A stretch of 64,000 nt of DNA from Candidatus Omnitrophota bacterium. Its GTDB lineage: Bacteria; Omnitrophota; Gorgyraeia; Gygaellales; Profunditerraquicolaceae. The position numbers and the translations under genes were made by a program. Of this stretch, positions 1-64,000 are shown in pieces. Where the stretch lies: positions 1,646-65,645 of the forward strand of contig JBAZGA010000007.1 of NCBI GenBank assembly GCA_041653115.1. The letters run 5' to 3'. How positions within the stretch are numbered: position 1 is the first letter of the stretch; every line of letters begins with the position of its first letter. A model generated the notes under the pieces. That model was not told the DNA's origin. It saw nothing but the letters and a program-made list of their open reading frames with translations, and searched no databases.

Positions 1-11
1 CACCAATATCA

Positions 12-40
12 TTGACAAGATGTTTAATTTATGATAGATT
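12..40 (+). promoter_or_regulatory. putative sigma70-like promoter (TTGACA-17-TAGATT) upstream of first ORF
   Basis: TTGACA at 12-17, TAGATT at 35-40, followed by AGGAGG RBS and ATG at 65. Confidence 0.3.
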
Positions 41-64
41 AAGCGTCATTAAAGGAGGTGTCAG

Positions 65-532
65 ATGGTTTTAAGAAGAAGCGTAGCAGCAATTATGTTT
101 TTTTCTATAATATTCATCAGCGCAAACAGAGTTTTTAGCCAAGAGGTCATAAAGGGTCCTGCTGAACAGCAGGCTGTTGCCGAGCCGGAAATTCAGTGGC
201 TCTGGGGAGAAGTGCTTTCCCTGGACGCTGGTAATAACGAGATAACTGTCAAGTATTTAGATTATGAGAATGACGTAGAAAGAGAAATAACCATTGCCGT
301 AGATGAAAAGACTACTTATGAAAATATTAAATCTCTGAACGAACTAAAAACCGGGGATAATGCGAGTATTGATTATATAGTCGGCGCAGACGGCAGGAAT
401 ATCGCCAAAAACATCGCCGCAGAGCAAGCCGAAAGCCCGGAAGAAATCCTCCCTTCCGATGTAATGAGCGAAGAGGAGCCTCAGGCGATGCCGGAAGCGG
501 AAATGACGCCGGAAGAGGAAGACAATCCTTAA
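65..532 (+). CDS. secreted hypothetical protein with N-terminal signal peptide and acidic Glu/Pro-rich C-terminus
   Basis: hydrophobic N-terminus, AGGAGG RBS, no recognisable catalytic motif. Confidence 0.5.
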   Translation: MVLRRSVAAIMFFSIIFISANRVFSQEVIKGPAEQQAVAEPEIQWLWGEVLSLDAGNNEITVKYLDYENDVEREITIAVDEKTTYENIKSLNELKTGDNASIDYIVGADGRNIAKNIAAEQAESPEEILPSDVMSEEEPQAMPEAEMTPEEEDNP

Positions 533-594
533 GGAATTATAGAGTTAAATTTTAAAAGACAAAGGCAGGGTTAGCCCCCCTGCCTTATTATTTT

Positions 595-1239
595 ATGAAA
601 ATAGCAGGCATAAAGTTAGTTATCTTCGACTTGGACGGCACATTAATTGACGCCTATCCGGCAATTATCAGCAGCTTTAATTATACGATGCAGAAACTGA
701 ATTATCCCCCGCAGGAGGCCCTGGTTATCCGCCGGGCCGTGGGCTGGGGCGATGAAAATTTACTTAAACCGTTTTTAAGCCCAAAAGACCTTAAAAAAGC
801 GCTTTATCTCTATCGCTCCCACCATCAGCGGGCTTTATTGAAAGGCGCGCACCTCTTCCCTAAAGCAGATGAGGTATTAAACTATCTCTGGCGCAAGGGT
901 TACAAGTTAGCCGTCGCCAGCAACCGGCCGACGAGGTTTTCCTGGATTCTCATCCGCCACTTGAAATTAAAAAAGTATTTTGATTATGTTCTCTGCGGCG
1001 ATACCTTAAAATACGCCAAACCCCACCCGGGGATCCTCAATAAGATTATGCGGAAACTTAAGGCTTTGCCTGAACAGACGCTTTATGTCGGAGATATGGC
1101 AATAGACGCCCAGGCAGGCAGGCGCGCCAAAGTAAGAACTATTATCGTCACTACCGGTTCGAGCAGCCGTGCACAGATACGCAAGGAAAACCCCTGCCGA
1201 ATTATCACCCGGCTCGCCGCTTTATTAAAGATGCTGTAA
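595..1239 (+). CDS. HAD-superfamily hydrolase (phosphoglycolate phosphatase-like)
   Basis: N-terminal DLDGTL HAD motif I, GDxxxD-like motif near C-terminus. Confidence 0.7.
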   Translation: MKIAGIKLVIFDLDGTLIDAYPAIISSFNYTMQKLNYPPQEALVIRRAVGWGDENLLKPFLSPKDLKKALYLYRSHHQRALLKGAHLFPKADEVLNYLWRKGYKLAVASNRPTRFSWILIRHLKLKKYFDYVLCGDTLKYAKPHPGILNKIMRKLKALPEQTLYVGDMAIDAQAGRRAKVRTIIVTTGSSSRAQIRKENPCRIITRLAALLKML

Positions 1240-1299
1240 TTTAGGGGGGTGTTTTTTTGTTTGACCCTTTGCGGATTATATTATAAAATTATAAGTACA

Positions 1300-1944
1300 A
1301 TGAAGAAAAATTTACTGTTAATCAGCTGCATTATTTTGAGCCTCAGCTTAATTGGCTGCGCTTCTTTTCTGCGGCGTACTCCCCGGCAAGATCATGGTGC
1401 CGGCGCCCTTGCCTTACCGCCTTATTCCGGGCCTAAGGCGCGGATTGCGGTAGCTGATTTTGATGTAAAGGCAGCCAAGGCAGTCGGCGCGATCGGTTCA
1501 GGGTTGCGCGAAATGCTGGTAACCGCGCTGATAAATAGCAACCGCTTTTTGGTAGTTGAACGGCAGGCATTAAGCGCGGATTTAATCATTACTGCCGCAG
1601 TTACCGAATTTGAGCCCCAGGCGTCAGGCGGGAGGGTGGGTATCGGTGCAGGCGGCGGCGCTTCCAGCGGCGCTTTAGGCGGCCTCCTGGGCACGGGCTT
1701 AAACAAGGCGCATATAGTTTTGGAGATGCGCATTGTTAACGCCTCCAATTCTGAAGCAGTAGCCGCTACGCATATCCAGGGCCAGGCTGCGGATGCCAAC
1801 GGCACGATTATCGGCGGGAAACTAGGCGCGGGGCTATCCGTTTATGCCAATACGGCTATGGAAAAAGCAATCCGGGTATGTATTATTGAGGCAGTACGTT
1901 ATATTTCGCAGGCTGTGCCGGAAAGTTATTACAAGTATAAGTAA
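1300..1944 (+). CDS. CsgG/HfaB-family lipoprotein (start moved to internal ATG giving MKKNLLLISCIILSLSLIGC lipobox signal)
   Basis: lipobox LIGC; segment LREMLVTALINSNRFLVVERQAL resembles CsgG core; Gly-rich loop. Confidence 0.55.
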   Translation: MKKNLLLISCIILSLSLIGCASFLRRTPRQDHGAGALALPPYSGPKARIAVADFDVKAAKAVGAIGSGLREMLVTALINSNRFLVVERQALSADLIITAAVTEFEPQASGGRVGIGAGGGASSGALGGLLGTGLNKAHIVLEMRIVNASNSEAVAATHIQGQAADANGTIIGGKLGAGLSVYANTAMEKAIRVCIIEAVRYISQAVPESYYKYK

Positions 1945-2025
1945 TATCGGTTATACCTCGTATCTTTTTCTTTGTAAAAAGGGATACTCGGTATAATTTA
2001 CCAAGAACTAAGAGGAGGATAAATT

Positions 2026-2106
2026 ATGGGCAAGAGAAAACGCAGAGGCAAGCTTAACTGGCGTTCTAAAAAGGCCAATAAGGGCAGAAAACCCTGCCTG
2101 GGGTAA
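2026..2106 (+). CDS. possible 26-aa highly basic peptide (MGKRKRRGKLNWRSKKANKGRKPCLG) immediately upstream of STAS-PilZ gene
   Basis: strong SD AAGAGGAGG 7 nt upstream, stop TAA abuts ATG of next gene; below ORF-track size cutoff. Confidence 0.25.
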   Translation: MGKRKRRGKLNWRSKKANKGRKPCLG

Positions 2107-2829
2107 ATGGAAATTAAGGCAAGAACTAAAGGCAATATCGTGATATTGGATTTATCCGGCCGCATTGACGTAGACTCGGCTAATTTGGTGGAAGCGGTGG
2201 GCCAATGCCTGCGCGACGGCTATATAGATATCCTCTGTAATTTTGAGGAAGTGGATTTTATTGATTACCTAGGGGTCTCGGCGATTGCCCTGGCTTACCG
2301 GGAAGTGCTGAATAATCACGGCCGGATGAAATTTGCCAACATCCCGGCGCACCTGAAAAATATTTTTTCGGTTACCGGGCTTGACCGGGTTGTCGAAATT
2401 TATGCTACGACTGACTTGGCTCTAAACGCCTTCAAAGAAGACAAAGTGATAGAGAATATCAAAAAACTACAGCTGAGGCGCAGATTCAAGCGCCTGCCCA
2501 TTGATATTAAGGTGGAATTGAAGGATAAATATGCCCACGCCCCCGCCTGCCTCAAAGTTGACATTTTGAATTTAAGCGCTATCGGAGCCTATATTTACGG
2601 CTGCGACAAATTTAAGCTAGGGGATGAGGTCGTACTTAGGTTCAAACTCCCGCCCAAGCCGGAAGAATTGGAATTCCAGGCGAAAGTTGTCTGGCTGCCG
2701 GATAATCAAATCCAGCAGCACCTGCGCCCGGGGATGGGGGTGGAGTTTTATAACCTTTCTTCTTCTCTGCAGGAAAAACTGCTGGAATTTATCGAAAGAA
2801 ACCTTTCGCGCATGTCCATGGACGAATAG
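2107..2829 (+). CDS. STAS (anti-sigma-factor antagonist) domain fused to C-terminal PilZ (c-di-GMP binding) domain
   Basis: N-terminal SpoIIAA-like fold residues (ILDLSGRIDVDSA, VSAIALAY); C-terminal RRRFKR and NLSAIGA matching PilZ RxxxR and D/NxSxxG motifs. Confidence 0.6.
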   Translation: MEIKARTKGNIVILDLSGRIDVDSANLVEAVGQCLRDGYIDILCNFEEVDFIDYLGVSAIALAYREVLNNHGRMKFANIPAHLKNIFSVTGLDRVVEIYATTDLALNAFKEDKVIENIKKLQLRRRFKRLPIDIKVELKDKYAHAPACLKVDILNLSAIGAYIYGCDKFKLGDEVVLRFKLPPKPEELEFQAKVVWLPDNQIQQHLRPGMGVEFYNLSSSLQEKLLEFIERNLSRMSMDE

Positions 2830-2873
2830 CCGGCAGGCGTAAATATAAAAAACTCTTGACAGATAATTATTTT

Positions 2874-2900
2874 GTGTTACTATTTTTATAAAAGTAACAC
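2874..2900. promoter_or_regulatory. perfect palindrome GTGTTACT-N11-AGTAACAC overlapping the nikR promoter (TTGACA 2866-2871); candidate NikR operator
   Basis: 8-bp inverted arms read directly, AT-rich near-palindromic 11-bp spacer, located between -35 and start of nikR. Confidence 0.5.
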
Positions 2901-2925
2901 AAAGGGAGGAAGCGTGTCTGAAACG

Positions 2926-3333
2926 ATGCGTTTCGGGGTAGCAATGGATAAGCTGCTCCTGGACAAGTTCGATAAATTGATTATGAAGAAAGGTTATGAG
3001 AACCGCTCTGAGGCTATCCGCGATTTGGTGCGCAGCAATCTCATAGAGGAAGAATGGAAGGCCGGTAACCGCCAGACAGTCGGGACGGTAACCATCGTCT
3101 ACAACCACGGTGTCCGCGAACTGAGCGATATCTTGACTGAACTGCAGCACCGCTATCATAGCGAGATAATTTCCTGCATGCATGTGCATCTGGATGAGCA
3201 TAACTGCCTGGAAGTATTGGCGGTAAAAGGCAGGGCCGGTAAAATAAAGGTAATTGCCGATAAGCTCATCGCCACCAAAGGCGTGAAACACGGCAAACTG
3301 GTAATGACGACCCAAGGCAAGGGCTTGACTTAA
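2926..3333 (+). CDS. nikR: nickel-responsive transcriptional regulator NikR (ribbon-helix-helix + C-terminal metal-binding domain)
   Basis: N-terminal [18 protein letters not shown], His/Cys nickel ligands HVHLDEHNC in C-domain; start set to ATG 2926 after SD. Confidence 0.8.
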
Positions 3334-3409
3334 AAACTATTATTTTTTTTCTTAAGCGTAGCACGAATATTAAAAAAGTAACTAAAACAAAAGGAAAGGG
3401 GGTATATTT

Positions 3410-4771
3410 ATGGCAGGAGTAAAAAAAGCAATATTATTTTGTGCGTTTTTTTCTTTCTTAAGCTGCTCTTATGTCTTTGCCGATGACCTACCCATCAGGG
3501 ATGAGATTAATCAGCTTAAAGTCCGCATTCAAGCCCTGGAGAATAAGCTCGGCGAGCAGGACAAATGCATAAAAGAGCAGAAGCAGTGTATTTTAGAGCA
3601 GGACAGGAAGATTGCTGAATATGAATCAAGGCTTGTTCAGTTTGATACTGATTTGCATCGCCAAACTGGGGTCCCGATTAGTATTGCCGAAGGCTTAGAG
3701 ATTGGAGTAGGCGGCACGATGATCATCCAAGGGACAAATAATACTAATAATGCCACTGCTGACGTGACAAAGAAAGAGGGCCGCACTGATGCCTCTTATT
3801 CAGCGGATATTACTATAGGTAAAGAATTCGAAGAAGCAGGCGGCAGGGCCTTCTTGCATCTTGAAGCAGGCCAGGGCGCAGGCCTTGAGGATGACCTGAC
3901 ACTTTACTCAAATGTCAATCGCGACGCCGATAATGATAATAATGTCCGGCTTACCGAATTTTGGTATGAGCAGGCATTGTTCAAAGATAAAGCTGCTTTG
4001 ACTTTTGGCAAACTTGACCCTACCGCATATTTTGACAATAATGAAGTCGCCAATGACGAAACTACCCAATTCTTAGGCAGGATTTTCCGTAACTCACCCA
4101 GCATTGAATTCCCGGATAACACGGCAGGCATCCGTTTAGCGTATCTGCCGCTGGAGTGGCTGGAATTTGGCTACGGCGTTTTTGACGGAAACAGCGATTG
4201 GGAAAAAATCGGAGATAACTTCTTTAATATCGGGCAGGTTGCCTTTAAGACGAATTTTTTTGAGTTGCCCGGTAATTACCGCTTCCTCGCCTGGAATAAT
4301 AATGCATACCATACTAAGTGGCTGGCTGCGGAGAAAGAGAAAGAAGCTGCCTACGGCTTTGGATTAAGTTTTGACCAGAAAATCAGCGATATTGTAACGC
4401 TCTTTACCCGCTACGGCTGGCAGGACCCCAAAGTCTACAACCCCGAGATTCTGGCAAGCGGAGACCTTAACTATTCGCTTGAGCAGTCATGGAGCGCAGG
4501 TTTACAAGTTGAAGGAAAGCCCTGGGGCAGAGAAAAAGATGTGCTGGCCTTTGCCGTAGGCCAGGTAATTCCTTCGGATGATTACAAGCAGGCGACTGAG
4601 CGCCTGGCAAAGAGAGAAGGCCATCTCGAGCTTTATTACAGGATATTCGTAAACGACCATTTGTCGATCAGCCCGGACTTCCAGTATATCTGGAATCCTT
4701 TCGGAAAAGATGTTGCGGATGACACCAGCGCTATCTTTGTCGGCGGGATGAGGGCGCAGGTAGATTTTTAA
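3410..4771 (+). CDS. outer-membrane porin with signal peptide, N-terminal coiled-coil segment and beta-barrel ending in C-terminal Phe
   Basis: signal peptide, heptad-like QLKVRIQALENKLGEQDK, alternating beta-strand pattern, terminal ...AQVDF. Confidence 0.5.
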   Translation: MAGVKKAILFCAFFSFLSCSYVFADDLPIRDEINQLKVRIQALENKLGEQDKCIKEQKQCILEQDRKIAEYESRLVQFDTDLHRQTGVPISIAEGLEIGVGGTMIIQGTNNTNNATADVTKKEGRTDASYSADITIGKEFEEAGGRAFLHLEAGQGAGLEDDLTLYSNVNRDADNDNNVRLTEFWYEQALFKDKAALTFGKLDPTAYFDNNEVANDETTQFLGRIFRNSPSIEFPDNTAGIRLAYLPLEWLEFGYGVFDGNSDWEKIGDNFFNIGQVAFKTNFFELPGNYRFLAWNNNAYHTKWLAAEKEKEAAYGFGLSFDQKISDIVTLFTRYGWQDPKVYNPEILASGDLNYSLEQSWSAGLQVEGKPWGREKDVLAFAVGQVIPSDDYKQATERLAKREGHLELYYRIFVNDHLSISPDFQYIWNPFGKDVADDTSAIFVGGMRAQVDF

Positions 4772-4784
4772 AAGGAGGGAAATT

Positions 4785-5474
4785 ATGCACATACCCGACG
4801 GTTATTTGGGGCCGGCGACAAGCGGCATAATGTATGCCGTAATGCTGCCGATATGGGCGGCTGCCTCAAAAATTGTAAAAAAGACGCTTAAGGCAAGGCA
4901 GGTTCCTTTATTAGCCATTGGCGCGGCATTCAGTTTTGTGATTATGATGTTCAATGTACCGATCCCCGGAGGGACAACCGGCCATGCCGTAGGCGCGGTA
5001 TTGGCAGCGATATTGCTCGGCCCCTGGGCAGCTTGTATCGCCGTTACCGTGGCCTTGGTAATACAGGCATTATTGTTCGGTGACGGAGGGGTTACGGCAA
5101 TCGGCGCTAATTGTTTCAATATGGCGTTTATTGAAGTATTTACCGGCTATTACCTATATAAGCTTATCAGCGGGGCGTCTCTAATTACTTCAAATAGGCG
5201 GGTAATCGCTGCCGGTGTGGCCGGATATGCAGCTTTGAATATCGCTGCATTATCTACTGCAGTCATGTTCGGCATTCAGCCTTTATTACATAAGACCTCC
5301 AGCGGTCAGGCGCTTTATTGCCCATACGGCTTGAATGTAGCTATACCGGCGATGCTGGGTGAACATCTGCTGATATTCGGCTGGGTTGAAGCAATTATTA
5401 CCGCGCTGGTGGTTAAATACCTGCAAAAGCAAGACCCCTCTCTTCTTGAGGCCGCAGAGGAGGTGTCCCTATGA
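4785..5474 (+). CDS. cbiM: ECF-type cobalt/nickel transporter substrate-capture subunit CbiM/NikM
   Basis: canonical N-terminus MHIPDGYL, multiple TM helices. Confidence 0.85.
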   Translation: MHIPDGYLGPATSGIMYAVMLPIWAAASKIVKKTLKARQVPLLAIGAAFSFVIMMFNVPIPGGTTGHAVGAVLAAILLGPWAACIAVTVALVIQALLFGDGGVTAIGANCFNMAFIEVFTGYYLYKLISGASLITSNRRVIAAGVAGYAALNIAALSTAVMFGIQPLLHKTSSGQALYCPYGLNVAIPAMLGEHLLIFGWVEAIITALVVKYLQKQDPSLLEAAEEVSL

Positions 5475-5803
5475 AGACTACGACTAAACTATGGATAGGA
5501 ATAGGAATTTTAATTTTACTTTCACCTTTAGGAATTTTTCTGCCCGAGCATTTTCAGGCAGGCGATGCCTGGGGCGAATGGGGAGCCGATAGTTTTCAAG
5601 AATTACTCGGATACGTTCCGCAGGGACTTCAGAAGCTCTCCGGCCTCTGGAGCGCGCCTATTCCCGACTATGCCTTTAAGGGGTGGGAAGAAAAAGGATT
5701 CGGCAGCTTAAGTTTCGCCTATATAGCCTCAGCCGTAATCGGTATTCTTATCACTGCCGGCGTAGTGTTATTAATCGGCAAGCTGTTAAGCAAAAAAGAG
5801 TGA
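5471..5803 (+). CDS. small 2-TM membrane component associated with CbiM (CbiN/PDGLE-like)
   Basis: two TM helices flanking a periplasmic loop, overlaps cbiM stop (ATGA). Confidence 0.45.
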   Translation: MKTTTKLWIGIGILILLSPLGIFLPEHFQAGDAWGEWGADSFQELLGYVPQGLQKLSGLWSAPIPDYAFKGWEEKGFGSLSFAYIASAVIGILITAGVVLLIGKLLSKKE

Positions 5804-5827
5804 TTCTGAATAATAGGAAGCATTCAT

Positions 5828-6808
5828 TTGGCAAAAAAGGCAGAGGTTATTATCTTGACCGGTGGCGCCGGTTTTATCGGCAGTTGCTTCCTGTGGAGGC
5901 TTAATCAGGAAGGCATTGAGAATGTAATTGTTGTTGATAATTTGGCTGATACCTGCAAGTGGAAGAATCTTGCCGGTAAAAAATTTATTGATTATATCCG
6001 GAAAGAAGATTTCCTGGATATCCTTGAATCAGGAAAAATCCGTCGCGTTAGAAGGGTTGTCCACCTTGGCGCCTGCAGTTCAACCGTCCTCAACGACGCC
6101 GCCTACTTCCTGAAGAACAATTACGAATACTCTAAACGCCTGGCAGCTTGGGCAGAGCGGCATCGCGTAAAGTTCATTTACGCTTCTTCTGCTGCCACTT
6201 ACGGCGATGGCAATAACGGCTATGACGACGCAGAAAGCAAGCTGCCGGGTCTCAGGCCGCTTAATATTTACGGTTATTCAAAGCACCTCTTTGACCTCTG
6301 GATGTGGAAACGCGGCCTGCTTAAGAAAGCAACCGGTTTTAAATTCTTTAATGTCTTTGGGCCCAATGAATATCATAAGGGCGAAATGATGAGCGTTATT
6401 TGCAGGCATTTCGCCGAGATTAAATCCGGCAAGCCGCTGCGCCTTTTTAAGTCATACCGCCCGGAATATAGAGACGGCGAGCAAAAGCGGGATTTTATCT
6501 ATGTGAAGGACGCCGTGAAGGCAGTAATCTATTTTTTTAACAGGCCTGATAAAGCAGGCCTCTTTAATTTGGGCACGGGAATGGCCCGCAGTTGGAACGA
6601 TTTAGCCAGGGCGGCATTTTCCGCTCTTGACAAAGAGCCGAAAATAGAATATGTTGGAATGCCTGCGGAGATAATGGACAAATACCAGTATTTTACGCAG
6701 GCGCATACCGGGAAATTAAATAATTCCGGCTGCCCTTGTGAATTTATGACTCTGGAAGATTCAGTTAAGGACTATTCAACCTATCTTAAGGCAGGCGGAT
6801 ATTTATAA
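5828..6808 (+). CDS. hldD: ADP-L-glycero-D-manno-heptose-6-epimerase
   Basis: TGGAGFIGS Rossmann motif, YASSAATYGDG, YGYSK active-site region; TTG start with AGGAAG RBS. Confidence 0.85.
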   Translation: MAKKAEVIILTGGAGFIGSCFLWRLNQEGIENVIVVDNLADTCKWKNLAGKKFIDYIRKEDFLDILESGKIRRVRRVVHLGACSSTVLNDAAYFLKNNYEYSKRLAAWAERHRVKFIYASSAATYGDGNNGYDDAESKLPGLRPLNIYGYSKHLFDLWMWKRGLLKKATGFKFFNVFGPNEYHKGEMMSVICRHFAEIKSGKPLRLFKSYRPEYRDGEQKRDFIYVKDAVKAVIYFFNRPDKAGLFNLGTGMARSWNDLARAAFSALDKEPKIEYVGMPAEIMDKYQYFTQAHTGKLNNSGCPCEFMTLEDSVKDYSTYLKAGGYL

Positions 6809-6822
6809 ATAAAGGCGGACTT

Positions 6823-7209
6823 ATGCATGACTTAAAATTTGCCCGGCAGATAATTGCTGCCTTAGAGGAGACATTAAAAAAATGGCCTGTTGCTAAGCCG
6901 GTTATCTCGCTTACCGCGCATGTCAGCCTAAGCCCTTTTAGTCATGTGGGCGCGCAGAGGTTAAAAGAAACTTTTGAGCTATTGGCTGAAGCTGAAGGGT
7001 TTCCTCCGGTTAGGCTTTCCGTGAAGATAAGGGAAATCGAAATATTTTGTCAGCACTGCCGCGGCCGTTCAAAAGTCGTGCAGCCGGCGGTTATTTGCCC
7101 GCGCTGCAGAAGCGAAGATATCCGGGTTTTTTTAAAGGAGGAATTTGTGGTTGATGCGATAGAAATAGAAACTAGCCCCGCGTCATCTCAAGAAAAGGAG
7201 GCGCGATGA
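6823..7209 (+). CDS. hypA: HypA/HybF-like nickel metallochaperone (zinc-ribbon)
   Basis: N-terminus MHDLKFARQIIAAL (MHE-motif family), CxxC...CxxC zinc site near C-terminus. Confidence 0.65.
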   Translation: MHDLKFARQIIAALEETLKKWPVAKPVISLTAHVSLSPFSHVGAQRLKETFELLAEAEGFPPVRLSVKIREIEIFCQHCRGRSKVVQPAVICPRCRSEDIRVFLKEEFVVDAIEIETSPASSQEKEAR

Positions 7210-7562
7210 GAAGGTTTATTCTCTATTTATTCAGGTGGCAATTAAGCACCCCCATCCTTTGGCTTGCGGTGCGTAATATGGGAACCGGCGTCTGGTCGAC
7301 GATTACCGCCAATTTAATCGGAGGGGTAATCTTTTTTTGGGTTGATAAGTTTATCTTCACTGCCAAGGCGGTTGAGGTTTGGCACATCAAAGAGGGCAGG
7401 TGCGATAATTGCGGGGCAACCTCGCATTTATGGAGGCTGGTCAAGACCGCCGGCTATGACCGCAGCAGCGCCCAACCCCTCTTTTTATGCATGAAATGCT
7501 CAAAAGAGAAAACCGAAGCATTAAGGGCAAAGGGGATTCCGGTAAGGGGCAAAAGCAGGTGA
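7206..7562 (+). CDS. small membrane protein (2 TM) with C-terminal CxxC...CxxC zinc-ribbon, unknown function
   Basis: hydrophobic N-terminal half, CDNCG and CMKCS motifs; overlaps hypA stop. Confidence 0.4.
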   Translation: MRRFILYLFRWQLSTPILWLAVRNMGTGVWSTITANLIGGVIFFWVDKFIFTAKAVEVWHIKEGRCDNCGATSHLWRLVKTAGYDRSSAQPLFLCMKCSKEKTEALRAKGIPVRGKSR

Positions 7563-7597
7563 CTGGTTTTATAAATTAGAAAGGAGTTTGTGAGACG

Positions 7598-8440
7598 GTG
7601 CAAAGGAATAATTTCATCGAGCGTTCTCTGGCAGGCGCTCTCTCTTTTTTAAGAGAATCGATTTTTGCCGATGAATACGCGCTGAAAAAAGGCCTGCTGC
7701 AATCTCTGGACAGCCGGGTTAAGGCCGCTACCTTTCTCGTCTTTATTATTCAGGCGCTGTTGATCAAGCAAGCCGTCCTTTTATTCTGCCTTTATGCCTT
7801 TTGTTTATTATTGGCCCGGCTCTCCAATATCCGGCTGGGGTTTTTCCTGCAGCGGACCTGGATATTTATGCCGCTTTTTTCGCTCTTCATCGCCCTGCCG
7901 GCATTGTTCAGCATTTTTACCCCCGGAGAAGCGCTGCTTAGTTTTAAAATCGCAGGAATTCAGCTGATTATTACCCGGCAGGGTTTAGGCGGAGCGTTTT
8001 TGTTTATTATGCGCGTAATCACCTGCGTATCGTTTGTCGTGCTTTTAAGCATTACCACCCGGCATTTTACATTGCTTAAAGTTTTACGTACATTTAAAGT
8101 GCCTCAGGTATTCGTAATGACCGCGGGTATGTCCTACCGTTATATTTATCTTTTTGTCGGAATTATCGAAAATACCTATCTGGCGCTGAAAAGCCGCATC
8201 GGCACCAGAATTCATCGCAGGAAGGGGCAGCACCTGGTGGCCTGGAATATCGCCTATCTTTGGCAGCGCTCTTACCATTTGAATGAGGATGTCTATAAAG
8301 CAATGCTTTCGCGGGGCTACAGCGGAGAGCCGGTAGTGGCGGATGATTTTAAGATTAAAGCCCGAGACCTCTTGTGGATATGCGTGGTTTTTATGGTTTT
8401 TATATCGGTATTATATCTGAATTACCGGATGAAAATATAA
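7598..8440 (+). CDS. cbiQ: ECF transporter transmembrane (T) component CbiQ
   Basis: polytopic membrane protein directly upstream of cbiO; GTG start with AAAGGAG RBS. Confidence 0.65.
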   Translation: MQRNNFIERSLAGALSFLRESIFADEYALKKGLLQSLDSRVKAATFLVFIIQALLIKQAVLLFCLYAFCLLLARLSNIRLGFFLQRTWIFMPLFSLFIALPALFSIFTPGEALLSFKIAGIQLIITRQGLGGAFLFIMRVITCVSFVVLLSITTRHFTLLKVLRTFKVPQVFVMTAGMSYRYIYLFVGIIENTYLALKSRIGTRIHRRKGQHLVAWNIAYLWQRSYHLNEDVYKAMLSRGYSGEPVVADDFKIKARDLLWICVVFMVFISVLYLNYRMKI

Positions 8441-8446
8441 ATCAAT

Positions 8447-9256
8447 ATGGATAATTTTATTTTTGAATTAAAAGATGTCTATTTTTCGTATTTGGGCAAA
8501 TACCCCGCCTTATGCGGATTAGATATCGGGATTAAAGCGGGAGAGAAAGTGGCGGTTATCGGCGCGAACGGCTCCGGCAAGTCCACGCTTTTGCATATGC
8601 TGGACGGTTTGATTTTTCCCGACAAAGGCACAATCAAGGCTTTTGGGGAGGAGTTAAAAGAGGGTTTATTCAACGAGGAAAGTTTTACCCGCAGCTTTAG
8701 AAAGAAGGTGGGCTTAGTCTTTCAGAATTCTGATATCCAGTTATTCTGCCCGACAGTAAAAGAAGATATCACTTTCGGCCCTTTGCAGCTGGGGGTAGGA
8801 AGAGAAGAGGTCGAGAAGCGCCTGCTGAGTTTAGCGGATATTTTGGGAATTGCAGGGCTGCTGGACCGCTCGCCGCACCAGCTCAGCATCGGCGAAAAGC
8901 GCAAAGTCGCTATCGCCTCAACACTGGCAATTGACCCTGAAGTCATAATCTTGGATGAACCGACAGCGGGGTTAGACCCCCTGACCAGCCGGCATATCAT
9001 CGATTTTTTAATCGAGGCAAACCTCTCGGGTAAGACCATTATTACTTCTACGCAGGACCTGCACATCGTCGAAGAAATAGCCGATAAAATTTATGTTTTT
9101 AACGCGGAAAAGAAGATTATTAAATCCGGCCTTGCCAGCGAAATCCTCCTCGATACGGAATTCTTGCGGGAAAATAACCTGATCCACATCCACCGGCACA
9201 AGCATCGGGATACAATCCACACCCATCCGCACCATCACCTTGACCACCACCAATAA
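8447..9256 (+). CDS. cbiO: ECF transporter ATPase CbiO with C-terminal His-rich tail
   Basis: Walker A GANGSGKST, ABC signature LSIGEKRK, Walker B ILDEP; tail HIHRHKHRDTIHTHPHHHLDHHQ. Confidence 0.85.
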   Translation: MDNFIFELKDVYFSYLGKYPALCGLDIGIKAGEKVAVIGANGSGKSTLLHMLDGLIFPDKGTIKAFGEELKEGLFNEESFTRSFRKKVGLVFQNSDIQLFCPTVKEDITFGPLQLGVGREEVEKRLLSLADILGIAGLLDRSPHQLSIGEKRKVAIASTLAIDPEVIILDEPTAGLDPLTSRHIIDFLIEANLSGKTIITSTQDLHIVEEIADKIYVFNAEKKIIKSGLASEILLDTEFLRENNLIHIHRHKHRDTIHTHPHHHLDHHQ

Positions 9257-9333
9257 ATAGGCTAAATACTAGAGGTTGCCTTAAGTTATGCTTTATGATA
9301 AAATAGCCTTGTTTTCCAAAAAGGAGATACCGG

Positions 9334-10077
9334 ATGGTAAATTTCTTATGGGCGATTACGGCCAGCATTATCGTCAGCCTGGTTTCTTTAGTGGGGATTT
9401 TCAGCCTGCTGATTAAAGAAGGATGGTTGAATAAAATACTGCTCATTTTAATCGGCTTTTCCGCCGGGGCTTTAATCGGCGGCGCATTCCTGCACCTTTT
9501 GCCCGAGGCCTTAGAGGAACTGGACAGCCTGTATGTTTTTTCCTGTGTTATTTTAGGGTTTATTATTTTCTTTGTCCTGGAGCGCTACTTTTACTGGCGC
9601 CACTGCCATAACGGCGTATGCAGCATCCACGCTTTTACTTATCTTAATTTAATCGGCGACGGGATTCACAATTTTACCGATGGCTTGGTTATCGGCGCAA
9701 GTTTCTTAGTCGGTACCCATTTCGGAGTGATTACTACCGTGGTAATTATTTTTCATGAAATACCCCAGGAGATCGGCGATTTCGGGGTGCTGGTGTACGG
9801 AGGCTTTACCAAGGTAAGGGCCCTCATTTTTAATTTCATTTCCGCCTTAAGCTGTATATTAGGCACCGTCGCCGGATATTTAGCCGCGGCGAATATTGAG
9901 AATTTTTCGCCGTACCTCCTCTCCTTTACGGCGGGGGGGTTTATTTATATCGCTGCCTGCGACCTGATCCCCGAATTGCATAAACAGCCCGATTTGAAAA
10001 AAAGCCTGGCATCGATGCTGGCTTTTCTCCTGGGCATCCTCTTTATTCTTTCGGCAAGGGCCATGCAAGGCCATTAA
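9334..10077 (+). CDS. ZIP-family divalent metal transporter (ZupT-like)
   Basis: HEIPQEIGDF motif typical of ZIP family, 8 predicted TM. Confidence 0.75.
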   Translation: MVNFLWAITASIIVSLVSLVGIFSLLIKEGWLNKILLILIGFSAGALIGGAFLHLLPEALEELDSLYVFSCVILGFIIFFVLERYFYWRHCHNGVCSIHAFTYLNLIGDGIHNFTDGLVIGASFLVGTHFGVITTVVIIFHEIPQEIGDFGVLVYGGFTKVRALIFNFISALSCILGTVAGYLAAANIENFSPYLLSFTAGGFIYIAACDLIPELHKQPDLKKSLASMLAFLLGILFILSARAMQGH

Positions 10078-10078
10078 A

Positions 10079-11065
10079 ATGAAAGCTATCGCATTAATCT
10101 CCGGAGGCCTGGACAGTATTCTGGCGGCCAAGGTAATTAAAAGCCAAGGCATAGAAGTCATTCCTTTAAAATTTATCATTCCCTTTTCCGGCACCGGTAA
10201 AGAGAGGATAAATTCTCTTGTCAGAGATAGCCTGGGCAAAGAGGCAAAGACAATGGATATCAGCGCAGATTTTTTAAAATTACTGGAAAAACCCAGGCAC
10301 GGTTTTGGCTCCGGCATGAACCCCTGTATAGACTGCAAGATTCTGATGTTAACCAGGGCAAAGGAACTGATGCGCAAGTGGCAGGCGGATTTTGTGGTGA
10401 CAGGCGAAGTTTTGGGGCAGCGGCCGATGTCCCAGAATAAGCAGGCCCTGGGAATTATTGAAAAAAAAGCCGGCTTAGAAGGACTGTTACTGAGGCCTTT
10501 ATCAGCCAGGGCGATTGCGGAAACCGTCCCGGAAAAAGAAAACTGGGTCAGGCGAGGCGAGCTCTTTAGTTTTATCGGCAGGAGCCGCCAGCCCCAGATA
10601 GAACTGGCAAGGGCCTTGAAGATTAAGGATTATGCCCAGCCGGCAGGAGGCTGCTTGTTGACTGACCCGGAATTTTCCAAAAGGCTCAAGGAGCTGATTA
10701 CCCGCGGAGAGTTGAATCTTAATAATATAGAATTGCTGAAGATTGGCAGGCATTTCCGGATTGCCGCGGGAACGAAATTAGTCGTGGGCCGCAATGAAAA
10801 GGAAAACCGGAAGCTGGAGAACTTGGCCCGGCAGGACGACTATCTTTTTTATCCTGGCGCGGAATTGGCAGGCCCGACTTCTTTAGGCAGGGGCAGCTTT
10901 AACGCCGAGCTGCTTAAGCTTTCCTGCCGGATTACCTGCCGCTATTGCGACCTTAAGGGGGAAGCTGGCGCCGCGATAACCTATAGAAGAATTCCCGAAA
11001 AAGAGGATAATAGCTTAAGGGTTTCGCCGCCGGAAAAAGAGGAGTTGGCTAATTTACGCGTATGA
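10079..11065 (+). CDS. ThiI-like PP-loop ATP pyrophosphatase (AANH domain) lacking THUMP domain
   Basis: SGGLDS PP-loop at N-terminus, TGEVLGQRPMSQ matching ThiI TGESLGQVASQ, CxxC. Confidence 0.5.
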   Translation: MKAIALISGGLDSILAAKVIKSQGIEVIPLKFIIPFSGTGKERINSLVRDSLGKEAKTMDISADFLKLLEKPRHGFGSGMNPCIDCKILMLTRAKELMRKWQADFVVTGEVLGQRPMSQNKQALGIIEKKAGLEGLLLRPLSARAIAETVPEKENWVRRGELFSFIGRSRQPQIELARALKIKDYAQPAGGCLLTDPEFSKRLKELITRGELNLNNIELLKIGRHFRIAAGTKLVVGRNEKENRKLENLARQDDYLFYPGAELAGPTSLGRGSFNAELLKLSCRITCRYCDLKGEAGAAITYRRIPEKEDNSLRVSPPEKEELANLRV

Positions 11066-12069
11066 AAGAAGCCTTGCTTTACGAAAAACTGGAAAACAAG
11101 TTCGTCAGCTGTTTTCTCTGCAGCCATCATTGTAAGATTGCCGACGAGAAATTCGGGTTCTGCGGGGTGAGGCAGAATTTAGGAGGCGTACTTTTTACTT
11201 ACGCCTACGGCAAGGTGATTGCCGCGCACGTTGATCCCATCGAAAAAAAACCCCTCTATCATTTTTTACCGGGCTCTCTCAGTTTTTCCGTTGCTACTCT
11301 CGGCTGTAATTTCCGCTGCGAATTTTGCCAGAACTGGGAAATTTCGCAATGTTCCTTCAGGGATTCCGACTGCGGGGGGACGGTTTTTCCTCCCGAGGAA
11401 ATCGTAAAGGAGGCGTTAAAATCTAAATGCCGCAGCATCGCCTATACTTATACCGAGCCGACAATATTTTTTGAATACGCCTATGAAACGGCTAAATTAG
11501 CCAAGGCCAACGGCCTAAAGAATATTTTTGTGACCAACGGTTATATGACCAAGGAATGCCTGGAGATGGCCAGCCCTTATTTAGACGCGGCTAATGTGGA
11601 CCTGAAGTTTTTTCGGGAGGAGTCCTATAAAAAAATCTGCGCCGCAAAATTACACCCGGTGCTTGATTCCATCATCATTATGAAAAAGATGGGCATTTGG
11701 GTTGAGGTCACTACGCTGGTTATCCCCGGAGAAAATGATTCCGAGTCTGAATTAGGGGATATCGCCGGCTTTCTTGCCAGCCTCGATAAGGATATCCCCT
11801 GGCACGTATCGCGCTTTCATCCCGACTATAACTTTGGCCATCGGCATCCCACGCCCGAAGCCACTCTGGAGAAAGCTAAAGCCATCGGGGAGAGAGCGGG
11901 ATTAAGGTTTATTTATGCCGGCAATGTCTCTGGCTGGGGAAGTGATACCGCCTGCCCCGGATGCGCAAAGGTATCGATCAGACGCGAAGGTTTCTCCGTT
12001 CTGGAGAATAATCTGATTAACGGCAAGTGCGCTGATTGCGGGAGAATAATCCCCGGCTTATTTAGTTAG
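11062..12069 (+). CDS. radical SAM enzyme of the AmmeMemoRadiSam / PFL-activase-like family
   Basis: N-terminal C-x2-C-x5-C region, DPIEKKPLYHF, GCNFRCEFCQNW radical-SAM cluster motif. Confidence 0.65.
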   Translation: MKEALLYEKLENKFVSCFLCSHHCKIADEKFGFCGVRQNLGGVLFTYAYGKVIAAHVDPIEKKPLYHFLPGSLSFSVATLGCNFRCEFCQNWEISQCSFRDSDCGGTVFPPEEIVKEALKSKCRSIAYTYTEPTIFFEYAYETAKLAKANGLKNIFVTNGYMTKECLEMASPYLDAANVDLKFFREESYKKICAAKLHPVLDSIIIMKKMGIWVEVTTLVIPGENDSESELGDIAGFLASLDKDIPWHVSRFHPDYNFGHRHPTPEATLEKAKAIGERAGLRFIYAGNVSGWGSDTACPGCAKVSIRREGFSVLENNLINGKCADCGRIIPGLFS

Positions 12070-12096
12070 GCATCCGGCATAGGGTTTTTTGTTGAG

Positions 12097-12684
12097 ATGA
12101 AAGGAAAAAAAGCGCTTTTAATCGTGGATATGCAGAACGACTTCTGCCCGGGCGGAGCGCTGGGTATCCCCGAAGGCGATAAGACTATTCCGGCGATTAA
12201 CAAGTATATAAAAATTTTCAGCAGGAAAAAGCTGCCGGTTTTTGCCACGCGCGACTGGCATCCGGCGCGGACGAAGCACTTTAAATCCTTTGGCGGGGCA
12301 TGGCCGGCGCACTGCATTGAGAATACCCCGGGCGCCCAATTCCACCCCAAACTAAAACTCCCCAAGGCAGCGATTCTTTTATACAAGGGTATGGACCCGG
12401 AAAAGGACAGCTACTCTGCTTTTCAGGCAGAGGACGAAAAAGGCACGGGCCTCTTAAAGTGGCTGGGGCTTTTAGGAGTAAACGAGATTTATATTGCGGG
12501 TCTCGCCACTGATTATTGCGTGAAGTTTTCTACCCATGATGCGGTAAAAGAGGGTTTGAAGGTAAAGGTATTGGCCGATGCCGTAAAAGGAGTTGACCTC
12601 AAGCCGGATGATTCTAAAAAAGCGATTAAAAAAATGCTCAAAGAAGGCGCAAAATTAATCACCTTAAAACAGATGCGAGGTTAA
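12097..12684 (+). CDS. pncA: nicotinamidase/pyrazinamidase (isochorismatase family)
   Basis: [16 protein letters not shown], catalytic Cys in ATDYCVKFS context. Confidence 0.7.
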
Positions 12685-12685
12685 G

Positions 12686-13459
12686 ATGAAGCTGGACGAT
12701 ATTAAAATTTCTAAGGCAATAATAGATTCATACAGCAAGAAACTGATTAATGCCCTGGAGGCTGATGTGGCGATAGTCGGCGCCGGGCCTGCCGGGATGG
12801 CCTGCGGCTACTACCTGGCCAAGGCCGGCAAAAAGGCAGTGCTCTTTGAAAGGAAGCTTTCCGTCGGAGGAGGAATGTGGGGCGGCGGGATTATGTTCAA
12901 TGAAATCGTAATCCAGGGAAAAGCTAAGAAAATTATGGACGAATTCGGCGTCAGGACTAAAACCTATGAGCCGGGGTATTATATCGCGGATTCCGTGGAA
13001 TCGGTATCCACCATTTGTTCAAAAGCGGTTAAAGCGGGCCTGAAGATTTTTAACCTTTTGAGCGCCGAAGACGTGATGATTAGAAAAAATTGTATTTGCG
13101 GCCTGGTCTTAAACTGGAGCGCGGTAGAAATCGCCGGCCTGCATGTTGACCCCATCACCATGCGGGCAAAATTTGTCGTGGATGCCACCGGCCATCCTGC
13201 GGAAGTCGTGCGCGTTGCCGTTAAAAAATCCGGGCTTAAACTTAAGACAAAGACCGGGGACCTGCTCGGCGAAAATTCAATGTGGGCGGAAATGGGAGAA
13301 GAGACGATTGTTAAACACTCAAAGGAAGTATTGCCCGGCCTTTATACCTGCGGTATGTGCGCAAATGCCGTCACCGGCGGACCGCGCATGGGCCCGGTAT
13401 TCGGCGGGATGCTGCTTTCGGGCAAGAAAGTTGCCGGAGATTTGCTGAAGAGGCTCTGA
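12686..13459 (+). CDS. thi4: thiazole synthase Thi4 family (sulfide-dependent type)
   Basis: [13 protein letters not shown] motif, GGGMWGGG, conserved Cys in CGMC region. Confidence 0.75.
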
Positions 13460-13463
13460 AAAA

Positions 13464-14741
13464 ATGAAGCTTTTATCCTTAGCCATATTTTTGCTCTGTT
13501 ATGCTTGTATCACTTATTTTATGAACTGCCAGAAATATAAGTATGTGCTTCTGGCGGTATATTCAGGCGTAAGCGCGCTTTTGTTGGCCAGGGCGGTTAA
13601 CTTAACTCAAGCCTTGTCTTCCATAAACATCAATGTCTTGGGCGTATTCCTGGGCACGATGGTTTTATCCAGCCTTTTTATCTATTCGGGCGTGCCGGTG
13701 TATCTGGCCGCGGCTTTAGTCAATAAATCCAAAAACGTATCTATGGCGATGCTCTTGGTTTGCGGCCTTGCCGGCTTTATCTCCAGTTTTACCGAGAACG
13801 TGGCTACGGTTTTAATCGTCGCCCCCATTGCCCTGGAAATCGCAAAAAAAGTAAAAATTAACCCTGTTCCCTTATTAATCGGCGTAGCACTCTCCAGCAA
13901 TTTGCAGGGCGTGGCGACGATGATCGGCGATTCGCCGAGCATTATTTTAGCGATGGAGTCGGGGATGAACTTTAATGATTTCTTTTGGATGCAGGGCAGG
14001 CCGGGGATATTTTTTGCCGTGGAATTAGGCGCGCTTGGTGCGTTTTTTGTTTTGTGGCTGTTATTTAAAAGGCATAACCAGGCAGTGCAGAAAATAGAGA
14101 TAGCAAAACCAAAAACCTGGGTCCCTGCCATACTGATGTCTTTGATGGTCTTAAGCCTGGTGCTATCCTCGTTTATAAAGAATCGGCCGCAATATAGCAT
14201 TGCCTTTATCTGTTTATTTTGGGCGGTAGTAGCATTGGTCTGGCATGAATTAAGCCATCGCGAGAGCATTTCTTTAGTCAGGAATTTGGACTGGCAGACT
14301 TTCTTTTTCTTAATCGGGATATTTATCCTGGTGGGAAGCCTGACCTATAACGGCATCATCGAGGATATTGCCGGCAAGATATCCTCGATTGCGGGTAAAA
14401 ATGCGCTATTTGCCTATATGCTGATTGTCTGGATTTCCGTGCTGATCTCGGCTTTTGTCGATAATATACCCTATACCATTGCTATGATCCCGGTAGCAAA
14501 AATTGTTGCAAGTAATTTAGGGCTCCCCATGTATCCTTTTTTATTCGGCCTTTTAATCGGCACCTGCCTCGGCGGCAACATTACCCCGATAGGCGCTTCC
14601 TGTAATGTGGTCACGATGGGTATTTTGCGCAGGCAGGGTTATAAATTAAGGTTTAATGAATTCGTAAAAATAGGTTTACCTTTTACATTTGTCGCCGTAC
14701 TAATAGGGGCTTTATTTGTCTGGTTTGTCTGGGCTAAATAA
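13464..14741 (+). CDS. anion permease of the ArsB/NhaD superfamily
   Basis: about 12 TM helices with internal duplication, no soluble domains. Confidence 0.5.
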   Translation: MKLLSLAIFLLCYACITYFMNCQKYKYVLLAVYSGVSALLLARAVNLTQALSSININVLGVFLGTMVLSSLFIYSGVPVYLAAALVNKSKNVSMAMLLVCGLAGFISSFTENVATVLIVAPIALEIAKKVKINPVPLLIGVALSSNLQGVATMIGDSPSIILAMESGMNFNDFFWMQGRPGIFFAVELGALGAFFVLWLLFKRHNQAVQKIEIAKPKTWVPAILMSLMVLSLVLSSFIKNRPQYSIAFICLFWAVVALVWHELSHRESISLVRNLDWQTFFFLIGIFILVGSLTYNGIIEDIAGKISSIAGKNALFAYMLIVWISVLISAFVDNIPYTIAMIPVAKIVASNLGLPMYPFLFGLLIGTCLGGNITPIGASCNVVTMGILRRQGYKLRFNEFVKIGLPFTFVAVLIGALFVWFVWAK

Positions 14742-14752
14742 AGGATTAAAAA

Positions 14753-15871
14753 ATGGCAAAAGACCCGGTTTGCGGAATGCAGGTAAATGAAGAGAGCGCG
14801 ATTAAATTAACTAAAGGCGCGCAGGATTATTTTTTCTGCAGCCCCGGCTGCAGAGATAAATTCCAGAAAAAGCCTTTTTTCAAGAACCGGTTATTTATCA
14901 CCAGTTTAATTCCCGCTGTCCTGGTTATCGCTTCGTTTTTCTTTCCTCCCCTGGAACCGTTCCGCAAAGTATTTTTGATGTATTTAAAAACCATCTGGTG
15001 GGCGGTGATTTTAGGATTATTCTTGGGCGGGCTCATTGATTATTATATCCCGCGCGAATATATTTCAAAAATTCTCTCCAAGCATTCGCCCTTTACTATT
15101 TTTAACGCGGTATTTTTAGGATTCCTGATGAGCGCCTGCAGCCACGGGATCCTGGCTTTATCCATCCAACTGCATAAAAAGGGAGCTTCTAACCCTGCGG
15201 TAGTGAGTTTTCTTCTCGCCAGCCCCTGGGCAAATTTAACGATTACCGTGATGTTAATCAGCCTTTTTGGATTAAAAGGGTTATTTATCATTATTGCCGC
15301 GATAATCGTAGCGATCAATACCGGTTTTATATTCATGTTTTTAGAAAAAAAGGGGCTGATTGAAAAAAATAAAAATGCGGTAGAGGTGCCTGAGGGATTC
15401 TCGATATTGGGTGATTTAAGGCTGCGCCTCAAGAACTACAGTTTCGGCTTACGCCGTTTGATCTACGATTTTTCAGGAACAATCAAGGGGGCTTTAACGC
15501 TTGCCGATATGGTCTTATGGTGGATTATCCTGGGTATATTCATCGCCAGTGTATCCGGCGCATATATCCCGGTGCATTTTTTTCATAAATTTATGGGGCC
15601 GACTTTTTTAGGACTCTGGGTGACCTTGGCCCTGGCTACCGTAATCGAGGTCTGTTCGGAAGGCTCATCTCCGTTATCTTTTGAGATTTACCGGCAGACC
15701 GGAGCCCTGGGGAATAGCTTTGTTTTTTTAATGGCGGGTGTCGCTACCGATTATACCGAAATCGGGCTTTTATGGGCTAATGTCGGCAGGCGCGTTGCCT
15801 TATGGCTGCCTGTTGTTACCGTGCCCCAGGTTATCCTTATCGGGTATCTGTCCAACGTTATTTTTAAATAA
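14753..15871 (+). CDS. ArsP/DUF318-like permease with N-terminal YHS metal-binding domain
   Basis: DPVCGMQV...YFFCSPGC YHS motif followed by polytopic permease with paired CSxG motifs. Confidence 0.5.
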   Translation: MAKDPVCGMQVNEESAIKLTKGAQDYFFCSPGCRDKFQKKPFFKNRLFITSLIPAVLVIASFFFPPLEPFRKVFLMYLKTIWWAVILGLFLGGLIDYYIPREYISKILSKHSPFTIFNAVFLGFLMSACSHGILALSIQLHKKGASNPAVVSFLLASPWANLTITVMLISLFGLKGLFIIIAAIIVAINTGFIFMFLEKKGLIEKNKNAVEVPEGFSILGDLRLRLKNYSFGLRRLIYDFSGTIKGALTLADMVLWWIILGIFIASVSGAYIPVHFFHKFMGPTFLGLWVTLALATVIEVCSEGSSPLSFEIYRQTGALGNSFVFLMAGVATDYTEIGLLWANVGRRVALWLPVVTVPQVILIGYLSNVIFK

Positions 15872-15889
15872 ATAATTTTTTTCTTGACA

Positions 15890-15912
15890 AATGATACTTT
15901 TATGGTATCATT
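15890..15912. promoter_or_regulatory. palindrome AATGATAC-N7-GTATCATT in promoter region (TTGACA 15885-15890, TATAAT 15912-15917) of Rrf2 regulator gene; candidate Rrf2 operator
   Basis: perfect 8-bp inverted arms read from sequence, abutting -35 and overlapping -10. Confidence 0.4.
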
Positions 15913-15939
15913 ATAATTGCAAGAAAGGAGGCCATCAAG

Positions 15940-16023
15940 ATGGATATAACCATCCGCTATATGCTGCGTCCCGTGGCACATTGTAAGGAAGGTTGCCACA
16001 AGTTGTCCTGGGCACGACAATAA
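15940..16023 (+). CDS. possible 27-aa peptide MDITIRYMLRPVAHCKEGCHKLSWARQ with strong SD
   Basis: AGGAGG 8 nt upstream of ATG; HCxxGCH motif; too short for ORF track. Confidence 0.2.
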   Translation: MDITIRYMLRPVAHCKEGCHKLSWARQ

Positions 16024-16057
16024 ACTGCCCCTGGCTTTTCTAAATAACCGGAGGCGA

Positions 16058-16459
16058 TTGATGAAATTGATTACCCGGAATACCGATTATGCCTTGAGGG
16101 CTTTATGCTTTATTGCGAAACATAGCGCAAAAAGAACGACAGTATCAGAGTTAACTGGTGAAATAAATGTCTCGCGCCCTTTTTTAAGGAAAATCCTGCA
16201 AATACTGGAGAAAAAGAGATTCCTGAAATCATATAAAGGTCAAGGCGGCGGTTTTGAATTAGGGCTTCCTCCCGGTAAGATATTTTTACCCGATTTAATG
16301 AAAATATTTCAAGGGCCGTTTAAATTAAATGAGTGTTTTTTAATGGGGCATCTTTGCCCGAATATTAAAAAATGCCTGCTTAAGAAGAAAATAGATAAAA
16401 TAGAAAGCTACGCAATTAGAGAGTTAAATAAAGTGAGCATCGCTTATTTATTGAGGTAA
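16058..16459 (+). CDS. Rrf2-family transcriptional regulator with 3-Cys putative Fe-S ligands (IscR/SufR-like)
   Basis: N-terminal wHTH typical of Rrf2 (TDYALRAL), C-x8-C-x6-C in C-terminal part. Confidence 0.7.
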   Translation: MMKLITRNTDYALRALCFIAKHSAKRTTVSELTGEINVSRPFLRKILQILEKKRFLKSYKGQGGGFELGLPPGKIFLPDLMKIFQGPFKLNECFLMGHLCPNIKKCLLKKKIDKIESYAIRELNKVSIAYLLR

Positions 16460-16463
16460 AAAA

Positions 16464-16673
16464 ATGATTTTAAAATGCCCGGGCCAGGATGACAGGAATC
16501 TGAAGGTAGAAATGCTGAAATGCCCGGATTGCGGCTGTGCGGTAGAGATTTTTTCCGATGAAATAAAGGCGCGCTGCCCCAGATGCAAGAGCTTGATTTT
16601 TCGGGTGAGGCTTCCTTCCTGCGCGGACTGGTGTAAATCTGCGCGGGAGTGTACCGGTCAGGGGCCTAAATAA
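16464..16673 (+). CDS. small Cys-rich (9 Cys) zinc-ribbon-like protein
   Basis: multiple CxxC pairs; sits between Rrf2 regulator and sufC. Confidence 0.4.
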   Translation: MILKCPGQDDRNLKVEMLKCPDCGCAVEIFSDEIKARCPRCKSLIFRVRLPSCADWCKSARECTGQGPK

Positions 16674-16736
16674 CTGTTGTCTAAGTTATGGGAGCGTTAT
16701 ATGATATTAGGCAGCAGAGGAATTAAATAACGGAGA

Positions 16737-17471
16737 GTGAAATTGGCTATGCTTAACGTAAGAAATCTTTCAGTCAGGGTTGGCGGAAAAACCATACTCA
16801 GAGATATAAACCTGGAGATCAGAAAAGGCCAGATATTGGTCCTTTTCGGCCCCAACGGAAGCGGGAAAACCACGCTGATTAAGACGATTATGGGTTTTAG
16901 CGGCTATGAGATAGAAAATGGCGAAATACTCTTCGGGGGAGAAAAACTAAACGGCATCCCCATAGAAGAAAGGGTAAAACGCGGGATCGGGATAATGTAT
17001 CAGCATCCGCCCAAGATCAGGGGGGTCAAGCTTTCTCAGGTGGCGCAATTTTTATCGCAGGATACAAGCCTGATTCAAGGCCTGGCAGAGAAGCTTTCCC
17101 TAAAAGAGCATTTAGACCGCGAGATCAATCTTAATTTTTCCGGCGGCGAGATGAAGCGTTCGGAGTTATTCCAGATGCTTTTACAGAAGCCCGAGCTCCT
17201 GCTTTTAGATGAACCCGAATCCGGGGTTGACCTGGAGAATATCTCGATTATGGGCGGGGTTTTAAATGAATACCTCAAAGAGAAGGACAAGTCGGCTTTA
17301 ATTATTACTCACACAGGCTATATTTTGGATTATATCAAGGCAAAAAAAGGCTGCGTAATGATTGAAGGTAAGTTATGGTGTCTAGGCAGCCCCAAAGAGA
17401 TGTTCGAGAGCATTAAAAAAGAAGGTTATGAAAAGTGCAGGGAGTGCCATGAGCCAAAAAGGGTGGAATAA
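16737..17471 (+). CDS. sufC: Fe-S cluster assembly ATPase SufC
   Basis: Walker A GPNGSGKTT, ABC signature FSGGEMKR, Walker B LLLDEPESG. Confidence 0.75.
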   Translation: MKLAMLNVRNLSVRVGGKTILRDINLEIRKGQILVLFGPNGSGKTTLIKTIMGFSGYEIENGEILFGGEKLNGIPIEERVKRGIGIMYQHPPKIRGVKLSQVAQFLSQDTSLIQGLAEKLSLKEHLDREINLNFSGGEMKRSELFQMLLQKPELLLLDEPESGVDLENISIMGGVLNEYLKEKDKSALIITHTGYILDYIKAKKGCVMIEGKLWCLGSPKEMFESIKKEGYEKCRECHEPKRVE

Positions 17472-18552
17472 AGATTTTGCGCCTCACGACAGGGAAAGCA
17501 TTTCATCTGCGGGGATGGACCTCACGGAAGAGACGCGTTCAGCCAGTTTCCTGCAGCAGGATAATCAGGTAGAGGTTTACCGCAGCCTGATCGAGGGCGT
17601 AGAAATCATGGCTACCGAAGAGGCATTGAAGAAAATCCCCGAAGCCAGGGAATACTATGGCAGGAGCTTTGCCTCGCTGGGAAGGGAGTACCCGCAGGAT
17701 ACTATCGGCGGATATTTTATCCGCGTGAAAAAAGGCAAGACCGTGGAGCTGCCGATTCAGGCCTGCCTTTTTTTGAAGGCCCAGGGATTCAAGCAGAAAG
17801 TACATAACCTGATTATTATCGAAGAGGGAGCGCGGGTTTATTTGATTACCGGCTGCTCTGCTTCCCGGGCAGCGGATGAAGGTTTCCATCTGGGAATTTC
17901 TGAGTTTTTTGTGCATAAGGGCGCTTACCTGAATTTTACGATGATTCACTCTTGGAAGGAAGATGTTTCCGTAAAGCCCATCAGCATTGCCTTGGTGGAC
18001 GGAGGAGCGAGCTTTATTTCCAATTACGTGTGCCTGCGCCCGGTGAAAGAGATTACGATGTATCCGACTGCCGTATTACAAGGCGAAAATGCCCGCGCCA
18101 GCTTTAATTCGCTTATTCTTTCGCATCCGAATTCGTTACAAGACATCGGTTCGAGAGTAATTTTAAGGGCCGATAAAACCCAGGCAGAGATTATTGCCCG
18201 GGCAGTAAGCCTGGGCGGGAAAGTGGTTGCCCGCGGGCACCTCAAGGCGGAAGCTAAAGAGGTCAAGGCGCATCTGGAGTGTCGGGGGTTGATTTTATCC
18301 GAAAAAGGCACTATCCACGCCATCCCGGAGATGGAGTCGGATTTTCGCGACGTAGATATGTCGCACGAAGCAGCGATAGGTAAAATCAACAAGGAAGAAA
18401 TAGAGTACTTATGCACCCGCGGCTTTACCACAGAAGAGGCGCAGTCGCTGATTGTGCGCGGGTTTATGGATGTGGACGTTTTAGCATTGCCTGAATTATT
18501 AAAAGAAGAAATTAAGACGATTGAAGATAAATCACTGGGGGGCAGCTTCTGA
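17449..18552 (+). CDS. sufB: Fe-S cluster assembly scaffold SufB/SufD family
   Basis: beta-helix SufBD-like repeats; overlaps sufC 3' end; start chosen at ATG 17449. Confidence 0.6.
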   Translation: MSQKGWNKDFAPHDRESISSAGMDLTEETRSASFLQQDNQVEVYRSLIEGVEIMATEEALKKIPEAREYYGRSFASLGREYPQDTIGGYFIRVKKGKTVELPIQACLFLKAQGFKQKVHNLIIIEEGARVYLITGCSASRAADEGFHLGISEFFVHKGAYLNFTMIHSWKEDVSVKPISIALVDGGASFISNYVCLRPVKEITMYPTAVLQGENARASFNSLILSHPNSLQDIGSRVILRADKTQAEIIARAVSLGGKVVARGHLKAEAKEVKAHLECRGLILSEKGTIHAIPEMESDFRDVDMSHEAAIGKINKEEIEYLCTRGFTTEEAQSLIVRGFMDVDVLALPELLKEEIKTIEDKSLGGSF

Positions 18553-19493
18553 TGCTGAAGCCGAAAGTATCGATTATTGGCGCAGGTAATGTCGGGATGA
18601 GATATGCTTACAGCTTGATGATGAGCGGCCTGGCCCGTTCGATAGTTATTTTTGATTTGGATAAGCAGCGCGCCGAAGGAGAGGTGCTGGATTTGGCCAG
18701 CGGCATGCCTTATGTTTCTCCGGTAGAAATAGCAGTCGGTGACTATCCGGATTTAAAAGATTCGGATTTAATCGTAATTACCGCGGGCAAAAAACAGAAA
18801 CCCGGCCAGACAAGGTTAGAGCTGGTTAAAGATAACGTCGCTGTCTATAAGAGCATTATCCCGCAGATCATGCGTTATGCGCCGGAAGCTCCGCTTCTGG
18901 TTGTCAGCAACCCCGTGGATATTCTTTCTTATACGGCTTACAAAATTTCCGGGAAGCCGTGGCAGGAGGTTATCGGCTCGGGAACGGTCTTAGACAGCGC
19001 GCGCTTAAGGTTTCTTTTATCCCGGCATTGCAATATAGATTCCCGCAATATCCACGCTTATATCTTAGGCGAACACGGAGACAGCGAATTTCCGGTATGG
19101 AGCAAGGCGATGTTCGGAGGGGCATTGCTCGGGAATTATTGCGCTTCCTGTAAAAAATGCAATAACAGCGAAGAGCTGGATAAGATATTTATGGATGTGC
19201 GGGATTACGCCTACAAAATCATCGAAAAAAAACAGGAGACATCTTACGGCATCGGTTTGGCGCTGGTCAGGATAAGCGAGGCCGTCTTAAAAGACGAAAA
19301 CTCGATTTTGCCGGTTTCCTGTCTCGTAGAAGACTATTACGGGATAAACGATATATATATGAGCCTGCCTGCCGTAGTGAATAAGAGCGGCTTAAGAGAG
19401 GTATTTTACATCGAGCTGAATGACAAAGAAACAGGTTTGCTCCAGAAATCAGCAGAGGCCTTAAGGCAGGTGATAAAGGAATTAGGCTTATGA
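18552..19493 (+). CDS. ldh: L-lactate dehydrogenase (LDH/MDH family, Gln at substrate-specificity position)
   Basis: IIGAGNVG Rossmann, GEHGDS, ITAGKKQKPGQTR. Confidence 0.7.
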   Translation: MLKPKVSIIGAGNVGMRYAYSLMMSGLARSIVIFDLDKQRAEGEVLDLASGMPYVSPVEIAVGDYPDLKDSDLIVITAGKKQKPGQTRLELVKDNVAVYKSIIPQIMRYAPEAPLLVVSNPVDILSYTAYKISGKPWQEVIGSGTVLDSARLRFLLSRHCNIDSRNIHAYILGEHGDSEFPVWSKAMFGGALLGNYCASCKKCNNSEELDKIFMDVRDYAYKIIEKKQETSYGIGLALVRISEAVLKDENSILPVSCLVEDYYGINDIYMSLPAVVNKSGLREVFYIELNDKETGLLQKSAEALRQVIKELGL

Positions 19494-20200
19494 GAGAAAT
19501 CCGGCTGCGCTTGGCAGAGAGGATAAAAAGGACAGAGACGATAGAAAGCTTCAGATTTATTCCCCAGGAAAAAATAGAATTTATGCCGGGGCAGTTCCTG
19601 CAGCTTATCTTTGACGAAGCCGGCCGCGCCAATCCGGGATTAAACAAGTATCTTTCTTTTTCTTCTTCTCCTGCGAAAGACTATGTTGAGGTTACCAAGC
19701 GCTTGAGCGAAAGCAGCTTTTCTCAGAGGCTGAAAAATTTAAAGATTGATGACAACGTCTTATGCAAAGCGCCTCTGGGCAGTTGCGTCTTCAGGGAGAG
19801 TTATGAGAAAATAGGGTTTTTAATCGGAGGCATCGGGATAACTCCGGTAATTGCCATCATTGAATATATCATTGATAAAAAATTACCTACCGACGTATCC
19901 CTGCTTTATTCAAACCGCGACGAACCGGAGATAGCCTTTAAAAAAGAGCTGGATTACTGGCAGGCGATAAATAAAAAAATAAAAGTTTTTTATACTGTGA
20001 CCGACTGTGAACCAAAAGATAAGAATTGCCTCTTCGGCAGGATAGATAAAGAAATGTTTTTGGCTAAGGTAGAGGATACCGGAGAACGCGCCTTTTTTAT
20101 TTTCGGGCCGCCGCGGATGGTAGAAGCGATGGCTGCCTTATGCTTGCAGGTAGGGTGTAAGGAAGAAAATATCAGAAAAGAAAGCTTTATCGGTTATTAA
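19490..20200 (+). CDS. FNR-like FAD/NAD(P)-binding oxidoreductase (ferredoxin reductase-type)
   Basis: RxYS-like FAD motif (KYLSFSS), GGIGITP NAD(P) motif. Confidence 0.55.
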   Translation: MREIRLRLAERIKRTETIESFRFIPQEKIEFMPGQFLQLIFDEAGRANPGLNKYLSFSSSPAKDYVEVTKRLSESSFSQRLKNLKIDDNVLCKAPLGSCVFRESYEKIGFLIGGIGITPVIAIIEYIIDKKLPTDVSLLYSNRDEPEIAFKKELDYWQAINKKIKVFYTVTDCEPKDKNCLFGRIDKEMFLAKVEDTGERAFFIFGPPRMVEAMAALCLQVGCKEENIRKESFIGY

Positions 20201-20208
20201 AAAAGGAG

Positions 20209-20529
20209 GTGTTTATGTGCATGGGAGGATTTAAGGCAATGGGCTTATTGGCGATGATTCCGGCAGCGCTGTTATTGACGGTGAGTTTCTTTGTTTTGTT
20301 TACTTTGCGCAAAGTAGAAAGCCGGGGTCTGAAAGTATTCGGTTACGTGGTAGCGGCGTTTCTTTGGCTGGCTGCCTTGCTGGTAGTTTCGGTAGGAGGT
20401 TATCGCTTGACTACGGGACGTTACCCGATGAGGCCGATGATGCAAAAGATGATGCCAGGCCAGATGCGCGGGATGAGCCTGGACCGGCAGATGCCTGCGA
20501 TGATGCATGAGCAAACAGAAAGGAAATAG
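20209..20529 (+). CDS. small membrane protein with Met-rich C-terminal tail
   Basis: 2 TM helices, tail MRPMMQKMMPGQMRGMSLDRQMPAMMH. Confidence 0.4.
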   Translation: MFMCMGGFKAMGLLAMIPAALLLTVSFFVLFTLRKVESRGLKVFGYVVAAFLWLAALLVVSVGGYRLTTGRYPMRPMMQKMMPGQMRGMSLDRQMPAMMHEQTERK

Positions 20530-20551
20530 CCGGAGCCCCAAGGAGACGGAA

Positions 20552-21427
20552 ATGATAGATGAAAAACTAAAAAATAAAATTTTAACGATACAAAAGAACG
20601 AGATCAGCGAGAAATTCATCTATCAGCGGCTGGCCGGGATGAGCAGGGATAAAGAACAAAGCGCTATTTTGGAAAACATCGCCAATGAAGAGGCCGTGCA
20701 TTACGGCCTCTTCAAGTCGCTTAGCGGTGAAGAGGTTGCTCCGGACAGGCTGAAGTCCTGGTTTTATATATTTATCTGCAGGGTTTTCGGACTGACTTTC
20801 GGCCTGAAGCTGATGGAAAGAGGCGAGGAATCGGCGCAGGCTGTTTATGAGCGGATAAAGACGGTATCGCCGGATATTGATATTGAAAAAATAATCCAGG
20901 ATGAAAATGCCCACGAAAATCAGCTGATTGGTTTAATTGACGAAGAGCGCCTGAGATACGTCAGCTCGATTGTGCTGGGCTTAAACGACGCCCTGGTAGA
21001 ATTAACCGGCGCCCTGGTAGGATTTACCCTCGCTTTACAGAATACCAGGCTCGTCGGTATTGTCGGGCTGATTACCGGCATTGCCGCTTCCCTATCGATG
21101 GCGGCTTCCGAATACCTCTCTACAAAACAGGAGGAAAGCAAAAAAAGCCCGCTGAAAGCCAGCATCTATACCGGCCTTGCCTATGTGGGGACGGTAATTG
21201 CCCTGATTCTGCCGTACCTTGTTTTTAAAAATATCTATCTTTGCCTGGGCTTTGTGATTGGAGTCGCGCTTCTGGTAATTTTGATTTTCACTTATTATAT
21301 CTCCGTAGCCAAAGAATTAGATTTCAAAAAAAGGTTCTTAGAGATGGCCGGCATCAGTTTAGGCGTGGCGGCAATTAATTTTATCATCGGCTTGATTATC
21401 AGGAATGTATTTGGAATTGAGGTTTAA
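20552..21427 (+). CDS. membrane-bound ferritin-like/VIT1(CCC1) fusion (MbfA-like iron exporter)
   Basis: N-terminal ferritin-like/rubrerythrin-type helices with Glu/His pairs, C-terminal VIT1-type TM domain; start moved to ATG with AAGGAG RBS. Confidence 0.65.
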   Translation: MIDEKLKNKILTIQKNEISEKFIYQRLAGMSRDKEQSAILENIANEEAVHYGLFKSLSGEEVAPDRLKSWFYIFICRVFGLTFGLKLMERGEESAQAVYERIKTVSPDIDIEKIIQDENAHENQLIGLIDEERLRYVSSIVLGLNDALVELTGALVGFTLALQNTRLVGIVGLITGIAASLSMAASEYLSTKQEESKKSPLKASIYTGLAYVGTVIALILPYLVFKNIYLCLGFVIGVALLVILIFTYYISVAKELDFKKRFLEMAGISLGVAAINFIIGLIIRNVFGIEV

Positions 21428-21439
21428 ACGGAGAAAACG

Positions 21440-22297
21440 ATGACAAGAAGCGTAAGATTTAAAGGCGATCCTTTAACTCTGGTAGGCAGAGGCCTGAAGA
21501 TAAATGACCCCGCCGCTGATTTCCGGGTAGTGTCGCCGGATTTAAAAGAGATAAATCTTAAGGATTTTGCGGGCAAGATAAAACTGATAACTTCTTTCCC
21601 GTCGCTGGATACGCCGGTTTGCGATTTACAGGTAAAGGAATTCAATAAAAGGGCAGCCGGCCTCGCGAAAGAGATAGCGGTGATAGCAGTCAGCAAAGAC
21701 CTGCCTTTTGCGCAAAAAAGATTCTGCGATTCCTTTGATATCAGGAATGTTACCCTTGCCTCCGACTATAAATTTTCTTCTTTCGGGATAAACTACGGGC
21801 TCTTGATTAAGGAATTGAACCTTTTGGCCCGGGCAGTGGTGATTGTGGATAAAAACGACAGAGTAAGATACGTCCAAATCGTCGGGGAGCTGACTTCTCC
21901 CCCTGATTATCAGGATGCCTTAAAGGCCCTGGAAGAGGTAATCAAAAATCCTCTATCATCTCTAGGAGAAGAGATACCTGCCAAATGTAAACCCTGCGCA
22001 GAGGGAACGCCGCCGTTACCCAAAGAAAGAATAGAAGAATTGCTCGCTCAATACCGGGGTTGGGCATTGGTTGAAGAAAAGAAATTGGTAAAGGAATTCA
22101 GGTTCAAGGATTTTCTTGAGGCGAAGTATTTTTTAAACCTGATCGCGCTGGTAGCCGAAGAACAAGGGCATCACCCGACGCTGACGATAATCTATAATAA
22201 GTTAAAGGTAACTTTAACTACGCATGCCGCAGGCGGGCTGACCGATAACGATTTTATTATGGCCAGGATTATTGATGAAGTGGGAGGCGTTACATAA
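21440..22297 (+). CDS. tpx: thiol peroxidase (Tpx, AhpC/TSA family) fused to pterin-4a-carbinolamine dehydratase (PCD/DCoH) domain
   Basis: FPSLDTPVCDLQ peroxidatic Cys region; C-terminal EEQGHHPTLTIIYNKLKVTLTTH matching PCD signature. Confidence 0.7.
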   Translation: MTRSVRFKGDPLTLVGRGLKINDPAADFRVVSPDLKEINLKDFAGKIKLITSFPSLDTPVCDLQVKEFNKRAAGLAKEIAVIAVSKDLPFAQKRFCDSFDIRNVTLASDYKFSSFGINYGLLIKELNLLARAVVIVDKNDRVRYVQIVGELTSPPDYQDALKALEEVIKNPLSSLGEEIPAKCKPCAEGTPPLPKERIEELLAQYRGWALVEEKKLVKEFRFKDFLEAKYFLNLIALVAEEQGHHPTLTIIYNKLKVTLTTHAAGGLTDNDFIMARIIDEVGGVT

Positions 22298-22312
22298 AAA
22301 AGGAGGTTTACT

Positions 22313-22471
22313 ATGGCAAAACTTAAAAGAGGGCAGAAATTGGTTTGTATCCCTTGCGGAAGAGAGGTAGCTGTGGATTGCTGCGGGCTTTCCACCTCAA
22401 CTATTTGGTGCTGCGGAAAGCCGATGCGCAAAAAGACAGCCGCCAGAAAAAGGCCGCGAAAAGGTAGTTAA
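22313..22471 (+). CDS. 52-aa Cys-rich basic protein (CxxC, CC, CC motifs)
   Basis: SD AAAGGAGG 7 nt upstream; MAKLKRGQKLVCIPCGREVAVDCCGLSTSTIWCCGKPMRKK...; below ORF-track cutoff. Confidence 0.35.
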   Translation: MAKLKRGQKLVCIPCGREVAVDCCGLSTSTIWCCGKPMRKKTAARKRPRKGS

Positions 22472-22560
22472 AGGCGGTTAAGAAAAAGCTTAAAGAATTC
22501 TTTTCTTTGTATTATACTAAGAGGCGGGTTTTTTGCCGTAATTAAAAAAAGGAGCAAGGC

Positions 22561-22719
22561 GTGGCTAAATATCGTTGTACCGTCTGTGGTTATATCTATG
22601 ACCCGCAAGCCGGAGATCCGGCTAACGGGATAAAGCCCGGCACCGCCTTTGAGAGTTTGCCGGATACCTGGGTCTGCCCCGAATGCGGGGTGGCTAAGGA
22701 TATGTTTGAGAAAATATAG
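22561..22719 (+). CDS. rub: rubredoxin (GTG start)
   Basis: [10 protein letters not shown] ... WVCPECG two CxxCG knuckles; AAAGGAG RBS; not in ORF track. Confidence 0.8.
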
Positions 22720-22720
22720 G

Positions 22721-23176
22721 ATGAAGAAGCCCTCGGAAGAGATAGTGCGTTTTTTACAAAATCAGGGTTTTGTGGTTGTTTCTACTATTGATAAAAAAGG
22801 CTACCCGCACAATTCCTGTAAAGGCATTCTGGAAATAGATAAAGAGGGCAGGGTCTATTTACTTGATCTTTATCGCGGTAATACCTACGCTAATCTAAAG
22901 AGGGACCCGCGCATCAGTATCACCGCGGTTGACGAGCATAAATTTAAAGGTTATTGCCTGAAAGGCAAAGCAGAGATAGTTGCCGGCGAGAATCTGGATT
23001 CCGAAATGATAAAAGCCTGGGAAACAAGGCTTACCGCGAGAATAACGCAGCGGCTCCTGAAGAACCTGCGTGAAGAAAAAGGGCACCCCCGGCATCCCGA
23101 GGCGCTTTTGCCTAAGCCGGAATATATGATTGTCATGAAGGTTGATGAAGTAATTAATCTCGCTCCCTCAATTTAA
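22721..23176 (+). CDS. pyridoxamine-5'-phosphate-oxidase-like FMN-binding protein (start at internal ATG after rubredoxin stop)
   Basis: split-barrel PNPOx-like pattern; ATG 1 nt after rubredoxin TAG. Confidence 0.55.
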   Translation: MKKPSEEIVRFLQNQGFVVVSTIDKKGYPHNSCKGILEIDKEGRVYLLDLYRGNTYANLKRDPRISITAVDEHKFKGYCLKGKAEIVAGENLDSEMIKAWETRLTARITQRLLKNLREEKGHPRHPEALLPKPEYMIVMKVDEVINLAPSI

Positions 23177-23190
23177 AAAGGAGAAGGAAG

Positions 23191-23427
23191 ATGGCCAGTA
23201 AGGTATTAGTTTACAGCACTCCCACCTGCCCTTATTGTATCCGGGCAAAGCAATTCTTGGATGAAAACAAGATCCCCTTTGAGAACTTCGATGTTTCTAC
23301 CGACCAGGAGAAAGCGGAAGAGATGATTCGGAAATCCGGACAGATGGGTGTTCCGGTTCTGGAGATTGACGGCAAGATTATCGTCGGGTTTGACAAGGAA
23401 AGGATAAAACAGGCACTGGGAATCTAA
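23191..23427 (+). CDS. grx: glutaredoxin (CPYC active site)
   Basis: YSTPTCPYC, GVPVLEIDG. Confidence 0.75.
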   Translation: MASKVLVYSTPTCPYCIRAKQFLDENKIPFENFDVSTDQEKAEEMIRKSGQMGVPVLEIDGKIIVGFDKERIKQALGI

Positions 23428-23439
23428 AGGGTCAAAAGA

Positions 23440-25119
23440 ATGAAGAAAACTTTACGCGTTGCCTTAGCGCAAATCAATTGCACAGTCGGAGATTTAGAAG
23501 GTAATTGCCGGAAAATCGGCGAATATATCGGCAGTGCCGAAGGGCACGGAGCGGATATCATCGCATTCCCCGAACTGGCAGTTACCGGGTATCCTCCCGA
23601 AGATCTTTTGCTTAAGCCCAAATTTATCGCCGATAACCTGGAGAACTTAGAAAAGTTAGCCCGCTCGATAAAAAAAGTTGCGGCGATAGTGGGTTTTGTG
23701 GACAGGCAGGGCAAGTTCCTCTATAATGCGGCAGCGGTAATTTATGACGGTAAGATTAGGGGTATCTACCGCAAGATGCTTTTACCTAATTACGGCGTTT
23801 TTGACGAGAAGCGCTATTTTACTCCCGGGGAAAATCCCGCGGTATTTAAATTCGGGGAGTTTATTTTTGGCGTGAATATCTGCGAAGACATCTGGCATCA
23901 GAACGGCCCTATACGTCAGCAGGCCTTATCAGGAGCCGGTCTCATCCTGAATATCAATGCTTCCCCTTATTATGCCGGAAGGATTAAAGAAAGAGAAGCG
24001 ATTGTCCGCAGGCAAGCCAGGGATAACCGTCTGTTTATTGTTTATACCAATTTAGTCGGAGGCCAGGACGAATTGGTTTTCGACGGCCAGAGTATGGTCG
24101 TAGATAAACAGGGCAAAGTGGTTGCTCGGTTAGAGGCGCTGAAGGAAGACTTGTTGGCGGTAGATTTGGAGATACCTGCCAAGCGGCTTAAGCCCAAGAA
24201 AAGAATCATTGCCATTGCCGATAAACAGCCGTTTAAAAACAAAATTCCGTTACCTCGGAGGAAAGTCAAGCCGCTTGCTCCGGCAGCAGAAGTTTATCAG
24301 GCTTTAACCCTGGGCCTGGCTGATTATGTCGGGAAGAACGGTTTTAAGAAAGTAGTGCTGGGCTTAAGCGGAGGCATTGATTCCAGCCTCGTCGCCGCAT
24401 TGGCCGTGGACGCCCTGGGCAAAGAGAATGTGGTTGGGGTATTCCTGCCTTCGCGCTATTCATCAGCCGAATCCGCTTCCGATGCCAAGCAATTAGCGGG
24501 AAATTTAGGCATTAAATTTAGCACCATTTCCATTGAAGAAATATACCGGGTTTACCTCGGCGTATTAGAGCCTCATTTTTCCGGCCGGGAGGAAAATATA
24601 ACCGAAGAAAATTTGCAGTCGCGCATCAGGGGTAATCTCCTGATGGCGCTCTCCAATAAGTTCGGGTGGCTGGTTTTAGCCACGGGCAATAAATCCGAGA
24701 TGAGCACGGGTTACGCCACGCTTTACGGAGATATGGCAGGAGGTTTTGCGGTCTTAAAAGATGTCCCGAAAATCTTGGTTTACGCATTGACCAGATACAG
24801 GAACTCAATCGGCAGAGTTATACCGGAACGCGTCTTAACCAAGGAACCGACAGCAGAGCTTAAGCCGAACCAGAAAGATACCGACACCCTCCCTGCTTAT
24901 GAAACGCTGGATGCTATTTTAAAGGCTTACATTGAAGAAGACAAGGATTTGGCGAAAATTATTTCCCTGGGCTTTGCAGGAGAAACCGCGAGAGAAGTAA
25001 TCCGCATGGTGGATAGAAGCGAGTATAAGCGCCGCCAATCGCCGCCGGGGATTAAGATTACTTATAAAGCCTTCGGCAAAGACAGAAGGATGCCGATTAC
25101 CAACAGGTACAGAGTGTGA
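23440..25119 (+). CDS. nadE: glutamine-dependent NAD+ synthetase (nitrilase domain + NAD synthetase domain)
   Basis: N-terminal CN-hydrolase with catalytic C in NICEDIW, C-terminal SGGIDSS PP-loop. Confidence 0.85.
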   Translation: MKKTLRVALAQINCTVGDLEGNCRKIGEYIGSAEGHGADIIAFPELAVTGYPPEDLLLKPKFIADNLENLEKLARSIKKVAAIVGFVDRQGKFLYNAAAVIYDGKIRGIYRKMLLPNYGVFDEKRYFTPGENPAVFKFGEFIFGVNICEDIWHQNGPIRQQALSGAGLILNINASPYYAGRIKEREAIVRRQARDNRLFIVYTNLVGGQDELVFDGQSMVVDKQGKVVARLEALKEDLLAVDLEIPAKRLKPKKRIIAIADKQPFKNKIPLPRRKVKPLAPAAEVYQALTLGLADYVGKNGFKKVVLGLSGGIDSSLVAALAVDALGKENVVGVFLPSRYSSAESASDAKQLAGNLGIKFSTISIEEIYRVYLGVLEPHFSGREENITEENLQSRIRGNLLMALSNKFGWLVLATGNKSEMSTGYATLYGDMAGGFAVLKDVPKILVYALTRYRNSIGRVIPERVLTKEPTAELKPNQKDTDTLPAYETLDAILKAYIEEDKDLAKIISLGFAGETAREVIRMVDRSEYKRRQSPPGIKITYKAFGKDRRMPITNRYRV

Positions 25120-25150
25120 TGGTTAATCTAAAAAAATCTTATTTTTTTAC

Positions 25151-25178
25151 TTGACAAAATTTATTTTTCAGTTATACT
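25151..25178 (+). promoter_or_regulatory. sigma70-like promoter TTGACA-16-TATACT upstream of second Rrf2 gene, followed by ATAATAGAG/ATAATAGAC direct repeat
   Basis: hexamers read directly from sequence. Confidence 0.4.
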
Positions 25179-25214
25179 CTACTAATATAATAGAGATAAT
25201 AGACAATAAATAAG

Positions 25215-25655
25215 ATGCGCATTACTTATAAAGGCGATTACGCCTTAAAGACAATCTTGGATTTGAGCCTGCATTACGGCAATGGGCCGGTTTTTATTCA
25301 TGATTTGGCTGAGCGCGCCGATATCCCGGAGAAATTTTTAGAGCAGATACTCCTGGATTTAAAAAGGGGCGGTTTTGTAGAAAGCAGGCGCGGCAAAGTC
25401 GGGGGGTATCTTTTGGCCAGGCCCCCTGCCCAGATAAAACTGGGAGAAGTCGTCCGTTTTATCGAGGGGCCGACTGAACCGATTGCCTGTACAGAAAAGG
25501 ATTACTCCGGCTGTAAAGACAAATATAAATGTGTCTTCAGGGGAATATGGCAGGAAATATCCAGAGCAACTTCGCAGATAATCGATAATATTACTTTTGA
25601 AGATTTGCGTAGAAAAACCGAGGTCCCCGGCTCGAGCTTTGTTTACCAGATTTAA
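25215..25655 (+). CDS. Rrf2-family regulator with 3 Cys (CymR/IscR-like) heading sulfur cluster
   Basis: GDYALKTIL wHTH, C-x7-C-x5-C. Confidence 0.7.
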   Translation: MRITYKGDYALKTILDLSLHYGNGPVFIHDLAERADIPEKFLEQILLDLKRGGFVESRRGKVGGYLLARPPAQIKLGEVVRFIEGPTEPIACTEKDYSGCKDKYKCVFRGIWQEISRATSQIIDNITFEDLRRKTEVPGSSFVYQI

Positions 25656-25666
25656 GCTAAAAAGAT

Positions 25667-26587
25667 ATGCCTAAGATTGCCCGTGATATTACAGAGTTAA
25701 TCGGGAATACTCCTTTGGTGAAATTAGAGAGGCTCGCCAAAGGCAGCCCTGCCACAGTAGCGGCGAAATTGGAATTCTTTAATCCCTGCTCTTCAGTCAA
25801 GGATAGAATCGGCTTGAGCATGATTGAAGCCGCGGAAAAAGCAGGCAAGATTAAAAAAGACACGCTTATTTTAGAGCCGACCTCGGGGAATACCGGAATC
25901 GCCCTGGCTTTTATCTCTGCGGTGAAAGGGTATAAGTTAGTCCTCACTATGCCGGAGACGATGAGTCTGGAGCGTCGGCAGCTTTTATCCGCTTTTGGCG
26001 CGGAAATTATCCTCACTCCGGGGGCTGAAGGGATGTCGGGCGCGGTAAGAAAAGCCGAAGAATTAGCCAGAAGCGATAAGCGTTATTTTATGCCGCAGCA
26101 GTTTAGAAATCCGGCAAACCCCGAGGCGCATCGTCGGACTACGGCCTGCGAGATTTGGGAAGATACGGACGGTAAAGTAGATATTTTAGTTGCGGGAGTG
26201 GGAACCGGTGGTACAATTACAGGCATAGCCGAGGCGATTAAGGCAAAGAAGCCGGCATTGCGCGCCGTTGCCGTTGAGCCCCAAGACTCGGCAGTCCTTT
26301 CCGGCGGAAGCCCCGGTGCGCATAAGATCCAGGGTATCGGCGCGGGCTTTATCCCCGAGGTGCTTAACAAAAAAATTATCGACGAGATAATCCGGGTTTC
26401 CAATGAAGAGGCAGTCGAGACCGCCAGAAGGCTGGCCAGGGAAGAAGGAATTTTAGCCGGTATTTCTTCGGGGGCAGCGGTTTTTGCGGCTCTGGAGATA
26501 GCAGGAAGAAAAGAGAATAAAGGTAAGCTGATTGTGGTGATTTTGCCGGATACCGGAGAGCGCTATCTGAGCGCTGAGTTATATTAG
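25667..26587 (+). CDS. cysK: cysteine synthase / O-acetylserine sulfhydrylase (PLP)
   Basis: SVKDRIG PLP-lysine motif, GTGGT loop. Confidence 0.85.
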
Positions 26588-26601
26588 GGAGGGGGTGCCT
26601 G

Positions 26602-26823
26602 ATGAAAGAAAAAGTGGAGAAGGCTTTAGAGAAGATCCGTCCGATGCTCGTGGCTGACGGCGGAAACGTAGACCTGGTAGAAGTTACTAACGACGGCATT
26701 GTAAAATTAAAGCTGGCCGGGGCCTGCGGATGTTGCCCGATGTCTCAAATGACCCTGAAGATGGGGATTGAGAAGTTATTGAAAGAGGAAATACCGGAGA
26801 TAAAAGAGGTTATCGCTATATAA
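26602..26823 (+). CDS. nfu: NifU-like (Nfu) Fe-S carrier domain protein
   Basis: GACGCCPMS CxxC motif. Confidence 0.65.
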
Positions 26824-26836
26824 TAGAGGTATAAGC

Positions 26837-28039
26837 ATGAGAAGCATAAAAGAAATTAACGAAAAAATCAAGAAGGGGCAGGCAGTAGTAGTTACCGCCG
26901 AAGAAATTATTGAATTGGTAGAGAGAAAGGGCGTTCAGCAGGCAGCCAGCGAAGTAGATGTGGTGACTACCGGCACCTTTGGTCCGATGTGCTCCTCAGG
27001 CGCATATTTTAATATCGGGCATTCCAAGCCCAGGATAAAAGTCGGCGGGGGGAATTGCAAATTAAATGATGTGCCGGCATACTGCGGCTTTGCCGCCGTG
27101 GATATTTATCTGGGCGCAACTGCCATGCCTGATGATGATCCGCGCAATAAGGTTTTTCCGGGTGAGTTCAAGTATGGCGGCGGCCACGTGATTCAGGAAT
27201 TGGTTGCCGGTCGTCAGGTGCGCCTAGAGGCAACCGCTTACGGCACAGATTGCTATCCGCGCAAGAAACTGGAAACCCTGATTGGGCTCAAAGACCTCAA
27301 CGAGGCAGTCTTATTTAATATCCGTAACTGTTATCAGAATTATAATGTGGCGGTGAATTTGTCGGACAGAATCATCTATACCTATATGGGCACACTGAAA
27401 CCAAAATTAGGTAATGCCAATTATTGCTCTGCGGGCCAGCTTTCACCGCTCTTAAAGGACCCTTATTATAAGACCATCGGTATCGGCACAAAAATATTTT
27501 TAGGCGGAGGAACCGGTTATGTCGCCTGGCAGGGGACGCAGCATAATCCCGGCGTAAAGAGAAAAGAAAACGGCACGCCCATTGCACCGGCCGGGACAAT
27601 CGCGGTCATCGGCGATTTGAAACAGATGAAACCGGAATGGCTGGTAGGGACGAGTATGCTCGGCTACGGCGTAACTTTGACTATCGGCATCGGTGTTCCT
27701 ATACCGGTATTGAGCGAAGAGATTCTTAAATACGCGGCGGTTAAAGACGAAGAAATTTATACCCAGATCGTAGATTATAGCCGTGATTACCCGGAGCTGG
27801 TTTCGCGCAGCCTGGGAGAGGTCAATTATGCCCAGTTAAAATCCGGCAAGATTACGTTGCAGGGCAAGGAGGTCCCGACGGGTAATTTATCCAGCTATTC
27901 CCGGGCGCTCGATATCGCCGAGGAACTGAAATCCTGGATAAGAAAAGGCGACTTCCTGTTGAGCGAGCCGGTAGCGTCCTTACCCGGCGCAGCATCGGGA
28001 TATGCCTTTAAACCCCTGAAGGAAAGGCCGATTACTTAA
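26837..28039 (+). CDS. COG1900/DUF39 homocysteine-biosynthesis sulfur-incorporation protein (methanogen MA1821-type)
   Basis: N-terminal region VVVTAEE...DVVTTGTFGPMCSSGA recalled from MA1821-type proteins; paired with NIL-ferredoxin gene downstream. Confidence 0.55.
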   Translation: MRSIKEINEKIKKGQAVVVTAEEIIELVERKGVQQAASEVDVVTTGTFGPMCSSGAYFNIGHSKPRIKVGGGNCKLNDVPAYCGFAAVDIYLGATAMPDDDPRNKVFPGEFKYGGGHVIQELVAGRQVRLEATAYGTDCYPRKKLETLIGLKDLNEAVLFNIRNCYQNYNVAVNLSDRIIYTYMGTLKPKLGNANYCSAGQLSPLLKDPYYKTIGIGTKIFLGGGTGYVAWQGTQHNPGVKRKENGTPIAPAGTIAVIGDLKQMKPEWLVGTSMLGYGVTLTIGIGVPIPVLSEEILKYAAVKDEEIYTQIVDYSRDYPELVSRSLGEVNYAQLKSGKITLQGKEVPTGNLSSYSRALDIAEELKSWIRKGDFLLSEPVASLPGAASGYAFKPLKERPIT

Positions 28040-28060
28040 GATTAGTTAAAAGGAGCGGAA

Positions 28061-28468
28061 ATGGTTTCCAAAAGAATTGTTTTACATTTTCCCCATCGTC
28101 TGGTTAATCAACCCATCGTTTATAAATTAGTCAAAGACTATGACCTGCAGTTCAATATTTTAAAGGCCTATGTTACTCCGCAGGAAGAGGGATTGATGAT
28201 CTTAGAATTAAGCGGAGAGAAAAAAAATTTTGATAAAGGCATTGAATATCTGCAGTCCTGCGGGGTAAAGATTCAGCCCTTAAGCCAGGATGTCATCCGC
28301 AATGAAGCCAAGTGTACCGACTGCGGGGTATGCGTCCCGATCTGCCCTACCGGCGCTTTGGTGGTTGACCCGATTACCCGCAAGGTTCATTTTTACGATA
28401 ATAAATGTATTGCCTGTGAGCTCTGTGTCAAGGTCTGCCCTACCCGCGCCATGGAAGTCCGCTTTTAA
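28061..28468 (+). CDS. NIL-domain protein fused to 2x[4Fe-4S] ferredoxin (MA1822-type)
   Basis: CTDCGVCVPICP and CIACELCVKVCP clusters after NIL-like N-domain. Confidence 0.7.
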   Translation: MVSKRIVLHFPHRLVNQPIVYKLVKDYDLQFNILKAYVTPQEEGLMILELSGEKKNFDKGIEYLQSCGVKIQPLSQDVIRNEAKCTDCGVCVPICPTGALVVDPITRKVHFYDNKCIACELCVKVCPTRAMEVRF

Positions 28469-28471
28469 ATC

Positions 28472-29263
28472 ATGAACAAGATAGAAAAATTAAGAAAAAT
28501 CCTGAAAGGAATGGGTTCGCTCTTGATTGCCTATTCCGGAGGCGCAGACAGCACTCTTTTGCTGGTGGTCGCCAGAGATGTTTTACAGGACAGGGTTTTG
28601 GCGGTGACTGCGGATTCACCTGCTTACCCGCCAGAGGAAATGGCTTTCGCCAAAAAAACGGCCAAGGCTCTCGGCGCAAGGCACCTAATCATTAAGACGC
28701 GCGAGCTAAAAGATAAGAATTTCGTGAATAACCCGCCTCAGCGCTGCTATTTTTGCAAAAAAGGGCTTTTCCGCCGGCTGCAAGAGATTGCCTTGAAATC
28801 TAAATTGAATTTTGTCGCGGATGCCAGCAATATCTCCGACCGGCAGGATCATCGGCCGGGCAATCAGGCCAAAAGAGAATTTAAAGTGCGCTCCCCTTTT
28901 CAGGAAGCCGGGTTCACTAAACAAGATATCCGTAAATTAAGCAAGAAATTAGGCCTGGGCACTTGGAATAAGCCGGCACTGGCGTGTCTGGCCTCCCGGA
29001 TTCCTTACGGCACAAGGATTACCCCGGCATTATTAAAACGCATCAATAGCGCGGAGAGAGGCTTGAAAGAACTGGGCTTTAAACAAGTGAGGTTGAGGCA
29101 CTATAACGGCCTTTGCCGGATAGAAGTATCTAAAAATGATATCCCGGCGTTAATCGGGAAACGTGCTGCGGTGGTAAGAAATTTAAAGAAATTAGGCTAT
29201 AATTATATTACCTTAGACTTGGAAGGCTACCGCAGCGGCAGTTTAAATAGAGCGATTAAATAA
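28472..29263 (+). CDS. larE: LarE-family PP-loop ATP-dependent sulfur transferase (orphan, no larABC nearby)
   Basis: IAYSGGADST PP-loop, conserved Cys in ALACLASRIPYG, C-terminal YITLDLEGYRSGSLN matching LarE terminus. Confidence 0.7.
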   Translation: MNKIEKLRKILKGMGSLLIAYSGGADSTLLLVVARDVLQDRVLAVTADSPAYPPEEMAFAKKTAKALGARHLIIKTRELKDKNFVNNPPQRCYFCKKGLFRRLQEIALKSKLNFVADASNISDRQDHRPGNQAKREFKVRSPFQEAGFTKQDIRKLSKKLGLGTWNKPALACLASRIPYGTRITPALLKRINSAERGLKELGFKQVRLRHYNGLCRIEVSKNDIPALIGKRAAVVRNLKKLGYNYITLDLEGYRSGSLNRAIK

Positions 29264-30429
29264 TGAAAAGAGTATATTTGGATTACGCGGCAACTACGCC
29301 TACCGACCCGGAAGTAACCAGGGCGATGGAGCCGTATTTCTTTGAAAAGTTCGGCAACCCTTCCAGTATTCATTCTTTTGGCCAGGAAGCAAAGAAGGCA
29401 ATCGAAGACAGCCGCGAGAGGCTCGCCGCATTTTTAGGGGCCAGGCCCGAGGAGATTGTCTTTACCTCAGGCGGCACAGAATCCGATAATTTTGCCGTGA
29501 TCGGCGTAGCCCAGGCCTTAGAGAAAAAGGGCAACCAGATTATTACCACCAAGATTGAGCATCACGCAGTCAGCGAGCCCTGTAAGTTTTTAGAAAAAAG
29601 AGGCTTTCAGGTTACTTTTATCGCCGTGGATAAGCACGGATTAGTTGACCCCGGCGAGGTGAAAAAAGCCATTAGCGATAAAACCATCCTGATTTCGGTA
29701 ATGCACGCCAATAATGAAATCGGCACGCTCCAGCCGATTGCCGAGGTCGGGAAAATCGCCAGGGAAAAAGAAATTTATTTCCATACCGATGCCGTGCAGA
29801 CGGTAGGCCATATCCCCGTCGATGTAAACAAATTGAATGTCGACCTCCTCTCGCTATCCGCGCATAAATTCTATGGGCCAAAGGGCGTCGGCGCCTTATA
29901 TATCAGAAAAGGCACGCGCATCGAAAGATTTTTGCACGGCGGAGACCAGGAGAGAGGCAGGCGCGGCTCTACGCATAATACGTCCGGTATTGTCGGCTTA
30001 GGCAAGGCTATAGAGTTGTGTCATGAGAAGATGGCGGATGAGATGAAATCCCAGAGTGCCCTGCGCGATAAATTAATCCGAGAAATCCCCCGGAAAATTC
30101 CCGAAGTCTACCTTAATGGGCATCCCACGCAGAGGCTGCCGAATAATGTTAATTTTTCCATAAAGTATATAGAAGGCGAATCGATTCTGCTGAACTTAGA
30201 TATGTTAGGTATTGCTGCTTCTACCGGCTCTGCCTGTACTTCTACTTCCTTAGAACCGTCCCACGTATTATTAGCCATTGGCCTCTTGCCGGAAATTGCC
30301 CACGGTTCACTGCGCTTAACTCTGGGCAGATGGACGAAAAAAGAGGATATAGATTATCTCCTGGAGAACCTGCCGCGGGTCGTTTTAAAATTACGGGAGA
30401 TGTCCCCGCTTTACGAGAAAAAATCATGA
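29263..30429 (+). CDS. iscS: cysteine desulfurase IscS/NifS
   Basis: SAHKFYGPKG PLP lysine, SGSACTS active Cys. Confidence 0.85.
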   Translation: MKRVYLDYAATTPTDPEVTRAMEPYFFEKFGNPSSIHSFGQEAKKAIEDSRERLAAFLGARPEEIVFTSGGTESDNFAVIGVAQALEKKGNQIITTKIEHHAVSEPCKFLEKRGFQVTFIAVDKHGLVDPGEVKKAISDKTILISVMHANNEIGTLQPIAEVGKIAREKEIYFHTDAVQTVGHIPVDVNKLNVDLLSLSAHKFYGPKGVGALYIRKGTRIERFLHGGDQERGRRGSTHNTSGIVGLGKAIELCHEKMADEMKSQSALRDKLIREIPRKIPEVYLNGHPTQRLPNNVNFSIKYIEGESILLNLDMLGIAASTGSACTSTSLEPSHVLLAIGLLPEIAHGSLRLTLGRWTKKEDIDYLLENLPRVVLKLREMSPLYEKKS

Positions 30430-31385
30430 TTCAGGACAAGATCCTTGATTTTTTAAAAAAGAAACCGGATTATATCTCCGGCGAAGAGATCAGCGAGCAT
30501 TTGAAGATCAGCCGGCAGGCATTATGGAAACATATCCAAGAATTAAGGGATTCCGGTTATGATGTCGTGGCGGTGCCGCATTTAGGCTACCGCTTGATTT
30601 CTTCTCCCGACAGGCTCCTGCCTGCGGAAGTCAGCCACGGCTTAAAGACAAAATTTACAGGAAAAAAGATTTATTATTTTGATGCGGTTTCTTCTACCAT
30701 GGATATTGCTTTAGGATTGGGGATGGAGGGCGCAGCAGAAGGAACGCTGGTCTTAAGCGAAAACCAGTCTAAAGGCAGAGGGAGACTGGGGAGGAGCTGG
30801 CTTTCTCCTAAATATAAAGGCATCTATTTATCTTTAATTTTAAGGCCGAAGATATTGCCCAACCAATCGCCCTTATTGACGATGCTTTCTGCCGTCAGTA
30901 TTTGCGAGGCAATAAAAGAAATAACGGGGCTGGACGCTCAGATAAAATGGCCGAATGATATATTAATCCATCATAAGAAAATAGCCGGGATATTGACTGA
31001 ATTAAACGCCGAGATGGATGAGATTCGCTTTATGGTTATCGGGATGGGCATCAATGTAAATAACGATAGGAATTCGCTGCCGGTTGGCGCCACCTCCCTG
31101 AAAGAACAGAAAAAAGAGAATGTCAACCGCGTAGATTTGTTAAAAGAATTATTGTGCACGGTAGAAAAAAACTATTTAGCACTCCAGGAAAAAGGGAGCC
31201 GCTTGATTATCGAAAAATGGCGCGAGTATAATATTACCTTGGGCAGAAGGGTAAAGGTAATATCCCACCGGGAGCAGGTAGAAGGCGAGGCCTTGGATAT
31301 CGATGGTGACGGCGGGCTTTTAATCAGAAAGGATTCCGGCCTTACCCGGAAAGTAAACGCCGGGGACGTCATCCACTGCCGGTAA
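30426..31385 (+). CDS. birA: bifunctional biotin-protein ligase / biotin operon repressor BirA
   Basis: N-terminal HTH, GRGRLGRSW biotin-binding loop; ATGA overlap with iscS. Confidence 0.8.
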   Translation: MIQDKILDFLKKKPDYISGEEISEHLKISRQALWKHIQELRDSGYDVVAVPHLGYRLISSPDRLLPAEVSHGLKTKFTGKKIYYFDAVSSTMDIALGLGMEGAAEGTLVLSENQSKGRGRLGRSWLSPKYKGIYLSLILRPKILPNQSPLLTMLSAVSICEAIKEITGLDAQIKWPNDILIHHKKIAGILTELNAEMDEIRFMVIGMGINVNNDRNSLPVGATSLKEQKKENVNRVDLLKELLCTVEKNYLALQEKGSRLIIEKWREYNITLGRRVKVISHREQVEGEALDIDGDGGLLIRKDSGLTRKVNAGDVIHCR

Positions 31386-31444
31386 TGTCAACCAGAAATA
31401 ATTTTTAAGTTTACATTTATAAGCCGAGGGTTTATAATAACCGT

Positions 31445-33238
31445 ATGCAGAAAGAGAAGGCATGCGGTTTATTTTTTATAATTATTATTTTATCCGCTGG
31501 GCAAGCCCTCTTTGCCGGGGAAGAGCTATCCCTGGATTTAGAGCCCATCGTGATTACCAAAAGCGATATCTATCTTACACGAGCCTATATTTTAAAATCC
31601 GATACCCTGCTTCCTTTCGCGTCCTGGAGCGAGTCATTAACTGCTGCTCCTTTGGATTTACAGAGCCGGACCCTCAAGGCAGATATCCAGACAGATTTTT
31701 CTTTACGCGGCTCAAGCTACCAGGGCGTTTCGCTCCTGATTGACGGCCAGCGCGTCAATGACCCAAAACTTGGGCATTACAATTGCGACCTTGCCATAAC
31801 CAGAGAGGACATTGAGAGGATAGAGGTAATTCCCGGAGCAGGCTCTTCGATATTCGGTCCCGATGCCATAGGCGGGGCAGTAAATATCATCCTCAAGAAG
31901 CCGCGAGAAAAAAAGAGAATCCTGGAGTCCAGTTTCGGCTCATACCAGACAAAGTCAGGTATCTTCAGCATTACGGAAAGAAAAGATAATTTAGGGGTGA
32001 GACTTTCTCTGGAAAGGCAGGAATCCGGAGGATTTTATTACGATACGGATTTCAAACGCCTCGCCGCTACTCTTAATTCATCTCTAGATATACCGATAGG
32101 AGAGTTTAATCTGGGACTGGGTTATCTGGAAAAAGAATTCGGCGCTTATGATTTTTATACTCCGGGCAGGGGCTATGCCTCAAAAGAATGGATTAAAAGC
32201 TATCTTCTAAATACAGGCTTTAATTTGAAGAGAGACGGCCTGATTATAAAACCAAATTTTTTATGGCGCAGGCACGAGGATAAATTTATGTTAGATAAAG
32301 ACAGGCCTGCTCTTTCCCTTAACCACCACCATAGCGATGTATATACCCCGAATATTTATCTTCAGAAGGAAACTGAAGCCCTGGGCAGGATTGGCTTGGG
32401 GCTAGAATACGGCGAAGAACAAATCAGTTCTACGGTTTTAGGCAAACATCAGCGCAGCCATAATAGTATATTTATAGATGACAACAAAGAGCTGAATCCC
32501 AAGTTATCTTTGGGCTCCTCTGCCCGTAGCGACGATTATGCCGGCTTTGACCGGGCTTATACCGGTTCGTTAAACTTAAGATATAAAATTTCTGGCGGGT
32601 ATTCACTGCATCTTGGCGTATCCCGGAGTATCCGTATCCCGACTTTTCATGAACTCTATTATGAAGATGTTACCACCACCGGAGATGCCGGTTTATCTTG
32701 CGAGAAATCATTAAATTATGAATCAGGGCTAGATTATAAGCAGGAAAATTTTTTAGCCGGGACAACATTCTTTTTGAGGCAGGAAAAAGGTTTTATCGAT
32801 TGGGTAAAACGCGCCCCTGCGCAATCCAAATGGAAAACGGAAAATATCACTGAGGCGGAAGTATACGGCATAGAAAATTATTTAAGATCAAAGATAAATC
32901 AAAAACTTAATTTAAATTCCAATTATACCTATATCGATAAACGCATAAATGACCGGGGCTATCTTTATAAATACGGCCCAAATTATATTAAACACCTTTT
33001 CAATACAATGCTGAGTTTTAACCTTCCCTTTGGCGAGCAGGCCGTAGGATTGACTTATAAGAAAAAGCCTGGCCGGCGTGGCTGGCTCCTTTTGCACACG
33101 GCCTTTTCTTATAACTTAAATAAGACCTCACAGGTTTTCTTAAAAATTACTAACCTCTTGAATGTTGAATACCAGGAGATCGAAGGTATCCCCCAGCCAG
33201 GAAGATGGCTTGAGGCCGGCCTCCGCTTCGAATGGTAA
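31445..33238 (+). CDS. TonB-dependent-receptor-like outer membrane protein (plug + small barrel, C-terminal Trp)
   Basis: signal peptide, plug-like LIDGQRVND, AIGGAVNIIL, terminal FEW. Confidence 0.5.
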   Translation: MQKEKACGLFFIIIILSAGQALFAGEELSLDLEPIVITKSDIYLTRAYILKSDTLLPFASWSESLTAAPLDLQSRTLKADIQTDFSLRGSSYQGVSLLIDGQRVNDPKLGHYNCDLAITREDIERIEVIPGAGSSIFGPDAIGGAVNIILKKPREKKRILESSFGSYQTKSGIFSITERKDNLGVRLSLERQESGGFYYDTDFKRLAATLNSSLDIPIGEFNLGLGYLEKEFGAYDFYTPGRGYASKEWIKSYLLNTGFNLKRDGLIIKPNFLWRRHEDKFMLDKDRPALSLNHHHSDVYTPNIYLQKETEALGRIGLGLEYGEEQISSTVLGKHQRSHNSIFIDDNKELNPKLSLGSSARSDDYAGFDRAYTGSLNLRYKISGGYSLHLGVSRSIRIPTFHELYYEDVTTTGDAGLSCEKSLNYESGLDYKQENFLAGTTFFLRQEKGFIDWVKRAPAQSKWKTENITEAEVYGIENYLRSKINQKLNLNSNYTYIDKRINDRGYLYKYGPNYIKHLFNTMLSFNLPFGEQAVGLTYKKKPGRRGWLLLHTAFSYNLNKTSQVFLKITNLLNVEYQEIEGIPQPGRWLEAGLRFEW

Positions 33239-33356
33239 ACCGTTTCTAAACCCAAAGGTAAAACGTTTTTAAATCCAATAGGAAAACAGTTTTAAGATTG
33301 AAATTAGAAACGTTTTGAGATTGGGATTAAAAACGGTTTGAGATTGTGATATAATA
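33236..33356. repeat. five tandem ~23-bp repeats each with palindromic core AAAC(G/A)(G/T)TTT, ending in extended -10 TGATATAAT for mnmA
   Basis: units AAACCGTTTC.., AAAACGTTTTTAAATCC.., AAAACAGTTTTAAGATTG.., GAAACGTTTTGAGATTG.., AAAACGGTTTGAGATTG.. read directly. Confidence 0.55.
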
Positions 33357-33363
33357 AACGAAT

Positions 33364-34428
33364 ATGAATAAGCGCATTGTGGTGGCGATGAGCGGCGGAG
33401 TGGACTCTTCGGTTGCTGCTGTTTTGCTGAAGAAACAAGGGTATGAAGTTATCGGTATGACTATGTGTTTTAACTTGTCCGATTCCCCGACGAAAAAACC
33501 TGTTTGTTGCGGTATCGGGGCAATAGAAGATGCGCGCCGGGTTTGCCATAAGCTGGGCATAAAACACTATGTGGTAAATATGCAAAAGGAGCTGGAGAAG
33601 CGGGTAATCCGGGATTTCCTAAGGGAGTATTCTTCAGGCAGGACTCCCAACCCCTGCGTGAGGTGCAATCAATACTTAAAATTCGATGCTTTGTTAAAAA
33701 AAGCACTTTTTTTGGATGCTCAATATTTGGCTACCGGCCATTACGCAAGGATTACAAGAGCTCAAGGTTTCCTGCTTAAGAAAGCAAAAGACAAAAAGAA
33801 GGACCAATCTTATTTTTTATACCGCTTAAACCAGGTGCAGCTTGAACATATCCTTTTCCCCTTAGGAAACTACACCAAAGAGGAGGTAAGGAAAATAGCC
33901 AAAAAATCCGGATTACCGGTGGCGGATAAATTAGCCAGCCAGGAGATTTGTTTCCTGCCAGGCGCTGATTACCGCGGATTTTTAAGGCAGCGGCTGAGGC
34001 GCGGCATAAAGCCGGGCCAGGTAACGGATAAGGAAGGTAATATTTTAGGCAGGCATAAAGGGGTTGCTTTTTATACCATTGGCCAGCGCGAAGGCTTAGG
34101 CATTGCCAGGGGCTACCCTTTGTATATCACAAAAATAGACTATCAAGGCAATAAGATAACCGTAGGCAGCAAAGAGGACGCCTTAAAAAAAGAATTTTTG
34201 CTCAAAGAGCCGCATTTTGTATTCGCCGCGCTGAAAAAGGAGGTTGCAGCCAGGGTGAAGATAAGGTATAATCACAAGGAAATGCCTGCCCGGATTATTC
34301 CTTTGAGCAGACAAATCAAGGTTTGTTTTAAAAAACCGCAATTTGCCATCACGCCCGGCCAATCTGCGGTATTCTACGATAAGGATATTGTGCTTGGCGG
34401 AGGAATTATTGACAGGGTATTAGGATGA
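33364..34428 (+). CDS. mnmA: tRNA-specific 2-thiouridylase MnmA
   Basis: VAMSGGVDSS PP-loop, conserved Cys pair. Confidence 0.85.
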   Translation: MNKRIVVAMSGGVDSSVAAVLLKKQGYEVIGMTMCFNLSDSPTKKPVCCGIGAIEDARRVCHKLGIKHYVVNMQKELEKRVIRDFLREYSSGRTPNPCVRCNQYLKFDALLKKALFLDAQYLATGHYARITRAQGFLLKKAKDKKKDQSYFLYRLNQVQLEHILFPLGNYTKEEVRKIAKKSGLPVADKLASQEICFLPGADYRGFLRQRLRRGIKPGQVTDKEGNILGRHKGVAFYTIGQREGLGIARGYPLYITKIDYQGNKITVGSKEDALKKEFLLKEPHFVFAALKKEVAARVKIRYNHKEMPARIIPLSRQIKVCFKKPQFAITPGQSAVFYDKDIVLGGGIIDRVLG

Positions 34429-35345
34429 ACAGGAAAGAATTCAGGGGTCTAGAAGATAAAATTAAGGAGCTGAAGAAAAAACGCAATGCCGTAATTCTGG
34501 TGCACAACTATCAGCTTCCCGAAGTTCAGGATGTTGCGGATTTCCGGGGGGATTCCCTGGAATTAAGCCGTAAAGCAAGCCAGACCAGCGCCAAGGTAAT
34601 CGTTTTCTGCGGCGTGCATTTTATGGCGGAGACCGCTTCTATCCTCTGCCCGGATAAGAAGGTGATTATGCCGGATATAAATGCCGGCTGCCCGATGGCG
34701 AATATGATTACTGCCGAAGATTTAAGGAGGCTAAAAAGAGAACACCCTGAGGCTATAGCGGTAGGCTATGTAAATACCCCGGCAGAAGTCAAGGCGGAGC
34801 TGGATGTTTGTTGCACCTCGACTAATGCCGTAGCAGTAGTCAATTCCCTGAAAGATGAAAAAGAGATTATTTTTGTGCCGGATAAATACCTGGCGGATTT
34901 TGTTTCCAAGCACACCGGCAAGGAGCTTATCTCCTGGAACGGTTTTTGCCCGACGCACATCAAGATCCTGCCGCAGGATATAAAGCGGGAAAAAAAATTT
35001 CATCCGCAGGCAAAGGTAATCGTGCACCCCGAATGCCTGCCGGACGTCGTGGCCCTGGCTGACGCCGCGCTTTCTACCAGCCAGATGGCTAAGTTCGCCC
35101 GGGAAACCGCCGCCAAAGAGATGATCGTCGGCACAGAAGTCGGCCTAATCTACCGCCTGAAAAAAGATAACCCTTCCAAAGAATTCTATCCCGCTTCCGA
35201 AGCAGCGGTTTGCCCGAATATGAAGCGCACTACCCAGGAGAAGATCCTTTGGGCGCTGGAGGAGCTCAAGGAAGAAGTAAGAGTCTCGGATCAGATACGG
35301 CAACGCGCAAAAAAAGCCATAGACAGGATGCTTCAGATAGTCTAA
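34425..35345 (+). CDS. nadA: quinolinate synthase NadA
   Basis: ILVHNYQ motif, 3 conserved Cys for 4Fe-4S. Confidence 0.85.
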   Translation: MNRKEFRGLEDKIKELKKKRNAVILVHNYQLPEVQDVADFRGDSLELSRKASQTSAKVIVFCGVHFMAETASILCPDKKVIMPDINAGCPMANMITAEDLRRLKREHPEAIAVGYVNTPAEVKAELDVCCTSTNAVAVVNSLKDEKEIIFVPDKYLADFVSKHTGKELISWNGFCPTHIKILPQDIKREKKFHPQAKVIVHPECLPDVVALADAALSTSQMAKFARETAAKEMIVGTEVGLIYRLKKDNPSKEFYPASEAAVCPNMKRTTQEKILWALEELKEEVRVSDQIRQRAKKAIDRMLQIV

Positions 35346-35969
35346 ATGAACATCCCGATTATTTATGAGGATGAATGGCTGTTGATAATAGATAAGCCCG
35401 CCGGGTTACTGACCATACCTACTCCCAAAAATGAGCCGCGTACACTCACCAGTATTTTAAATGATGATTTAAAAGAGAAGGGTTCCCTTTACCGCCTGCG
35501 TCCCTGCCACCGCCTGGACCGGGATACCTCCGGCTTAATCATTTATGCCAAAGGAAAAGCCGTCCAGAAGAAGATGGCGGAACTTTTCAGGCAGAGGAAA
35601 GTAAAAAAGGCCTACGCCGCCTTTGTGCAGGGTAATCTCGCGCAAAATCAGGGCGAGATAAAAAAGGCTATCGAAGGCCGGAACGCCCTGACCAAATACA
35701 GGGTAAAGGAAAGAAAAAAAAGTTTTACGCTTGTTGAGGCATACCCCTTGACCGGCCGCACCAATCAATTGAGGATTCATTTCAAGTTCATCGGCCACCC
35801 GATCTTGGGGGAAAGAAAATATGCCTTTCGCCGCGATTTTAAGCTGAAAGCCAAAAGGCTCTGCCTGCACGCTAAGGGTCTGGAGTTTATTCACCCTATA
35901 AATGGAAGATTAATTACCTTAAGTTCAGAATTACCCGCAGAGATGAAAGAGATTTTAATGCAGAAATGA
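35346..35969 (+). CDS. RluA-family pseudouridine synthase (no S4 domain)
   Basis: HRLDRDTSGL catalytic Asp motif. Confidence 0.75.
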   Translation: MNIPIIYEDEWLLIIDKPAGLLTIPTPKNEPRTLTSILNDDLKEKGSLYRLRPCHRLDRDTSGLIIYAKGKAVQKKMAELFRQRKVKKAYAAFVQGNLAQNQGEIKKAIEGRNALTKYRVKERKKSFTLVEAYPLTGRTNQLRIHFKFIGHPILGERKYAFRRDFKLKAKRLCLHAKGLEFIHPINGRLITLSSELPAEMKEILMQK

Positions 35970-38512
35970 AAGAAGAGGCTTTTACTATCCCCGGCCTGTT
36001 TAAGGCCGCAGTTTCTGAATCTCCCTCCCAGGTCGCCCTGCAGATAGAAAAGCAAGGCCGGTGGCAAAGATTTACCTATCGGGATTTAGAGCAGCGCGCC
36101 CTGAAAGTCGCTGCCTTTTTATTGAAAGCAGGCCTGAAAAAAGGCGATTTTGTCGCTCTGGTTCTGGAGAATGGTCCGGAATGGCCGGCAATCTACCTGG
36201 GGATAACCTCTGCAGGGCTATCCTGTGTCCCTTTAGATCCCCGCTTAAGCCATGAGGAATTAGAAAATCTGATTAGAGACAGCGGGGCGAAGCTGGTTTT
36301 CTCTTCCCGCAAGCTGCCTAACAGCGTTGATTTTTCCCGGGTAGATTCTGTATCCGCGGATAACCTCGCGCTGCCCGAAGTTTCTCCCGAAGACACCGCT
36401 TCCCTGATTTATACCTCGGGGACCACCGCTCTACCCAAGGGTGTCCTCTTGAGCCACAGGAATATCTGCGCAAATTTCCAGAGCATCCGGGAATTAAAGA
36501 TCTGTTTTTCTACGGATAATTTTCTTTCTATCCTGCCTTTGCAGCATACTTACCCCTTTATGGTGACTTTGATTGTGCCGCTTTTTTTAGGGGCCAGGAT
36601 CACTTATTGCCCGAGCTTAAATCCCGAGGAGCTCAGCCGGACCGTTAAAGAAGGCAAGGCGACGATTCTAGTGGCCGTGCCGCAGCTCTTTTCTCTGCTG
36701 CAGCGGGCAATCACCGAAAAAATAAACAAACTTCCTTCTTTGCTATCGCTGTTTCTTAGGCCGATAATCCGGATGCGGGTGCGCCGGTATTTCGGAAAAG
36801 ATTTAAGGCTGATGGTTTCCGGCGGAGCAAGGCTTGACCCCCAGGTCGGCAGGGATTTAAGCGGGCTCGGCTTTAAACTTATCGAAGGATACGGCCTGAC
36901 GGAAACTTCTCCGATAGTAACCCTAAATCCCCTGCGTAAGATAAAATTCGCTTCGGTAGGAAAACCCATCCCCGGCGTCGAGATAAAGATATTTAACCCG
37001 GATCAGTCCGGTATCGGAGAGGTATTGATTAAAGGCGCGAATGTGATGCAGGGATATTTTAAGCAGCCGGGCCTTACTGCCGAGGCGATAAAAGAGGGAT
37101 GGCTGTATTCCGGGGATTTAGGTTACCTGGACAAAGAAGGTTACCTCTTTCTCGTGGGCAGGGAAAAAGAAATACTTGTTTTAAGTTCGGGAAAGAATAT
37201 CTATCCCGAAGAGCTGGAGGAGTATTATCTCCAGGCCCCTTCCATAAAAGAAATTTGCATTATTTCGCGGCCGGAAAAGAGCTTTGGCAGCGTAAAAGAA
37301 GCGCTTTACGCGGTGATTGTGCCCGAATTAGAGTTTTTTCGCCAGAAAAAAGAAACGAACATCTATGAAAAAGTACGCTGGGACCTGGAGACCTTGGCAA
37401 GAAAATTACCCGGCTATCAGCACGTCATGGGCTTTACCCTGACTAAAGAAGAGCTGCCGCGCACTATTTTGAAGAAAATCAAAAGATACCAGGTAAGAGA
37501 GCAATACGCGAAAGAGTCTATACAGGAGCCGCCTGCCCAAGAGCAGGTTAGCGGTATTGCGGGGGAGATTGTCAGTTATATTTCCAAAGAGGTAAACCGG
37601 CCGGTATATTTAGACAGCCACCTGGAAATAGATTTAGGCATTGATTCTTTAGGCAGGGTGAATTTGGCACTGGGCTTGGAGGCTTTATTAAAGATTAAAA
37701 TTCCCGATAATTATCTTTACCAGACAGCTACCGTAAAGGAACTGATTAATAGTATCGCGCAGTTAATGCAGAAACCCGCTTTCGCTAACGGCGAGGCCCA
37801 AAAAAGCTGGGCTGACCTTTTAAGAATGCTTCCGCCGGAGGCCGTGCTGGAGAAAATCCGCATTGAGGCGAGGCTAATAGACAGGTTAATTACCCGGGTA
37901 TTGAAAAAAATATTTTTATCTTTTTTCAGGACATTCTGGTTTCTCAAGATAGAAGGGACGCAAAACTTGCCGCTGCAAGGGCCGTACCTGGTTTGCCCTA
38001 ACCACGCCAGCTACCTGGACGGTTTAGTGGTTTTTGCCAGCCTCCCCTACCGCAATACCGTTAATACTTTTTTCCTGGGTTATTACGCCATCTTCGGCTC
38101 ACCGCTGCTGAAGTGGGTAAACAAATTAGGACACCTGCTCTCCATTGATACCTCAACCCATTTAACCGAGGCGTTACAGGCGGTTTCTTTTGTGCTTTCG
38201 CAGGATAAAATCGTCTGCCTCTTTCCCGAAGGCATGCGCTCCATTGATGGAGAAATCAAAGAATTTAAAAAAGGCGTCGGTATTTTGATTAAAGAGTTAG
38301 ACATTCCCGTAGTTCCGGTATATATTAAAGGGACGTACCGGGCATGGCCAAGGAGCGTAGCCTTACCCAGGCCCTATCCGGTAAAGATTGTTTTCGGCCG
38401 GCCGCTTACCCGGGCCGAATTGTTAAAAGAAGGCAAAAGAGATTCTAGCGGCGATGATTACCGGCAAATCGCCGAAGCGCTCAAGCAGGAGGTGGCTAAA
38501 TTAGCATGTTAG
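35966..38512 (+). CDS. tri-domain protein: acyl-AMP/acyl-CoA ligase + phosphopantetheine carrier (ACP-like) + PlsC-type lysophospholipid acyltransferase
   Basis: IYTSGTTALPKGV AMP-binding motif, GYGLTETS; DLGIDSLGRV carrier Ser; NHASYLD (HX4D) and FPEGMRS acyltransferase motifs. Confidence 0.75.
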   Translation: MKEEAFTIPGLFKAAVSESPSQVALQIEKQGRWQRFTYRDLEQRALKVAAFLLKAGLKKGDFVALVLENGPEWPAIYLGITSAGLSCVPLDPRLSHEELENLIRDSGAKLVFSSRKLPNSVDFSRVDSVSADNLALPEVSPEDTASLIYTSGTTALPKGVLLSHRNICANFQSIRELKICFSTDNFLSILPLQHTYPFMVTLIVPLFLGARITYCPSLNPEELSRTVKEGKATILVAVPQLFSLLQRAITEKINKLPSLLSLFLRPIIRMRVRRYFGKDLRLMVSGGARLDPQVGRDLSGLGFKLIEGYGLTETSPIVTLNPLRKIKFASVGKPIPGVEIKIFNPDQSGIGEVLIKGANVMQGYFKQPGLTAEAIKEGWLYSGDLGYLDKEGYLFLVGREKEILVLSSGKNIYPEELEEYYLQAPSIKEICIISRPEKSFGSVKEALYAVIVPELEFFRQKKETNIYEKVRWDLETLARKLPGYQHVMGFTLTKEELPRTILKKIKRYQVREQYAKESIQEPPAQEQVSGIAGEIVSYISKEVNRPVYLDSHLEIDLGIDSLGRVNLALGLEALLKIKIPDNYLYQTATVKELINSIAQLMQKPAFANGEAQKSWADLLRMLPPEAVLEKIRIEARLIDRLITRVLKKIFLSFFRTFWFLKIEGTQNLPLQGPYLVCPNHASYLDGLVVFASLPYRNTVNTFFLGYYAIFGSPLLKWVNKLGHLLSIDTSTHLTEALQAVSFVLSQDKIVCLFPEGMRSIDGEIKEFKKGVGILIKELDIPVVPVYIKGTYRAWPRSVALPRPYPVKIVFGRPLTRAELLKEGKRDSSGDDYRQIAEALKQEVAKLAC

Positions 38513-39249
38513 AATATATAATGCTGGGCATTATCCAGGGTTTAACCGAGTTTTTACCGGTGAGTAGTTCCGGCCATCTGGTAATTATGCAAAGAATCCT
38601 GGGTATTACCGAGGAGCAGGTAGCAGTGACGGTAATTTTGCATCTGGGTACGATACTGGCCCTGGTTATCTTCTTTTTTAAAGACATCATAAACTTATTA
38701 AAGGATGCCCGGGCATTATTCAGGATATTTATTGTTACCTTGATTACAGGCGCGATTGCCGTTATCGGCAAGGATTTTTTTGAGAATTTATTCAGCGCGC
38801 CAAGGCTCGTGGCACTTGCCTGGGTTGTTACAGGCATAATCTTGATTTTAACCAAGGAATTTACGCAGACAAAGAGAAGCGATATTAATATCAAGGACGC
38901 GGTCATCCTCGGGTTTACTCAAGGCGTGGCAATTATCCCGGGAATTTCGCGTTCCGGGATTACCATTTCTACGCTTTTATTCCGCGGCATTGACCGTAAG
39001 GTTTGCTTTGCTTTTTCTTTTCTGATTTCTATTCCCCTGATGCTGGGTGCCGCGGTATTTGAACTGAAAAAAATAGAGTTCGCGCTAAACGGCGCTCCCT
39101 ATTATCTTGCCGCCGGCTTTATCTCAAGTGCGGTTACCGGGGTTGTGGCTCTCTGGATATTGATGTCGATGGTAAAAAGAGCGAAATTGTATTATTTCGG
39201 GTATTATTGTGTTTTAGCGGGTATAACCACCTTATTATTTGTCAGATGA
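38506..39249 (+). CDS. uppP: undecaprenyl-diphosphatase
   Basis: GLTEFLPVSSSGHL N-terminal motif. Confidence 0.85.
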   Translation: MLEYIMLGIIQGLTEFLPVSSSGHLVIMQRILGITEEQVAVTVILHLGTILALVIFFFKDIINLLKDARALFRIFIVTLITGAIAVIGKDFFENLFSAPRLVALAWVVTGIILILTKEFTQTKRSDINIKDAVILGFTQGVAIIPGISRSGITISTLLFRGIDRKVCFAFSFLISIPLMLGAAVFELKKIEFALNGAPYYLAAGFISSAVTGVVALWILMSMVKRAKLYYFGYYCVLAGITTLLFVR

Positions 39250-40145
39250 GTATTATTGTCTTAGGGACAGTGGCTTTAGATACGGTAAAGACGCCTTTTG
39301 GCAGGAAGCAAGAGATGCTCGGCGGCTCAGCAGCGCACTTTTCCATGTCCTGCCGCTTATTTACCCGGGTGAACCTGGTAGCGATTATCGGCGAGGACTT
39401 CCCCGCGAAGTATGTTAATTTCCTGCGCCGGAAAGGCATTATCCTGACTTCCCTGATTAAAGAAAAAGGGAAGACCTTTAAATGGGAGGGCGAGTACCGG
39501 GGAGATTTAAATACGGCGCTTACCCTGAGTACGGAGCTCGGCGTGCTTTCTGCTTTTCGGCCCACGGTTTCGCAAGAACAAAAGAAGATAAAATATATCT
39601 TCCTGGCTAATGTCGACCCGGATATCCAAAGGCATTTATTAGAAAGCATAGATGCGCCTGCGCTGGTGGGCTTAGACAGCATGAATTACTGGATAAACCA
39701 TAAACGCCAAAGCCTCCTGCGCCTCTTAAAAAAAATCGATATTTACGTGGCTAATGACCAGGAGGCAAGGATCCTCTCCGGCGAGTACAATCTTCTCAAA
39801 GCGGCAAAACGCCTGCGTTGTCTGGGGCCGCAGATGGTTCTGATTAAAAAAGGAGAGCACGGAGTATTATTTTACAGCGATAAATTTATCTTCTCTATCC
39901 CCGCTTACCCTACGGATAAGGTAGTTGACCCCACCGGCGCAGGCGATACCTTTGCCGGAGGGTTTATGGGGTATTTAACCCGGGTAAAGAGAATAGACCA
40001 GGCCAACCTTAAAAAGGCCATTGCCTTTGGCACAATTGCCGCGTCCTTTAATGTCGAGGACTTCGGGCTGAAAAAAACCAGCCGGCTGGCCTTAAGGGAC
40101 CTGCAGGGCCGGCTAAAGGAATTCAGGGAATTTATTTCGTTTTAG
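39246..40145 (+). CDS. PfkB-family carbohydrate kinase
   Basis: DPTGAGDTFAGGF ATP-binding/anion-hole motif; ATGA overlap with uppP. Confidence 0.7.
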   Translation: MSIIVLGTVALDTVKTPFGRKQEMLGGSAAHFSMSCRLFTRVNLVAIIGEDFPAKYVNFLRRKGIILTSLIKEKGKTFKWEGEYRGDLNTALTLSTELGVLSAFRPTVSQEQKKIKYIFLANVDPDIQRHLLESIDAPALVGLDSMNYWINHKRQSLLRLLKKIDIYVANDQEARILSGEYNLLKAAKRLRCLGPQMVLIKKGEHGVLFYSDKFIFSIPAYPTDKVVDPTGAGDTFAGGFMGYLTRVKRIDQANLKKAIAFGTIAASFNVEDFGLKKTSRLALRDLQGRLKEFREFISF

Positions 40146-40156
40146 AAAAGGAGCTG

Positions 40157-40615
40157 ATGATGCTGGAAGAAAAAATCCTCAATGATTACAAAGAAGCGAT
40201 GAAGGCCAAGGATGCGTTGAAGAGTTCGGTTTTAAGCTTCCTGCGCGCGGAAATGATTAATGCGGCGATTGCCAAGAAGAAAAAGGCCCTCGATGACAGT
40301 GAGGTTATTGCCGTGATCAGAAAACAGGTAAAAGCGCGTCAGGACTCCATTGAGCAGTTTAAGCAGGGCAAGCGCGACGATTTGGCAGACAAGGAAAGCA
40401 GGGAAGCGGAGATCCTCAAGGTTTACCTGCCCCAGGAATTGCCCCCGGAAGAAATCAAGAAAATCATCGAAGAAACCGTTTTAGCGACCGCTGCCGCAGG
40501 GATGAAGGATATGGGTAAAGTAATGAAAGAAGTAACGCCGAAAATAGCCGGCAAGGCAGACGCCAAGCTGGTCAGCGACTTAGTCAGGGAAAGGCTCTCT
40601 AAAAACACTCCTTAA
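40157..40615 (+). CDS. GatB/YqeY-domain protein
   Basis: typical YqeY N-terminal helix and length. Confidence 0.7.
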   Translation: MMLEEKILNDYKEAMKAKDALKSSVLSFLRAEMINAAIAKKKKALDDSEVIAVIRKQVKARQDSIEQFKQGKRDDLADKESREAEILKVYLPQELPPEEIKKIIEETVLATAAAGMKDMGKVMKEVTPKIAGKADAKLVSDLVRERLSKNTP

Positions 40616-40630
40616 GGCGAGAAATCACTC

Positions 40631-40660
40631 TTGACAACAAGGCACTCTTTATGTTATTAT
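40631..40660 (+). promoter_or_regulatory. sigma70-like promoter TTGACA-18-TATTAT
   Basis: hexamers read directly; 80 nt upstream of 40741 start. Confidence 0.45.
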
Positions 40661-40684
40661 TGAATTAAGCTTTTAACAGACAGA

Positions 40685-40719
40685 GACGTCCGGAAGTTCT
40701 GGACGTCTTTTATTTTTTA
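40685..40719 (+). terminator. leader hairpin GACGTCC-N9-GGACGTC followed by T-run (attenuator-like) between promoter and nfnA-like gene
   Basis: perfect 7-bp stem plus TTTTATTTTTT; lies inside 5' UTR so likely regulatory. Confidence 0.45.
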
Positions 40720-40740
40720 TAGCCGCATAACGGATTTTGC

Positions 40741-41562
40741 GTGATGAAAATACTAAAAAAAGAAAATTTAGCTAAAGCAGTCACCAAAATAGAGGTTCTT
40801 TCCCCTGATATCGCCGGGAAAGCCAAGGCCGGCCAATTTATCAGCCTGATGGTCAGCGAAAAAGGAGAAAGGATCCCCCTGACCATCGTAGATAAGGAGG
40901 AAAATAAGGGGACGATTACCTTGATTTTTCAGGAAGCAGGCCTGACTACTAAGCTCCTGGGGAAATTAAACGCAGGTGATTCGCTGTACGCTTTAGCCGG
41001 ACCATTAGGGCATCCCACGGAAATTAAGCATTATGGGAAGGTAATTTTAGTCGGAGGCGGAGTGGGGATTGCGGAAATCTACCCTGTTGCCAAGGCATTA
41101 AAAGCGGCAGGGAACCAGCTTACGGTTATCTTAGGGGCAAGGAGTAAAGATTTACTGATTTTAGAGAAAGAGCTGAAAACGGTTGCGGATGAATTTTATC
41201 TGGTTACTGACGACGGCTCTTATGGGAAAAAAGGCTTTACCACCGATGTATTGGGAGAACTGCTAAAAAAAGATAAATACGATCTGGTGTACGCAGTCGG
41301 CCCCATCCCGATGATGAAAAAGGTCTCGCAGGTTACCGGAGGCCTTAACCTGAAGACCATAGTTTCTTTAAATGCCTTGATGGTGGATGCCACCGGTATG
41401 TGCGGATGCTGCCGGGTCAGCGTTTCAGGCAAGGTAAAGTTCAGCTGTATAGACGGCCCGGAATTTGACGCGCGCGAGGTCGACTGGGAGGAGCTGGAAA
41501 AAAGGAACCGTATTTACGAAGTTCAGGAAAAGCACATTTGTAAACTCTATAATTTATGCTGA
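40741..41562 (+). CDS. NfnA/SudB/PyrK-like FAD + [2Fe-2S] electron-transfer subunit
   Basis: ferredoxin-reductase-like fold, C-terminal GMCGCCRVS...C cluster. Confidence 0.6.
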   Translation: MMKILKKENLAKAVTKIEVLSPDIAGKAKAGQFISLMVSEKGERIPLTIVDKEENKGTITLIFQEAGLTTKLLGKLNAGDSLYALAGPLGHPTEIKHYGKVILVGGGVGIAEIYPVAKALKAAGNQLTVILGARSKDLLILEKELKTVADEFYLVTDDGSYGKKGFTTDVLGELLKKDKYDLVYAVGPIPMMKKVSQVTGGLNLKTIVSLNALMVDATGMCGCCRVSVSGKVKFSCIDGPEFDAREVDWEELEKRNRIYEVQEKHICKLYNLC

Positions 41563-41572
41563 ATTCATTTAA

Positions 41573-43000
41573 ATGAGAAAAGAGCCGGTAAAAGTAAAAG
41601 AATTAGCCGCCGCCAAAAGGACGGAGAGCTTTGCCGAAGTCGTTTTAGGTTACGGTGAAGAAGAGGCGCTGAGCGAAGCCTCCCGCTGCCTGCAATGCAA
41701 AAAGCCGATCTGCATTTCGGGCTGCCCGGTGGGCGTAGATATCAAAAAATTTATTTACCAGATTACGCAAAAGGATTATGCCGGAGCCTATTTTACGATT
41801 AGAGAGAAGAATAATTTTGCTTCCATTTGCGGCAGGGTTTGCCCGGCTGAGTACCAATGCCGGAAGGCCTGCGTCTTGAATTTAAATAAAAAAGACGCGC
41901 CTTTTGCTTCTCCGGAAGCGATAAATATCCATTTCCTGGAAAGGTTTGCCGGAGATTACGGGATAAAGCATGATTTGCAAGTTCCGGTAAAACCGGATAA
42001 ACGGCTCTCTCAATATAAAGTAGCAGTAGTCGGCTCAGGGCCGGCAGGCCTCTGTTGCGCAGGGGAACTGGCCAGGCGCGGGATAAAAGTCATGATTTTT
42101 GAAGGCCTGCATCAACCCGGAGGCGTTTTAAGATATGGTATCCCGCCTTTCAGGCTGCCGAGAGATATCCTGGATTTTGAGATAAATTATCTCATTAAGC
42201 TGGGAGTTGAAATTACCCCTAATTTTATTGTCGGCAGGGCGAAAACCCTGGACGAACTCTTTGAGGAAGAATTTTCCTGCATCTTTTTGGGATTAGGCGC
42301 AGGCGTACCGGGCTTCCTGGGCATAAAAGGAGAGAATTTAGACAATGTTTACTCCGCAAATGAGTTTTTAACCAGGGTTAATCTGATGTCCGCCTATAAA
42401 TTCCCCGAATTCCATACGCCGGTGAATATAGGCAAAGATGTATTAGTCATCGGAGGAGGAAATACCGCGATGGATGCTGCCAGGGCGGCGCTCAGGTTAC
42501 AAAAAATACGCGGAATCCCAGCCAATACCACAATTATCTACCGGCGCACGGAAACCGAGATGCCGGCAAGAAGGCTGGAAATAGAGCATGCCAGAGAAGA
42601 AGGGGTAAATTTTCAATTCCTGGTTCAGCCGCAGGAATTTATCGGCGATGAGCGGGGTTTTGTGAAAAAGCTGAGGTGCTTAAAGTGCCGCCTGGGAGAC
42701 CCCGATGAATCCGGCAGAAGAAGGCCCGTCGCCATTGAAGGAAGCGACTTTGAGATTGACGGTGATTTGGCGATTATCGCGGTCGGACTAAAGGCAAACC
42801 AGGTTTTAACCAGTATCACCCCGCAATTAAAAACGGATAAATACGGAGATATTATCGTCAACCCGGAAACCATGGAAACTTCTCTGCGGCAAGTTTTTGC
42901 CGGAGGGGACATTGTCGGCGGAGAAGGGACAATCATTGAAGCGATGGGCATGGCCAAAAAGGCTTCAGGCGCGATAATAGAATATTTAGAGAAAGCATAA
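41573..43000 (+). CDS. NfnB/GltD-like NADPH-dependent FAD/[4Fe-4S] oxidoreductase (glutamate synthase small-chain family)
   Basis: CLQCKKPICISGCP Fe-S motifs, two GxGxxG dinucleotide sites. Confidence 0.7.
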   Translation: MRKEPVKVKELAAAKRTESFAEVVLGYGEEEALSEASRCLQCKKPICISGCPVGVDIKKFIYQITQKDYAGAYFTIREKNNFASICGRVCPAEYQCRKACVLNLNKKDAPFASPEAINIHFLERFAGDYGIKHDLQVPVKPDKRLSQYKVAVVGSGPAGLCCAGELARRGIKVMIFEGLHQPGGVLRYGIPPFRLPRDILDFEINYLIKLGVEITPNFIVGRAKTLDELFEEEFSCIFLGLGAGVPGFLGIKGENLDNVYSANEFLTRVNLMSAYKFPEFHTPVNIGKDVLVIGGGNTAMDAARAALRLQKIRGIPANTTIIYRRTETEMPARRLEIEHAREEGVNFQFLVQPQEFIGDERGFVKKLRCLKCRLGDPDESGRRRPVAIEGSDFEIDGDLAIIAVGLKANQVLTSITPQLKTDKYGDIIVNPETMETSLRQVFAGGDIVGGEGTIIEAMGMAKKASGAIIEYLEKA

Positions 43001-43054
43001 TATAATACAGATACCGCGGACCCGTTCAAAGTGAGAGCGGCCGTAAAAGACTAA

Positions 43055-44413
<1,359 letters not shown>

Positions 44414-44420
44414 ATATTAC

Positions 44421-44716
44421 TTGACAAGCCCCGGTTAATATGTTATCCTTTTTATGACAAGTAGGAGAAGGCACAAGGTCTGTGCCAAGGAAGGACAAAG
44501 GCGTTGAAAAGACGCCTTTTTTTGTTGTCCTTTCCATTTTCAGCGTAAGAAAAGTTGAAAAGGAATGTTCCTTATCGTTAGCAGGGTTTAGCTAACAAAT
44601 AAAACATTTCTTTTAGCAAACAATGGCGTTTTATGCCGCAATTTATGCGGCGTAAGACGCCTTTTTTATTGAGGCCACAACTTACGGAAGATAAAGCGCG
44701 AGGGATAAATTTAGCC
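44421..44716 (+). promoter_or_regulatory. structured 300-nt leader of the GAF-ANTAR gene: promoter-like TTGACA-17-TATCCT, hexaloop hairpins, and two tandem intrinsic terminators (44499-44527, 44649-44667)
   Basis: GGCACA-AGGTCT-TGTGCC, AGGCGT-tgaaaag-ACGCCT+T7, GTTAGC-AGGGTT-GCTAAC, CCGCA-ATTTAT-TGCGG, GGCGT-aag-ACGCC+T6. Confidence 0.5.
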
Positions 44717-45427
44717 ATGCCAAGATCATTTGCAGATCAACTCAAGGCTTTTTCCAAAATCAGCAAGGCGATTACTTCCGACCTCTATCTGGAAGATATT
44801 TTGCGTTTGATTGTGACGGTTACCGCGGAAGTCCTGGATTCAAATATCTGTTCTTTGATGCTTGTCGATGAAAAAACCAATGAACTGGTGGTGCGCGCCA
44901 CCCAGAGTATCAGCGAGGAATACAATAAAAAAGCGCCGCTCAAGGTTGGGGAAGGCATTGCCGGGAGAGTGGCTAAGGAGAATAAAGCTATCTCGGTAAA
45001 GGATGTCGCCAAGGAAAAGGAATATAAAAATAAGGATATTGCCAAGAAAGAGGGCTTGAATTCTTTATTGTGCGTACCGCTCTCGGTGAAGGGCAAGGTT
45101 ATCGGAGTGATTAATTGTTATACCCCCAAACCGCATGATTTTAGCGATACCGAAATCGAGATCCTCAGCACCATTGCCAATCAGGCGGCGGTAGCGATTG
45201 AGAATACGGAATTAATCGTAAAAAGCAAAGTCATCCAGGAAGAGCTGGAGACTCGCAAAAGAATTGAGCGCGCCAAAGGTATTTTAATGCGCGATGAAGG
45301 GTTGACCGAAGAGCAGGCTTATTTAAAAATTCGTAAATACAGTATGGATAACCGCAAGACCATGCGCGAAGTAGCCGAGGCGATTATCCTGGCGGCGGAT
45401 ATGAAACATTTAACCCGGGCGAAGTAG
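44717..45427 (+). CDS. GAF-domain + ANTAR-domain RNA-binding antitermination regulator (start moved downstream of terminator to ATG 44717 with GAGGGA RBS)
   Basis: GAF fold residues; C-terminal RAKGILM...LTEEQAYLKIRKYSMDNRKTMREVAEAII ANTAR consensus. Confidence 0.7.
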   Translation: MPRSFADQLKAFSKISKAITSDLYLEDILRLIVTVTAEVLDSNICSLMLVDEKTNELVVRATQSISEEYNKKAPLKVGEGIAGRVAKENKAISVKDVAKEKEYKNKDIAKKEGLNSLLCVPLSVKGKVIGVINCYTPKPHDFSDTEIEILSTIANQAAVAIENTELIVKSKVIQEELETRKRIERAKGILMRDEGLTEEQAYLKIRKYSMDNRKTMREVAEAIILAADMKHLTRAK

Positions 45428-45513
45428 CCCTCACGCTCATCAAGGGGCGTTCCCTTAATCCAGGCGGATTGATTTTGAAGAGATGAGCAAAGTAAAGAAG
45501 GAGGAAGAGGAAG

Positions 45514-47157
45514 ATGAATTTAGGCAGACCAAATGCAAACGACGCGGTAGGGACGTTTAACCGTTCAAAGAACGTGGTTCCGGGGTCAGGAATATGCTCG
45601 CGTTGCGTGGACGGCTGTAAAGGTAATTGCGATATTTTCAAAGCCACTTTCCGCGGCAGGGAAGTAATTTATCCCGGGCCTTTTGGCGAGATTACTGCCG
45701 GAGCGGACAAAAATTATCCGGTGGACTATTCCCATTTGAATATCCAGGGGTATGCTTTGGGGGCAAAGGGCTTGGCGGGAGACGCCCAAGGCAACTCTGA
45801 TAATACTAAATTTCCCGATGTGAATACTGAAACAGAATATGGCTGGGATATCAAGGTAAAGATGAAAGTGCCGATTTTTACCGGCGCCTTAGGCTCTACG
45901 GAAATTGCCCGTAAGAATTGGGAACATTTTGCCATCGGCGCTGCGATTTCCGGCGTGACGCTGGTTTGCGGCGAAAATGTCTGTGGCATTGACCCGGGAT
46001 TGGAGCTGGATGCCAAAGGCAAAATCAAGCATTCTCCGGAGATGGACCGGCGCATTGAAACTTATAAGCGCTTCCACGAAGGTTTTGGCGAGATCCTGGT
46101 GCAGATGAACGTTGAGGACACGCGCCTGGGAGTTGCCGAATATGTGCGTAAAAAACATAACTTGCAGACCATTGAATTAAAATGGGGCCAAGGCGCAAAG
46201 TGCATCGGCGGAGAGATAAAAGTAAAGAGCCTGGAAAGGGCGTTAGAATTACAAAAGCGCGGTTATATTGTTACTCCCGACCCTTCTTTGGAAGCCGTGC
46301 AAAAGGCCTTTAAAGACGGGGCAATCAAGGAGTTTGAGCGGCATTCCCGCTTAGGCTTTGTCTCGGAAGAATCTTTCCTGGCCGAGATTAAGCGCTTAAG
46401 GGATTTGGGTTTTAAGCGGATTACCTTAAAGACCGGCGCTTATTCCATGCGCGAGTTGGCAATGGCGATTAAATATTCTTCTTTGGCCAAAATCGATTTA
46501 CTGACTATTGACGGAGCTCCCGGAGGAACAGGAATGAGCCCCTGGCGGATGATGGAGGAATGGGGTATTCCTACCTTTTACCTGGAGGCATTGACCTATG
46601 AATTTGCTCAAAAACTGGCCAGGAAAGGGATGCGTATCCCGGATATTGCCATTGCCGGAGGTTTTTCCACTGAAGACCATGTCTTCAAGGTAATTGCCAT
46701 GGGCGCTCCTTATGTCAAGGCAGTCTGTATGGGCAGGGCCCTGATGATTCCCGGTATGGTCGGTAAAAATATTGCCGAGTGGCTGAAGGAAGATAAGCTT
46801 CCTCCCACGGTTTCAGCTTACGGCAAGACCGAAAAGGAAATATTCGTCTATTACGAAGAATTATTGGATAAGTACGGCAAAGAGATGAAAAATATCCCCC
46901 TGGGTGCAATAGGTATTTATTCTTTTGCGCAAAAGATCAGGGTTGGGCTGCAGCAGCTCATGGCCGGCAGCAGGAATTTCCGGTTGAGTTCAATTTCGCG
47001 GCGCGACCTGATGGCTTTGACCGAAGAGGCAGCCGAAGTTTCCGGTATTCCCTATGTGATGGAGGCTTTTCGTCAGGAGGCAGAGGCAGTACTAAACGGT
47101 AACGGCAGGACGCGAAATTCCAATCACCGCAAGACAAGAGTTATGGCAGGGAGGTAG
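45514..47157 (+). CDS. stand-alone glutamate-synthase FMN-binding domain (GltB domain 2, archaeal-type) protein with N-terminal Cys cluster
   Basis: LLTIDGAPGGTGMSPW... region typical of glutamate synthase central domain; CSRCVDGCKGNC. Confidence 0.6.
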   Translation: MNLGRPNANDAVGTFNRSKNVVPGSGICSRCVDGCKGNCDIFKATFRGREVIYPGPFGEITAGADKNYPVDYSHLNIQGYALGAKGLAGDAQGNSDNTKFPDVNTETEYGWDIKVKMKVPIFTGALGSTEIARKNWEHFAIGAAISGVTLVCGENVCGIDPGLELDAKGKIKHSPEMDRRIETYKRFHEGFGEILVQMNVEDTRLGVAEYVRKKHNLQTIELKWGQGAKCIGGEIKVKSLERALELQKRGYIVTPDPSLEAVQKAFKDGAIKEFERHSRLGFVSEESFLAEIKRLRDLGFKRITLKTGAYSMRELAMAIKYSSLAKIDLLTIDGAPGGTGMSPWRMMEEWGIPTFYLEALTYEFAQKLARKGMRIPDIAIAGGFSTEDHVFKVIAMGAPYVKAVCMGRALMIPGMVGKNIAEWLKEDKLPPTVSAYGKTEKEIFVYYEELLDKYGKEMKNIPLGAIGIYSFAQKIRVGLQQLMAGSRNFRLSSISRRDLMALTEEAAEVSGIPYVMEAFRQEAEAVLNGNGRTRNSNHRKTRVMAGR

Positions 47158-47159
47158 TG

Positions 47160-47333
47160 ATGAAAAACAAAGGTCTCTGCAGCACTTGTAACGCGGACAA
47201 GGCTTGCGTTTTCCAGCGCCGCTTTCCGGTTTTAGAGTGCGAGGAATTTAACGATTTTACAAACCATAAATATGCCGTAAAAATAAAACCGAAAAGGGCC
47301 AATTTCAGCGAAGAAGCAACTGAAGCAGAGTAA
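47160..47333 (+). CDS. possible 57-aa Cys-rich protein (CSTC...C...C) translationally coupled to preceding gene
   Basis: GTGATGA overlap with upstream stop; below ORF-track cutoff. Confidence 0.3.
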   Translation: MKNKGLCSTCNADKACVFQRRFPVLECEEFNDFTNHKYAVKIKPKRANFSEEATEAE

Positions 47334-47434
47334 GAGGCCAACGTAGGCTTAGCACATATTCAGCAACAGGACTAAAGGCGGTCCAAAAATCCAGCGATGG
47401 ACAAAGGGCCGCTTTTTATTTAAAAGAGGGTATT

Positions 47435-47959
47435 ATGCGTTTCGAAGAATTAGTGAAGAAAATCAGTCCGAAGCTGAAGGCAATCGCACATAAGCTTAAC
47501 GGCCGTTTTGCCTATCTTGGCGAAGAAGACTTATGCCAGGAGGCGCTGGCGCATCTCTGGCTGGATTTTCAGCAGGGTAAATTGGACGACAAGACAGAAA
47601 GTTATATTTTGCAAGGTTGTTATTTCCATCTCAAGAATTACCTGCGTAAGGCCGGGGATAAGGCCAGCCTCTTCAGCTTTGAGTTTATGCTCAATGAGGA
47701 GGGAGAAGCCCTTGATTTACAGAATATCCTGCCGCTGGAGAGCGCCGAGCCCGATTACCATTCCCGGTTTCTTATTGAGCAGATCAGGAACGACGGCTTG
47801 ACCAAGAGAGAAAAAGAGGTTTTCGAATTTTCCCTGGAAGGGTTGACCACGCGGGAAATCGGCTTGCGCCTGGGCATTTCTCATGTCCGGGTAGTCAAAT
47901 TGAAGAAAAAAGTTAAAGAGAAATGTAAAAAATATTTAGACGACCCCGCCTTAATCTAG
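47435..47959 (+). CDS. ECF-type sigma-70 family RNA polymerase sigma factor
   Basis: region 2 (DLCQEALAHLW) and region 4 HTH (TTREIGLRLGISHVRV). Confidence 0.6.
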   Translation: MRFEELVKKISPKLKAIAHKLNGRFAYLGEEDLCQEALAHLWLDFQQGKLDDKTESYILQGCYFHLKNYLRKAGDKASLFSFEFMLNEEGEALDLQNILPLESAEPDYHSRFLIEQIRNDGLTKREKEVFEFSLEGLTTREIGLRLGISHVRVVKLKKKVKEKCKKYLDDPALI

Positions 47960-48020
47960 AGCTTTTAATCCCGCCGCTTTTGGTATATAATAAAGATAAG
48001 CTATAAAACATGAATAAAAG

Positions 48021-48716
48021 ATGAAAGAAAAGATTCTGATTGTTGATGACGAAAAAGATATAGTCAGGATGCTTGACTATAACCTGAAGAAGGACGGATT
48101 CAGGACGCTTTCCTGCCATGACGGAGAGGACGCATTGGACCTCGCCGGCCGCGAGCACCCGGACTTAATTATCCTGGACCTGATGCTGCCTGGTATGGAC
48201 GGTTTGGAAGTTTGTAAGACCCTGAAAAAAGAAAATAAAACTTCAAATATCCCGATAATTATGCTGACTGCCAAGGCCCAGGAGGCGGATAAGGTAGTGG
48301 GGTTAGAGTTGGGCGCGGATGATTACGTAACCAAGCCGTTCAGCCCGCGTGAGTTAATTGCCAGGGTAAAGGCGGTTTTACGCCGGGTGAAAGAAAAAGA
48401 AAAATTACCGGAAATTTTAAGGGTCGGCGAATTAACTATCGATTTTTCTAAAATTCAGGCCAGCGTAAAAAATAAACCGCTTGAACTTACCGCAAAGGAA
48501 TTCGAATTGTTAACCGCCTTGCTTAAAGTAAAAGGAAGGGTCCTCTCCCGCGATTATCTTTTAGACAGCATCTGGGGTTTTGACCATGCGCTGGAAATTC
48601 AAACCCGCACTGTTGACGTGCATATCCGGACGCTGCGCAAAAAACTGGGAAAAGAAGCAAAGCGGATTATTACCGTGAAGAACTACGGCTACCGCTTTGA
48701 TACAGATGAAGATTAA
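48021..48716 (+). CDS. phoB: OmpR/PhoB-family response regulator
   Basis: receiver Asp in IILDLMLPGMDG, winged-helix C-terminus; genomic context with phoR/pst. Confidence 0.8.
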   Translation: MKEKILIVDDEKDIVRMLDYNLKKDGFRTLSCHDGEDALDLAGREHPDLIILDLMLPGMDGLEVCKTLKKENKTSNIPIIMLTAKAQEADKVVGLELGADDYVTKPFSPRELIARVKAVLRRVKEKEKLPEILRVGELTIDFSKIQASVKNKPLELTAKEFELLTALLKVKGRVLSRDYLLDSIWGFDHALEIQTRTVDVHIRTLRKKLGKEAKRIITVKNYGYRFDTDED

Positions 48717-50484
48717 GAAGCACAGCCTTAAATTAAAATTAATCTTTTCTTATGTCCTCATCATCGCGCTTTCTTTCGGGCTCGCCGCCTATTTTTTAAA
48801 CAGAAATCTAGAAGAAAATTCCCTGCGGGAAATTAAATCCTCGTTAATCAGCCAGGGCTGGTTGGTTGTAGCCCAAATCCCTCAAGACGACATCAAGAAT
48901 GGAAACACGCCACGCCTGCAAACATTAGCAAAGACTTTAAGTGCAAGTATAAAATCCCGCTTGACTATAATCAGTAGACAAGGCAAGGTTTTAGCCGATT
49001 CTGAAAAACCGGAAAGCGGTGTTCTGAAGATGGAGAACCACGCCCAGCGGCCGGAAATAAAAGAAGCTTTAGCCGGGGCAATCGGAGAAGAAATCCGCTA
49101 TTCTTCAACACTTAAGATGGATATGCTTTATGTGGCTTTGCCCGTCCCGGAGAAAGGCCAAATTTTAGGCGTAGTCCGCTTAGCGCTTCCTCTTGCCAGC
49201 GTGCAAAAAACATTATTCAGCGTAAGAAAAGCAATTTTATTCAGCATCCTTTTTGCTTTAGGTTTAAGTCTTGTCCTGGGTTCTTTATTGACGCAGGCGA
49301 CGATTAAACCGATTAATAAGATTATCCTTGCTTCGCGTAGATTCTCCGCGGGAGAATTCAGCCATAAAATATTAATTGATACCCGGGATGAAATCGGGGA
49401 GCTCGCGGCTACCTTAAATAAGATGGCAGAAGGGCTGGAGGCTAAAATTAAGGAAGTAGAAATACAGAACCAGCACCTCAGGGCAATCTTACGGACTATG
49501 GTAGAGGGTATTATCGTTACGGATAAGTCCGGCCGCATTATTTCGATTAATCCTACGGTGGAAAAGATATTTAATATTACTCAACAAGGCGCTGAAGGCA
49601 AGCTTCTTCTGGAAGCGGTGCGCAATAACGACATTGCGGAGATTATCAACGCTGTTTTAAAAAACGGTAAATTTATCTCCCAGGAGCTTAATCTGGTATT
49701 GCCGGCGCAGGGGATATTTAAAATTAACGCCTCTCCTATTTTTGAAAAAGACGCGGTAATCGGATGTTTATTGGTAATTCACGACATAACCGAAATGCGC
49801 AGGTTAGAAACGATGCGCCGTGATTTTGTGGCTAATGTTTCACACGAATTAAAGACGCCGCTTACCTCTATTAAGGGGTTTGTAGAGACGCTCCTTGAGG
49901 GAGCGATGGAAGACAGGGAAAACAGCCGCCATTTTTTGGGGATTATCCAGAATCATAGTGAGCGGCTGAATAACCTGATCAATGATTTACTCGACCTTTC
50001 GCACATTGAATCCAGAGAAATAAAATTAGAAATCACCGATTTCAGCCTGCGGGGATTGACGGAAGAGGTCTTATCCGGTTTTAAGTCAAAAGCTAAAGAG
50101 AAGGCCCTTGAGATAACCAACGCATTAGATAAGGCTTTATCGGTGAAGGCGGACAAAGATAAGATAGAGCAGGTTCTGACTAACCTGGCGGATAATGCGA
50201 TTAAGTTCAACCGGCAGAACGGGACGGTTAGGATTTATTCCGAGGGCTTAGGAGAAAAGATCAAGGTTACCATAGAAGATTCCGGTATCGGCATCCCTGC
50301 CAAAGATCTCTCCCGCATCTTTGAGCGTTTTTACCGCGTGGATAAAGCGCGCTCGCGCGAATTAGGCGGCACGGGCCTGGGGCTTTCCATCGTCAAGCAT
50401 ATCGTAGAATTGCACGGCGGTTCGGTCGGCGTCGAAAGCAGCGAGGGCCTAGGCTCAAAATTCTGGTTCACCCTTCCGCAGTAA
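48697..50484 (+). CDS. phoR: sensor histidine kinase PhoR-like (TM, HAMP, PAS, HisKA, HATPase)
   Basis: ANVSHELKTPL H-box, GTGLGLSIVK G-box. Confidence 0.8.
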   Translation: MIQMKIKKHSLKLKLIFSYVLIIALSFGLAAYFLNRNLEENSLREIKSSLISQGWLVVAQIPQDDIKNGNTPRLQTLAKTLSASIKSRLTIISRQGKVLADSEKPESGVLKMENHAQRPEIKEALAGAIGEEIRYSSTLKMDMLYVALPVPEKGQILGVVRLALPLASVQKTLFSVRKAILFSILFALGLSLVLGSLLTQATIKPINKIILASRRFSAGEFSHKILIDTRDEIGELAATLNKMAEGLEAKIKEVEIQNQHLRAILRTMVEGIIVTDKSGRIISINPTVEKIFNITQQGAEGKLLLEAVRNNDIAEIINAVLKNGKFISQELNLVLPAQGIFKINASPIFEKDAVIGCLLVIHDITEMRRLETMRRDFVANVSHELKTPLTSIKGFVETLLEGAMEDRENSRHFLGIIQNHSERLNNLINDLLDLSHIESREIKLEITDFSLRGLTEEVLSGFKSKAKEKALEITNALDKALSVKADKDKIEQVLTNLADNAIKFNRQNGTVRIYSEGLGEKIKVTIEDSGIGIPAKDLSRIFERFYRVDKARSRELGGTGLGLSIVKHIVELHGGSVGVESSEGLGSKFWFTLPQ

Positions 50485-50752
50485 GCGGACACCAAACCAT
50501 CCGATAGGTTTGGGGGCTCCGTATTGACCTTCTGATTTTACCCACTTTTTACTTATCCTTGAAGCAGATTTAATCCCTCCAGTTTATACTTTAGGCGTGA
50601 TGAAAATCTTTCGCAAGTTTATAATCCGTTTTAAAAAATTTCTAATGGCGATTATCGCCGAAGAGATTGAGGCGATGGACAGCTTCTATAAACAATATGC
50701 CTAGAAATCATTATGAAAAATATGAAGACAGGAAGGAGGTGAAGAAAAGGGC

Positions 50753-50950
50753 ATGGAAACTATCTCACCTATACGCAGGGAGTTTGTGGCCAGCCACCTG
50801 CGTTCTCAGCTAGAAAGGTTGCGCAGAGTAGTCGGCAATATTGAAGTTGAGGACGCCAGAGACCGCTTTTACGCCAAGGAATCCCTCAGAGAAATAGAGG
50901 CGAATCTCCGCCGGATAAGAAAGTTGAACATGAATCACTATCATCATTAG
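50753..50950 (+). CDS. hypothetical 65-aa protein
   Basis: GGAGG RBS; helical, His-rich end NMNHYHH. Confidence 0.3.
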   Translation: METISPIRREFVASHLRSQLERLRRVVGNIEVEDARDRFYAKESLREIEANLRRIRKLNMNHYHH

Positions 50951-50969
50951 GTAAAGGGAGGAAAGAGAA

Positions 50970-52262
50970 ATGAAAAAGCTGTTATGTCTGATATTGGCAG
51001 TGTGTTTTTGGGTATCGTTGATAATAACCAATTCCTATGCCGGAGAAATTGACATCCTTTTGCAGAAGTTGGTCGAAAAGGGTGTTTTAACCGGCGCAGA
51101 AGCCCAGCAGATTAAGGTTGAGACCAAAGAGGCGGTTAAGAAAGAAATCGTTGCAGGTAAATCCGAAACTTTGCCCGCCTGGGTTCAGGCAATCAAGATA
51201 AAGGGGGATTTCAGGGGAAGGTATCAGTATAACCACGGCAAATCAACAGCCACTTCGACAACCGAGCGCCACAGGGCGCGCATCAGATTACGCCTCGGCG
51301 TGGAAGGTAAGGTAAATGACAAGCTGAAAGTCGGCGTTGGTTTGGCTACGGGCTTAAATTCGACCGAGAGTAGCAGTACGTTAAGCGCTGATTATGCGCG
51401 CTCGACGAACCAGACTTTATATGAAGGTTTTTCAAAGAAAGGCATAGGTCTGGATTATGCTTATGCCGAATACGCGTTTTCGCCCTGGGGCAATTTTATC
51501 GGCGGCAAATTTAAGAATCCCCTCTGGGAGCCGGGTGACCTGATTTGGGATACGGATATAAATCCTGAGGGCGCAGCGCTTAATTTAAATAAGAAATTAA
51601 TGCTGGGCGGGTTAGGATTAAACGTATTCTCTACTACGGGAGTTTTCCCTCTTGATGAAAGTAGCTCTAGCGGAGACGATCCGATGATGTATGTCCAGCA
51701 AGCGGGATTAACCCATAATTTAACCGATACCATATCACTGAAAACCGCACTGGCTTATATGTATACCTCAACGCAAGGAGACACCCTGGACGGCACCACA
51801 AGCACAAATACTACTCCCCTTGAAGACTTCAGTATGTTGACTCCTGCCGTAGAGCTGAAATTCAAGGAGCCTTTTAAGTTTCTGGGTGTGGGTTTCTTAA
51901 ACATACCGAGCTTGACGCTTTTCGGAGAATATGTAAAGAATACCCATGCGCCGAATGACAAGAAGGATACCGGCTTTATGACCGGCTTAAAATTTGGCGC
52001 GGAAAAGATAGAAGGCTGGGGAGATTGGCAGGCAAGTTATAACTTTGCCGCTTTACAAAAAGATGCCATATTGGATATATTGCCTGATTCTGACCGTTAT
52101 GGCGGACAGACCGGTGTAAGGGCCCATGAAGCCAAGTTTTCATACGGATTAGGCAAGAATACCTGGTTTGATTTGGATATCTACCGGGCTCAAAGATGGC
52201 GTGCCGGAGTTGCCAGGGCTCCAGAGACAGTATTTCAGGCGGATTGGAACATGAAATTTTAG
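50970..52262 (+). CDS. outer-membrane porin (signal peptide, N-terminal helical segment, barrel ending in Phe); likely phosphate-associated by context
   Basis: architecture similar to porin at 3410; terminal ...WNMKF; upstream of pstS. Confidence 0.5.
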   Translation: MKKLLCLILAVCFWVSLIITNSYAGEIDILLQKLVEKGVLTGAEAQQIKVETKEAVKKEIVAGKSETLPAWVQAIKIKGDFRGRYQYNHGKSTATSTTERHRARIRLRLGVEGKVNDKLKVGVGLATGLNSTESSSTLSADYARSTNQTLYEGFSKKGIGLDYAYAEYAFSPWGNFIGGKFKNPLWEPGDLIWDTDINPEGAALNLNKKLMLGGLGLNVFSTTGVFPLDESSSSGDDPMMYVQQAGLTHNLTDTISLKTALAYMYTSTQGDTLDGTTSTNTTPLEDFSMLTPAVELKFKEPFKFLGVGFLNIPSLTLFGEYVKNTHAPNDKKDTGFMTGLKFGAEKIEGWGDWQASYNFAALQKDAILDILPDSDRYGGQTGVRAHEAKFSYGLGKNTWFDLDIYRAQRWRAGVARAPETVFQADWNMKF

Positions 52263-52286
52263 GCAGGATAAAGGAGGATTATACAA

Positions 52287-53099
52287 ATGAAAGCGATAGG
52301 TAAATTACTGCTTCTCGGTTTAATGATGGCCGGTCTTGTGCTTCCCTGTTACGCGGAAAAAATTGTTATTGAAGGCTCGACTACGGTTTTGCCCATTGCT
52401 CAAAAAGCAGCCGAAGAATTTATGGATATGCATTCGGGAGCGAATCTTTCCGTACGCGGCGGCGGCTCAAGCGTGGGTATTGCCTCGATGATTGACGGAA
52501 CATGCGATATCGCGGACGCATCGCGCGCGATTAAAGATACGGAATTAGATAAAGCAATGACCAACGGCCGAGACCCGGTTGCGCATATCGTGGCTATGGA
52601 CGGGATAGCGGTAATAGTCCATCCCTCAAGCAGAATAAATGCGTTGAGCAAAAAACAGGTGAAAGCAATTTTTACCGGCCAAATTTCAGACTGGTCGCAG
52701 GTCGGCGGACAGCCCGGGAAAATCGTGGCGATTTCCCGCGATTCATCAAGCGGGACCTACGAAGCATTCGGAGAACTGGTATTGGATAAACAAAAGCCCA
52801 GGGCCGATGCCTTATTACAAGCCTCTAATCAGGCAGTTACCCAGACAGTGGCGAGGACGCCTGCTGCAATCGGGTATGTAGGATTAGGCTATGTCTCTTC
52901 TTCGGTTAAGGCGCTGGAAATCGATGGCGTGATGCCTTCAAAAGAGACGGTCCTTTCCGGTAAATATCCCGTTACGAGACCTCTGTTTATGTACACAAAT
53001 GGACAGCCGCAAGGCGCGATAAAAGAGTTTATGGACTTTGTGAAAAGTGAACAGGGACAAAGAATCGCCGAGGAGGAAGGATTTGTGGGGTTAAAGTAG
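52287..53099 (+). CDS. pstS: phosphate ABC transporter substrate-binding protein
   Basis: signal peptide, GSTTV...RGGGSSVG motif. Confidence 0.8.
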   Translation: MKAIGKLLLLGLMMAGLVLPCYAEKIVIEGSTTVLPIAQKAAEEFMDMHSGANLSVRGGGSSVGIASMIDGTCDIADASRAIKDTELDKAMTNGRDPVAHIVAMDGIAVIVHPSSRINALSKKQVKAIFTGQISDWSQVGGQPGKIVAISRDSSSGTYEAFGELVLDKQKPRADALLQASNQAVTQTVARTPAAIGYVGLGYVSSSVKALEIDGVMPSKETVLSGKYPVTRPLFMYTNGQPQGAIKEFMDFVKSEQGQRIAEEEGFVGLK

Positions 53100-53156
53100 G
53101 CAATAAGCGTTTACTCATTTAACCTCAGAGAGCACGGCAGGAAGAGCTTTTCTGCC

Positions 53157-54065
53157 GTGTTCTCGCATGAGATTAACGAAATGGTTCGCTTAAAAGAAAA
53201 AATTTATCAATGGATATTTAGTATTCTGGCGTTTTCCTCCTTATTTTTCCTGGTCGGCATTATCATCGTTCTTTTTAAAGAGTCGCTGCCCCTGTTCAGT
53301 AAAATAAAACTCTCGAGTTTTCTCTTTGGTAAGTCGTGGTACCCAACATTTGACCCTGCGGAATTCGGCATTCTGCCTTTGATATTGGCTTCGCTATGGG
53401 TGACATTTGGAGCTTTGCTTGTCTGCGTGCCTTTAGGAATAGGAAGCGCCTTGTATTTGAATGAGTTAGCCGGACACAAGCAAAAGGCGATATTAAAGCC
53501 GTTAATTGAAATATTGGCAAGTATCCCTTCTATTGTCTACGGGTTTTTTGGAATGGTGGTGATGGCGCCTTTCCTGCAGAACCTGCTGGATTTGCCTATC
53601 GGCTTATGCGCTTTTACCGCAAGTATAATTTTAGGTATTATGGCTGTTCCTACTGTCTGCAGCATTGCCGAAGACGCCTTGAGTTACGTCCCGGCAGCTT
53701 TTAGAGAAGCATCCTTTGCCCTGGGCGCTAATCGCTGGCAGACATTAATCAAGGTAGTAATACCTGCTGCCGGCTCGGGAATCTCTACGGCAATTATTTT
53801 GGGTATCAGCAGGGCAATCGGGGAAACGATGACGGTTTTAATGGTCGCCGGAGGCGCTGCGGTCATTCCCAAATCTTTCTTTGATCCGGTCAGGCCGATG
53901 ACCGCAGCTATTGCCGCAGAGATGGGCGAAGCTCCTCTTGGGAGCCTGCATTATCACGCGCTATTCAGCATCGCGCTTATTTTATTTCTGGTTACCTTTG
54001 TCTTTAATATCATTGCTGAATTAATCAGCAGAAGATTCAGGTTAAAACTGGGATTGGCAGGATGA
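53157..54065 (+). CDS. pstC: phosphate ABC transporter permease PstC
   Basis: 6 TM, EAA-like loop; ATGA overlap with pstA. Confidence 0.8.
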   Translation: MFSHEINEMVRLKEKIYQWIFSILAFSSLFFLVGIIIVLFKESLPLFSKIKLSSFLFGKSWYPTFDPAEFGILPLILASLWVTFGALLVCVPLGIGSALYLNELAGHKQKAILKPLIEILASIPSIVYGFFGMVVMAPFLQNLLDLPIGLCAFTASIILGIMAVPTVCSIAEDALSYVPAAFREASFALGANRWQTLIKVVIPAAGSGISTAIILGISRAIGETMTVLMVAGGAAVIPKSFFDPVRPMTAAIAAEMGEAPLGSLHYHALFSIALILFLVTFVFNIIAELISRRFRLKLGLAG

Positions 54066-54910
54066 AGAAAGATATTACGCAGAATGTCGGGTTTGCTTTT
54101 CTGATTATGTGCATATTGATTACTTTGTTTTTTCTTTGCGCAATCATTTATTTTATCGGGATAAGGGGGATAAAGGTCATATCCTGGGAGTTTCTCACTC
54201 AATCTCCCCGGGCTGCGATGACCAGGGGCGGGGTTGCCCCGGCAATCGAAGGACCGTTTTAACTTACTCTGGGAGCGATTTTATTTGCCCTTCCCTTAGG
54301 GCTAGCATGCGCAATTTATCTTTGCGAATATAGCCCTAAGGGTTTTGCCGTCAACATCATCCGCATGAGTATTAATAACCTGGCGGGAGTGCCTTCCGTA
54401 GTCTTCGGCCTTTTTGGCCTGGCGGTATTCGTAAAATTCTTTGGCTTCGGAGTATCCATGCTTTCGGGAAGCCTCACCCTTGGCATACTCGTATTTCCCT
54501 TGATAATTTCCGCAGCCCAGGAAGCGCTCCTGGCAGTACCGCTTTCGCTGCGCGAGGCGTCGCTGGCATTAGGCGCAACTCAATGGCAGACGATTAAAAA
54601 AGTAGTTTTACCCACTGCGCTTCCCGGGTTACTTACCGGAGTAATCTTAAGTATCGGCAGGATCGCCGGAGAAACCGCCCCGATTCTTTTTACTGCCGCG
54701 GCATTTTATCTGCGGGGATATCCCCGGTCGATATTTTCTGAAGTCATGGCCCTGCCTTATCATATTTATGCGCTGATGACGGAAGGGACCCACCCCCGGG
54801 AGCAGACGGCAATTGCCTACGGTTGCAGCCTGATACTTTTATTCTTGGTTTTATTAGTTTCGGGTATTGCCATTATTATGCGTCAGAAGCAGAGGAGCAT
54901 GCATGGATAG
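54062..54910 (+). pseudogene. pstA: phosphate ABC transporter permease PstA interrupted by a single in-frame TAA (54260-54262); both halves in same frame
   Basis: translation reads ...AIEGPF*LTLGAILFALPLGLACAIYLCEYSPKG... continuous PstA sequence across the stop. Confidence 0.65.
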
Positions 54911-55667
54911 CGCAGTAAAAATGAGAGCGCAAAACGTAAATTTCTTTTACGGCAAAACGCAAGCGCTTAAGAATATTAATCTGGTTGTTTATTCCAATAA
55001 AGTTACCGCGATCATCGGGCCTTCGGGATGCGGAAAGTCAACATTCATCAGGCAGCTTAACCGGATGAATGAATTGATCGCCAATACGCGCTGCGAAGGA
55101 GAAATTACTTTAGACGGAACGGATATCTGTTGCGACAGCATAATAGATGCGGTAGAGGTCAGGAGGCGCATCGGCATGGTTTTTCAAAAACCCAACCCCT
55201 TTCCCAAGAGCATCTTTGAAAATATAGCTTACGGGTTACAGGTAAACGGCATAAAAGACAGGCAGTTTATCGAAGATAGGGTTGTTGAATCGTTAAAGAG
55301 GGCGGTGCTCTGGGAGGAAGTTAAGGGCCGCTTACATGAGAGCGCTTTAAAGCTTTCGGGTGGACAACAACAAAGACTTTGCATTGCCCGCTGCCTGGCG
55401 GTGGAGCCGGAGGTAATACTTTTTGATGAGCCCTGCGCCAGCCTTGATCCCATTTCTACGGGAAAAATTGAGGAGCTGATCCTTGAATTAAAAAAAGATT
55501 ACAGCATCGTGATTGTCACGCACAATATGCAGCAGGCGGCCCGCGTCTCGGATTACACCGGATTTTTTCTCCTGGGCGAATTGATAGAATTTGGAAAAAC
55601 CGAAGACATATTTACCAAACCCCGGGACAAACGCACGGAAGATTATATTACCGGAAGGTATGGTTAA
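54903..55667 (+). CDS. pstB: phosphate ABC transporter ATPase
   Basis: Walker [10 protein letters not shown], signature LSGGQQQRL, Walker B ILFDEP. Confidence 0.85.
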
Positions 55668-55676
55668 GGAGGCCAG

Positions 55677-56345
55677 ATGGAAAGGCATTTAGACGAGGAA
55701 TTAAAGGAATTACACAAAGAAATCCTGAAGATGGGGACTTTAGCGCAGGAGGCAATCTATAAGTCTGTTGAAGCGCTGAAAAACCGGGATAAAGCCGGGG
55801 CGCAGGAAGTAATTGATACAGATAACCGTATTGACGAACTGGAATTAGCCATTGATGAGCGATGCATTGATTTAATTGCCCGCTATCAGCCCATGGCAGG
55901 GGACCTGCGTTTTATTACCACAGGGATGAAGATTAATGCGGAATTGGAGCGGATTGCCGATTTAGCGGTGGATATTTGCCAGCGGATTTTAGGATTAATA
56001 GATAAGCCGCTCTTAAAACCGCTGATCGACATCCCTCGTTTATCCGACGTAGCCCAGGAGATGATACGCGACGCCATTGATTCTTTTGTCAAGAAAGACG
56101 CGGATTTGGCCGGCAAAGTGATTTTATCCGATCCCTTGGCAGATGAATTGCGTAACCGCGTTCAGGATGAGCTAATTAACGATTATATGGCAAAAGACGC
56201 CTCAACTTCAAGCCGCGCTGTGCCGCTATTATTGATCGCCCGGCATCTGGAGCGTATCTGCGACCACGCCACCAATATCGCCGAAGACGTAGTCTATCTG
56301 GTTAAAGCCAAGGTAGTAAAGCATCACCGCGAAGAACTCGCTTAG
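55677..56345 (+). CDS. phoU: phosphate signalling complex protein PhoU
   Basis: two PhoU repeats with ERIADLAVDI and ERICDHATNIAEDV. Confidence 0.85.
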   Translation: MERHLDEELKELHKEILKMGTLAQEAIYKSVEALKNRDKAGAQEVIDTDNRIDELELAIDERCIDLIARYQPMAGDLRFITTGMKINAELERIADLAVDICQRILGLIDKPLLKPLIDIPRLSDVAQEMIRDAIDSFVKKDADLAGKVILSDPLADELRNRVQDELINDYMAKDASTSSRAVPLLLIARHLERICDHATNIAEDVVYLVKAKVVKHHREELA

Positions 56346-56400
56346 GGAAGAGAGAGTTACCAAAAGAAGGCTTTTTTTACTTGTATTGATGTAGATTTAA

Positions 56401-56517
56401 ACACGCTGAGGTGTAAGCAGGTTAGGGCGTTCTAAAAAAGGAACGCCGTTTTTTATAAAATATTTTAGACGCAGGCGTCTTTTAGGCCCGTAGTCGGACT
56501 ATCAGGACGCCTTTTTT
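56401..56517 (+). promoter_or_regulatory. leader with hexaloop hairpin (ACAC-GCTGAG-GTGT) and two tandem terminator hairpins (GGCGTTC-N8-GAACGCC+T6; AGGCGTC...GGACGCCT+T6) upstream of PII-like/amtB/glnK
   Basis: stems and T-runs read directly; short hairpin GACG-CAGG-CGTC overlaps 5' arm of second terminator. Confidence 0.5.
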
Positions 56518-56537
56518 ATTATTTTGAGGTAAAGACG

Positions 56538-56858
56538 ATGAAAAAGATCGAATGTATCATCCGTTCTGAAAAATTGAAAGATATCAGCGAATCCTTAAGG
56601 AAGATCGGTATCGGAGGGATGACCATAAGCGATGTCCGCGGTTTCGGTACGCAAAACGACCGCGGAGGCGATTTGCTTTTTTTACATAAGACCAGGATAG
56701 ATATTTACGCTACCGAGCGTCAGGTAAAGAAAATCATTTCCGTCATTCTGATGCATTGTTCGGCAGGTAAAGTTGGCGACGGCAAAATCGCAATTTTACC
56801 TTTAGAGGATTGTATACGCGTGCGTACGGGCGAACGCGGGGAAAAAGCAATTGCTTGA
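56538..56858 (+). CDS. divergent PII-family signal protein (GlnB-like, lacks canonical T-loop Tyr51 context)
   Basis: MKKIECIIRSEKL...GMTISDVRGFG and C-terminal GDGKIAILPLEDCIRVRTGE PII signature; T-loop differs from neighbour glnK. Confidence 0.65.
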   Translation: MKKIECIIRSEKLKDISESLRKIGIGGMTISDVRGFGTQNDRGGDLLFLHKTRIDIYATERQVKKIISVILMHCSAGKVGDGKIAILPLEDCIRVRTGERGEKAIA

Positions 56859-56880
56859 AAAAGGCGAAGGTGCGATATAA

Positions 56881-57057
56881 ATGCTGGACAGGGAATTGAT
56901 TGATAAGCTCAAAACTTTTAAAGAGGAGAATGAGTATACCTTGTGCGATCTTTCCAGGAAGATTGATGTCCAGGTAACAACCCTGGAGCGCTGGCTTAAG
57001 ACCGGACGGATAAACAAACTATACGCCAGGATCGTGAGGGAGCGATTGGGGATTTAA
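56881..57057 (+). CDS. possible 58-aa helix-turn-helix protein between PII-like gene and amtB
   Basis: YTLCDLSRKIDVQVTTLERWLK HTH-like; below ORF-track cutoff; weak RBS. Confidence 0.25.
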   Translation: MLDRELIDKLKTFKEENEYTLCDLSRKIDVQVTTLERWLKTGRINKLYARIVRERLGI

Positions 57058-57184
57058 TCAAAGTAGGCATTGGTAGCGCTCTAGATATCGAGAAGTAATT
57101 TTTTTTAGATATGTTATAATCAATTGATTAAACAATTGTGAGGAGGCAAAGCATGGAAAGCAGGGGAAAGGAGGAGGTTGTAAT

Positions 57185-58513
57185 ATGGATATGAAGGTAA
57201 TCATCGATACGATATGGGTTCTGGTCACGGCGAAACTGGTCTTTTTTATGAACCTGGGTTTTGGCATGGTGGAATCGGGGTTCGCCCGGACCAAGAACTG
57301 CGTGAATATTTTATCCAAGAACTTTATCGTCTTTGCGGTTTCTTCGCTGGGGTTCCTGCTTTTGGGCTGGGGGCTGATGTTCGGCGATGGGAATCCTTTT
57401 GTCGGGCTAAAGGGACTCTGGTTTTTAAGCGGAGCAGACAATTCGCCGGCAAGCGGGGCTGCTTACCAGGGGGTTTATTCGGCAATTTCCTGGACAGACG
57501 TGCCTTTGTTTGCCAAATTCTTCTTTCAACTCGTCTTTTGCGGGACAGCGGCAACGATTGTTTCCGGCGCAGTGGCGGAAAGAATCAAATACAAATCCTT
57601 TATCTTGTTTTCCTTTATTATGACCATGATTATTTATCCGATAGTCGGACACTGGGTCTGGGGCGGCGGATGGCTGGCCTCCAAGGGGATGTTTGACTTT
57701 GCCGGCTCAACGGTAGTGCATTCTGTCGGCGGATGGGCGGCCCTGGCAGGCGTATTATTGTTAGGCCCGCGCTTCGGTAAGTATAGCAACGGCAGCATCA
57801 ATCCTATTCCCGGGCATAACTTATCTTTAGCCACTCTCGGGGCATTTGTTTTATGGTTCGGCTGGTTTGGATTTAATCCGGGCTCAACGATGATGGCCGA
57901 CCCGCAGGCGATCAGCCATGTTGCGGTTACCACCAATACTGCCGCAGCAGCGGCGATAATGAGCTCTACTATTCTTTCCTGGCTTATGCTCGGTAAACCG
58001 GATTTGGGGATGACCTTAAACGGCTGTCTCGCCGGCCTGGTGGCGATAACCGCGCCTTGCGCTTTTGTCAGCGTAGGCAGTTCCATAATTATCGGGTTAG
58101 TTGCCGGTATCCTGGTTGTATTATCGGTTATCGGCTTCGATAAGTTAAGGATAGACGATCCCGTAGGCGCATTATCGGTGCATTTGGTAAACGGCGTTTT
58201 CGGTACGCTCTGCGTAGGCTTGTTCGCTCAGGATAAGATTGTCGGCGTGGCCACCGGAAACGGTTTGTTTTACGGGGGCGGCAGCAAGTTGCTTTTTGCC
58301 CAGTTGACCGGGATAGCCGCCGTCGGTGCATACACCTTCATTGTTTCTTTCGTTACCTGGGCAATCCTTAAGGCAACTTTGGGTATTCGTGTCAGCCTGC
58401 AGGAAGAAATCGAAGGCCTGGATATCGGCGAACACGGTAATTCTGCTTACCCGGAATTCCTGATTCGTAAACCCAGTCATGCATTTTTAGGGATAAAGGA
58501 CGATAATCTTTAA
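57185..58513 (+). CDS. amtB: ammonium transporter
   Basis: 11 [21 protein letters not shown] signature. Confidence 0.85.
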
Positions 58514-58529
58514 AAAAGGGGGGTATTAG

Positions 58530-58868
58530 ATGAAAAAGATTGAGGCGATAATCCGGCCGGAGAGACTGGCGGCGGTACAGAGCGCTTTAGGAGAAGCCGG
58601 GTGCACCGGCCTAATGGTTACCGAAATCGAGGGACACGGAAAACAAAAAGGGGTAGTCCAGCAGTGGCGCGGAGAAAAATATAAAGTAGAACTTGTGCCC
58701 AAAATAAAAGTAGAAACGGTGGTCAAGGACGGCGACCTGAAGCGGATTCTCAAGGCGATTATTGATAACGCCAGGACAGGCGAAATCGGAGACGGTAAAA
58801 TATTTATCTATGACATTGAGGACGCCCTTAGAATCAGAACCGGAGAGGAGGGCGAAGGGGTTATTTAA
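58530..58868 (+). CDS. glnK: nitrogen regulatory protein PII (GlnK/GlnB, canonical)
   Basis: MKKIEAIIRPERL..., T-loop GHGKQKG...YKVE (Tyr present), C-terminal GDGKIFIYDIEDALRIRTGEEG. Confidence 0.85.
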   Translation: MKKIEAIIRPERLAAVQSALGEAGCTGLMVTEIEGHGKQKGVVQQWRGEKYKVELVPKIKVETVVKDGDLKRILKAIIDNARTGEIGDGKIFIYDIEDALRIRTGEEGEGVI

Positions 58869-58933
58869 TTTATAACCGGGGTTACCAAAAAAGGCAATTT
58901 TTTACTTGTATAAGTGAGAGCTTAAAGTTTAGG

Positions 58934-59027
58934 CACATTGTAGTGTAAAATTAGGCAGAGCTAAGCACGAACACAGGCGTTCAGGACGGTCATTGCCAAA
59001 TGACCGGAATGAACGCCTTTTTATTTT
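58934..59027 (+). promoter_or_regulatory. glnA leader: hexaloop hairpins CAC-ATTGTA-GTG and GAAC-ACAGGC-GTTC, the second overlapping 5' arm of terminator AGGCGTTCA...TGAACGCCT+T-run
   Basis: ANTAR-type A1/G4 hexaloops; terminator stem 9 bp with internal hairpin GGTCAT-TGCCAA-ATGACC. Confidence 0.5.
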
Positions 59028-59053
59028 AGCTAACACAAGAAAGGAGAAAGATA

Positions 59054-60568
59054 ATGGCAAGAGGAAAGAAAGTTTCCCGCGGAGCAGCCGCAGTAAAAAC
59101 CAAGAATCCTTTACTGAACGGCACGTTTGACGAGCAGGCGGCAAGGGACGTGGCAAAGTTGATCAAAGAAAAGAACATTGAGATGGTCGACTTGAAGTTC
59201 AATGATTTGCCGGGTCTCTGGCAGCATTTTACCATCCCTGCTTCCGAACTGAAGGAAATGGATGACCTTACCCGCTCAATCTGGGTAGACGGTATCGGTT
59301 TTGACGGTTCGTCCATCAGAGGGTTCCAAAAGATTCAGGAATCGGATATGATTTTGATCCCCGATCCCTCCACGGCAATACTGGATCCTGCCTGTGAAGT
59401 GCCTACCCTGAGTATTATCTGTGATATTTACGATCCCCTGACCCGCAAACCCTATACCCGCGACCCGCGCTATATCGCCAAAAAGGCGGAGAAATATCTT
59501 AAGGATTCGGGTATCGCAGACAGCGTTTATTTTGGACCGGAAGCGGAGTTCTTTCTCTTTAACAGTATCCGCTTCGACCAGACCGAAAACTCCGGTTATT
59601 ATTTTATTGATTCCCTAGAAGCGGACTGGAACACCGGCCGTGAGGAAAACCCTAATTTAGGCTATAAGATTCGCTTCAAAGAAGGCTATTTCCCCGTGCC
59701 TCCGCATGATTCCCTGCAGGACTTAAGGAGCAGGATCATCATGAAGATGAAGGAAGCCGGTATTAATGTCGAAGTCCACCATCACGAAGTAGCTACTGCC
59801 GGTCAGTGCGAAATCGATATGAAGTTCGATAAGCTGACCAAGATGGGCGATAACCTGCTGCTTTACAAATATATTATCAAAAATATGGCGAGAAAAGCGG
59901 GGATGGTCGCCACTTTTATGCCTAAGCCGCTCTTTGCCGATAACGGCTCAGGCATGCATTGTCACCAGAGCTTATGGAAGAAGGGCGCAAATCTCTTTTA
60001 TGACAAGGACGGTTATGCCCTGTTATCGCAGACCGCCAAATACTATATCGGAGGGTTATTAAAGCACGCCAACAGCCTGATGGCATTTTGCGCTCCCACG
60101 ACAAATTCCTATAAAAGGCTGGTGCCTGGTTATGAGGCGCCGGTGAACCTGGTTTATTCGGCGCGCAACCGTTCGGCAGCGGTGAGAATCCCGATGTATT
60201 CGGACAATCCGAAGTCAAAGAGGATAGAATTCCGGCCGCCTGATCCCTCATGCAACGGCTACCTGGCTTTTAGCGCCATGCTCATGGCCGGCCTTGACGG
60301 CATCCAGCGTAAGATTGACCCGGGCAATCCTTTAGACGTCGACCTTTTTGAGTTAAGCGAAGAGGAGCTGAGCAAGATTGCCACGGTTCCTTCGTCTTTA
60401 CGCCGGGCAATTGATGCCTTAGAGCATGACCACGATTATCTATTGAAAGGCGGGGTATTTACCAAGGATGTGATTGATATCTGGCTGGAGTATAAACGGA
60501 AAAGAGAAATTGACCCGGTGAGAATGCGCCCGCATCCTTATGAGTTTTACCTCTATTTTGATATTTAG
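59054..60568 (+). CDS. glnA: glutamine synthetase (type I-like with about 30-aa N-terminal extension)
   Basis: GS beta-grasp and catalytic-domain motifs. Confidence 0.8.
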
Positions 60569-60573
60569 TTTTT

Positions 60574-61296
60574 ATGCCCAAGGAAATCCTGGTTATCAAG
60601 CATATTGATATCGAAGGCCTAGGCAGCATTGCCGACTTCTTCGGCAATACTGCCTGGACCCTGAAGGTAAGCGATGCGAGTAAGGAAAGGCTGGATTCAA
60701 AAAACCTCGGTAAAGTAGCGGCAATAATTTCGCTGGGCGGCCCGATGAATGTCTATGAAGAAAATAAATATCCTTTTTTAAAAGAAGAAGACGCTCTTTT
60801 GAAAAAGGCGCTAAAGGCAGAAATCCCGGTTCTGGGGATTTGCCTGGGCGCCCAGCTTTTGGCTAAGGCTTGTGGCGCGAAAGTCAAGCGGGCCAAAAAA
60901 GAGGAAGTCGGCTGGTTTAAGGTGGATTTGACTGCCGCCGGAAAAAAAGATCCCTTGTTTGAAAACCTGCCTGCCGAATTGACGGTTTTTCAATGGCATG
61001 AGGATTCTTTTGAAATCCCCGGAGGCGGCAGGCATCTGGCAGAATCCGTCGGATGCCCGAACCAGGCTTTTAGGTTCGGCAGGAACGCCTACGGGCTGCA
61101 GTTTCATCTTGAAGTTACGCCGGAGATAATAGAGTCGTGGATGAATAGATACAAAAAAGAAGATTCCGCGGAATTCAGTTGCAAAGATTGCCTTATTGAA
61201 AGCTATAAGAGAAGGGACGCTTTGAAAAAAGATGCGGAGATAGTCTCGTTCAATTTCGCCAGGATTATCGCCGCGGGAAAAATAAAGGCAGGTTAG
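60574..61296 (+). CDS. class-I glutamine amidotransferase domain protein
   Basis: GICLGAQLL catalytic Cys motif, FQWHED... His region. Confidence 0.7.
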   Translation: MPKEILVIKHIDIEGLGSIADFFGNTAWTLKVSDASKERLDSKNLGKVAAIISLGGPMNVYEENKYPFLKEEDALLKKALKAEIPVLGICLGAQLLAKACGAKVKRAKKEEVGWFKVDLTAAGKKDPLFENLPAELTVFQWHEDSFEIPGGGRHLAESVGCPNQAFRFGRNAYGLQFHLEVTPEIIESWMNRYKKEDSAEFSCKDCLIESYKRRDALKKDAEIVSFNFARIIAAGKIKAG

Positions 61297-61334
61297 TTTT
61301 TTTATCGCCGCCTGCATAATTTTTAGGCAAAAGG

Positions 61335-61562
61335 ATGTTCAGCATATTCATTACCGAAGACGGGAAAATCAGCGAAGAAAAACAGGGGGTTTTGTATAAA
61401 TCCGTGATTGCCGCCATCGAGAAGCAATTGATTGAAGAAATGCTGCAGCGCACCGAAGGCAATCAGGTGAAGGCGGCGCGGATTTTAGGGATTAACCGCA
61501 ATACTATCCGGACAAAAATAAAAAAATTGGGCATAGATGTGGAGAAATGGAAGGTAAATTGA
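61335..61562 (+). CDS. stand-alone 75-aa Fis-family helix-turn-helix protein (NtrC C-terminal-domain-like)
   Basis: NQVKAARILGINRNTIRTKIKKLGI Fis-type HTH; stop overlaps gltB ATG. Confidence 0.55.
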   Translation: MFSIFITEDGKISEEKQGVLYKSVIAAIEKQLIEEMLQRTEGNQVKAARILGINRNTIRTKIKKLGIDVEKWKVN

Positions 61563-64000
61563 TGAAGAACGCGCCTCAAGGGCTATATCATCCGCAATTT
61601 GAGCATGATTCCTGCGGGGTGGGTTTTGTCTGCGATATTAAAGGCAGGAAGTCGAACCGGATTATCCGCCAGGGGCTGGAAGTCTTAAGGCGATTGGCTC
61701 ATCGCGGAGCAACCGGAGCAGACCCGAAAACCGGAGACGGGGCGGGGATTCTCATTCAGATACCGCACGATTTTTTTCTGTGCCGATGCCGGGAGATAAA
61801 AATAGATTTACCCGCGCCGGGCAAATACGGGACGGGGCTGGTATTTTTGCCGACCCAGGAAAAAGAACGCAGGTTCTGCAAGGCGGTATTTTCGCAGGCA
61901 GCCAAAGACGCAGGGCAAATAATTCTCGGGTGGCGCAGGGTTCCGGTAAACGATTCTTATATCGGCAGGACCGCAAAGGAAACCCAGCCGGTTATCGAGC
62001 AACTATTCATTGCCCGGAGCAAAAAGATAAAGAACCAGCTGGAATTTGAAAGAAAGCTTTATATCATCAGGAAGCAGGTCGAAAACATTATCCGCGCTTC
62101 TAACTTAAAAGAAAAATCGTTTTTCTATATTACTAATCTCTCCAGCCGCACGTTATCCTACAAAGGCCTTTTGATGCCGGAACAGCTGGAAAAGTTCTTT
62201 CCGGATTTGCAGGATGAGGCGATGAGAAGCGCAATTTGCCTGGTGCATTCCCGCTATTCGACTAATACTTTTCCGACCTGGGACCTGGCGCAGCCCTTCC
62301 GTTTCCTGGCGCACAACGGCGAGATTAATACCTTGAGGGGCAATATCAACTGGATGAAGGCCAGGGAAGGGCTCTTAAAGAGCGGGCTTTTCGGTAGAGA
62401 GCTAAAAAAGATATTTCCCGTCATCGTTCCGGGAGGAAGCGACTCGGCGAGCATAGATAATTGTTTTGAATTGCTGGTTTTGGCCGGGAGGCAGCCGCAG
62501 GAAGCGATGATGCTGCTTATTCCCGAGGCCTGGGAGAAAAATCCTTTCCTGGATGAAAAGCTGAAGGATTATTACCGTTATCATGCCTGCCTGATGGAGC
62601 CCTGGGATGGCCCGGCGGCGATTGCCTTTACCGACGGAGAAAGCGTAGGCGCCTGTTTGGACAGGAACGGATTAAGACCGGCAAGGTATCTTATTACTAA
62701 AGATGAAACCGTAATCATGGCTTCGGAAGTGGGAGTTTTGGATATCGCGGCGCAGGATATTCTGGTTTCCGGAAGGCTGGAGCCGGGAAAAATTTTCTTT
62801 ATTGATACAAAAGGCCGGCGTATTGTCGGCGATAAAGAGGTAAAAGAAACCATGGCCAAGCGCAGGCCTTACGGTCTTTGGTTAAAGAAGAACATGGTCA
62901 GCCTTGAAGATTTAAATTATGAAGCAAGAACTGGGAACCAAGAGCTAAAGCCGCCCGATATTCTTAGCCAATTGAAGGCCTTCGGCTACACGCGCGAAGA
63001 TTTAAAGTTTATCATCCGGCCGATGGTGGAAAGCAGCGCCGAACCGATTGGCTCGATGGGAGATGATACGGCGCATGCGGTATTAGCGGAGAAGCCGCAG
63101 CCGCTCTTTAAATACTTCCGGCAGTTATTTGCCCAGGTCACTAATCCGGCAATTGATCCCATCCGCGAAGAAATGGTAATGAGTTTAGAGAGTTTTGTCG
63201 GTCCGGAAAGGAACTTGTTGGAAGAGACACCGCAACACTGCCATAAATTAAAGATAAAATGCCCGATTCTTACCAACGAAGAACTGGAAAAGATACGCCG
63301 GATAAAACAGAATAGTTTTAAGAGTAAGACGATTTCGCTTTTATTCCCCGTCTCTTGGAGAAAGGGAGGGGAAAAAGATTTTTTGAAGAGTCTGGAAAAG
63401 ATCTGTCAGGAAGCAGAGTCGGCGATAAAACAGGGATATACCTTTATTATTTTAAGCGACCGCGGGGTGAGCGAAGAATCCGCCTCCCTTCCCTCGCTCT
63501 TGGCCACGGGCGCAGTGCACCATTATTTAGTGAAAAAGGCCCTGCGTAAACACATCGGGATAATTTTAGAGGCAGGCGATGCCAGGGAAGTGCATGATTT
63601 TGCCCTGCTTTTTGGTTATGGCGCTGACTGTATCAATCCGTACTTAGCTTTTGCGGCAGTCGGTTATCTGGCTGAAGAGGAAAAACTAAACCTTACGCAA
63701 GAAGCGGCGCTGCATAATTACATCAAGGCAGTTGAAAAAGGAATCCTAAAGATTCTTTCCAAGATGGGTATTTCTACATTAGGGAGCTACCGCGGCGCCC
63801 AGATTTTCGAGGCCTTAGGATTAAATGCGGAGGTTATCGGGCGCTGTTTTAGCGGGACGGTCTCAAGAATCGGCGGCGTGGGCTTGCAGGTAATCGCCCA
63901 AGAAACGCTCCTGCGCCATCGGGAGGCCTATGCCGAAAGGAAGATTGCCGCGCCTTATCTGGATACCGGCGGCGCGTATCAATGGAAAAAAGACGGTGAA
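61562..64000 (+). CDS. gltB: glutamate synthase large subunit (partial; N-terminal amidotransferase domain onward; runs off window end)
   Basis: MKNAPQGLYHPQFEHDSCGVGFVC Ntn-amidotransferase start, open frame to position 64000. Confidence 0.85.
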   Translation, partial: MKNAPQGLYHPQFEHDSCGVGFVCDIKGRKSNRIIRQGLEVLRRLAHRGATGADPKTGDGAGILIQIPHDFFLCRCREIKIDLPAPGKYGTGLVFLPTQEKERRFCKAVFSQAAKDAGQIILGWRRVPVNDSYIGRTAKETQPVIEQLFIARSKKIKNQLEFERKLYIIRKQVENIIRASNLKEKSFFYITNLSSRTLSYKGLLMPEQLEKFFPDLQDEAMRSAICLVHSRYSTNTFPTWDLAQPFRFLAHNGEINTLRGNINWMKAREGLLKSGLFGRELKKIFPVIVPGGSDSASIDNCFELLVLAGRQPQEAMMLLIPEAWEKNPFLDEKLKDYYRYHACLMEPWDGPAAIAFTDGESVGACLDRNGLRPARYLITKDETVIMASEVGVLDIAAQDILVSGRLEPGKIFFIDTKGRRIVGDKEVKETMAKRRPYGLWLKKNMVSLEDLNYEARTGNQELKPPDILSQLKAFGYTREDLKFIIRPMVESSAEPIGSMGDDTAHAVLAEKPQPLFKYFRQLFAQVTNPAIDPIREEMVMSLESFVGPERNLLEETPQHCHKLKIKCPILTNEELEKIRRIKQNSFKSKTISLLFPVSWRKGGEKDFLKSLEKICQEAESAIKQGYTFIILSDRGVSEESASLPSLLATGAVHHYLVKKALRKHIGIILEAGDAREVHDFALLFGYGADCINPYLAFAAVGYLAEEEKLNLTQEAALHNYIKAVEKGILKILSKMGISTLGSYRGAQIFEALGLNAEVIGRCFSGTVSRIGGVGLQVIAQETLLRHREAYAERKIAAPYLDTGGAYQWKKDGE

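Follow-up and report, generated by a model that had tools for sequence, protein, structure and literature searches.

A NikR-headed, probable nickel uptake locus of Candidatus Omnitrophota with an OprB-family porin, a His-tailed ATPase and a small membrane zinc-ribbon protein

The core of the operon described here is ordinary, and the porin, the His-tailed ATPase and the small membrane zinc-ribbon protein which accompany it recur beside nickel genes in many related genomes. The locus comprises ten plus-strand ORFs, lying head to tail between positions 2914 and 10077 of the analysed stretch of DNA (64 kb, hereafter the window) from a Candidatus Omnitrophota MAG, in the order nikR, OprB-type porin, cbiM/nikM, PDGLE-domain gene (NikN-type), hldD, HypA-like gene, zr118, cbiQ, His-tailed cbiO and ZIP. 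Families were assigned to these ORFs by Pfam and NCBIfam profile matches. All ten genes of the initial annotation were found at their positions on the plus strand, with two gene labels or starts amended; nikR, and not the porin as had been proposed, is the first gene, the porin being the first structural one. The arrangement was seen again in dozens of related loci. Since the genes of the window are all co-directional and tightly packed, short gaps provide little evidence on operon structure, and counts over related loci are inflated by shared ancestry, as the loci all come from one phylum. Genes for hydrogenase, urease, CODH or HypB were not found within the 64 kb window. On balance, we favour reading the locus as an operon by which this bacterium takes up nickel and which nickel represses; in it the porin, NikMNQO, the NikO tail, HypA and zr118 would have the roles proposed below.

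Regulator, operators and transporter genes

The product of nikR (2914..3333, plus strand) is a 139 aa protein with RHH and NikR_C domains (NCBIfam NF003381, 212 bits, cutoff 105; Pfam NikR_C, E = 1.3e-31, plus RHH_1). Its start is most likely the GTG at 2914 and not position 2872, since the NCBIfam alignment of the longer ORF sets in only with its residue 16, and GGGAGG is located just 5′ of this codon. A consensus scan placed a sigma-70-like, TG-extended promoter (TTGACA-N16-TACTAT, 10/12 matches) at 2856..2883 of the plus strand. Its -10 hexamer is overlapped by a predicted NikR operator, GTGTTAC-N13-GTAACAC (2874..2900, not assigned to a strand), a perfect 14/14 match that is the only one in the 64 kb window and equals the consensus published for delta-proteobacteria (PMC545781). 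Of 56 related loci, 50 have a box with three or fewer mismatches at the corresponding place, 30-50 nt before nikR, which, together with the overlap of operator and promoter, supports NikR control of the locus, described earlier as NikR-headed. In the 578 kb of zr118 loci, 13 NikR boxes were detected at two or fewer mismatches, including ten before nikR and one 48 nt before zr118.

The 76-nt spacer between nikR and the porin gene contains a conserved element (3338..3384, plus strand) composed of a T-run (3343-3350), the half-site GTAGCAC (3358-3364), N13 and a second half-site, GTAACTA (3378-3384), which is degenerate in the window. Of 56 spacers, 50 contain the T-run with a NikR half-site and 47 the direct repeat, against 0 and 0.015, respectively, expected from shuffles. 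Among 41 copies of the element in 1.83 Mb of loci, 34 are situated immediately 5′ of a porin and four immediately 3′ of nikR, all of these in the gap that separates nikR from the first structural gene. The remaining three, on the minus strand, are found upstream of nikR, two of them no more than ten bases from where its ORF starts. The T-run was also considered as a terminator, which was rejected since a hairpin was looked for 5′ of it and found to be absent. The element probably serves the structural genes as a second NikR operator or as their promoter.

The ECF S component NikM/CbiM (4785..5474, plus strand), with the N-terminus MHIPDG, matches Pfam CbiM (PF01891, E = 1.6e-62) and NCBIfam PRK11909 (351 bits, cutoff 225). 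The next gene, which overlaps the end of nikM by 4 nt, encodes a NikN-type small membrane protein with a PDGLE domain (5471..5803, plus strand; Pfam PF13190, 39.3 bits, cutoff 27). This protein aligns with the C-terminal part (positions 228-322) of the fused CbiM model PRK07331, and nikM-PDGLE fusions are found in relatives such as L008. It has no CbiN match in either Pfam or NCBIfam, and the previous label “cbiN-like” was replaced accordingly. The T component gene nikQ/cbiQ (7598..8440, plus strand; TIGR02454, 141.7 bits, cutoff 111.8; Pfam CbiQ) is followed by the ATPase gene nikO/cbiO (8447..9256, plus strand; Pfam ABC_tran), the best NCBIfam matches of which are ECF/cobalt transporter ATPases. 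The gene for a ZIP-family metal permease (9334..10077, plus strand; Pfam Zip, E = 3.4e-45) begins 77 nt past nikO and has a promoter-like site of its own at 9276-9304 according to the promoter scan; nine related loci likewise carry a ZIP gene after nikO or nikO-zr118.

NikMNQO/CbiMNQO, the ECF-type nickel/cobalt importers under NikR control, are known from Rodionov et al. 2004 (PMC545781). The present locus resembles them in the presence of M, N (PDGLE), Q and O, in the adjacency of nikR and in the operator consensus GTGTTAC-N13/14-GTAACAC. However, M and N are split here, not fused; the structural genes begin with that of the porin; hldD, hypA and zr118 break up the operon; NikO has a conserved His-rich tail; and a second operator-like element of direct half-sites precedes the porin. 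The same importers were reportedly the subject of a follow-up in J Bacteriol in 2006.

Accessory proteins of the locus

The OprB-family outer-membrane porin (3410..4771, plus strand; 453 aa; Pfam PF04966, E = 3e-30) carries a signal peptide and an N-terminal coiled coil, and its only match among solved structures is OprB of Pseudomonas (4GEY/4GF4). Homologues were found in more than 120 Omnitrophota clusters at 69-83% identity, some of them named by JGI (KEGG-style) “high affinity Mn2+ porin” or “coiled-coil protein SlyX”. Comparable cases are MnoP of Bradyrhizobium japonicum, cited in PMC6011978 as a metal-regulated outer-membrane Mn2+ channel (Hohle et al. 2011), and, in Geobacter sulfurreducens, an OprB-family porin with a Fur box, which precedes feoAB and for which control by Fur is predicted (PMC545781). 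In these systems, too, a metal-repressor-controlled porin-type channel is coupled to an inner-membrane metal importer, whereas the putative metal channel studied here is associated with NikR or a Fur-family (Zur-like) regulator and has the N-terminal coiled coil. FrpB4 and FecA3 of Helicobacter pylori are NikR-regulated TonB-dependent nickel receptors, according to references in PMC11247825. There, as in the present locus, the NikR regulon includes an outer-membrane component for nickel acquisition, but theirs are energised 22-strand TonB-dependent transporters and ours is a predicted passive OprB-type porin.

The C-terminus of CbiO (residues 247-269; 9185..9253, plus strand) reads HIHRHKHRDTIHTHPHHHLDHHQ, with His at 11 of 23 residues. 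Solved CbiO/EcfA structures align up to about residue 245, and the tail is without a counterpart there. The ABC-importer ATPases MetN and ModC have C-terminal regulatory domains and are subject to trans-inhibition, and HypB, UreE and SlyD carry His-rich metal-binding tails. As in the former, the C-terminal extension of NikO sits where the imported substrate appears, and in composition it resembles the Ni-binding tails of the latter as well as the (HX)n motifs of metal transporters; in contrast to MetN and ModC, the NikO tail is short and presumably unstructured instead of forming a folded domain.

The HypA-like metallochaperone (6823..7209, plus strand; 128 aa) matches Pfam PF01155 (53.8 bits, cutoff 28.9) and falls under all NCBIfam HypA cutoffs (40.1 vs 88.1). 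It starts with MHD and contains the zinc site C76-x2-C79...C92-P-x-C95. When its AlphaFold2 model (pLDDT 83.6) was compared with the PDB using Foldseek, the top 14 matches were all HypA (probability 0.98-1.00), with TM values of 0.55-0.69 for nine monomer/complex entries and 0.42-0.51 for the chains of the 3A44 dimer; phmmer with the same protein matched no solved HypA. A set of 26 distinct HypA-like sequences was collected, and 25 of them keep MH[DE], LSPFSHV and CxxC...CPxC; one sequence is read from a Val codon (VHD), and in the most divergent one LSPFSHV is replaced by ELSGL. The protein shares with HypA/HybF (3A43, 5AUP, 5YXY, 6G81, 2KDX) the Pfam family, the predicted two-domain fold, the Met-His N-terminus and CxxC...CPxC, but begins with MHD where those have MHE, does not reach the NCBIfam equivalog cutoffs and is encoded beside a heptose epimerase and a membrane zinc-ribbon protein, not beside hypB or hydrogenase genes. 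As modelled, it is a genuine, divergent HypA-fold nickel chaperone. The initial annotation described its gene as ATGA-coupled to that of a small membrane CxxC...CxxC protein; this overlap was confirmed (AGGAGG lies 5 nt upstream) and is kept in four close-relative loci of this HypA variant, representing two distinct contexts.

The latter protein, zr118 (7206..7562, plus strand; 118 aa), belongs to an uncharacterised family and has two TM helices and a cytoplasmic zinc ribbon, C66-x2-C69...C95-x2-C98. It has no family match in Pfam or NCBIfam, and no solved structure matching it was found; the AlphaFold2 model (pLDDT 78) consists of a helical hairpin, a beta-hairpin ribbon and a helix. There are 787 homologues, and among the matches listed every organism-named one is from Omnitrophota or Omnitrophica (70-94% identity). 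In addition, there are versions in which the 2-TM unit is duplicated in tandem, suggesting that the module is dimeric in the membrane. The gene was also found beside Ni genes in the separate lineage L175. A Ni gene lies within 1.5 kb of zr118 in 16 of 36 well-flanked loci; the other 20 are away from Ni genes, have no NikR box and share no recurrent neighbour (two, for instance, are beside a tadA-like deaminase), and remote homologues occur in a phage-like context or an unrelated one.

Competing explanations

The porin had been proposed to be coupled to the transporter genes, and this claim held: 13 nt separate its stop from the ATG of cbiM, nikR is directly 5′ of the porin in 48 of 72 assessable loci (13 of them without cbiM following), and the NikR half-site element precedes the gene. 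Moreover, in the independent lineage L175 a one-mismatch NikR box lies directly before an OprB porin heading a nikK-M-(HI_1622_C protein)-Q-O operon. The short distance to cbiM, the conserved nikR-porin pair and the NikR-type sites would also suit a Ni/Co-selective outer-membrane channel evolved for this transporter, as was originally suggested, but such a dedicated channel is quite improbable in view of the relatives. The porins nearest to that of the window (L008-L010, 82-83% identity) reside in units made up of a Zur-like regulator, the porin and znuABC, porins linked to nik and to Zur intermingle in the NJ tree, and the Cys pair of the coiled coil does not go along with nik linkage. The related porin loci number 79, of which 71 adjoin nik, Zur-like/znu or ZIP genes and 8 adjoin none of them; 55 adjoin nikR/nik genes, and in 16 the neighbours are a Zur-like regulator of the Fur family, znuABC or ZIP, with nik as an additional neighbour in 5 of these 16. 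As this porin type is common to zinc regulons, it appears to be specific for metal limitation rather than for nickel, that is, a member of metal regulons that is not nickel-dedicated. The tail of NikO, for its part, might be a low-complexity extension with no role in nickel handling, given that many proteins unrelated to metals end His-rich. This we regard as very unlikely: 16/16 distinct complete CbiO of this type from related loci carry the motif NNL[IV]H[IV]H[RS]H[KR]H...H.HPH.H.EHH, which is conserved position by position although the whole proteins are just 60-73% identical, whereas a second, divergent CbiO type of the same phylum (36-41% identical, n = ten) lacks it. The tail noted at the outset is thus a conserved feature and not noise.

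The location of hldD, hypA and zr118 inside the transporter operon carries less weight than it was given before. In four relatives gcvTHP, lplA, lipA, thyX or a MetH-like gene lies between nikN/hypA and nikQ, in eight loci nikN is followed directly by nikQ, and in L167/L168 the trio hldD-hypA-zr118 is found outside any nik operon. Because unrelated genes occupy this slot in relatives, position alone proves little, and hldD (5828..6808, plus strand; ADP-glyceromanno-heptose 6-epimerase, TIGR02197, 382 bits, cutoff 274.6), an LPS-core enzyme, is possibly a passenger, though it recurs beside hypA and zr118; the order pdgle-hldD-hypA is complete in 10 related porin loci, and an eleventh contig stops within hldD. 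If all three genes had landed in a permissive nik junction of a uniformly co-directional genome, the system would be confined to nikR, the porin and nikMNQO. We consider this rather unlikely, since HypA is a nickel chaperone by family and recurs beside ZIP, nikO and nikN, and zr118 is placed beside nikR, porin, nikM, nikN, nikQ, nikO, hypA or ZIP in 11 distinct arrangements, with both transporter types, occurs in a 36%-GC lineage as well and in one locus directly follows a NikR box. A further alternative, somewhat less doubtful, is that zr118 acts on NikMNQO/NikR, either as an additional subunit of the transporter or as a membrane protein with a regulatory or sensory task, and is not a partner of HypA. 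It adjoins transporter genes or nikR in 27 loci as against hypA in 8, lies directly 3′ of nikR in 6, has invariant residues within or close to the TM helices (R10, W11, D47), and its tandem 2-TM duplicates fit the same role; yet no domain or fold match backs any function, and the hypA-zr118 overlap is kept in one subfamily while the reverse order, zr118-to-hypA (7 loci), occurs in another.

Proposed role of the locus

In the favoured reading, that of a nickel-repressed uptake operon, Ni-NikR would, when nickel is sufficient, occupy the palindrome that overlies the -10 hexamer in front of nikR (2874-2900), and probably the half-site repeat of the spacer as well, so that everything downstream is off. 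Under nickel scarcity, the OprB-type porin with its periplasmic coiled coil would raise the permeability of the outer membrane for hydrated divalent metal cations, and the ECF-type importer, consisting of split NikM + NikN (PDGLE), NikQ and NikO, would be made, possibly along with the downstream ZIP permease. The conserved (HX)n tail of NikO is at the cytoplasmic face, where it most likely captures Ni2+ as it enters, serving either as a buffer or hand-off site or as a feedback (trans-inhibition) sensor, and the HypA-like protein would act as the nickel chaperone, possibly receiving the metal by direct hand-off from import. For hldD, the tolerance of the nikN-nikQ junction for unrelated genes speaks for a passenger, and its recurrence next to hypA and zr118 against one. 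As for zr118, it probably forms dimers, with the 2-TM hairpins in the membrane and the zinc ribbons in the cytoplasm, and, as a best guess, acts at the membrane with the importer and/or HypA; its occurrence in 11 arrangements with Ni genes and in the 36%-GC lineage suggests that zr118 is a new component of the nickel regulon.

Gene content and predicted NikR control of the locus

Ten co-directional ORFs were found between positions 2872 and 10077 of the window, coding in order for NikR, a porin, CbiM/NikM, a PDGLE protein, HldD, a HypA-like protein, a 118-aa protein with two transmembrane helices and a zinc ribbon (zr118, 7206-7562), CbiQ/NikQ, CbiO/NikO and a ZIP permease. The family-model scan identified NikR (NF003381, 212 bits against a cutoff of 105; PF08753, E = 1.3e-31; RHH domain PF01402), CbiM/NikM, which begins with MHIPDG (PF01891, E = 1.6e-62; PRK11909, 351 bits, cutoff 225), the ADP-glyceromanno-heptose 6-epimerase HldD (TIGR02197, 382 bits, cutoff 274.6), CbiQ (TIGR02454, 141.7 bits, cutoff 111.8) and the terminal ZIP permease, while CbiO matched ABC_tran and ECF ATPase models, the ECF models below their equivalog cutoffs. 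The gene list and junctions of the initial annotation were confirmed by ORFs and family models, including the 13-nt gap between the porin gene and cbiM, the ATGA overlap of hypA and zr118 (with AGGAGG ahead) and the His-rich end of the ATPase. The start of nikR, however, is most likely the GTG at 2914, and the label "cbiN-like" was abandoned: the 110-aa product is a PDGLE protein (PF13190, 39.3 bits, cutoff 27) that lines up with the C-terminal portion of fused CbiM models and gave no match to CbiN in the same scan. A PDGLE match without a CbiN match points to a Nik-type transporter, and the existence of fused nik(MN) genes suggests that this protein corresponds to NikN.

All long non-shadow ORFs of the 64-kb window lie on the forward strand and are separated by very short intergenic gaps, and the minus-strand ORFs of at least 120 aa are all nested within longer forward-strand ORFs. 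With genes so uniformly oriented and so closely packed, the distance between two of them is a poor guide to operons. A CitMHS/ArsB-type permease and an ArsP_1 permease carrying a YHS (metal-binding) domain at its N-terminus, possibly a metal/metalloid transport pair, are encoded 3.4 kb downstream of the ZIP gene (13464-15871).

Upstream of nikR, a TTGACA-N16-TACTAT promoter was found together with a perfect GTGTTAC-N13-GTAACAC palindrome (2874-2900), which covers the -10 element and occurs only once in the 64 kb. It is exactly the NikR signal derived for delta-proteobacteria, an inverted repeat of 27-28 bp with an N13/14 spacer (PMC545781). When 79 related loci were collected by a scan with the porin alignment (one genome per species), such a box, with up to three mismatches, was present 30-50 nt ahead of nikR in 50 of the 56 assessable cases. 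The independent zr118 loci, 578 kb in all, contain 13 boxes with no more than two mismatches, ten of them ahead of nikR and one 48 nt before zr118. The NikR box, together with the lack of a cobalamin or other riboswitch in the window, points to nickel rather than cobalt as the predicted substrate; control by a cobalamin or NiCo riboswitch was rejected, since no Rfam family reached threshold anywhere in the window. In its core (NikR, its operator and NikMNQO), the locus is a textbook case of a known system.

The 76-nt spacer between nikR and the porin gene contains a T-run followed by two direct NikR half-sites, GTA[AG]CAC-N13-GTA[AG][CT]A, located in the window at 3338-3384, where the second half-site is degenerate. 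This element is kept in 47-50 of 56 spacers, compared with approximately none in shuffled sequences. Of its 41 copies in 1.83 Mb of loci, 34 lie immediately upstream of a porin gene and four immediately after nikR, the other three being minus-strand copies in the nikR upstream region, two of them no more than ten bases from the start of the nikR ORF. The element is read as a predicted operator and promoter region of the structural genes. The T-run might alternatively end the nikR transcript as an intrinsic terminator; this was rejected because no hairpin precedes it (the MFE of -4.9 kcal/mol is worse than that of 192 out of 200 shuffled sequences), and a consensus scan found no terminator-like site in any intergenic gap of the locus. 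No description of a porin shared by the NikR and Zur-like regulons, of the direct-repeat operator element, of the conserved His tail of the ATPase or of zr118 was found in the searched literature; in the Omnitrophota genomics paper, porins go unmentioned and nickel comes up only in connection with hydrogenases.

A porin family in metal-uptake loci

The porin carries a signal peptide (N-terminus MAGVKKAILFCAFFSFLSCSYVFA-DD), a coiled coil and a barrel in which many acidic residues are invariant, with an OprB domain at residues 146-453 (PF04966, E = 3e-30) and a weak match to solved OprB. It is highly conserved in Omnitrophota, where its relatives form more than 120 clusters at 69-83% identity, and a JGI name borne by three homologs is the only naming link toward an MnoP-like function. 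As many as 71 of the 79 porin loci adjoin nikR/nik, Zur-like/znu or ZIP genes (55 nik-linked, 5 linked to both nik and Zur/znu, 11 to Zur/znu/ZIP), and 8 adjoin neither; "Zur-like" here denotes a reading of Fur-family sequence and znuABC context, not a family-model call. The nikR gene stands directly ahead of the porin gene in 48 of 72 assessable loci, including 13 without a following cbiM. The nearest porins (82-83% identity, L008-L010) occur in the order nikR-nik(MN)-Zur-like regulator-porin-znuABC, and other paralogs form Zur-like regulator-porin-znuABC, porin-regulator or regulator-porin-ZIP units. In a locus of an unrelated lineage with 36% GC (L175), a promoter and a NikR box with one mismatch directly precede a shorter OprB porin, which heads a DUF4198-CbiM-HI_1622_C-CbiQ-ATPase operon.

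These gene neighbourhoods suggest that the porin is placed under a metal-responsive regulator and tied to a metal importer. The operon-level coupling proposed in the initial annotation stands. Its further proposal, a dedicated nickel/cobalt channel, was not established: to judge from its contexts, the porin is not specific for nickel. The idea that nickel porins form a clade of their own was rejected, since the nik and Zur-like contexts are interspersed in a neighbour-joining tree. The coiled coil (residues 25-90, window 3482-3679) exists in two versions, one having two Cys (KC-x6-QC, then DLHRQTG) and the other none (QDKYIATQ..., then EEKLKRVPGEP). The Cys pair was rejected as a mark of nickel, since two-Cys and Cys-free forms both accompany nik as well as Zur-like contexts.

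The best reading, made by analogy, is that of a metal-limitation porin family, comparable to MnoP, to judge by its citation in PMC6011978, and to the predicted OprB porin with a Fur box ahead of feoAB in Geobacter (PMC545781). The position of the porin gene may also reflect a habit of the genome, in which porins head transporter operons: a Porin_5 gene (50970-52262) directly precedes pstS (52287-53099) and a pstC-like permease gene (53157-54065), downstream of a PAS/HAMP histidine kinase gene (48697-50484).

Across a whole phylum, members of one porin family appear to be controlled by NikR or a Zur-like regulator and lie beside nickel, zinc and ZIP importers, which offers a clean comparative system for metal-selective porins. 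The passage of hydrated transition-metal ions across the outer membrane is poorly understood; TonB-dependent receptors aside, the only examples known to us are MnoP and a handful of further porins linked to the uptake of copper or manganese. A TonB-dependent receptor gene is present in the window at 31445-33238, between a biotin-ligase/repressor-like gene and mnmA.

The ATPase tail and the embedded HypA-like protein

Two transporter types follow the porin among the relatives, namely that of the window, with split CbiM and PDGLE proteins (75-94% identity), and a divergent, fused type (33-39% identity). NikO/CbiO of the window ends in HIHRHKHRDTIHTHPHHHLDHHQ, with 11 His among the last 23 residues. 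Every one of the 16 distinct complete CbiO proteins of the window type carries the tail motif NNL[IV]H[IV]H[RS]H[KR]H...H.HPH.H.EHH, which is absent from the ten divergent ones (36-41% identical). Solved CbiO/EcfA structures align only to approximately residue 245. Hence, the tail is a lineage-specific conserved addition. In composition it resembles the nickel-binding His-rich terminal segments of HypB, UreE and SlyD and would be expected to bind metal. The conservation of the tail upholds that part of the earlier proposal; the proposed hand-off to a chaperone was not established. A conserved His tail on an ECF ATPase suggests buffering of the substrate or feedback at the exit of the transporter, which would be new for the ECF class. 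A few CbiO proteins of the divergent type (with fused NikMN) end in CPxC instead (QQCPVCRKES in L016, QGCPVCSK in L048 and QRCPACSTPKK in L051).

The embedded HypA-like protein scored 53.8 bits against Pfam PF01155 (cutoff 28.9), whereas NCBIfam TIGR00100 (40.1 bits, cutoff 88.1) and three other HypA models remained below cutoff. It starts with MHD, so that of the Met-His-Glu nickel site of HypA it keeps His2 but has Asp for Glu3; its relatives start with MHD or MHE. The zinc site C76/C79/C92/C95 is invariant. MH[DE], LSPFSHV and CxxC...CPxC are kept in 25 of the 26 distinct HypA-like sequences gathered from the loci, one of which starts at a Val codon (VHD); in the most divergent sequence, at 25% identity, ELSGL stands where the others have LSPFSHV. 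A phmmer search against the PDB gave no HypA match; structure comparison afterwards confirmed the fold, the top 14 PDB matches of the AlphaFold2 model (pLDDT 83.6) all being HypA, with TM-scores of 0.55-0.69 for nine monomer or complex entries and 0.42-0.51 for chains of the 3A44 dimer. According to the model, this is a true HypA-fold protein. Hydrogenase, urease, CODH and hypB were found neither among the larger ORFs scanned in the 64-kb window nor beside hypA in the inspected related loci.

The window variant is rare, having four close relatives in 5.8 billion proteins; the loci read for two of these are not part of a nik operon and show either hldD-hypA-zr118 or hypA-zr118 behind an unscanned ORF, with the same 4-nt overlap of hypA and zr118. 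The junction between nikN and nikQ holds, in relatives, nothing, zr118 only, hypA only, hldD-hypA, or hldD-hypA with a 3-6 kb insert that carries genes for glycine cleavage and lipoate ligase together with lipA and thyX, or else a MetH-like gene. Such a permissive junction makes position alone weak evidence. Four related loci (L017:13845-18872, L063:12445-18996, L054:13510-20224 and L022:14168-15955) have their nik operon interrupted after nikN (or hypA) and before nikQ by 3-7 kb of housekeeping genes, either gcvT/H/PA/PB with lipoate ligase, lipA and thyX or a MetH-like gene. The hldD gene recurs beside hypA and zr118 in several orders and may be a passenger. In L167:1-8740 and L168, hldD-hypA-zr118 follows a CobN-like chelatase, a ChlI/D-like AAA+VWA protein and exbB-exbD-tonB. 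This is a metal-related setting of another kind, and the 16 kb read around the trio contain no nik genes.

The zr118 membrane protein

A search with zr118 returned 787 homologs, none of them annotated; all those listed with an organism name bear the name Omnitrophota or Omnitrophica, at 70-94% identity. Residues Y7, R10, W11, D47, I50, C66, C69, R77 and C95 are invariant, and the AlphaFold2 model (pLDDT 78) consists of a helical hairpin, a beta-hairpin zinc ribbon and a helix. Assignment to a known fold or family was rejected, as neither Pfam nor NCBIfam gave a match, the profile search of the PDB returned only generic zinc fingers (E >= 0.05) and Foldseek found nothing below E = 0.4. Tandem-duplicated two-TM relatives suggest that zr118 acts as a dimer; one tandem-duplicated form occurs in an unrelated context.

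A metagenome scan yielded 80 zr118 loci, and context statistics were drawn from the 36 whose flanks reach 1.5 kb or more in either direction. A nickel-related gene was present within 1.5 kb on the same strand in 16 of these, and the remaining 20 had no recurrent neighbour. Near nickel genes zr118 takes eleven arrangements, with both transporter types represented: nikN-zr118-nikQ (nine loci), nikO-zr118 and zr118-hypA (seven each), nikO-zr118-ZIP and nikR-zr118 (three each), nikR-zr118-porin (two), and nikR-zr118-nikM, nikM-zr118-nikQ, nikN-zr118-hldD, hldD-zr118 and hypA-zr118-nikQ (one each). In addition, a 50%-identical homolog ends the nik operon of the different lineage represented by L175. 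Many copies, however, lie elsewhere, for example beside a tadA-like deaminase gene, without a NikR box, which counts against a strict link. The 53%-identical homolog of the methanogen Methanoregula (L171-L174), upstream of a trp operon with CbiM about 7.5 kb downstream, is uninformative, and the surroundings of a 36%-identical homolog (L176/L177) are phage-like, with genes for DnaB, SNF2, a sigma factor, Gad2 and DNA ligase. In three loci (L136:5628-7747, L137:5601-7723 and L131:2235-4466), an MBL-fold-like protein is encoded ahead of zr118-hypA, and ahead of that either a multi-TM protein of about 210 aa with conserved His or a ZIP permease; DnaJ-domain-like and methyltransferase-like proteins follow the pair, all of these being assigned by eye. 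This region may be a second conserved metal-handling cassette.

Gene context thus suggests that zr118 is probably a membrane protein of the nickel regulon, with HypA, the transporter or NikR as its candidate partner. Very strongly conserved (70-94% identity) and with nickel genes as its only recurrent genomic partners, it is a concrete candidate for a missing link between import and chaperone loading. We consider it rather unlikely, at present, that zr118 is a new dedicated component of nickel trafficking, in which a dimeric two-TM protein would use its cytoplasmic ribbons to recruit the HypA-like protein to the importer or to gate NikQ/NikO there. If this were true, nickel would pass directly from the His-tailed ATPase to the chaperone, bypassing the free cytoplasmic pool, and together with the porin shared by NikR and Zur-like regulators this would make up an envelope-spanning route of metal acquisition, built from parts that were not previously linked.

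Follow-up and report, generated by a model that had tools for sequence, protein, structure and literature searches.

The 64,000-nucleotide stretch of Candidatus Omnitrophota DNA analysed here (the window) encodes, at 44717-45427 on the plus strand, a 236-residue protein that combines a GAF domain with an ANTAR domain. With a probability of roughly 70%, we propose from sequence analysis that this protein is a nitrogen-status-responsive one-component antiterminator, which would positively autoregulate its own operon and control a nitrogen-assimilation regulon.

According to a Pfam search, GAF_2 spans residues 25-162 (E 4.8e-26, 92 bits) and ANTAR (PF03861) residues 174-224 (E 7e-22, 77.4 bits where the gathering threshold is 27.3, covering profile positions 4-54 of 54), while Response_reg, NIT and PAS gave no match. 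The two strong matches bear out the first-pass annotation, which had proposed an N-terminal GAF and a C-terminal ANTAR domain and had named this check; lying in a single polypeptide, they make the architecture a one-component one. The ANTAR region resembles chains of Rv1626, EutV and NasR, and the solved ANTAR proteins 1s8n, 6wsh and 4akk were matched. Similarity to Rv1626 and EutV is confined to residues 135-225, and the protein falls outside the response-regulator ANTAR class (EutV, GnfR, PdtaR). In the AlphaFold2 model (pLDDT 84.6) a continuous helix, residues 144-194, joins the GAF fold to the ANTAR domain, which continues with helices 198-212 and 216-234.

A longer reading frame, 44633-45427, is also present, and its ATG sits within the 5′ arm of the second terminator described below. 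The true start is ATG 44717, as had been suggested together with its ribosome-binding-type GAGGGA (44700-44705): homologues are 234-237 residues long and align from residue 1. A leader peptide starting at ATG 44633 was considered and rejected, the extension being missing in most orthologues. Because the start codon of most orthologues directly follows terminator 2, the frame from ATG 44633 is not conserved and a leader peptide is unlikely.

The gene lies behind a leader of about 260 nt with a conserved anatomy, in which two intrinsic terminators stand in series. The tandem terminators had been recognized in the first-pass annotation, and both are conserved in orthologues; the promoter that it had placed at 44421-44449 carries an extended TG and is likewise conserved, the motif CTTGACAA...TGTTAnnnT being kept in the aligned orthologous leaders. 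This promoter begins 8 nt past the gdhA stop codon (44411-44413). The leader folds at -85.3 kcal/mol (z = -8.3), and none of 200 shuffles was as good. Its elements are as follows.

44421-44449, plus strand: sigma-70-type promoter of the regulator operon, TTGACA-17-(TGt)TATCCT, score 10/12 with TG
44470-44486, plus strand: H1, P1 hairpin of attenuator 1, GGCAC-AAGGTCT-GTGCC, loop fitting R-R-N-G-T (A1, G4)
44489-44534, plus strand: outer helix GGAAGGACAA / TTGTCCTTTC around terminator 1, in the minimum-free-energy fold
44494-44505, plus strand: P2a, ANTAR-type hexaloop hairpin GAC-AAAGGC-GTT, 7 nt past H1, overlapping the 5′ arm of terminator 1
44497-44523, plus strand: terminator 1, AAAGGCGTT-gaaaa-GACGCCTTT plus T-run (hairpin 44497-44519, T7), -11.2 kcal/mol
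44538-44573, plus strand: second dual-hairpin unit, H2 TTTC-AGCGTAA-GAAA (44538-44552) and H3 AAGG-AATGTT-CCTT (44560-44573), 7-nt linker
44577-44596, plus strand: H4, GTTAGC-AGGGTTTA-GCTAAC, 8-nt loop starting A-R-N-G-T
44618-44631, plus strand: P2b, ANTAR-type hexaloop hairpin AAAC-AATGGC-GTTT, overlapping the 5′ arm of terminator 2, proposed antiterminator element
44625-44667, plus strand: terminator 2, 16-bp hairpin GGCGTTTTATGCCGCA-attta-TGCGGCGTAAGACGCC (44625-44661) plus T6, -27.4 kcal/mol

Both terminators consist of a GC-rich hairpin followed by a U-tract, as expected of Rho-independent termination. The first had been described with its T7 and has its hairpin at 44497-44519. For the second, position 44633 does lie inside the hairpin, as claimed, but the hairpin is not the 5-bp GGCGT-aag-ACGCC: it has 16 bp and spans 44625-44661. 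We thus rejected GGCGT-aag-ACGCC and CCGCA-loop-TGCGG as separate elements, both being parts of this one hairpin. The hexaloop hairpins named at the outset were individually wrong, having loops of 5, 7 or 8 nt or forming a terminator tip. GGCACA-AGGTCT-TGTGCC is really the 17-nt GGCAC-AAGGTCT-GTGCC, or else a stem of 6 bp closing a loop of 5 nt; the loop of GTTAGC-AGGGTT-GCTAAC is the 8-nt AGGGTTTA; and CCGCA-ATTTAT-TGCGG is the tip of terminator 2, whose loop is not conserved. The mechanistically important hairpins, P2a and P2b, were missing from that list.

The leader holds six A-A-N-G hairpins, and several loops have 7-8 nt rather than 6. In an alignment of 25 leaders, 97.6% of the cells of H1 are paired, its outer two pairs are compensatory, and the G and T of its loop are invariant. 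H4 has compensatory changes in four of six pairs and was recovered independently by RNAalifold. Terminator 2, which RNAalifold also recovered, is 95% paired with compensatory changes in five pairs, and close orthologues keep terminator 1 some 150-235 nt ahead of their start codon. H3 has a competitor in a long-range stem that extends to 44603-44613; 8 of the 14 pairs of this stem have changed on both sides. The outer helix around terminator 1 (nine pairs, three changed on both sides, 77% paired) would be able to form only after read-through, and would then tie up the 5′ strand of P2a. Applied to the leader in full, RNAalifold found H1, H4 and terminator 2, plus an A-tract/U-tract pairing, but nothing else; the gappy loop of terminator 1 explains why it missed the remaining elements.

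The pairing of each P2 hairpin and that of its terminator are mutually exclusive, and they co-vary. P2b is 100% paired in the 25 leaders, its outer pair being AU in 20 and GC in five; the 3′ column of this pair also pairs within terminator 2, as UA in 19 and CG in four, which amounts to a three-way covariation. When the same 25 orthologous leaders were scored for the hairpins of the bound state, pairing came to 92.1% and both bases had changed in 10 pairs, a result that none of 500 shuffles reached (slid controls, 37-52% paired); for the terminator state the corresponding figures are 85.7% and 27 pairs. The loops keep their sequence, whereas the stems vary. In 70 P2 elements, found by a search that imposed only loop positions 1 and 4, the loop consensus is A (86%) A (87%) N G G (73%) C (79%), in agreement with the published AAHGRH / AGCAANGRRGCUY consensus. 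Upstream of orthologues, 70 of 106 terminators bear a P2; in the rest of the window the figure is 6 of 105 terminator-like hairpins. The RNAfold-based finder used for calling them over-calls (111 candidates in the window), and its surplus calls serve as background. An alternative antiterminator, ATAAAAC/GTTTTAT, exists in the window and was discarded, as it is not conserved in two of the orthologous loci (L001 and L002).

P2a (AAAGGC) and P2b (AATGGC) each have the 6-nt loop with A1 and G4 and the overlap with a terminator 5′ arm that define a canonical P2, and the loop of P2a is that of the Klebsiella oxytoca nasF P2 in the published seed. In attenuator 1, H1 precedes P2a by 7 nt with a loop of 6-7 nt, compared with the published P1, an A1/G4 hexaloop at 5-12 nt. 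In attenuator 2, no A1/G4 hairpin was found within 15 nt upstream of P2b; the nearest is H4, with its 8-nt loop, 21 nt off. A covariance model of 27 published sequences, from Firmicute and Klebsiella sites only, was run over 128 kb and matched 44618-44650 (13.9 bits, E 0.13) and 44471-44506 (11.8 bits, E 0.45). Each match is individually weak; together they are two of the top four. The P2b region is the second-best match in the window, and H1 forms the P1 half of the match at 44471-44506. In the window the model did not recover the glnA, P-II, sigma factor and gltA-like leaders described below, so it cannot define the regulon alone. Rfam 15 gave no match at gathering score in the whole window, and none that was relevant at E up to 10 within 40000-64000.

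The regulator has a conserved neighbourhood of nitrogen genes. Its position between gdhA and a gltB-domain gene, stated in the first-pass annotation, agrees with Pfam, which assigns a Glu_synthase domain to the downstream product. The region behind the regulator contains the following two features.

45435-45488, plus strand: structured intergenic RNA, no terminator; stem GCTCATC/GATGAGC around AAGGG-gcgtt-CCCTT and AATCC-aggc-GGATT
45514-47157, plus strand: second operon gene, 547-residue glutamate-synthase-domain protein (Pfam Glu_synthase)

Because the intergenic RNA lacks a terminator, the regulator and the next gene should be co-transcribed; only 2 of 48 gltB-domain genes have an upstream terminator of their own. 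A gltB-domain gene is the immediate downstream neighbour in 41 of 80 species-level loci, and nitrogen genes (gltB-domain, gdhA, glnA, amtB, P-II, gltA-like) occur in the flanks of 57 of the 80. At least one upstream terminator overlapped by an ANTAR-type hexaloop hairpin is present in 47 of 60 orthologues. Homologues thus co-occur with nitrogen genes and with structured leaders, the outcome of the neighbourhood comparison proposed beforehand. Two observations had been named in advance as contrary to the proposal, absence of the ANTAR domain and lack of any such co-occurrence; both were looked for, and neither was made.

In eight related loci (L004, L005, L007, L012, L014, L016, L032, L050) a second GAF-ANTAR paralogue, 54-64% identical, lies beside the locus or before the gltA-like operon. 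No second ANTAR gene was found within the 64-kb window, and none of the eight upstream regions of the paralogues has a P2-overlapped terminator. A metagenome scan with AAACRATGGCGTTTTAT returned at least 120 stretches; the matches listed include 11 true orthologous leaders and one weak ANTAR stretch of 26% identity, the rest being chance.

The same terminator logic had been claimed for other genes of the window, and we see it before the gltA-like/gdhA operon and the ECF sigma, P-II and glnA genes. In total the window has seven P2-type attenuators in five nitrogen-related leaders, two of them in the regulator leader and five elsewhere.

40631-40710, plus strand: leader of the gltA-like/NfnAB-like and gdhA operon, promoter TTGACA-18-TATTAT; P2 GAC-AGAGAC-GTC (40679-40690); terminator 40683-40709
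47335-47415, plus strand: leader of the ECF sigma gene (47435-47959), AGGCC-AACGTA-GGCTT; P2 GGACT-AAAGGC-GGTCC (47369-47384); terminator 47375-47415
56401-56512, plus strand: leader of the P-II gene (56538), first of two attenuators, P1 ACAC-GCTGAG-GTGT, P2 TTAG-GGCGTT-CTAA, terminator 56426-56447
Within 56401-56512, plus strand: second attenuator of the P-II gene leader, P2 AGAC-GCAGGC-GTCT (56467-56480); terminator 56473-56512
58933-59018, plus strand: glnA leader, GCAC-ATTGTA-GTGT; P1 TTAG-GCAGAG-CTAA; 4-nt linker; P2 GAAC-ACAGGC-GTTC (58969-58982); terminator 58975-59018

P1 and P2 of the first P-II attenuator are separated by 7 nt. Some of the ANTAR-type loops begin with G rather than A. 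Four of seven homologous gltA-like leaders contain xGAC-AAAGAC-GTCx. In related loci, P2-overlapped terminators are uncommon before amtB (2 of 18) and glnA (2 of 11). Many of the amtB and glnA genes in these loci are distant paralogues (about 40% identity). The terminators of the glnA leader and of the second P-II attenuator are bulged. Two further hexaloop hairpins, at 22465 and 26615, fall within small reading frames, have no terminator and were put down to chance. The element GTTACC...ACTTGT was rejected as a sigma-54 or sigma-70 promoter, its GG-to-TG spacing being neither 12 nt nor constant and no -35 standing at 17 nt; it fits better as a promoter for an alternative sigma factor.

By sequence and fold, the GAF domain is closest to that of EI-Ntr (PtsP) and next to that of NifA. 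The top NCBIfam matches of the regulator are PtsP (9.4e-18) and NifA (1.7e-16), with scores far under the full-length cut-offs, since the match is confined to the GAF domain. The PtsP GAF domains 3trc and 3ci6 are the named PDB sequence matches and take Foldseek PDB ranks 1-3 (TM 0.82-0.87). The GAF domain of NifA senses 2-oxoglutarate. That of EI-Ntr binds glutamine (PMC4848567). Given this resemblance to both, cellular nitrogen status is the likely input, the ligand may be glutamine or 2-oxoglutarate, and the 2-oxoglutarate/Gln response suggested in the first-pass annotation gains indirect support; the identity to EI-Ntr and NifA GAF domains is about 25-30%, a level that does not define the ligand.

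How might the parts work together? In the mechanism that we propose, the sigma-70 promoter would drive the operon of the regulator and the glutamate-synthase-domain gene into the two-terminator leader, and without active regulator most transcripts would end at terminator 1 or terminator 2. Active regulator, presumably dimeric, would bind small hairpins with A-A-N-G loops. As P2a and P2b would each use the first 7-9 nt of the 5′ arm of their terminator, a P2 stabilised by the regulator would block terminator folding, and RNA polymerase would read through. Since the regulator is the first gene behind both attenuators, positive feedback with a two-step threshold would result. The same element in the gltA-like/gdhA, ECF sigma, P-II and glnA leaders suggests that the regulator probably coordinates ammonium assimilation. 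We infer that the regulator itself, rather than another protein, binds its leader, and on the same footing we infer what the signal is and in which direction it acts, with what stoichiometry the six hairpins are occupied, and the status of a “master regulator”.

Could the leader be operated by something other than its own product? If a paralogue or a response-regulator ANTAR protein worked these attenuators, the gene would be the target of a cascade and not autoregulated. GAF-ANTAR paralogues do occur near the locus in eight related loci, and with a visible genome portion of only 64 kb other ANTAR proteins may exist. Nevertheless, the window holds no second ANTAR gene, no other target is conserved as consistently as the self-leader (present in 47 of 60 orthologues, with or without a paralogue close by), and the P2-overlapped terminators absent before all eight paralogues argue in the same direction, so that we regard this arrangement as unlikely. 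Much less probable still is that both elements are ordinary constitutive terminators and the hairpins merely stabilise RNA, with no regulated antitermination. No terminator separates the gdhA stop (44413) from the promoter (44421), and terminator 1 therefore probably also ends the gltA-like/gdhA transcript; a role confined to this, however, would not account for two terminators between a conserved promoter and the start codon, for a leader kept where the upstream gene is not gdhA (e.g. L001, L002 and L013), for the co-variation of the P2b 5′ strand with the terminator arm, or for conserved loops on variable stems.

A riboswitch sensing a metabolite such as glutamine, or another protein-independent attenuator, would suit the strong structure (z = -8.3), the alternative pairings with covariation and the setting in a nitrogen gene cluster. 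The leader is, however, a row of small hairpins in which a single A-A-N-G loop motif, matching the published ANTAR consensus, keeps returning, and not a compact junction or pocket; relaxing the Rfam search to E up to 10 brought no relevant family, leaders that are otherwise dissimilar contain the same short element, and the frame from ATG 44633 speaks against a leader peptide, as noted above. We therefore give this explanation very little weight. Equally improbable in our view is a leader acting mainly beyond termination, through short transcripts that serve as a sponge for the regulator (cf. EutX/Rli55 on EutV) or through translational control, of which mycobacterial ANTAR RNAs provide a reported precedent (10.1101/660928). 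Six A-A-N-G hairpins exceed the need of two dimers, a dual-hairpin structure with no terminator lies before the next gene, and in most orthologues the ATG follows the U-tract of terminator 2 by 6-10 nt, leaving no room for a Shine-Dalgarno sequence. Yet in the window 50 nt, GAGGGA included, separate terminator 2 from the ATG, and both elements are canonical stem and U-tract terminators; such action would supplement antitermination rather than replace it.

Antitermination by the GAF-ANTAR protein itself has several parallels. The dual-hexaloop eut leaders of Enterococcus faecalis, controlled by EutV/EutW (Ramesh et al. 2012, PMC3369931), share with our locus the ANTAR output, A1/G4 hexaloop hairpins of which one lies over the 5′ base of the terminator, and regulons of several attenuators each; AAUGGC and AAAGGC occur as loops both at the published sites and in the regulator leader. 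On the other hand, EutV has a phosphorylated receiver and ethanolamine genes as targets, whereas the regulator here has a GAF input, no adjacent kinase partner and ammonium-assimilation genes as predicted targets, and its leader differs from the eut leaders in having some 7-8-nt loops, an attenuator 2 without a partner at 5-12 nt, and extra competing helices. In Geobacter sulfurreducens the ANTAR protein of the GnfK/GnfR pair acts on terminators in nitrogen-gene leaders, glnK and amtB included, in a layer over separate initiation control (Ueki and Lovley 2010, PMC2995071); we suspect a comparable layer in the ECF sigma factor. GnfR belongs to the response regulators and has a histidine kinase as its partner, unlike the one-component GAF protein here, and is described for nitrogen-fixation genes; as far as the accessible part of that report goes, it has no self-leader.

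NasR of Klebsiella oxytoca (PMC7496416), which with the light sensor PAL made up the one-component ANTAR proteins studied by 2020, also has a ligand domain fused to ANTAR via a helical linker, and its nasF P2 hairpin, GGAU-AAAGGC-GUCC, hardly differs from the P2 elements of our leaders. Its sensor, in contrast, is a NIT domain (nitrate/nitrite) with NIT-specific autoinhibition rather than a GAF domain, and it has a single target operon and does not stand behind its own leader. EI-Ntr and NifA, whose GAF domains are nitrogen-status sensors and the best matches of ours (about 25-30% identity), have a phosphotransferase or sigma-54 activator output in place of the predicted RNA binding.

Nitrogen regulons under ANTAR control, self-leaders included, were already predicted in 2012. 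Table S2 of Ramesh et al. (PMC3369931) has predicted ANTAR RNAs before P-II, amtB, glutamine synthetase and glutamate synthase genes in Carboxydothermus hydrogenoformans and Desulfotomaculum acetoxidans; in the former, an RNA element precedes an ANTAR response regulator, glutamine synthetase and, further on, a glutamate synthase-like protein, the same self-leader layout. These Firmicute regulators belong to another lineage, are annotated as response regulators and are predictions only. What is new here is the type of sensor, GAF. Since control of nitrogen genes by ANTAR antitermination is an established principle, we would regard the advance as an incremental rather than a conceptual one.

A wider reading can be put forward tentatively, although we think it rather more probably wrong than right: in Omnitrophota and some neighbouring candidate phyla, a glutamine- or 2-oxoglutarate-sensing GAF-ANTAR protein, not NtrBC/sigma-54, GlnR/TnrA, NtcA or NrpR, might govern ammonium assimilation in a coherent feed-forward arrangement with a dedicated ECF sigma factor. 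The GAF-ANTAR protein would antiterminate the leader of the ECF sigma gene; the sigma factor would drive amtB, P-II and glnA from GTTACC-N17-ACTTGT promoters, and these transcripts would again bear ANTAR attenuators. The six-hairpin, two-terminator self-leader would produce thresholded positive feedback, and the extra helices, formed only after read-through, might reset or recycle the regulator.

GAF-ANTAR is among the commonest ANTAR architectures, yet, as the first-pass annotation had supposed, no characterised member was found in the searchable literature. The locus offers a full testable set: a 236-residue regulator, an RNA target with two attenuators, a glutamine/2-oxoglutarate hypothesis and a recognisable nitrogen regulon. 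Its tandem self-attenuator and terminator-enclosing helices may be of interest to builders of RNA switches. For the Omnitrophota, described as a phylum without isolated members (PMC10066038), it would offer a first view of nitrogen regulation.

The window is part of a Candidatus Omnitrophota genome, and the product of the ORF matches a deposited "GAF and ANTAR domain-containing protein" at 100% identity. The ATG of the mechanically called ORF (44633-45427) falls within a hairpin. Homologues are nearly all 234-237 aa long, and their alignment to the ATG-44717 product begins at its residue 1; therefore the regulator gene is 44717-45427 (236 aa), with the start proposed in the first-pass annotation. 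As that annotation had also read, a GAF domain (Pfam GAF_2, residues 25-162, E 4.8e-26) precedes a C-terminal ANTAR domain (residues 174-224, E 7e-22); the Pfam search found no receiver, NIT or PAS domain. In an AlphaFold2 model (pLDDT 84.6) the final helix of the GAF fold, residues 144-194, runs unbroken into the ANTAR helices.

Among named proteins, the GAF domain is most closely related to 3trc and 3ci6, GAF domains of PtsP/EI-Ntr, and to the NifA-like Nlh1, with PtsP (9.4e-18) and NifA (1.7e-16) ranked top by NCBIfam and 3trc and 3ci6 by Foldseek (TM 0.82-0.87). The GAF domain of NifA binds 2-oxoglutarate. That of EI-Ntr binds glutamine (PMC4848567). By analogy, these relationships support nitrogen status as the input of the regulator, without proving it.

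Genes around the regulator
40741-43000, GltA-type/NfnAB-like pair
43076-44413, gdhA
44717-45427, GAF-ANTAR regulator
45514-47157, glutamate-synthase-domain protein (gltB-domain gene)
47435-47959, ECF sigma factor
48021-56345, phosphate-regulon island
56538, P-II
57185, amtB
58530, P-II
59054, glnA
60574, amidotransferase
61335-61562, Fis-like HTH protein
from 61564, start of large gltB

We compared 80 species-level loci and at least 11 metagenomic loci. The suggested co-occurrence of homologues with nitrogen genes was borne out: 57 of the 80 species-level loci have a nitrogen-assimilation gene in their flanks. Because the gltB-domain gene directly follows the regulator in 41/80 loci and has its own terminator upstream in only 2/48, regulator and enzyme form one operon. 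The intergenic region between them (45435-45488) holds a conserved three-way RNA structure and no terminator. Its outer stem is GCTCATC/GATGAGC in the window, with covariation to GCCCA/TGGGC among orthologues, its inner hairpins are AAGGG-gcgtt-CCCTT and AATCC-aggc-GGATT, and some 12 nt separate its end from the downstream gene's AAGGAGG. The loops read AATGT in some orthologues, so an additional ANTAR site may influence translation or stability here. Three small unannotated-looking ORFs also lie within the nitrogen cluster: 47160-47333 (a 57-aa Cys-rich protein starting immediately after the gltB-domain stop codon), 56881-57057 (58 aa, between P-II and amtB) and 61335-61562 (75 aa, an HTH protein resembling Fis and the NtrC C terminus, just before the large gltB).

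A promoter scan places TTGACA-17-TATCCT with an extended TG, kept in orthologues, at 44421-44449. The leader RNA has a folding energy of -85.3 kcal/mol versus -50.9 ± 4.2 in shuffles (z = -8.3).

Terminators and small hairpins of the regulator leader
44497-44519, terminator 1: AAAGGCGTT-gaaaa-GACGCCTTT, then T7
44625-44661, terminator 2: 16-bp hairpin, -27.4 kcal/mol, then T6
H1: GGCAC-AAGGTCT-GTGCC
P2a: GAC-AAAGGC-GTT
H2: TTTC-AGCGTAA-GAAA
H3: AAGG-AATGTT-CCTT
H4: GTTAGC-AGGGTTTA-GCTAAC
P2b: AAAC-AATGGC-GTTT

Scan, fold and conservation thus uphold the main earlier observation, a promoter and a leader with two terminators before a GAF-ANTAR gene. Three hairpins had been mis-transcribed, the actual loops being 5-7, 8 and 5 nt rather than 6, and the described second terminator and CCGCA hairpin are two portions of one long hairpin. 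All six small hairpins have loops starting R-A/G-N-G, and the 5' arm of a terminator contributes its first nucleotides to each of P2a and P2b. The transcript of gdhA, upstream, probably ends at terminator 1 as well.

Across 25 aligned orthologous leaders the loops are conserved and the stems variable. Pairing in the six-hairpin set reaches 92.1%, both sides having changed in 10 pairs; 0/500 shuffles equal this (slid controls, 37-52% paired). For the alternative, terminator-state structure the corresponding figures are 85.7% and 27 pairs. The outer pair of P2b is A-U in 20 sequences and G-C in 5, and the terminator pair using the same 3' nucleotide switches in step (U-A in 19, C-G in 4). Three-way covariation of this kind marks antiterminator and terminator pairings that exclude each other.

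A co-varying helix GGAAGGACAA/TTGTCCTTTC (44489-44498 with 44525-44534) surrounds terminator 1 and its U-tract; it is possible only after read-through, when P2a would lose its 5' strand, and its role may be to free the regulator or to stabilise the read-through transcript. A long stem AAAAGGAATGTT/AACATTTCTTTT (44557-44613) encloses H4 and excludes H3, with covariation in both (8/14 pairs of the long stem), suggesting that the H2/H3 unit may be coupled in a relay to attenuator 2, the unit of P2b and terminator 2. In most orthologues, eight named loci among them, the ATG (context TTTAGCCATG) lies only 6-10 nt past the terminator 2 U-tract and lacks a Shine-Dalgarno sequence; in most lineages terminator 2 may have a second role, gating the initiation of translation. 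The window and three related loci carry an insert of about 40-100 nt here, that of the window (44668-44716) being about 45 nt and including GAGGGA.

The published ANTAR target consists of two short hexaloop hairpins whose loop positions 1 and 4 are A and G, respectively, a 5-12 nt linker, a second hairpin overlapping the terminator base and the consensus AGCAANGRRGCUY; the alignments give P1, the partner hairpin, as SYAC-AAHGRH-GUDB and P2 as RRGY-AAHGDV-GCYY, and their members include AAUGGC and AAAGGC as loops and, from nasF, the hairpin GGAU-AAAGGC-GUCC (Ramesh et al. 2012). The 70 Omnitrophota P2 loops, found by imposing positions 1 and 4 only, have the consensus A-A-N-G-G-C with a C-G closing pair. 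In attenuator 1 (terminator 1 with its hairpins) the 7-nt linker conforms to the canonical geometry, and the loop of H1 is 6-7 nt. In attenuator 2, P2 is canonical and no partner hairpin lies within 15 nt; H2/H3 instead form a separate dual-hairpin unit, and H3 competes with the co-varying long-range stem (helix 5 of the terminator-state structure). A covariance model built from 27 published, non-Omnitrophota sites was searched against 128 kb. Two of its four best window matches, each weak alone, lie in the regulator leader: 44618-44650 (13.9 bits, E 0.13) and 44471-44506 (11.8 bits, E 0.45), the latter aligning exactly H1-linker-P2a. Two of four falling within one 260-nt stretch of the 128 kb is unlikely to be chance; the other window leaders were not recovered in this search.

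An RNAfold-based scan of the window found terminators overlapped by hexaloop hairpins in five leaders, with such overlap in only 6/105 other terminator-like hairpins.

Leaders with hexaloop-overlapped terminators
40683, terminator start, gltA-like/gdhA operon
44497 and 44625, terminator starts, regulator gene
47375, terminator start, ECF sigma gene
56426 and 56473, terminator starts, P-II gene
58975, terminator start, glnA

The structured leaders predicted for homologues were likewise found: 51/60 orthologues have an upstream terminator, 47/60 at least one that carries P2 and 22/60 two or more, with a P2 on 70 of 106 terminators in all.

Could a different ANTAR protein operate the regulator leader? 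GAF-ANTAR paralogues are present in related genomes, which speaks for this, and we consider it unlikely. A second paralogue (54-65% identity) occurs in many of them (ten named loci), either as the orthologue's immediate upstream neighbour or ahead of the gltA-like operon; the 64-kb window holds none, and hexaloop-overlapped terminators were found upstream of 0/8 paralogues. A protein-independent riboswitch would need no regulator, but no Rfam family matches, either at gathering score in the whole window or, relevantly, at E up to 10 in 40000-64000, and we give it very little credence. Leader terminators that act constitutively are highly improbable, and there is only a slight chance that the leader serves as a sponge or translational control element.

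In the mechanism that we favour, basal transcription of the regulator operon would be halted twice, at terminators 1 and 2. The active regulator would stabilise P2a and P2b along with their partner hairpins, so that RNA polymerase would read into the regulator and gltB-domain genes, and read-through into the regulator's own gene would give positive feedback. Termination at the other nitrogen leaders would be relieved by this protein too. We infer the ligand, its sign, self-binding and stoichiometry.

ANTAR control of nitrogen genes was widely predicted in 2012, and in one predicted case an ANTAR gene is preceded by an RNA element of its own, with glutamine synthetase and a glutamate-synthase-like gene after it (Ramesh et al. 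2012). For GnfR, such control has been established by experiment. By 2020 the only characterised one-component ANTAR proteins were NasR and PAL. The searchable literature yielded no characterised GAF-ANTAR protein, in agreement with the earlier remark that GAF-ANTAR nitrogen regulators are not known to have been characterised.

The leader terminators of the ECF sigma gene (47375-47415) and glnA (58975-59018) are long, interrupted hairpins whose tips are small hexaloop hairpins, TCC-AGCGAT-GGA with an A1/G4 loop and CGGTCAT-TGCCAA-ATGACCG, respectively. The motif GTTACC-N17-ACTTGT has exactly two copies in the window (56356-56384 and 58881-58909), at the starts of the P-II and glnA leaders. Eleven related Omnitrophota loci hold 14 matches, every one on the gene strand; 10 lie directly downstream of the ECF sigma gene and 8 no more than 260 nt ahead of amtB, P-II or glnA. 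In the window the phosphate block (48021-56345; OmpR-type regulator, PAS/HAMP histidine kinase, porin, pstS-like, pstC/A, pstB, phoU) separates the sigma gene from the P-II/amtB/glnA cluster, and in related loci the element and amtB or P-II come directly after the sigma gene. GTTACC-N17-ACTTGT is a candidate promoter for the ECF sigma factor. If it serves this factor, whose own leader carries an ANTAR-type attenuator, a feed-forward loop would result.

Follow-up and report, generated by a model that had tools for sequence, protein, structure and literature searches.

The leaders upstream of the ammonium-transporter and glutamine-synthetase genes of an uncultivated Omnitrophota bacterium are supported as genuine, widely conserved RNA switches of the ANTAR type, which by default would stop transcription unless a protein binds. 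They lie in a 64-kb stretch of the genome (the window), the only part of it that was viewed, and their anatomy, conservation, covariation and terminator overlap, together with gene linkage and domain content, are directly visible in the DNA. The best overall explanation, to which we assign a probability of about 0.75, would combine protein-dependent attenuators of the ANTAR type with a feed-forward circuit made up of a sigma factor and its promoter. The principle of ANTAR antitermination of nitrogen genes is already known (Ramesh et al. 2012; GnfR of Geobacter). The new element is that each switch is preceded by a conserved special promoter motif that co-travels with a gene encoding a small and so far unstudied sigma factor.

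Structure of the glnA leader

The hallmarks of ANTAR targets are two short stem-loops with A1/G4 hexaloops, the second of which overlaps an intrinsic terminator (Ramesh et al. 2012, PMC3369931). The following features were assigned in and next to the glnA leader.

58881..58910, + strand: promoter-like motif GTTACCA-N15-TACTTGTA, exact match; GTTACCA is the proposed -35 and TACTTGTA the proposed -10 block
58933..58946, + strand: P1, proposed recruitment hairpin GCAC-AUUGUA-GUGU (A1/G4 hexaloop), -2.4 kcal/mol; conserved, with a covarying outer pair
58947..58968, + strand: 22-nt linker bearing AAAAUUAGGCA, which is kept in long-linker Omnitrophota glnA leaders
58969..58982, + strand: P2, proposed antiterminator hairpin GAAC-ACAGGC-GUUC (A1/G4 hexaloop), -1.6 kcal/mol
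58975..59022, + strand: intrinsic terminator AGGCGUUCA...UGAACGCCU (hairpin 58975-59018, U-run 59018-59022), -27.9 kcal/mol, z -8.1
59054..60568, + strand: glnA, glutamine synthetase type I, 504 aa (Pfam Gln-synt_C 8e-137)

The two stem-loops of this leader are arranged in tandem, each has a stem of 4 bp (at least 3 bp being expected of an ANTAR target), and their hexaloops AUUGUA and ACAGGC both carry A1 and G4. The 5' arm of the terminator, AGGCGUUCA, consists of the second half of the P2 loop, the 3' arm of P2 and the next A. The terminator hairpin and P2 thus have positions 58975-58982 in common and are mutually exclusive. An overlap of this kind had been described in the earlier note on this DNA, as had both hairpins, the second of which is located at 58969-58982 and not at 58977. 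All sequence elements that it named are present in the window, with coordinates slightly corrected.

Folding of the whole glnA leader is better than that of shuffled sequences (z -4.4, none of 200 shuffles being equally good), and the leader scores 42.3 bits (E 6e-13) with the covariance model. The conserved AAAAUUAGGCA of the linker is missing from short-linker glnA leaders in the alignment of related leaders. The product of glnA is 86-91% identical to proteins from Omnitrophota MAGs.

The label "riboswitch-like" given to the leaders in the earlier note was wrong. By itself, the antiterminator hairpin has very little stability (-1.6 versus -28 kcal/mol for the terminator), and hence a protein would be needed to stabilise it.

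Structure of the PII-amtB-glnK leader

The leader of the operon for the PII proteins and the ammonium transporter (leader 1) begins shortly after phoU and includes two terminators.

56356..56385, + strand: promoter-like motif GTTACCA-N15-TACTTGTA, exact match, starting 11 nt past the phoU stop codon
56401..56414, + strand: P1 hairpin ACAC-GCUGAG-GUGU, -3.0 kcal/mol; G1/G4 loop, non-canonical at position 1
56426..56454, + strand: terminator T1, GGCGUUCU-AAAAAA-GGAACGCC followed by G and U6 (stem-loop 56426-56447), -11.8 kcal/mol, z -5.4
56467..56480, + strand: second proposed antiterminator hairpin AGAC-GCAGGC-GUCU (core GAC-GCAGGC-GUC at 56468-56479), -4.1 kcal/mol
56473..56517, + strand: terminator T2, AGGCGUCUU...GGACGCCU, with the 5' arm AGGCGUCU (hairpin 56473-56512, U6 56512-56517), -19 kcal/mol, z -3.8
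56538..58868, + strand: regulated operon with genes for a PII-like protein (56538-56858), a 58-aa HTH-like ORF (56881-57057), amtB (57185-58513) and glnK (58530-58868), assigned by Pfam and NCBIfam

Within leader 1, only the T2 module is convincing. T2 shares 56473-56480 with the hairpin at 56467-56480, so that the two are mutually exclusive as in the glnA leader, and the T2 form is kept in relatives, in which PII leaders retain AGAC-GnnGGC-GUCU. An alternative fold of the same hairpin has a tetraloop on a stem of 5 bp. The tandem arrangement is provided by P1 and the T2-associated hairpin, while the hairpin that competes with T1 (56419-56432) is degenerate, with a UAGGGC loop and three wobble pairs; its equivalents in relatives are AAAC-AGAGGC-GUUU and similar. 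Both GCUGAG and GCAGGC have G at position 1 in place of A; homologous leaders have ACAC-AUUGAA-GUGU and similar at the position of P1. The whole leader folds only weakly better than shuffles (z -1.9). The earlier note had the hairpin at 56401 overlapping a terminator. That hairpin ends 12 nt short of T1 without overlap, but an overlap of the expected kind does exist between T2 and the GAC-GCAGGC-GUC hairpin, which had not been listed. The order of the PII-like gene, HTH-like ORF, amtB and glnK recurs in related loci.

Conservation in related loci

Within the window alone, the hairpin patterns are at chance level: CACNNNGNNGTG was found twice against 1.55 matches expected, and GAACNNNGNCGTTC with one mismatch four times against 2.2, which is not above chance. 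It is the comparison with related loci that shows the hairpins to be more than chance. Some 150 related leaders, representing five or more phyla, share the design and are located on the gene strand upstream of genes for PII, amtB, glnK, glnA, the GAF-ANTAR protein or the sigma factor.

With a regular expression for the dual hairpin, 39 instances were recovered from the window and about 1 Mb of glnA-anchored loci, every one on the gene strand. Of the matches to the covariance model, 64 of 67 in the glnA-anchored set and all 84 in an independent set were on the gene strand; none lay inside a recognised gene, and nearly all were just upstream of glnA, a PII gene, amtB, an ANTAR gene or a GltB-like gene. 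As the model was seeded with sequences picked by the regular expression, the inner stem pairs are in part invariant by construction. The expression left the outer P1 pair free, and this pair is GC in 18 cases, AU in 11 and GU in 9, and never unpaired. The second P2 pair is AU in 28, GU in 8 and GC in 2, again never unpaired, though A-C was permitted. RNAalifold independently yielded P1 and P2 as the sole consensus structure.

The P2 loop has the consensus AnnGGC, and conservation is asymmetric in the loop positions, not confined to the stems. The expression fixed positions 1 (A) and 4 (G) of this loop and position 4 (G) of the P1 loop; position 1 of the P1 loop, which was left free, is mostly A and at times G or U. 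The terminator reaches back into the P2 loop with its 5' arm in 53 of the 56 related leaders checked. On its own, P2 in relatives has a folding energy of +1.2 to -2.3 kcal/mol, as compared with -7 to -33 kcal/mol for the terminator. Several modules consist of a single hexaloop and a terminator, arranged in tandem. The glnA leader has a P1-P2 linker of 22 nt, and relatives have linkers of anywhere between 1 and about 30 nt, unlike the short linker of constrained length (5-12 nt) in eut. The ANTAR reading put forward in the earlier note is therefore supported. The glnA leader has the defining target features, and related genomes keep them; the competing hairpin, whose lack of conservation was to have counted against that reading, is conserved.

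These data bear on two other explanations. If the leaders were metabolite-sensing riboswitches, e.g. for glutamine, or plain operon-end terminators, the small hairpins would be incidental. The riboswitch-like label, the position of T1 and T2 directly after phoU, where they could end the pst-phoU transcript, and the chance frequency of the short patterns in the window would fit this. However, no Rfam family reached its gathering score anywhere in the window, and the leaders gave only a chance-level TarB match (23 bits versus a cutoff of 80) and no riboswitch match. The conserved part, a pair of 14-nt hairpins, is not large enough to form a ligand pocket, the A1/G4 loops are conserved in a strand-specific manner between the promoter motif and the regulated genes, and the terminators come after that motif and not merely at a gene end. 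This explanation is very improbable.

Equally improbable is a role of the CAC-N6-GTG and GAAC-N6-GTTC palindromes at the DNA level, as operators of dimeric repressors or as a shifted sigma-54 -24/-12 element (GGCAC-N6-GTGC). Short inverted repeats are typical operators, and GGCAC...GTGCA resembles TGGCAC-N5-TTGCA, but the GG-to-GC spacing is 11 nt versus 10 nt for sigma-54. Variation of the stems through G-U and never A-C fits an RNA rather than a DNA palindrome, and the overlap of P2 with the terminator and the asymmetric loop conservation likewise argue against this explanation.

The GAF-ANTAR protein and its operon leader

An ANTAR switch would require a cognate protein, for which a candidate is encoded in the window.

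44421..44667, + strand: ANTAR-operon leader (covariance matches of 19 bits, E 9e-5, and 12.7 bits)
44421-44426 and 44444-44449, + strand: canonical sigma-70 promoter, TTGACA and TATCCT with a 17-nt spacer
44470-44486, + strand: P1, GGCAC-AAGGUCU-GUGCC, with the 7-nt loop AAGGUCU
44494-44505, + strand: P2, GAC-AAAGGC-GUU
44500-44516, + strand: first terminator followed by U7, -8.0 kcal/mol
44618-44631, + strand: second module, AAAC-AAUGGC-GUUU
44624-44661, + strand: second terminator followed by U6, -27.4 kcal/mol
44717..45427, + strand: GAF-ANTAR protein, proposed antiterminator (Pfam GAF_2 6.5e-26, ANTAR 7.7e-22)

The domains of this protein and its ATG start at 44717 are as the earlier note stated. 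Its ANTAR domain scores 77 bits versus a cutoff of 27.3, and its GAF domain is closest to those of PtsP (EI-Ntr) and NifA. The gene is linked to the leaders and placed between gdhA and a GltB-like gene; homologues with 54-81% identity occur in nitrogen-gene clusters of relatives.

The cognate protein could instead be another ANTAR regulator encoded elsewhere in the genome, e.g. a REC-ANTAR protein like GnfR of Geobacter, whose characterised nitrogen system is of that type, with the GAF-ANTAR protein serving other targets. The visible genome is 64 kb only, and some loci (L081, L141) have two tandem ANTAR paralogues. Moreover, a sister Omnitrophota clade (L018, L021, L024, L025, L035) has a GAF-ANTAR homologue, yet no hexaloop leaders were found there within 7 kb at amtB or glnA, and hence the presence of the protein fails to predict these targets. 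Nevertheless, the GAF-ANTAR gene lies within the nitrogen cluster behind a leader with the same modules, whose layout is shared by L017, L081, L106 and L108. Of the 24 loci with enough flank, 14 have an ANTAR homologue upstream of their sigma gene. Another cognate regulator is therefore considered unlikely, and the GAF-ANTAR protein is taken as the candidate antiterminator below.

A further ANTAR target may precede the operon for the FAD/NAD-binding subunit, NADPH-GOGAT and gdhA.

40631..40717, + strand: leader of the GOGAT/gdhA operon, possible target
40631-40636 and about 40655-40660, + strand: promoter, TTGACA and -10 element, respectively
40679-40690, + strand: single hexaloop hairpin GAC-AGAGAC-GUC
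40687-40705, + strand: terminator followed by a U-rich tail, -10.8 kcal/mol

This assignment is less certain; the covariance match has an E value of only 0.18, and a convincing P1 is absent.

The promoter motif and the ECF-like sigma gene

GTTACCA-N15-TACTTGTA occurs exactly twice in the window, each time at the head of one of the two leaders. A consensus was built from 131 unique instances, in which the blocks have a fixed spacing of 15-16 nt across phyla. From the end of the motif to P1 there are as few as 10 nt and most often 11 nt, which leaves no space for another -10 element. The motif also differs from the housekeeping promoter, as the ANTAR operon uses the canonical TTGACA-N17-TATnnT. 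The candidate reader of the motif, and the module that precedes its gene, are as follows.

47336..47417, + strand: ANTAR-type module, read off the sequence (weak covariance match, 7.2 bits, E 1.1)
47336-47349, + strand: P1, GGCC-AACGUA-GGCU
47369-47384, + strand: P2, GGACU-AAAGGC-GGUCC
47376-47412, + strand: terminator followed by U5, -18.6 kcal/mol, z -3.7
47435..47959, + strand: ECF-like sigma-70 family protein, 174 aa, proposed reader of GTTACCA/TACTTGTA (NCBIfam TIGR02937, 58.1 bits versus a cutoff of 42.9, residues 3-168)

Sigma70_r2 and Sigma70_r4 were each matched in 13 of 14 family members, and both the length of the protein and its domain content, with regions 2 and 4 as the only ones, fit the ECF type (about 170-200 aa). 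Among solved structures, its region 4 is closest to the FliA/SigF type. Similar ANTAR modules are found upstream of sigma homologues in related loci. Small ORFs near the gene encode a 57-aa Cys-rich protein (47160-47333), a PII-like protein and the 58-aa HTH-like protein.

Linkage of the motif to this gene is strong. Among 78 metagenomic loci chosen solely by sigma homology, the sigma gene is followed by the motif at no more than 400 nt in 61, the distance mostly being 10-25 nt. Counted over all loci, instances of the motif number 59 + 78 on the gene strand and 2 + 0 on the opposite strand, the second figures being those of the sigma-homology loci. In the glnA-anchored loci, the sigma gene is accompanied by the motif in all 13 cases, and no motif-less locus has the gene (Fisher p 1.7e-5, uncorrected for relatedness). 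Thus, we infer that the 174-aa sigma factor may recognise GTTACCA-N15-TACTTGTA, though linkage of gene and motif falls short of proving recognition.

Alternatively, the motif might combine a sigma-70 promoter with the operator of a nitrogen transcription factor, either the 58-aa HTH-like protein or an unseen regulator, and the sigma gene would then be a mere neighbour with another regulon. The -35 and -10 blocks of ECF promoters are usually AAC and CGT, ECF promoters are often autoregulatory, and an anti-sigma partner is usual. The AAC/CGT signature is absent from the motif, and no copy of the motif was found upstream of the sigma gene itself, so that the autoregulation typical of most ECF systems is lacking. 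Both points favour an operator, as do TTACCA and TTGTAT, readable as weak -35/-10 hexamers 18 nt apart, and the conservation of the 58-aa ORF within clusters. However, this ORF is also present in the motif-less clade (L018, L021, L024, L025, L032, L035), whereas the sigma gene occurs only where the motif does. The block spacing is typical of -35/-10 recognition by a single sigma factor, and other promoters of the organism are canonical TTGACA/TATnnT. An operator is possible but doubtful. The earlier note had proposed antitermination in place of, or in addition to, NtrC/sigma-54. The antitermination part stands, but the second layer of control is probably the conserved promoter tied to the ECF-like sigma gene and not NtrC/sigma-54.

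Proposed mechanism

What follows is predicted from sequence, including RNA binding by the GAF-ANTAR protein, the ligand of this protein, the points at which transcription starts and the promoter recognised by the sigma factor. RNA polymerase would initiate a few bases ahead of P1. In the default state, folding of the strong terminator would halt transcription ahead of PII-amtB-glnK or glnA. Under nitrogen limitation, GAF-ANTAR would bind the first hexaloop hairpin and then stabilise the weak second one (GAAC-AnnGGC-GUUC) in its closed form. The terminator would thereby be deprived of its 5' arm, GGCGUUC, which that hairpin would sequester, and the polymerase would read through.

The GAF domains of NifA and PtsP sense 2-oxoglutarate or glutamine. 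Given the resemblance of its GAF domain to these, GAF-ANTAR may sense nitrogen status directly. As the same modules guard the ANTAR operon, positive autoregulation from the sigma-70 promoter would be expected. They would also guard the sigma gene, giving a coherent feed-forward loop in which ANTAR switches on sigma, and sigma and ANTAR are jointly required for amtB and glnA. The loop follows only if the sigma factor recognises the motif preceding both leaders and is thus conditional.

Comparison with known systems

Elements of this kind were predicted before PII, ammonium-transporter, glutamine synthase and glutamate synthase genes in diverse bacteria by Ramesh et al. (PMC3369931). The targets described for EutV/eut, NasR/nasF and AmiR/amiE (PMC3369931; Walshaw et al. 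2022, PMC8934654) likewise have dual A1/G4 hexaloops, terminator overlap and an ANTAR gene nearby. In contrast to these targets, the stems here are nearly invariant (GCAC/GUGC and GAAC/GUUC) with the P2 loop AnnGGC, and several modules are made up of a single hexaloop with a terminator, arranged in tandem. EutV action is lost when the 5-12 nt linker of eut is lengthened, while a variable linker was used in the search of Ramesh et al. (PMC3369931). The constraint is hence a property of EutV rather than part of the family definition, though the difference from the linkers found here is still real. No example of a characterised GAF-ANTAR architecture was found in the literature on ANTAR regulators.

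The glutamine riboswitch (glnA RNA) and NtrBC/sigma-54 regulate the same genes, presumably in response to the same signal. Unlike the former, the leaders would act by protein-dependent attenuation, and the -24/-12 element with correct spacing that NtrBC/sigma-54 would require is absent from them.

The sigma factor resembles ECF (group 4) sigma factors in its size of about 170 aa, the presence of sigma-2 and sigma-4 only, a proposed promoter of two blocks 15-16 nt apart and a small, putatively dedicated regulon beside the gene. It differs in that no anti-sigma gene was recognised, leaving the neighbouring small ORFs aside, in the lack of the autoregulatory promoter copy and AAC/CGT signature, and in a control that appears to be transcriptional, via the ANTAR attenuator. 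A group devoted to nitrogen assimilation is not mentioned in the main text of the 2021 ECF reclassification and was not found in the literature searched.

A further parallel is the GnfL/GnfM and GnfK/GnfR cascade of Geobacter sulfurreducens (Ueki and Lovley 2010, PMC2995071), in which leader terminators at glnB, the glnK-amtB operon and nifH are likewise overcome by an ANTAR protein and a special promoter is also combined with antitermination in two layers. The GnfR site CAGGCAANGGCGCC is readable as GGC-AANGGC-GCC, with the same AnnGGC loop class and a GGCG terminator arm. In Geobacter, the promoters are of the sigma-54 type with the enhancer-binding GnfM and the ANTAR protein is a kinase-driven REC-ANTAR response regulator, whereas GTTACCA-N15-TACTTGTA is linked to an ECF-like sigma gene and the ANTAR protein is a one-component GAF-ANTAR. 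Here, the antiterminator is proposed to control the sigma gene; in Geobacter the order is the reverse.

Organisation of the nitrogen gene region

The gene order of the window, assigned from Pfam and NCBIfam matches, is listed below. GlnA shares 86–91% identity with its counterparts in MAGs of Candidatus Omnitrophota, which places the window in this phylum.

Table. Genes and leaders of the nitrogen region (start positions or coordinates in the window).
40741, FAD/NAD-binding subunit (Pfam/NCBIfam)
41573, NADPH-glutamate synthase (Pfam/NCBIfam)
43076, gdhA (Pfam/NCBIfam)
44717–45427, GAF-ANTAR protein, the proposed antiterminator (Pfam/NCBIfam)
45514, GltB-like gene (Pfam/NCBIfam)
47160–47333, 57-aa Cys-rich ORF, between the GltB-like gene and the sigma gene
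47435–47959, sigma gene, 174-aa sigma-70/ECF-family protein (NCBIfam)
48021–56345, phoB, phoR, porin, pstSCAB, phoU
56346–56537, leader 1, with terminators T1 and T2
56538–56858, PII-like gene (106 aa)
56881–57057, 58-aa ORF, between the PII-like gene and amtB
57185, amtB
58530, glnK
58869–59053, leader 2 (glnA leader)
59054–60568, glnA, followed by a GATase gene

Related loci were fetched for comparison and carry L numbers; the samples behind many of these contigs are JGI freshwater sediment and groundwater (Ga0315xxx, Ga0265297, Ga0105164). In L017, the closest syntenic relative, the order is gdhA, the ANTAR gene, a GltB-like gene, a small ORF, the sigma gene, a leader, amtB-glnK, a second leader and glnA. 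The sigma gene and leader 1 of the window are kept apart by a full phosphate cluster (phoB, phoR, porin, pstSCAB and phoU; 48021–56345); in relatives the two are adjacent, with no pho insertion. Owing to this insertion, the pst-phoU transcript reads directly into the nitrogen promoter, T1 and T2.

Two small ORFs recur in the region. The 57-aa ORF has four cysteines, is found in approximately 20 related loci and matched no family; its product could be a partner of the sigma factor or a small subunit that binds zinc or an iron-sulfur cluster. The 58-aa ORF (MLDRELIDKLKTFKEENEYTLCDLSRKIDVQVTTLERWLKTGRINKLYARIVRERLGI) is helix-turn-helix-like in appearance and has no match among Pfam and NCBIfam models. 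It is kept between PII/glnK and amtB at 53–74% identity in L003, L004, L007, L014, L018, L021, L024, L025, L027, L031, L032, L034 and L035, which include loci of a clade that lacks the promoter motif described below. The PII-like protein, which has a shortened, atypical T-loop region (GFGTQNDRGGDLLFL), opens these operons in several loci at 63–67% identity.

Hairpins and terminators of the two leaders

The earlier note had read the leaders of PII-amtB-glnK and glnA as ANTAR-type antitermination leaders, in which the second of two hexaloop hairpins (here P1 and P2) would compete with a terminator. All of the sequence elements that it described are present. The glnA-leader hairpin GAAC-ACAGGC-GUUC exists, at 58969–58982 rather than at 58977. 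The overlap claimed for leader 1 holds for T2 and not for T1: the hairpin at 56401–56414 is clear of T1 (56426–56447), and a different one, (A)GAC-GCAGGC-GUC(U) at 56467–56480, has its 3' arm in common with T2 (56473–56512).

When the window alone was counted, short hairpin patterns of this kind occurred at chance frequency, and comparison with related sequences was therefore needed to settle their significance. An Rfam search of the whole window at gathering score, and of the leaders at E values up to 10, gave nothing relevant; matches in the leaders to TarB (23 bits) and to an lncRNA fragment were taken as chance. A generic sigma-70 promoter and terminator scan of 55500–60000 detected T1 and returned promoter matches at chance level; it missed T2 and the glnA terminator because their loops are too long for the scan. 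The possibility that P1 is a sigma-54 -24/-12 element was rejected, as the GG-GC spacing is 11 nt and not 10, and G-U covariation indicates an RNA structure.

Comparative evidence for ANTAR-type attenuators

A set of 80 glnA-anchored loci was fetched and searched, together with the window, for CAC-NNNGNN-GTG followed within 45 nt by [AG]AC-ANNGNN-GT[TC]. The 39 instances all lie on the gene strand. Their alignment showed the bottom pair of P1, which is free in the pattern, as GC in 18, AU in 11 and GU in 9 cases and never unpaired; the second pair of P2 is AU in 28, GU in 8 and GC in 2, and A-C, though permitted by the pattern, never occurs. An unguided RNAalifold consensus of the 17 longer leaders consists of exactly P1 and P2.

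The covariance-model scan for ANTAR-type targets proposed in the earlier note was carried out with a model made from this alignment, and it gave matches at the nitrogen-gene leaders. At E values up to 1, the 80 loci yielded 67 matches, 64 of them on the gene strand, none within recognised genes and nearly all immediately 5' of glnA, PII, amtB, the ANTAR gene or the GltB-like gene. A match at 59151 inside glnA of the window (E 0.04) was treated as chance. Being seeded from the pattern matches, the model is partly circular; no circularity affects the bias to one strand, the genomic context, the covariation at unconstrained pairs or a separate set of loci selected by sigma homology, in which 84/84 matches are on the gene strand.

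A U-run terminator begins in the P2 loop and takes the P2 3' arm in 53 of 56 leaders, and two of the three exceptions were artefacts of the criteria used. The distal terminator stems vary freely in sequence between genomes and retain pairing. P2 alone has a predicted energy of +1.2 to -2.3 kcal/mol, as against -7 to -33 kcal/mol for the terminators; as judged from the sequences, a weak P2 facing a strong overlapping terminator is the signature of an antiterminator that requires a protein. The leaders fit the published definition of an ANTAR target (PMC3369931; PMC8934654). Conservation of P1 and P2, terminator overlap, strand and gene context in relatives thus support the ANTAR-target interpretation, and the probability that the leaders are ANTAR-type attenuators is put at about 0.8 on these comparisons.

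The linker between P1 and P2 is 22 nt in the glnA leader and ranges from 1 to about 30 nt in relatives, in conflict with the strict spacing reported for EutV (PMC3369931; PMC8934654). Several of the second modules lack their own P1 and are therefore better accommodated by the 2022 model of single hexaloops bound successively (PMC8934654). In the glnA leader the linker keeps AAAAUUAGGCA (58947–58957), which repeats a UUAGGCA located approximately 21 nt upstream, just 5' of P1 (58929–58936). The same linker sequence was seen in L001, L003, L005, L006, L022, L023, L027, L030, L043 and L044; it was not seen in short-linker leaders, and RNAalifold found no conserved pairing partner for it. A longer P1, formed by pairing of AAAAUUAGGC in the linker with the 5' flank, would shorten the effective linker; it was suggested by a single-sequence fold and rejected, as RNAalifold on the 17 leaders did not support it.

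Leader 1 is less canonical than the glnA leader, with loops GCUGAG and GCAGGC. The hairpin opposing T1 consists of three wobble pairs only, with the loop UAGGGC, and the P2 assigned in leader 1 by the covariance model (GAAC/GUUU inside T1) is an artefact, leaving T1 without a good P2. T1 may be poorly antiterminated, or may chiefly end the pst-phoU transcript. The first modules of homologous PII leaders are better, and their T2 module is conserved in the same form.

Putative attenuator modules at other genes of the region

Three additional leaders in the window matched the covariance model, and their anatomy was read by eye. The ANTAR operon gave a match at 44469–44507 (19 bits, E 9e-5) and, beyond it, a second module, which ends at 44632; a canonical TTGACA-N17-TATCCT promoter is followed by P1 (GGCAC-AAGGUCU-GUGCC) and then by two hexaloop-plus-terminator modules in tandem. 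This layout with a sigma-70 promoter is also found in L017, L081, L106 and L108, and up to three terminator modules lie in tandem in L119 and L150. A weaker match at 47335–47385 precedes the sigma gene, where GGCC-AACGUA-GGCU, GGACU-AAAGGC-GGUCC and a terminator of -18.6 kcal/mol follow one another. The weakest of the three is in the leader of the glutamate-synthase/gdhA operon (40640–40692).

Short palindromic repeats that resemble REP or MITE-like elements, such as GAGGCCACAACTTA..GGA...TAAGTTGTATGGCC and GCCCAGCAAGGGCACACCCAACAATCCGATATGTTGGGGTG, are inserted in nitrogen leaders of L003, L017, L090, L106 and L107. A seemingly truncated copy lies just 5' of the ANTAR start codon in the window (44670–44712).

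Promoter motif and the linked sigma gene

Both leaders open with GTTACCAAAA-N-TTTTTTACTTGTAT, and GTTACC-N16-TACTTG occurs exactly twice in the 64 kb, once per leader. Among the glnA-anchored loci and the window, the motif was found 59 times on the gene strand, as against two degenerate copies on the other. The MAGs that carry it are labelled not only Omnitrophota but also Elusimicrobia, Firestonebacteria, Latescibacterota and Syntrophorhabdia. The consensus of 131 unique instances is aaaa...gGTTACCAaaa-N7-tTtTTTACTTGTA. The distance from the end of the motif to P1 is at least 10 nt and most commonly 11 nt; hence TACTTGTA must be a -10-like block and GTTACCA a -35-like block, which would place the hairpins at the extreme 5' end of the transcript.

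Known nitrogen regulators have the operator consensuses GTA-N8-TAC (NtcA), TGTNA-N7-TNACA (TnrA/GlnR) and GGAA-N6-TTCC (NrpR). On comparison by eye, none of the operators of NtcA, TnrA/GlnR, actinobacterial GlnR or NrpR fits the motif. The 58-aa helix-turn-helix-like ORF is disfavoured as its reader, since it remains in the clade without the motif.

The 174-aa protein scores higher than the curated cutoff for the sigma-70/ECF superfamily, and sigma regions 2 and 4 were each detected in 13 of 14 family members. Its homologues lie directly 5' of the motif in 13 glnA-anchored loci (motif in 13/13), and none of the glnA-anchored loci without the motif has the sigma gene (Fisher p 1.7e-5, uncorrected for phylogeny). 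An independent set of 80 metagenomic loci was picked by homology to the sigma protein alone. There, the strict motif lies within 400 nt past the sigma stop codon, usually at 10–25 nt, in 61 of the 78 loci with enough downstream sequence, and motif instances number 78 on the gene strand and 0 on the other. The motif is nevertheless present in at least five of the 17 misses: with a 15-nt spacer in three, as an ATTACC variant in one, and on a contig that ends within it in one. Genes for PII, AmtB, GlnK or GlnA lie within 2.5 kb 3' of the sigma gene in 29/35 loci, and an ANTAR homologue lies 5' of it in 14/24. On this linkage, recognition of the motif by the ECF-like sigma factor is slightly favoured.

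In L126 (4569–4733), L132 (991–1156) and L088 (4523–4680), c-di-AMP riboswitches (RF00379, 70–86 bits) lie directly 3' of the sigma gene. Those of L126 and L132 immediately follow a nitrogen-type motif copy with a 15-nt spacer, and the motif can thus drive non-ANTAR leaders too.

GAF-ANTAR protein and proposed circuit

The GAF domain of the GAF-ANTAR protein is closest to those of PtsP (EI-Ntr) and NifA, which respond to glutamine and/or 2-oxoglutarate. This likeness suggests that the protein senses nitrogen status directly. The GAF-ANTAR protein, encoded in the same region, is probably the effector at the leaders.

The GAF-ANTAR gene is also present, at 62–65% identity, in a sister Omnitrophota clade, where it lies behind a second GlnA-like gene (3' of it in five loci, and in L021 3' of an upstream ORF taken to be NadE from its C-terminal sequence). 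No motif or hexaloop leaders were found at amtB or glnA of this clade, and no sigma homologue within the fetched flanks. The presence of an ANTAR protein is therefore insufficient to predict such targets. The glnA leader of the clade (L018, L021, L024, L025, L026, L032 and L035; e.g. L021 6890–6960) differs, having a direct repeat GATTTAACAT at approximately 21-nt spacing, then GTATACTTTTGGCA, with no terminator, hexaloops or GTTACC motif just 5' of glnA.

A circuit can be proposed for which we infer the ligand sensing, the RNA binding by GAF-ANTAR, the start sites and the recognition of the motif by the sigma factor. The housekeeping polymerase would start transcription of the ANTAR operon from its TTGACA promoter, and two or three ANTAR-dependent terminators there would make expression of the antiterminator self-reinforcing. 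Another ANTAR module would gate the sigma gene, whose product would recruit polymerase to PII-amtB-glnK and glnA through their GTTACCA/TACTTGTA promoters. There, ANTAR would be required again for passage through one or two terminators.

Relation to known nitrogen control systems

In 2012, Ramesh et al. (PMC3369931) predicted ANTAR elements widely among bacteria, 5' of the genes for PII, the ammonium transporter, glutamine synthetase and glutamate synthase. In Geobacter, GnfR had been shown in 2010 to act on the leaders of glnB, glnK-amtB and nifH; the conserved CAGGCAANGGCGCC found there (PMC2995071) has the loop class of the leaders described here. The idea of the earlier note is thus correct and its principle already known. 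By themselves, the leaders are a well-supported further example in a candidate phylum without genetics.

There is an even chance that a number of lineages, most of them uncultivated (Omnitrophota, Elusimicrobia, Firestonebacteria, Latescibacterota and Syntrophorhabdia), use the small ECF-like protein, not described before, as their nitrogen-specific sigma factor. It would read the near-invariant GTTACCA-N15-TACTTGTA in a feed-forward arrangement with the one-component GAF-ANTAR, in the role that NtrBC/sigma-54, GlnR or NtcA have in the bacteria studied so far. No report of an ECF sigma linked to glnA, amtB or ANTAR was found in the open-access literature, which is not proof of novelty, and nitrogen is unmentioned in the main text of the ECF reclassification. 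If the sigma-promoter pairing is true, it would account for the regulation of nitrogen assimilation in these lineages, give a new global nitrogen regulon marker, suited to scans of thousands of metagenome-assembled genomes, and provide an orthogonal sigma/promoter pair with a small RNA/protein switch, testable in E. coli without culturing.

The GAF-ANTAR sensor architecture was uncharacterised as of 2012 (PMC3369931), and no characterised example or ligand of this abundant architecture was found, a 2025 review included. Unlike known ANTAR nitrogen control, the system described here has a one-component GAF sensor, near-invariant stems and single-hexaloop modules in tandem. Whereas Geobacter has a sigma-54/EBP layer, the promoter here is linked to the gene for a small ECF-like sigma factor, which in turn appears to be controlled by ANTAR. 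What is added to the known systems is the surrounding circuit, namely the GAF-ANTAR protein, the tandem attenuators on its own operon, and a dedicated sigma-like gene with a promoter, found together in several phyla.
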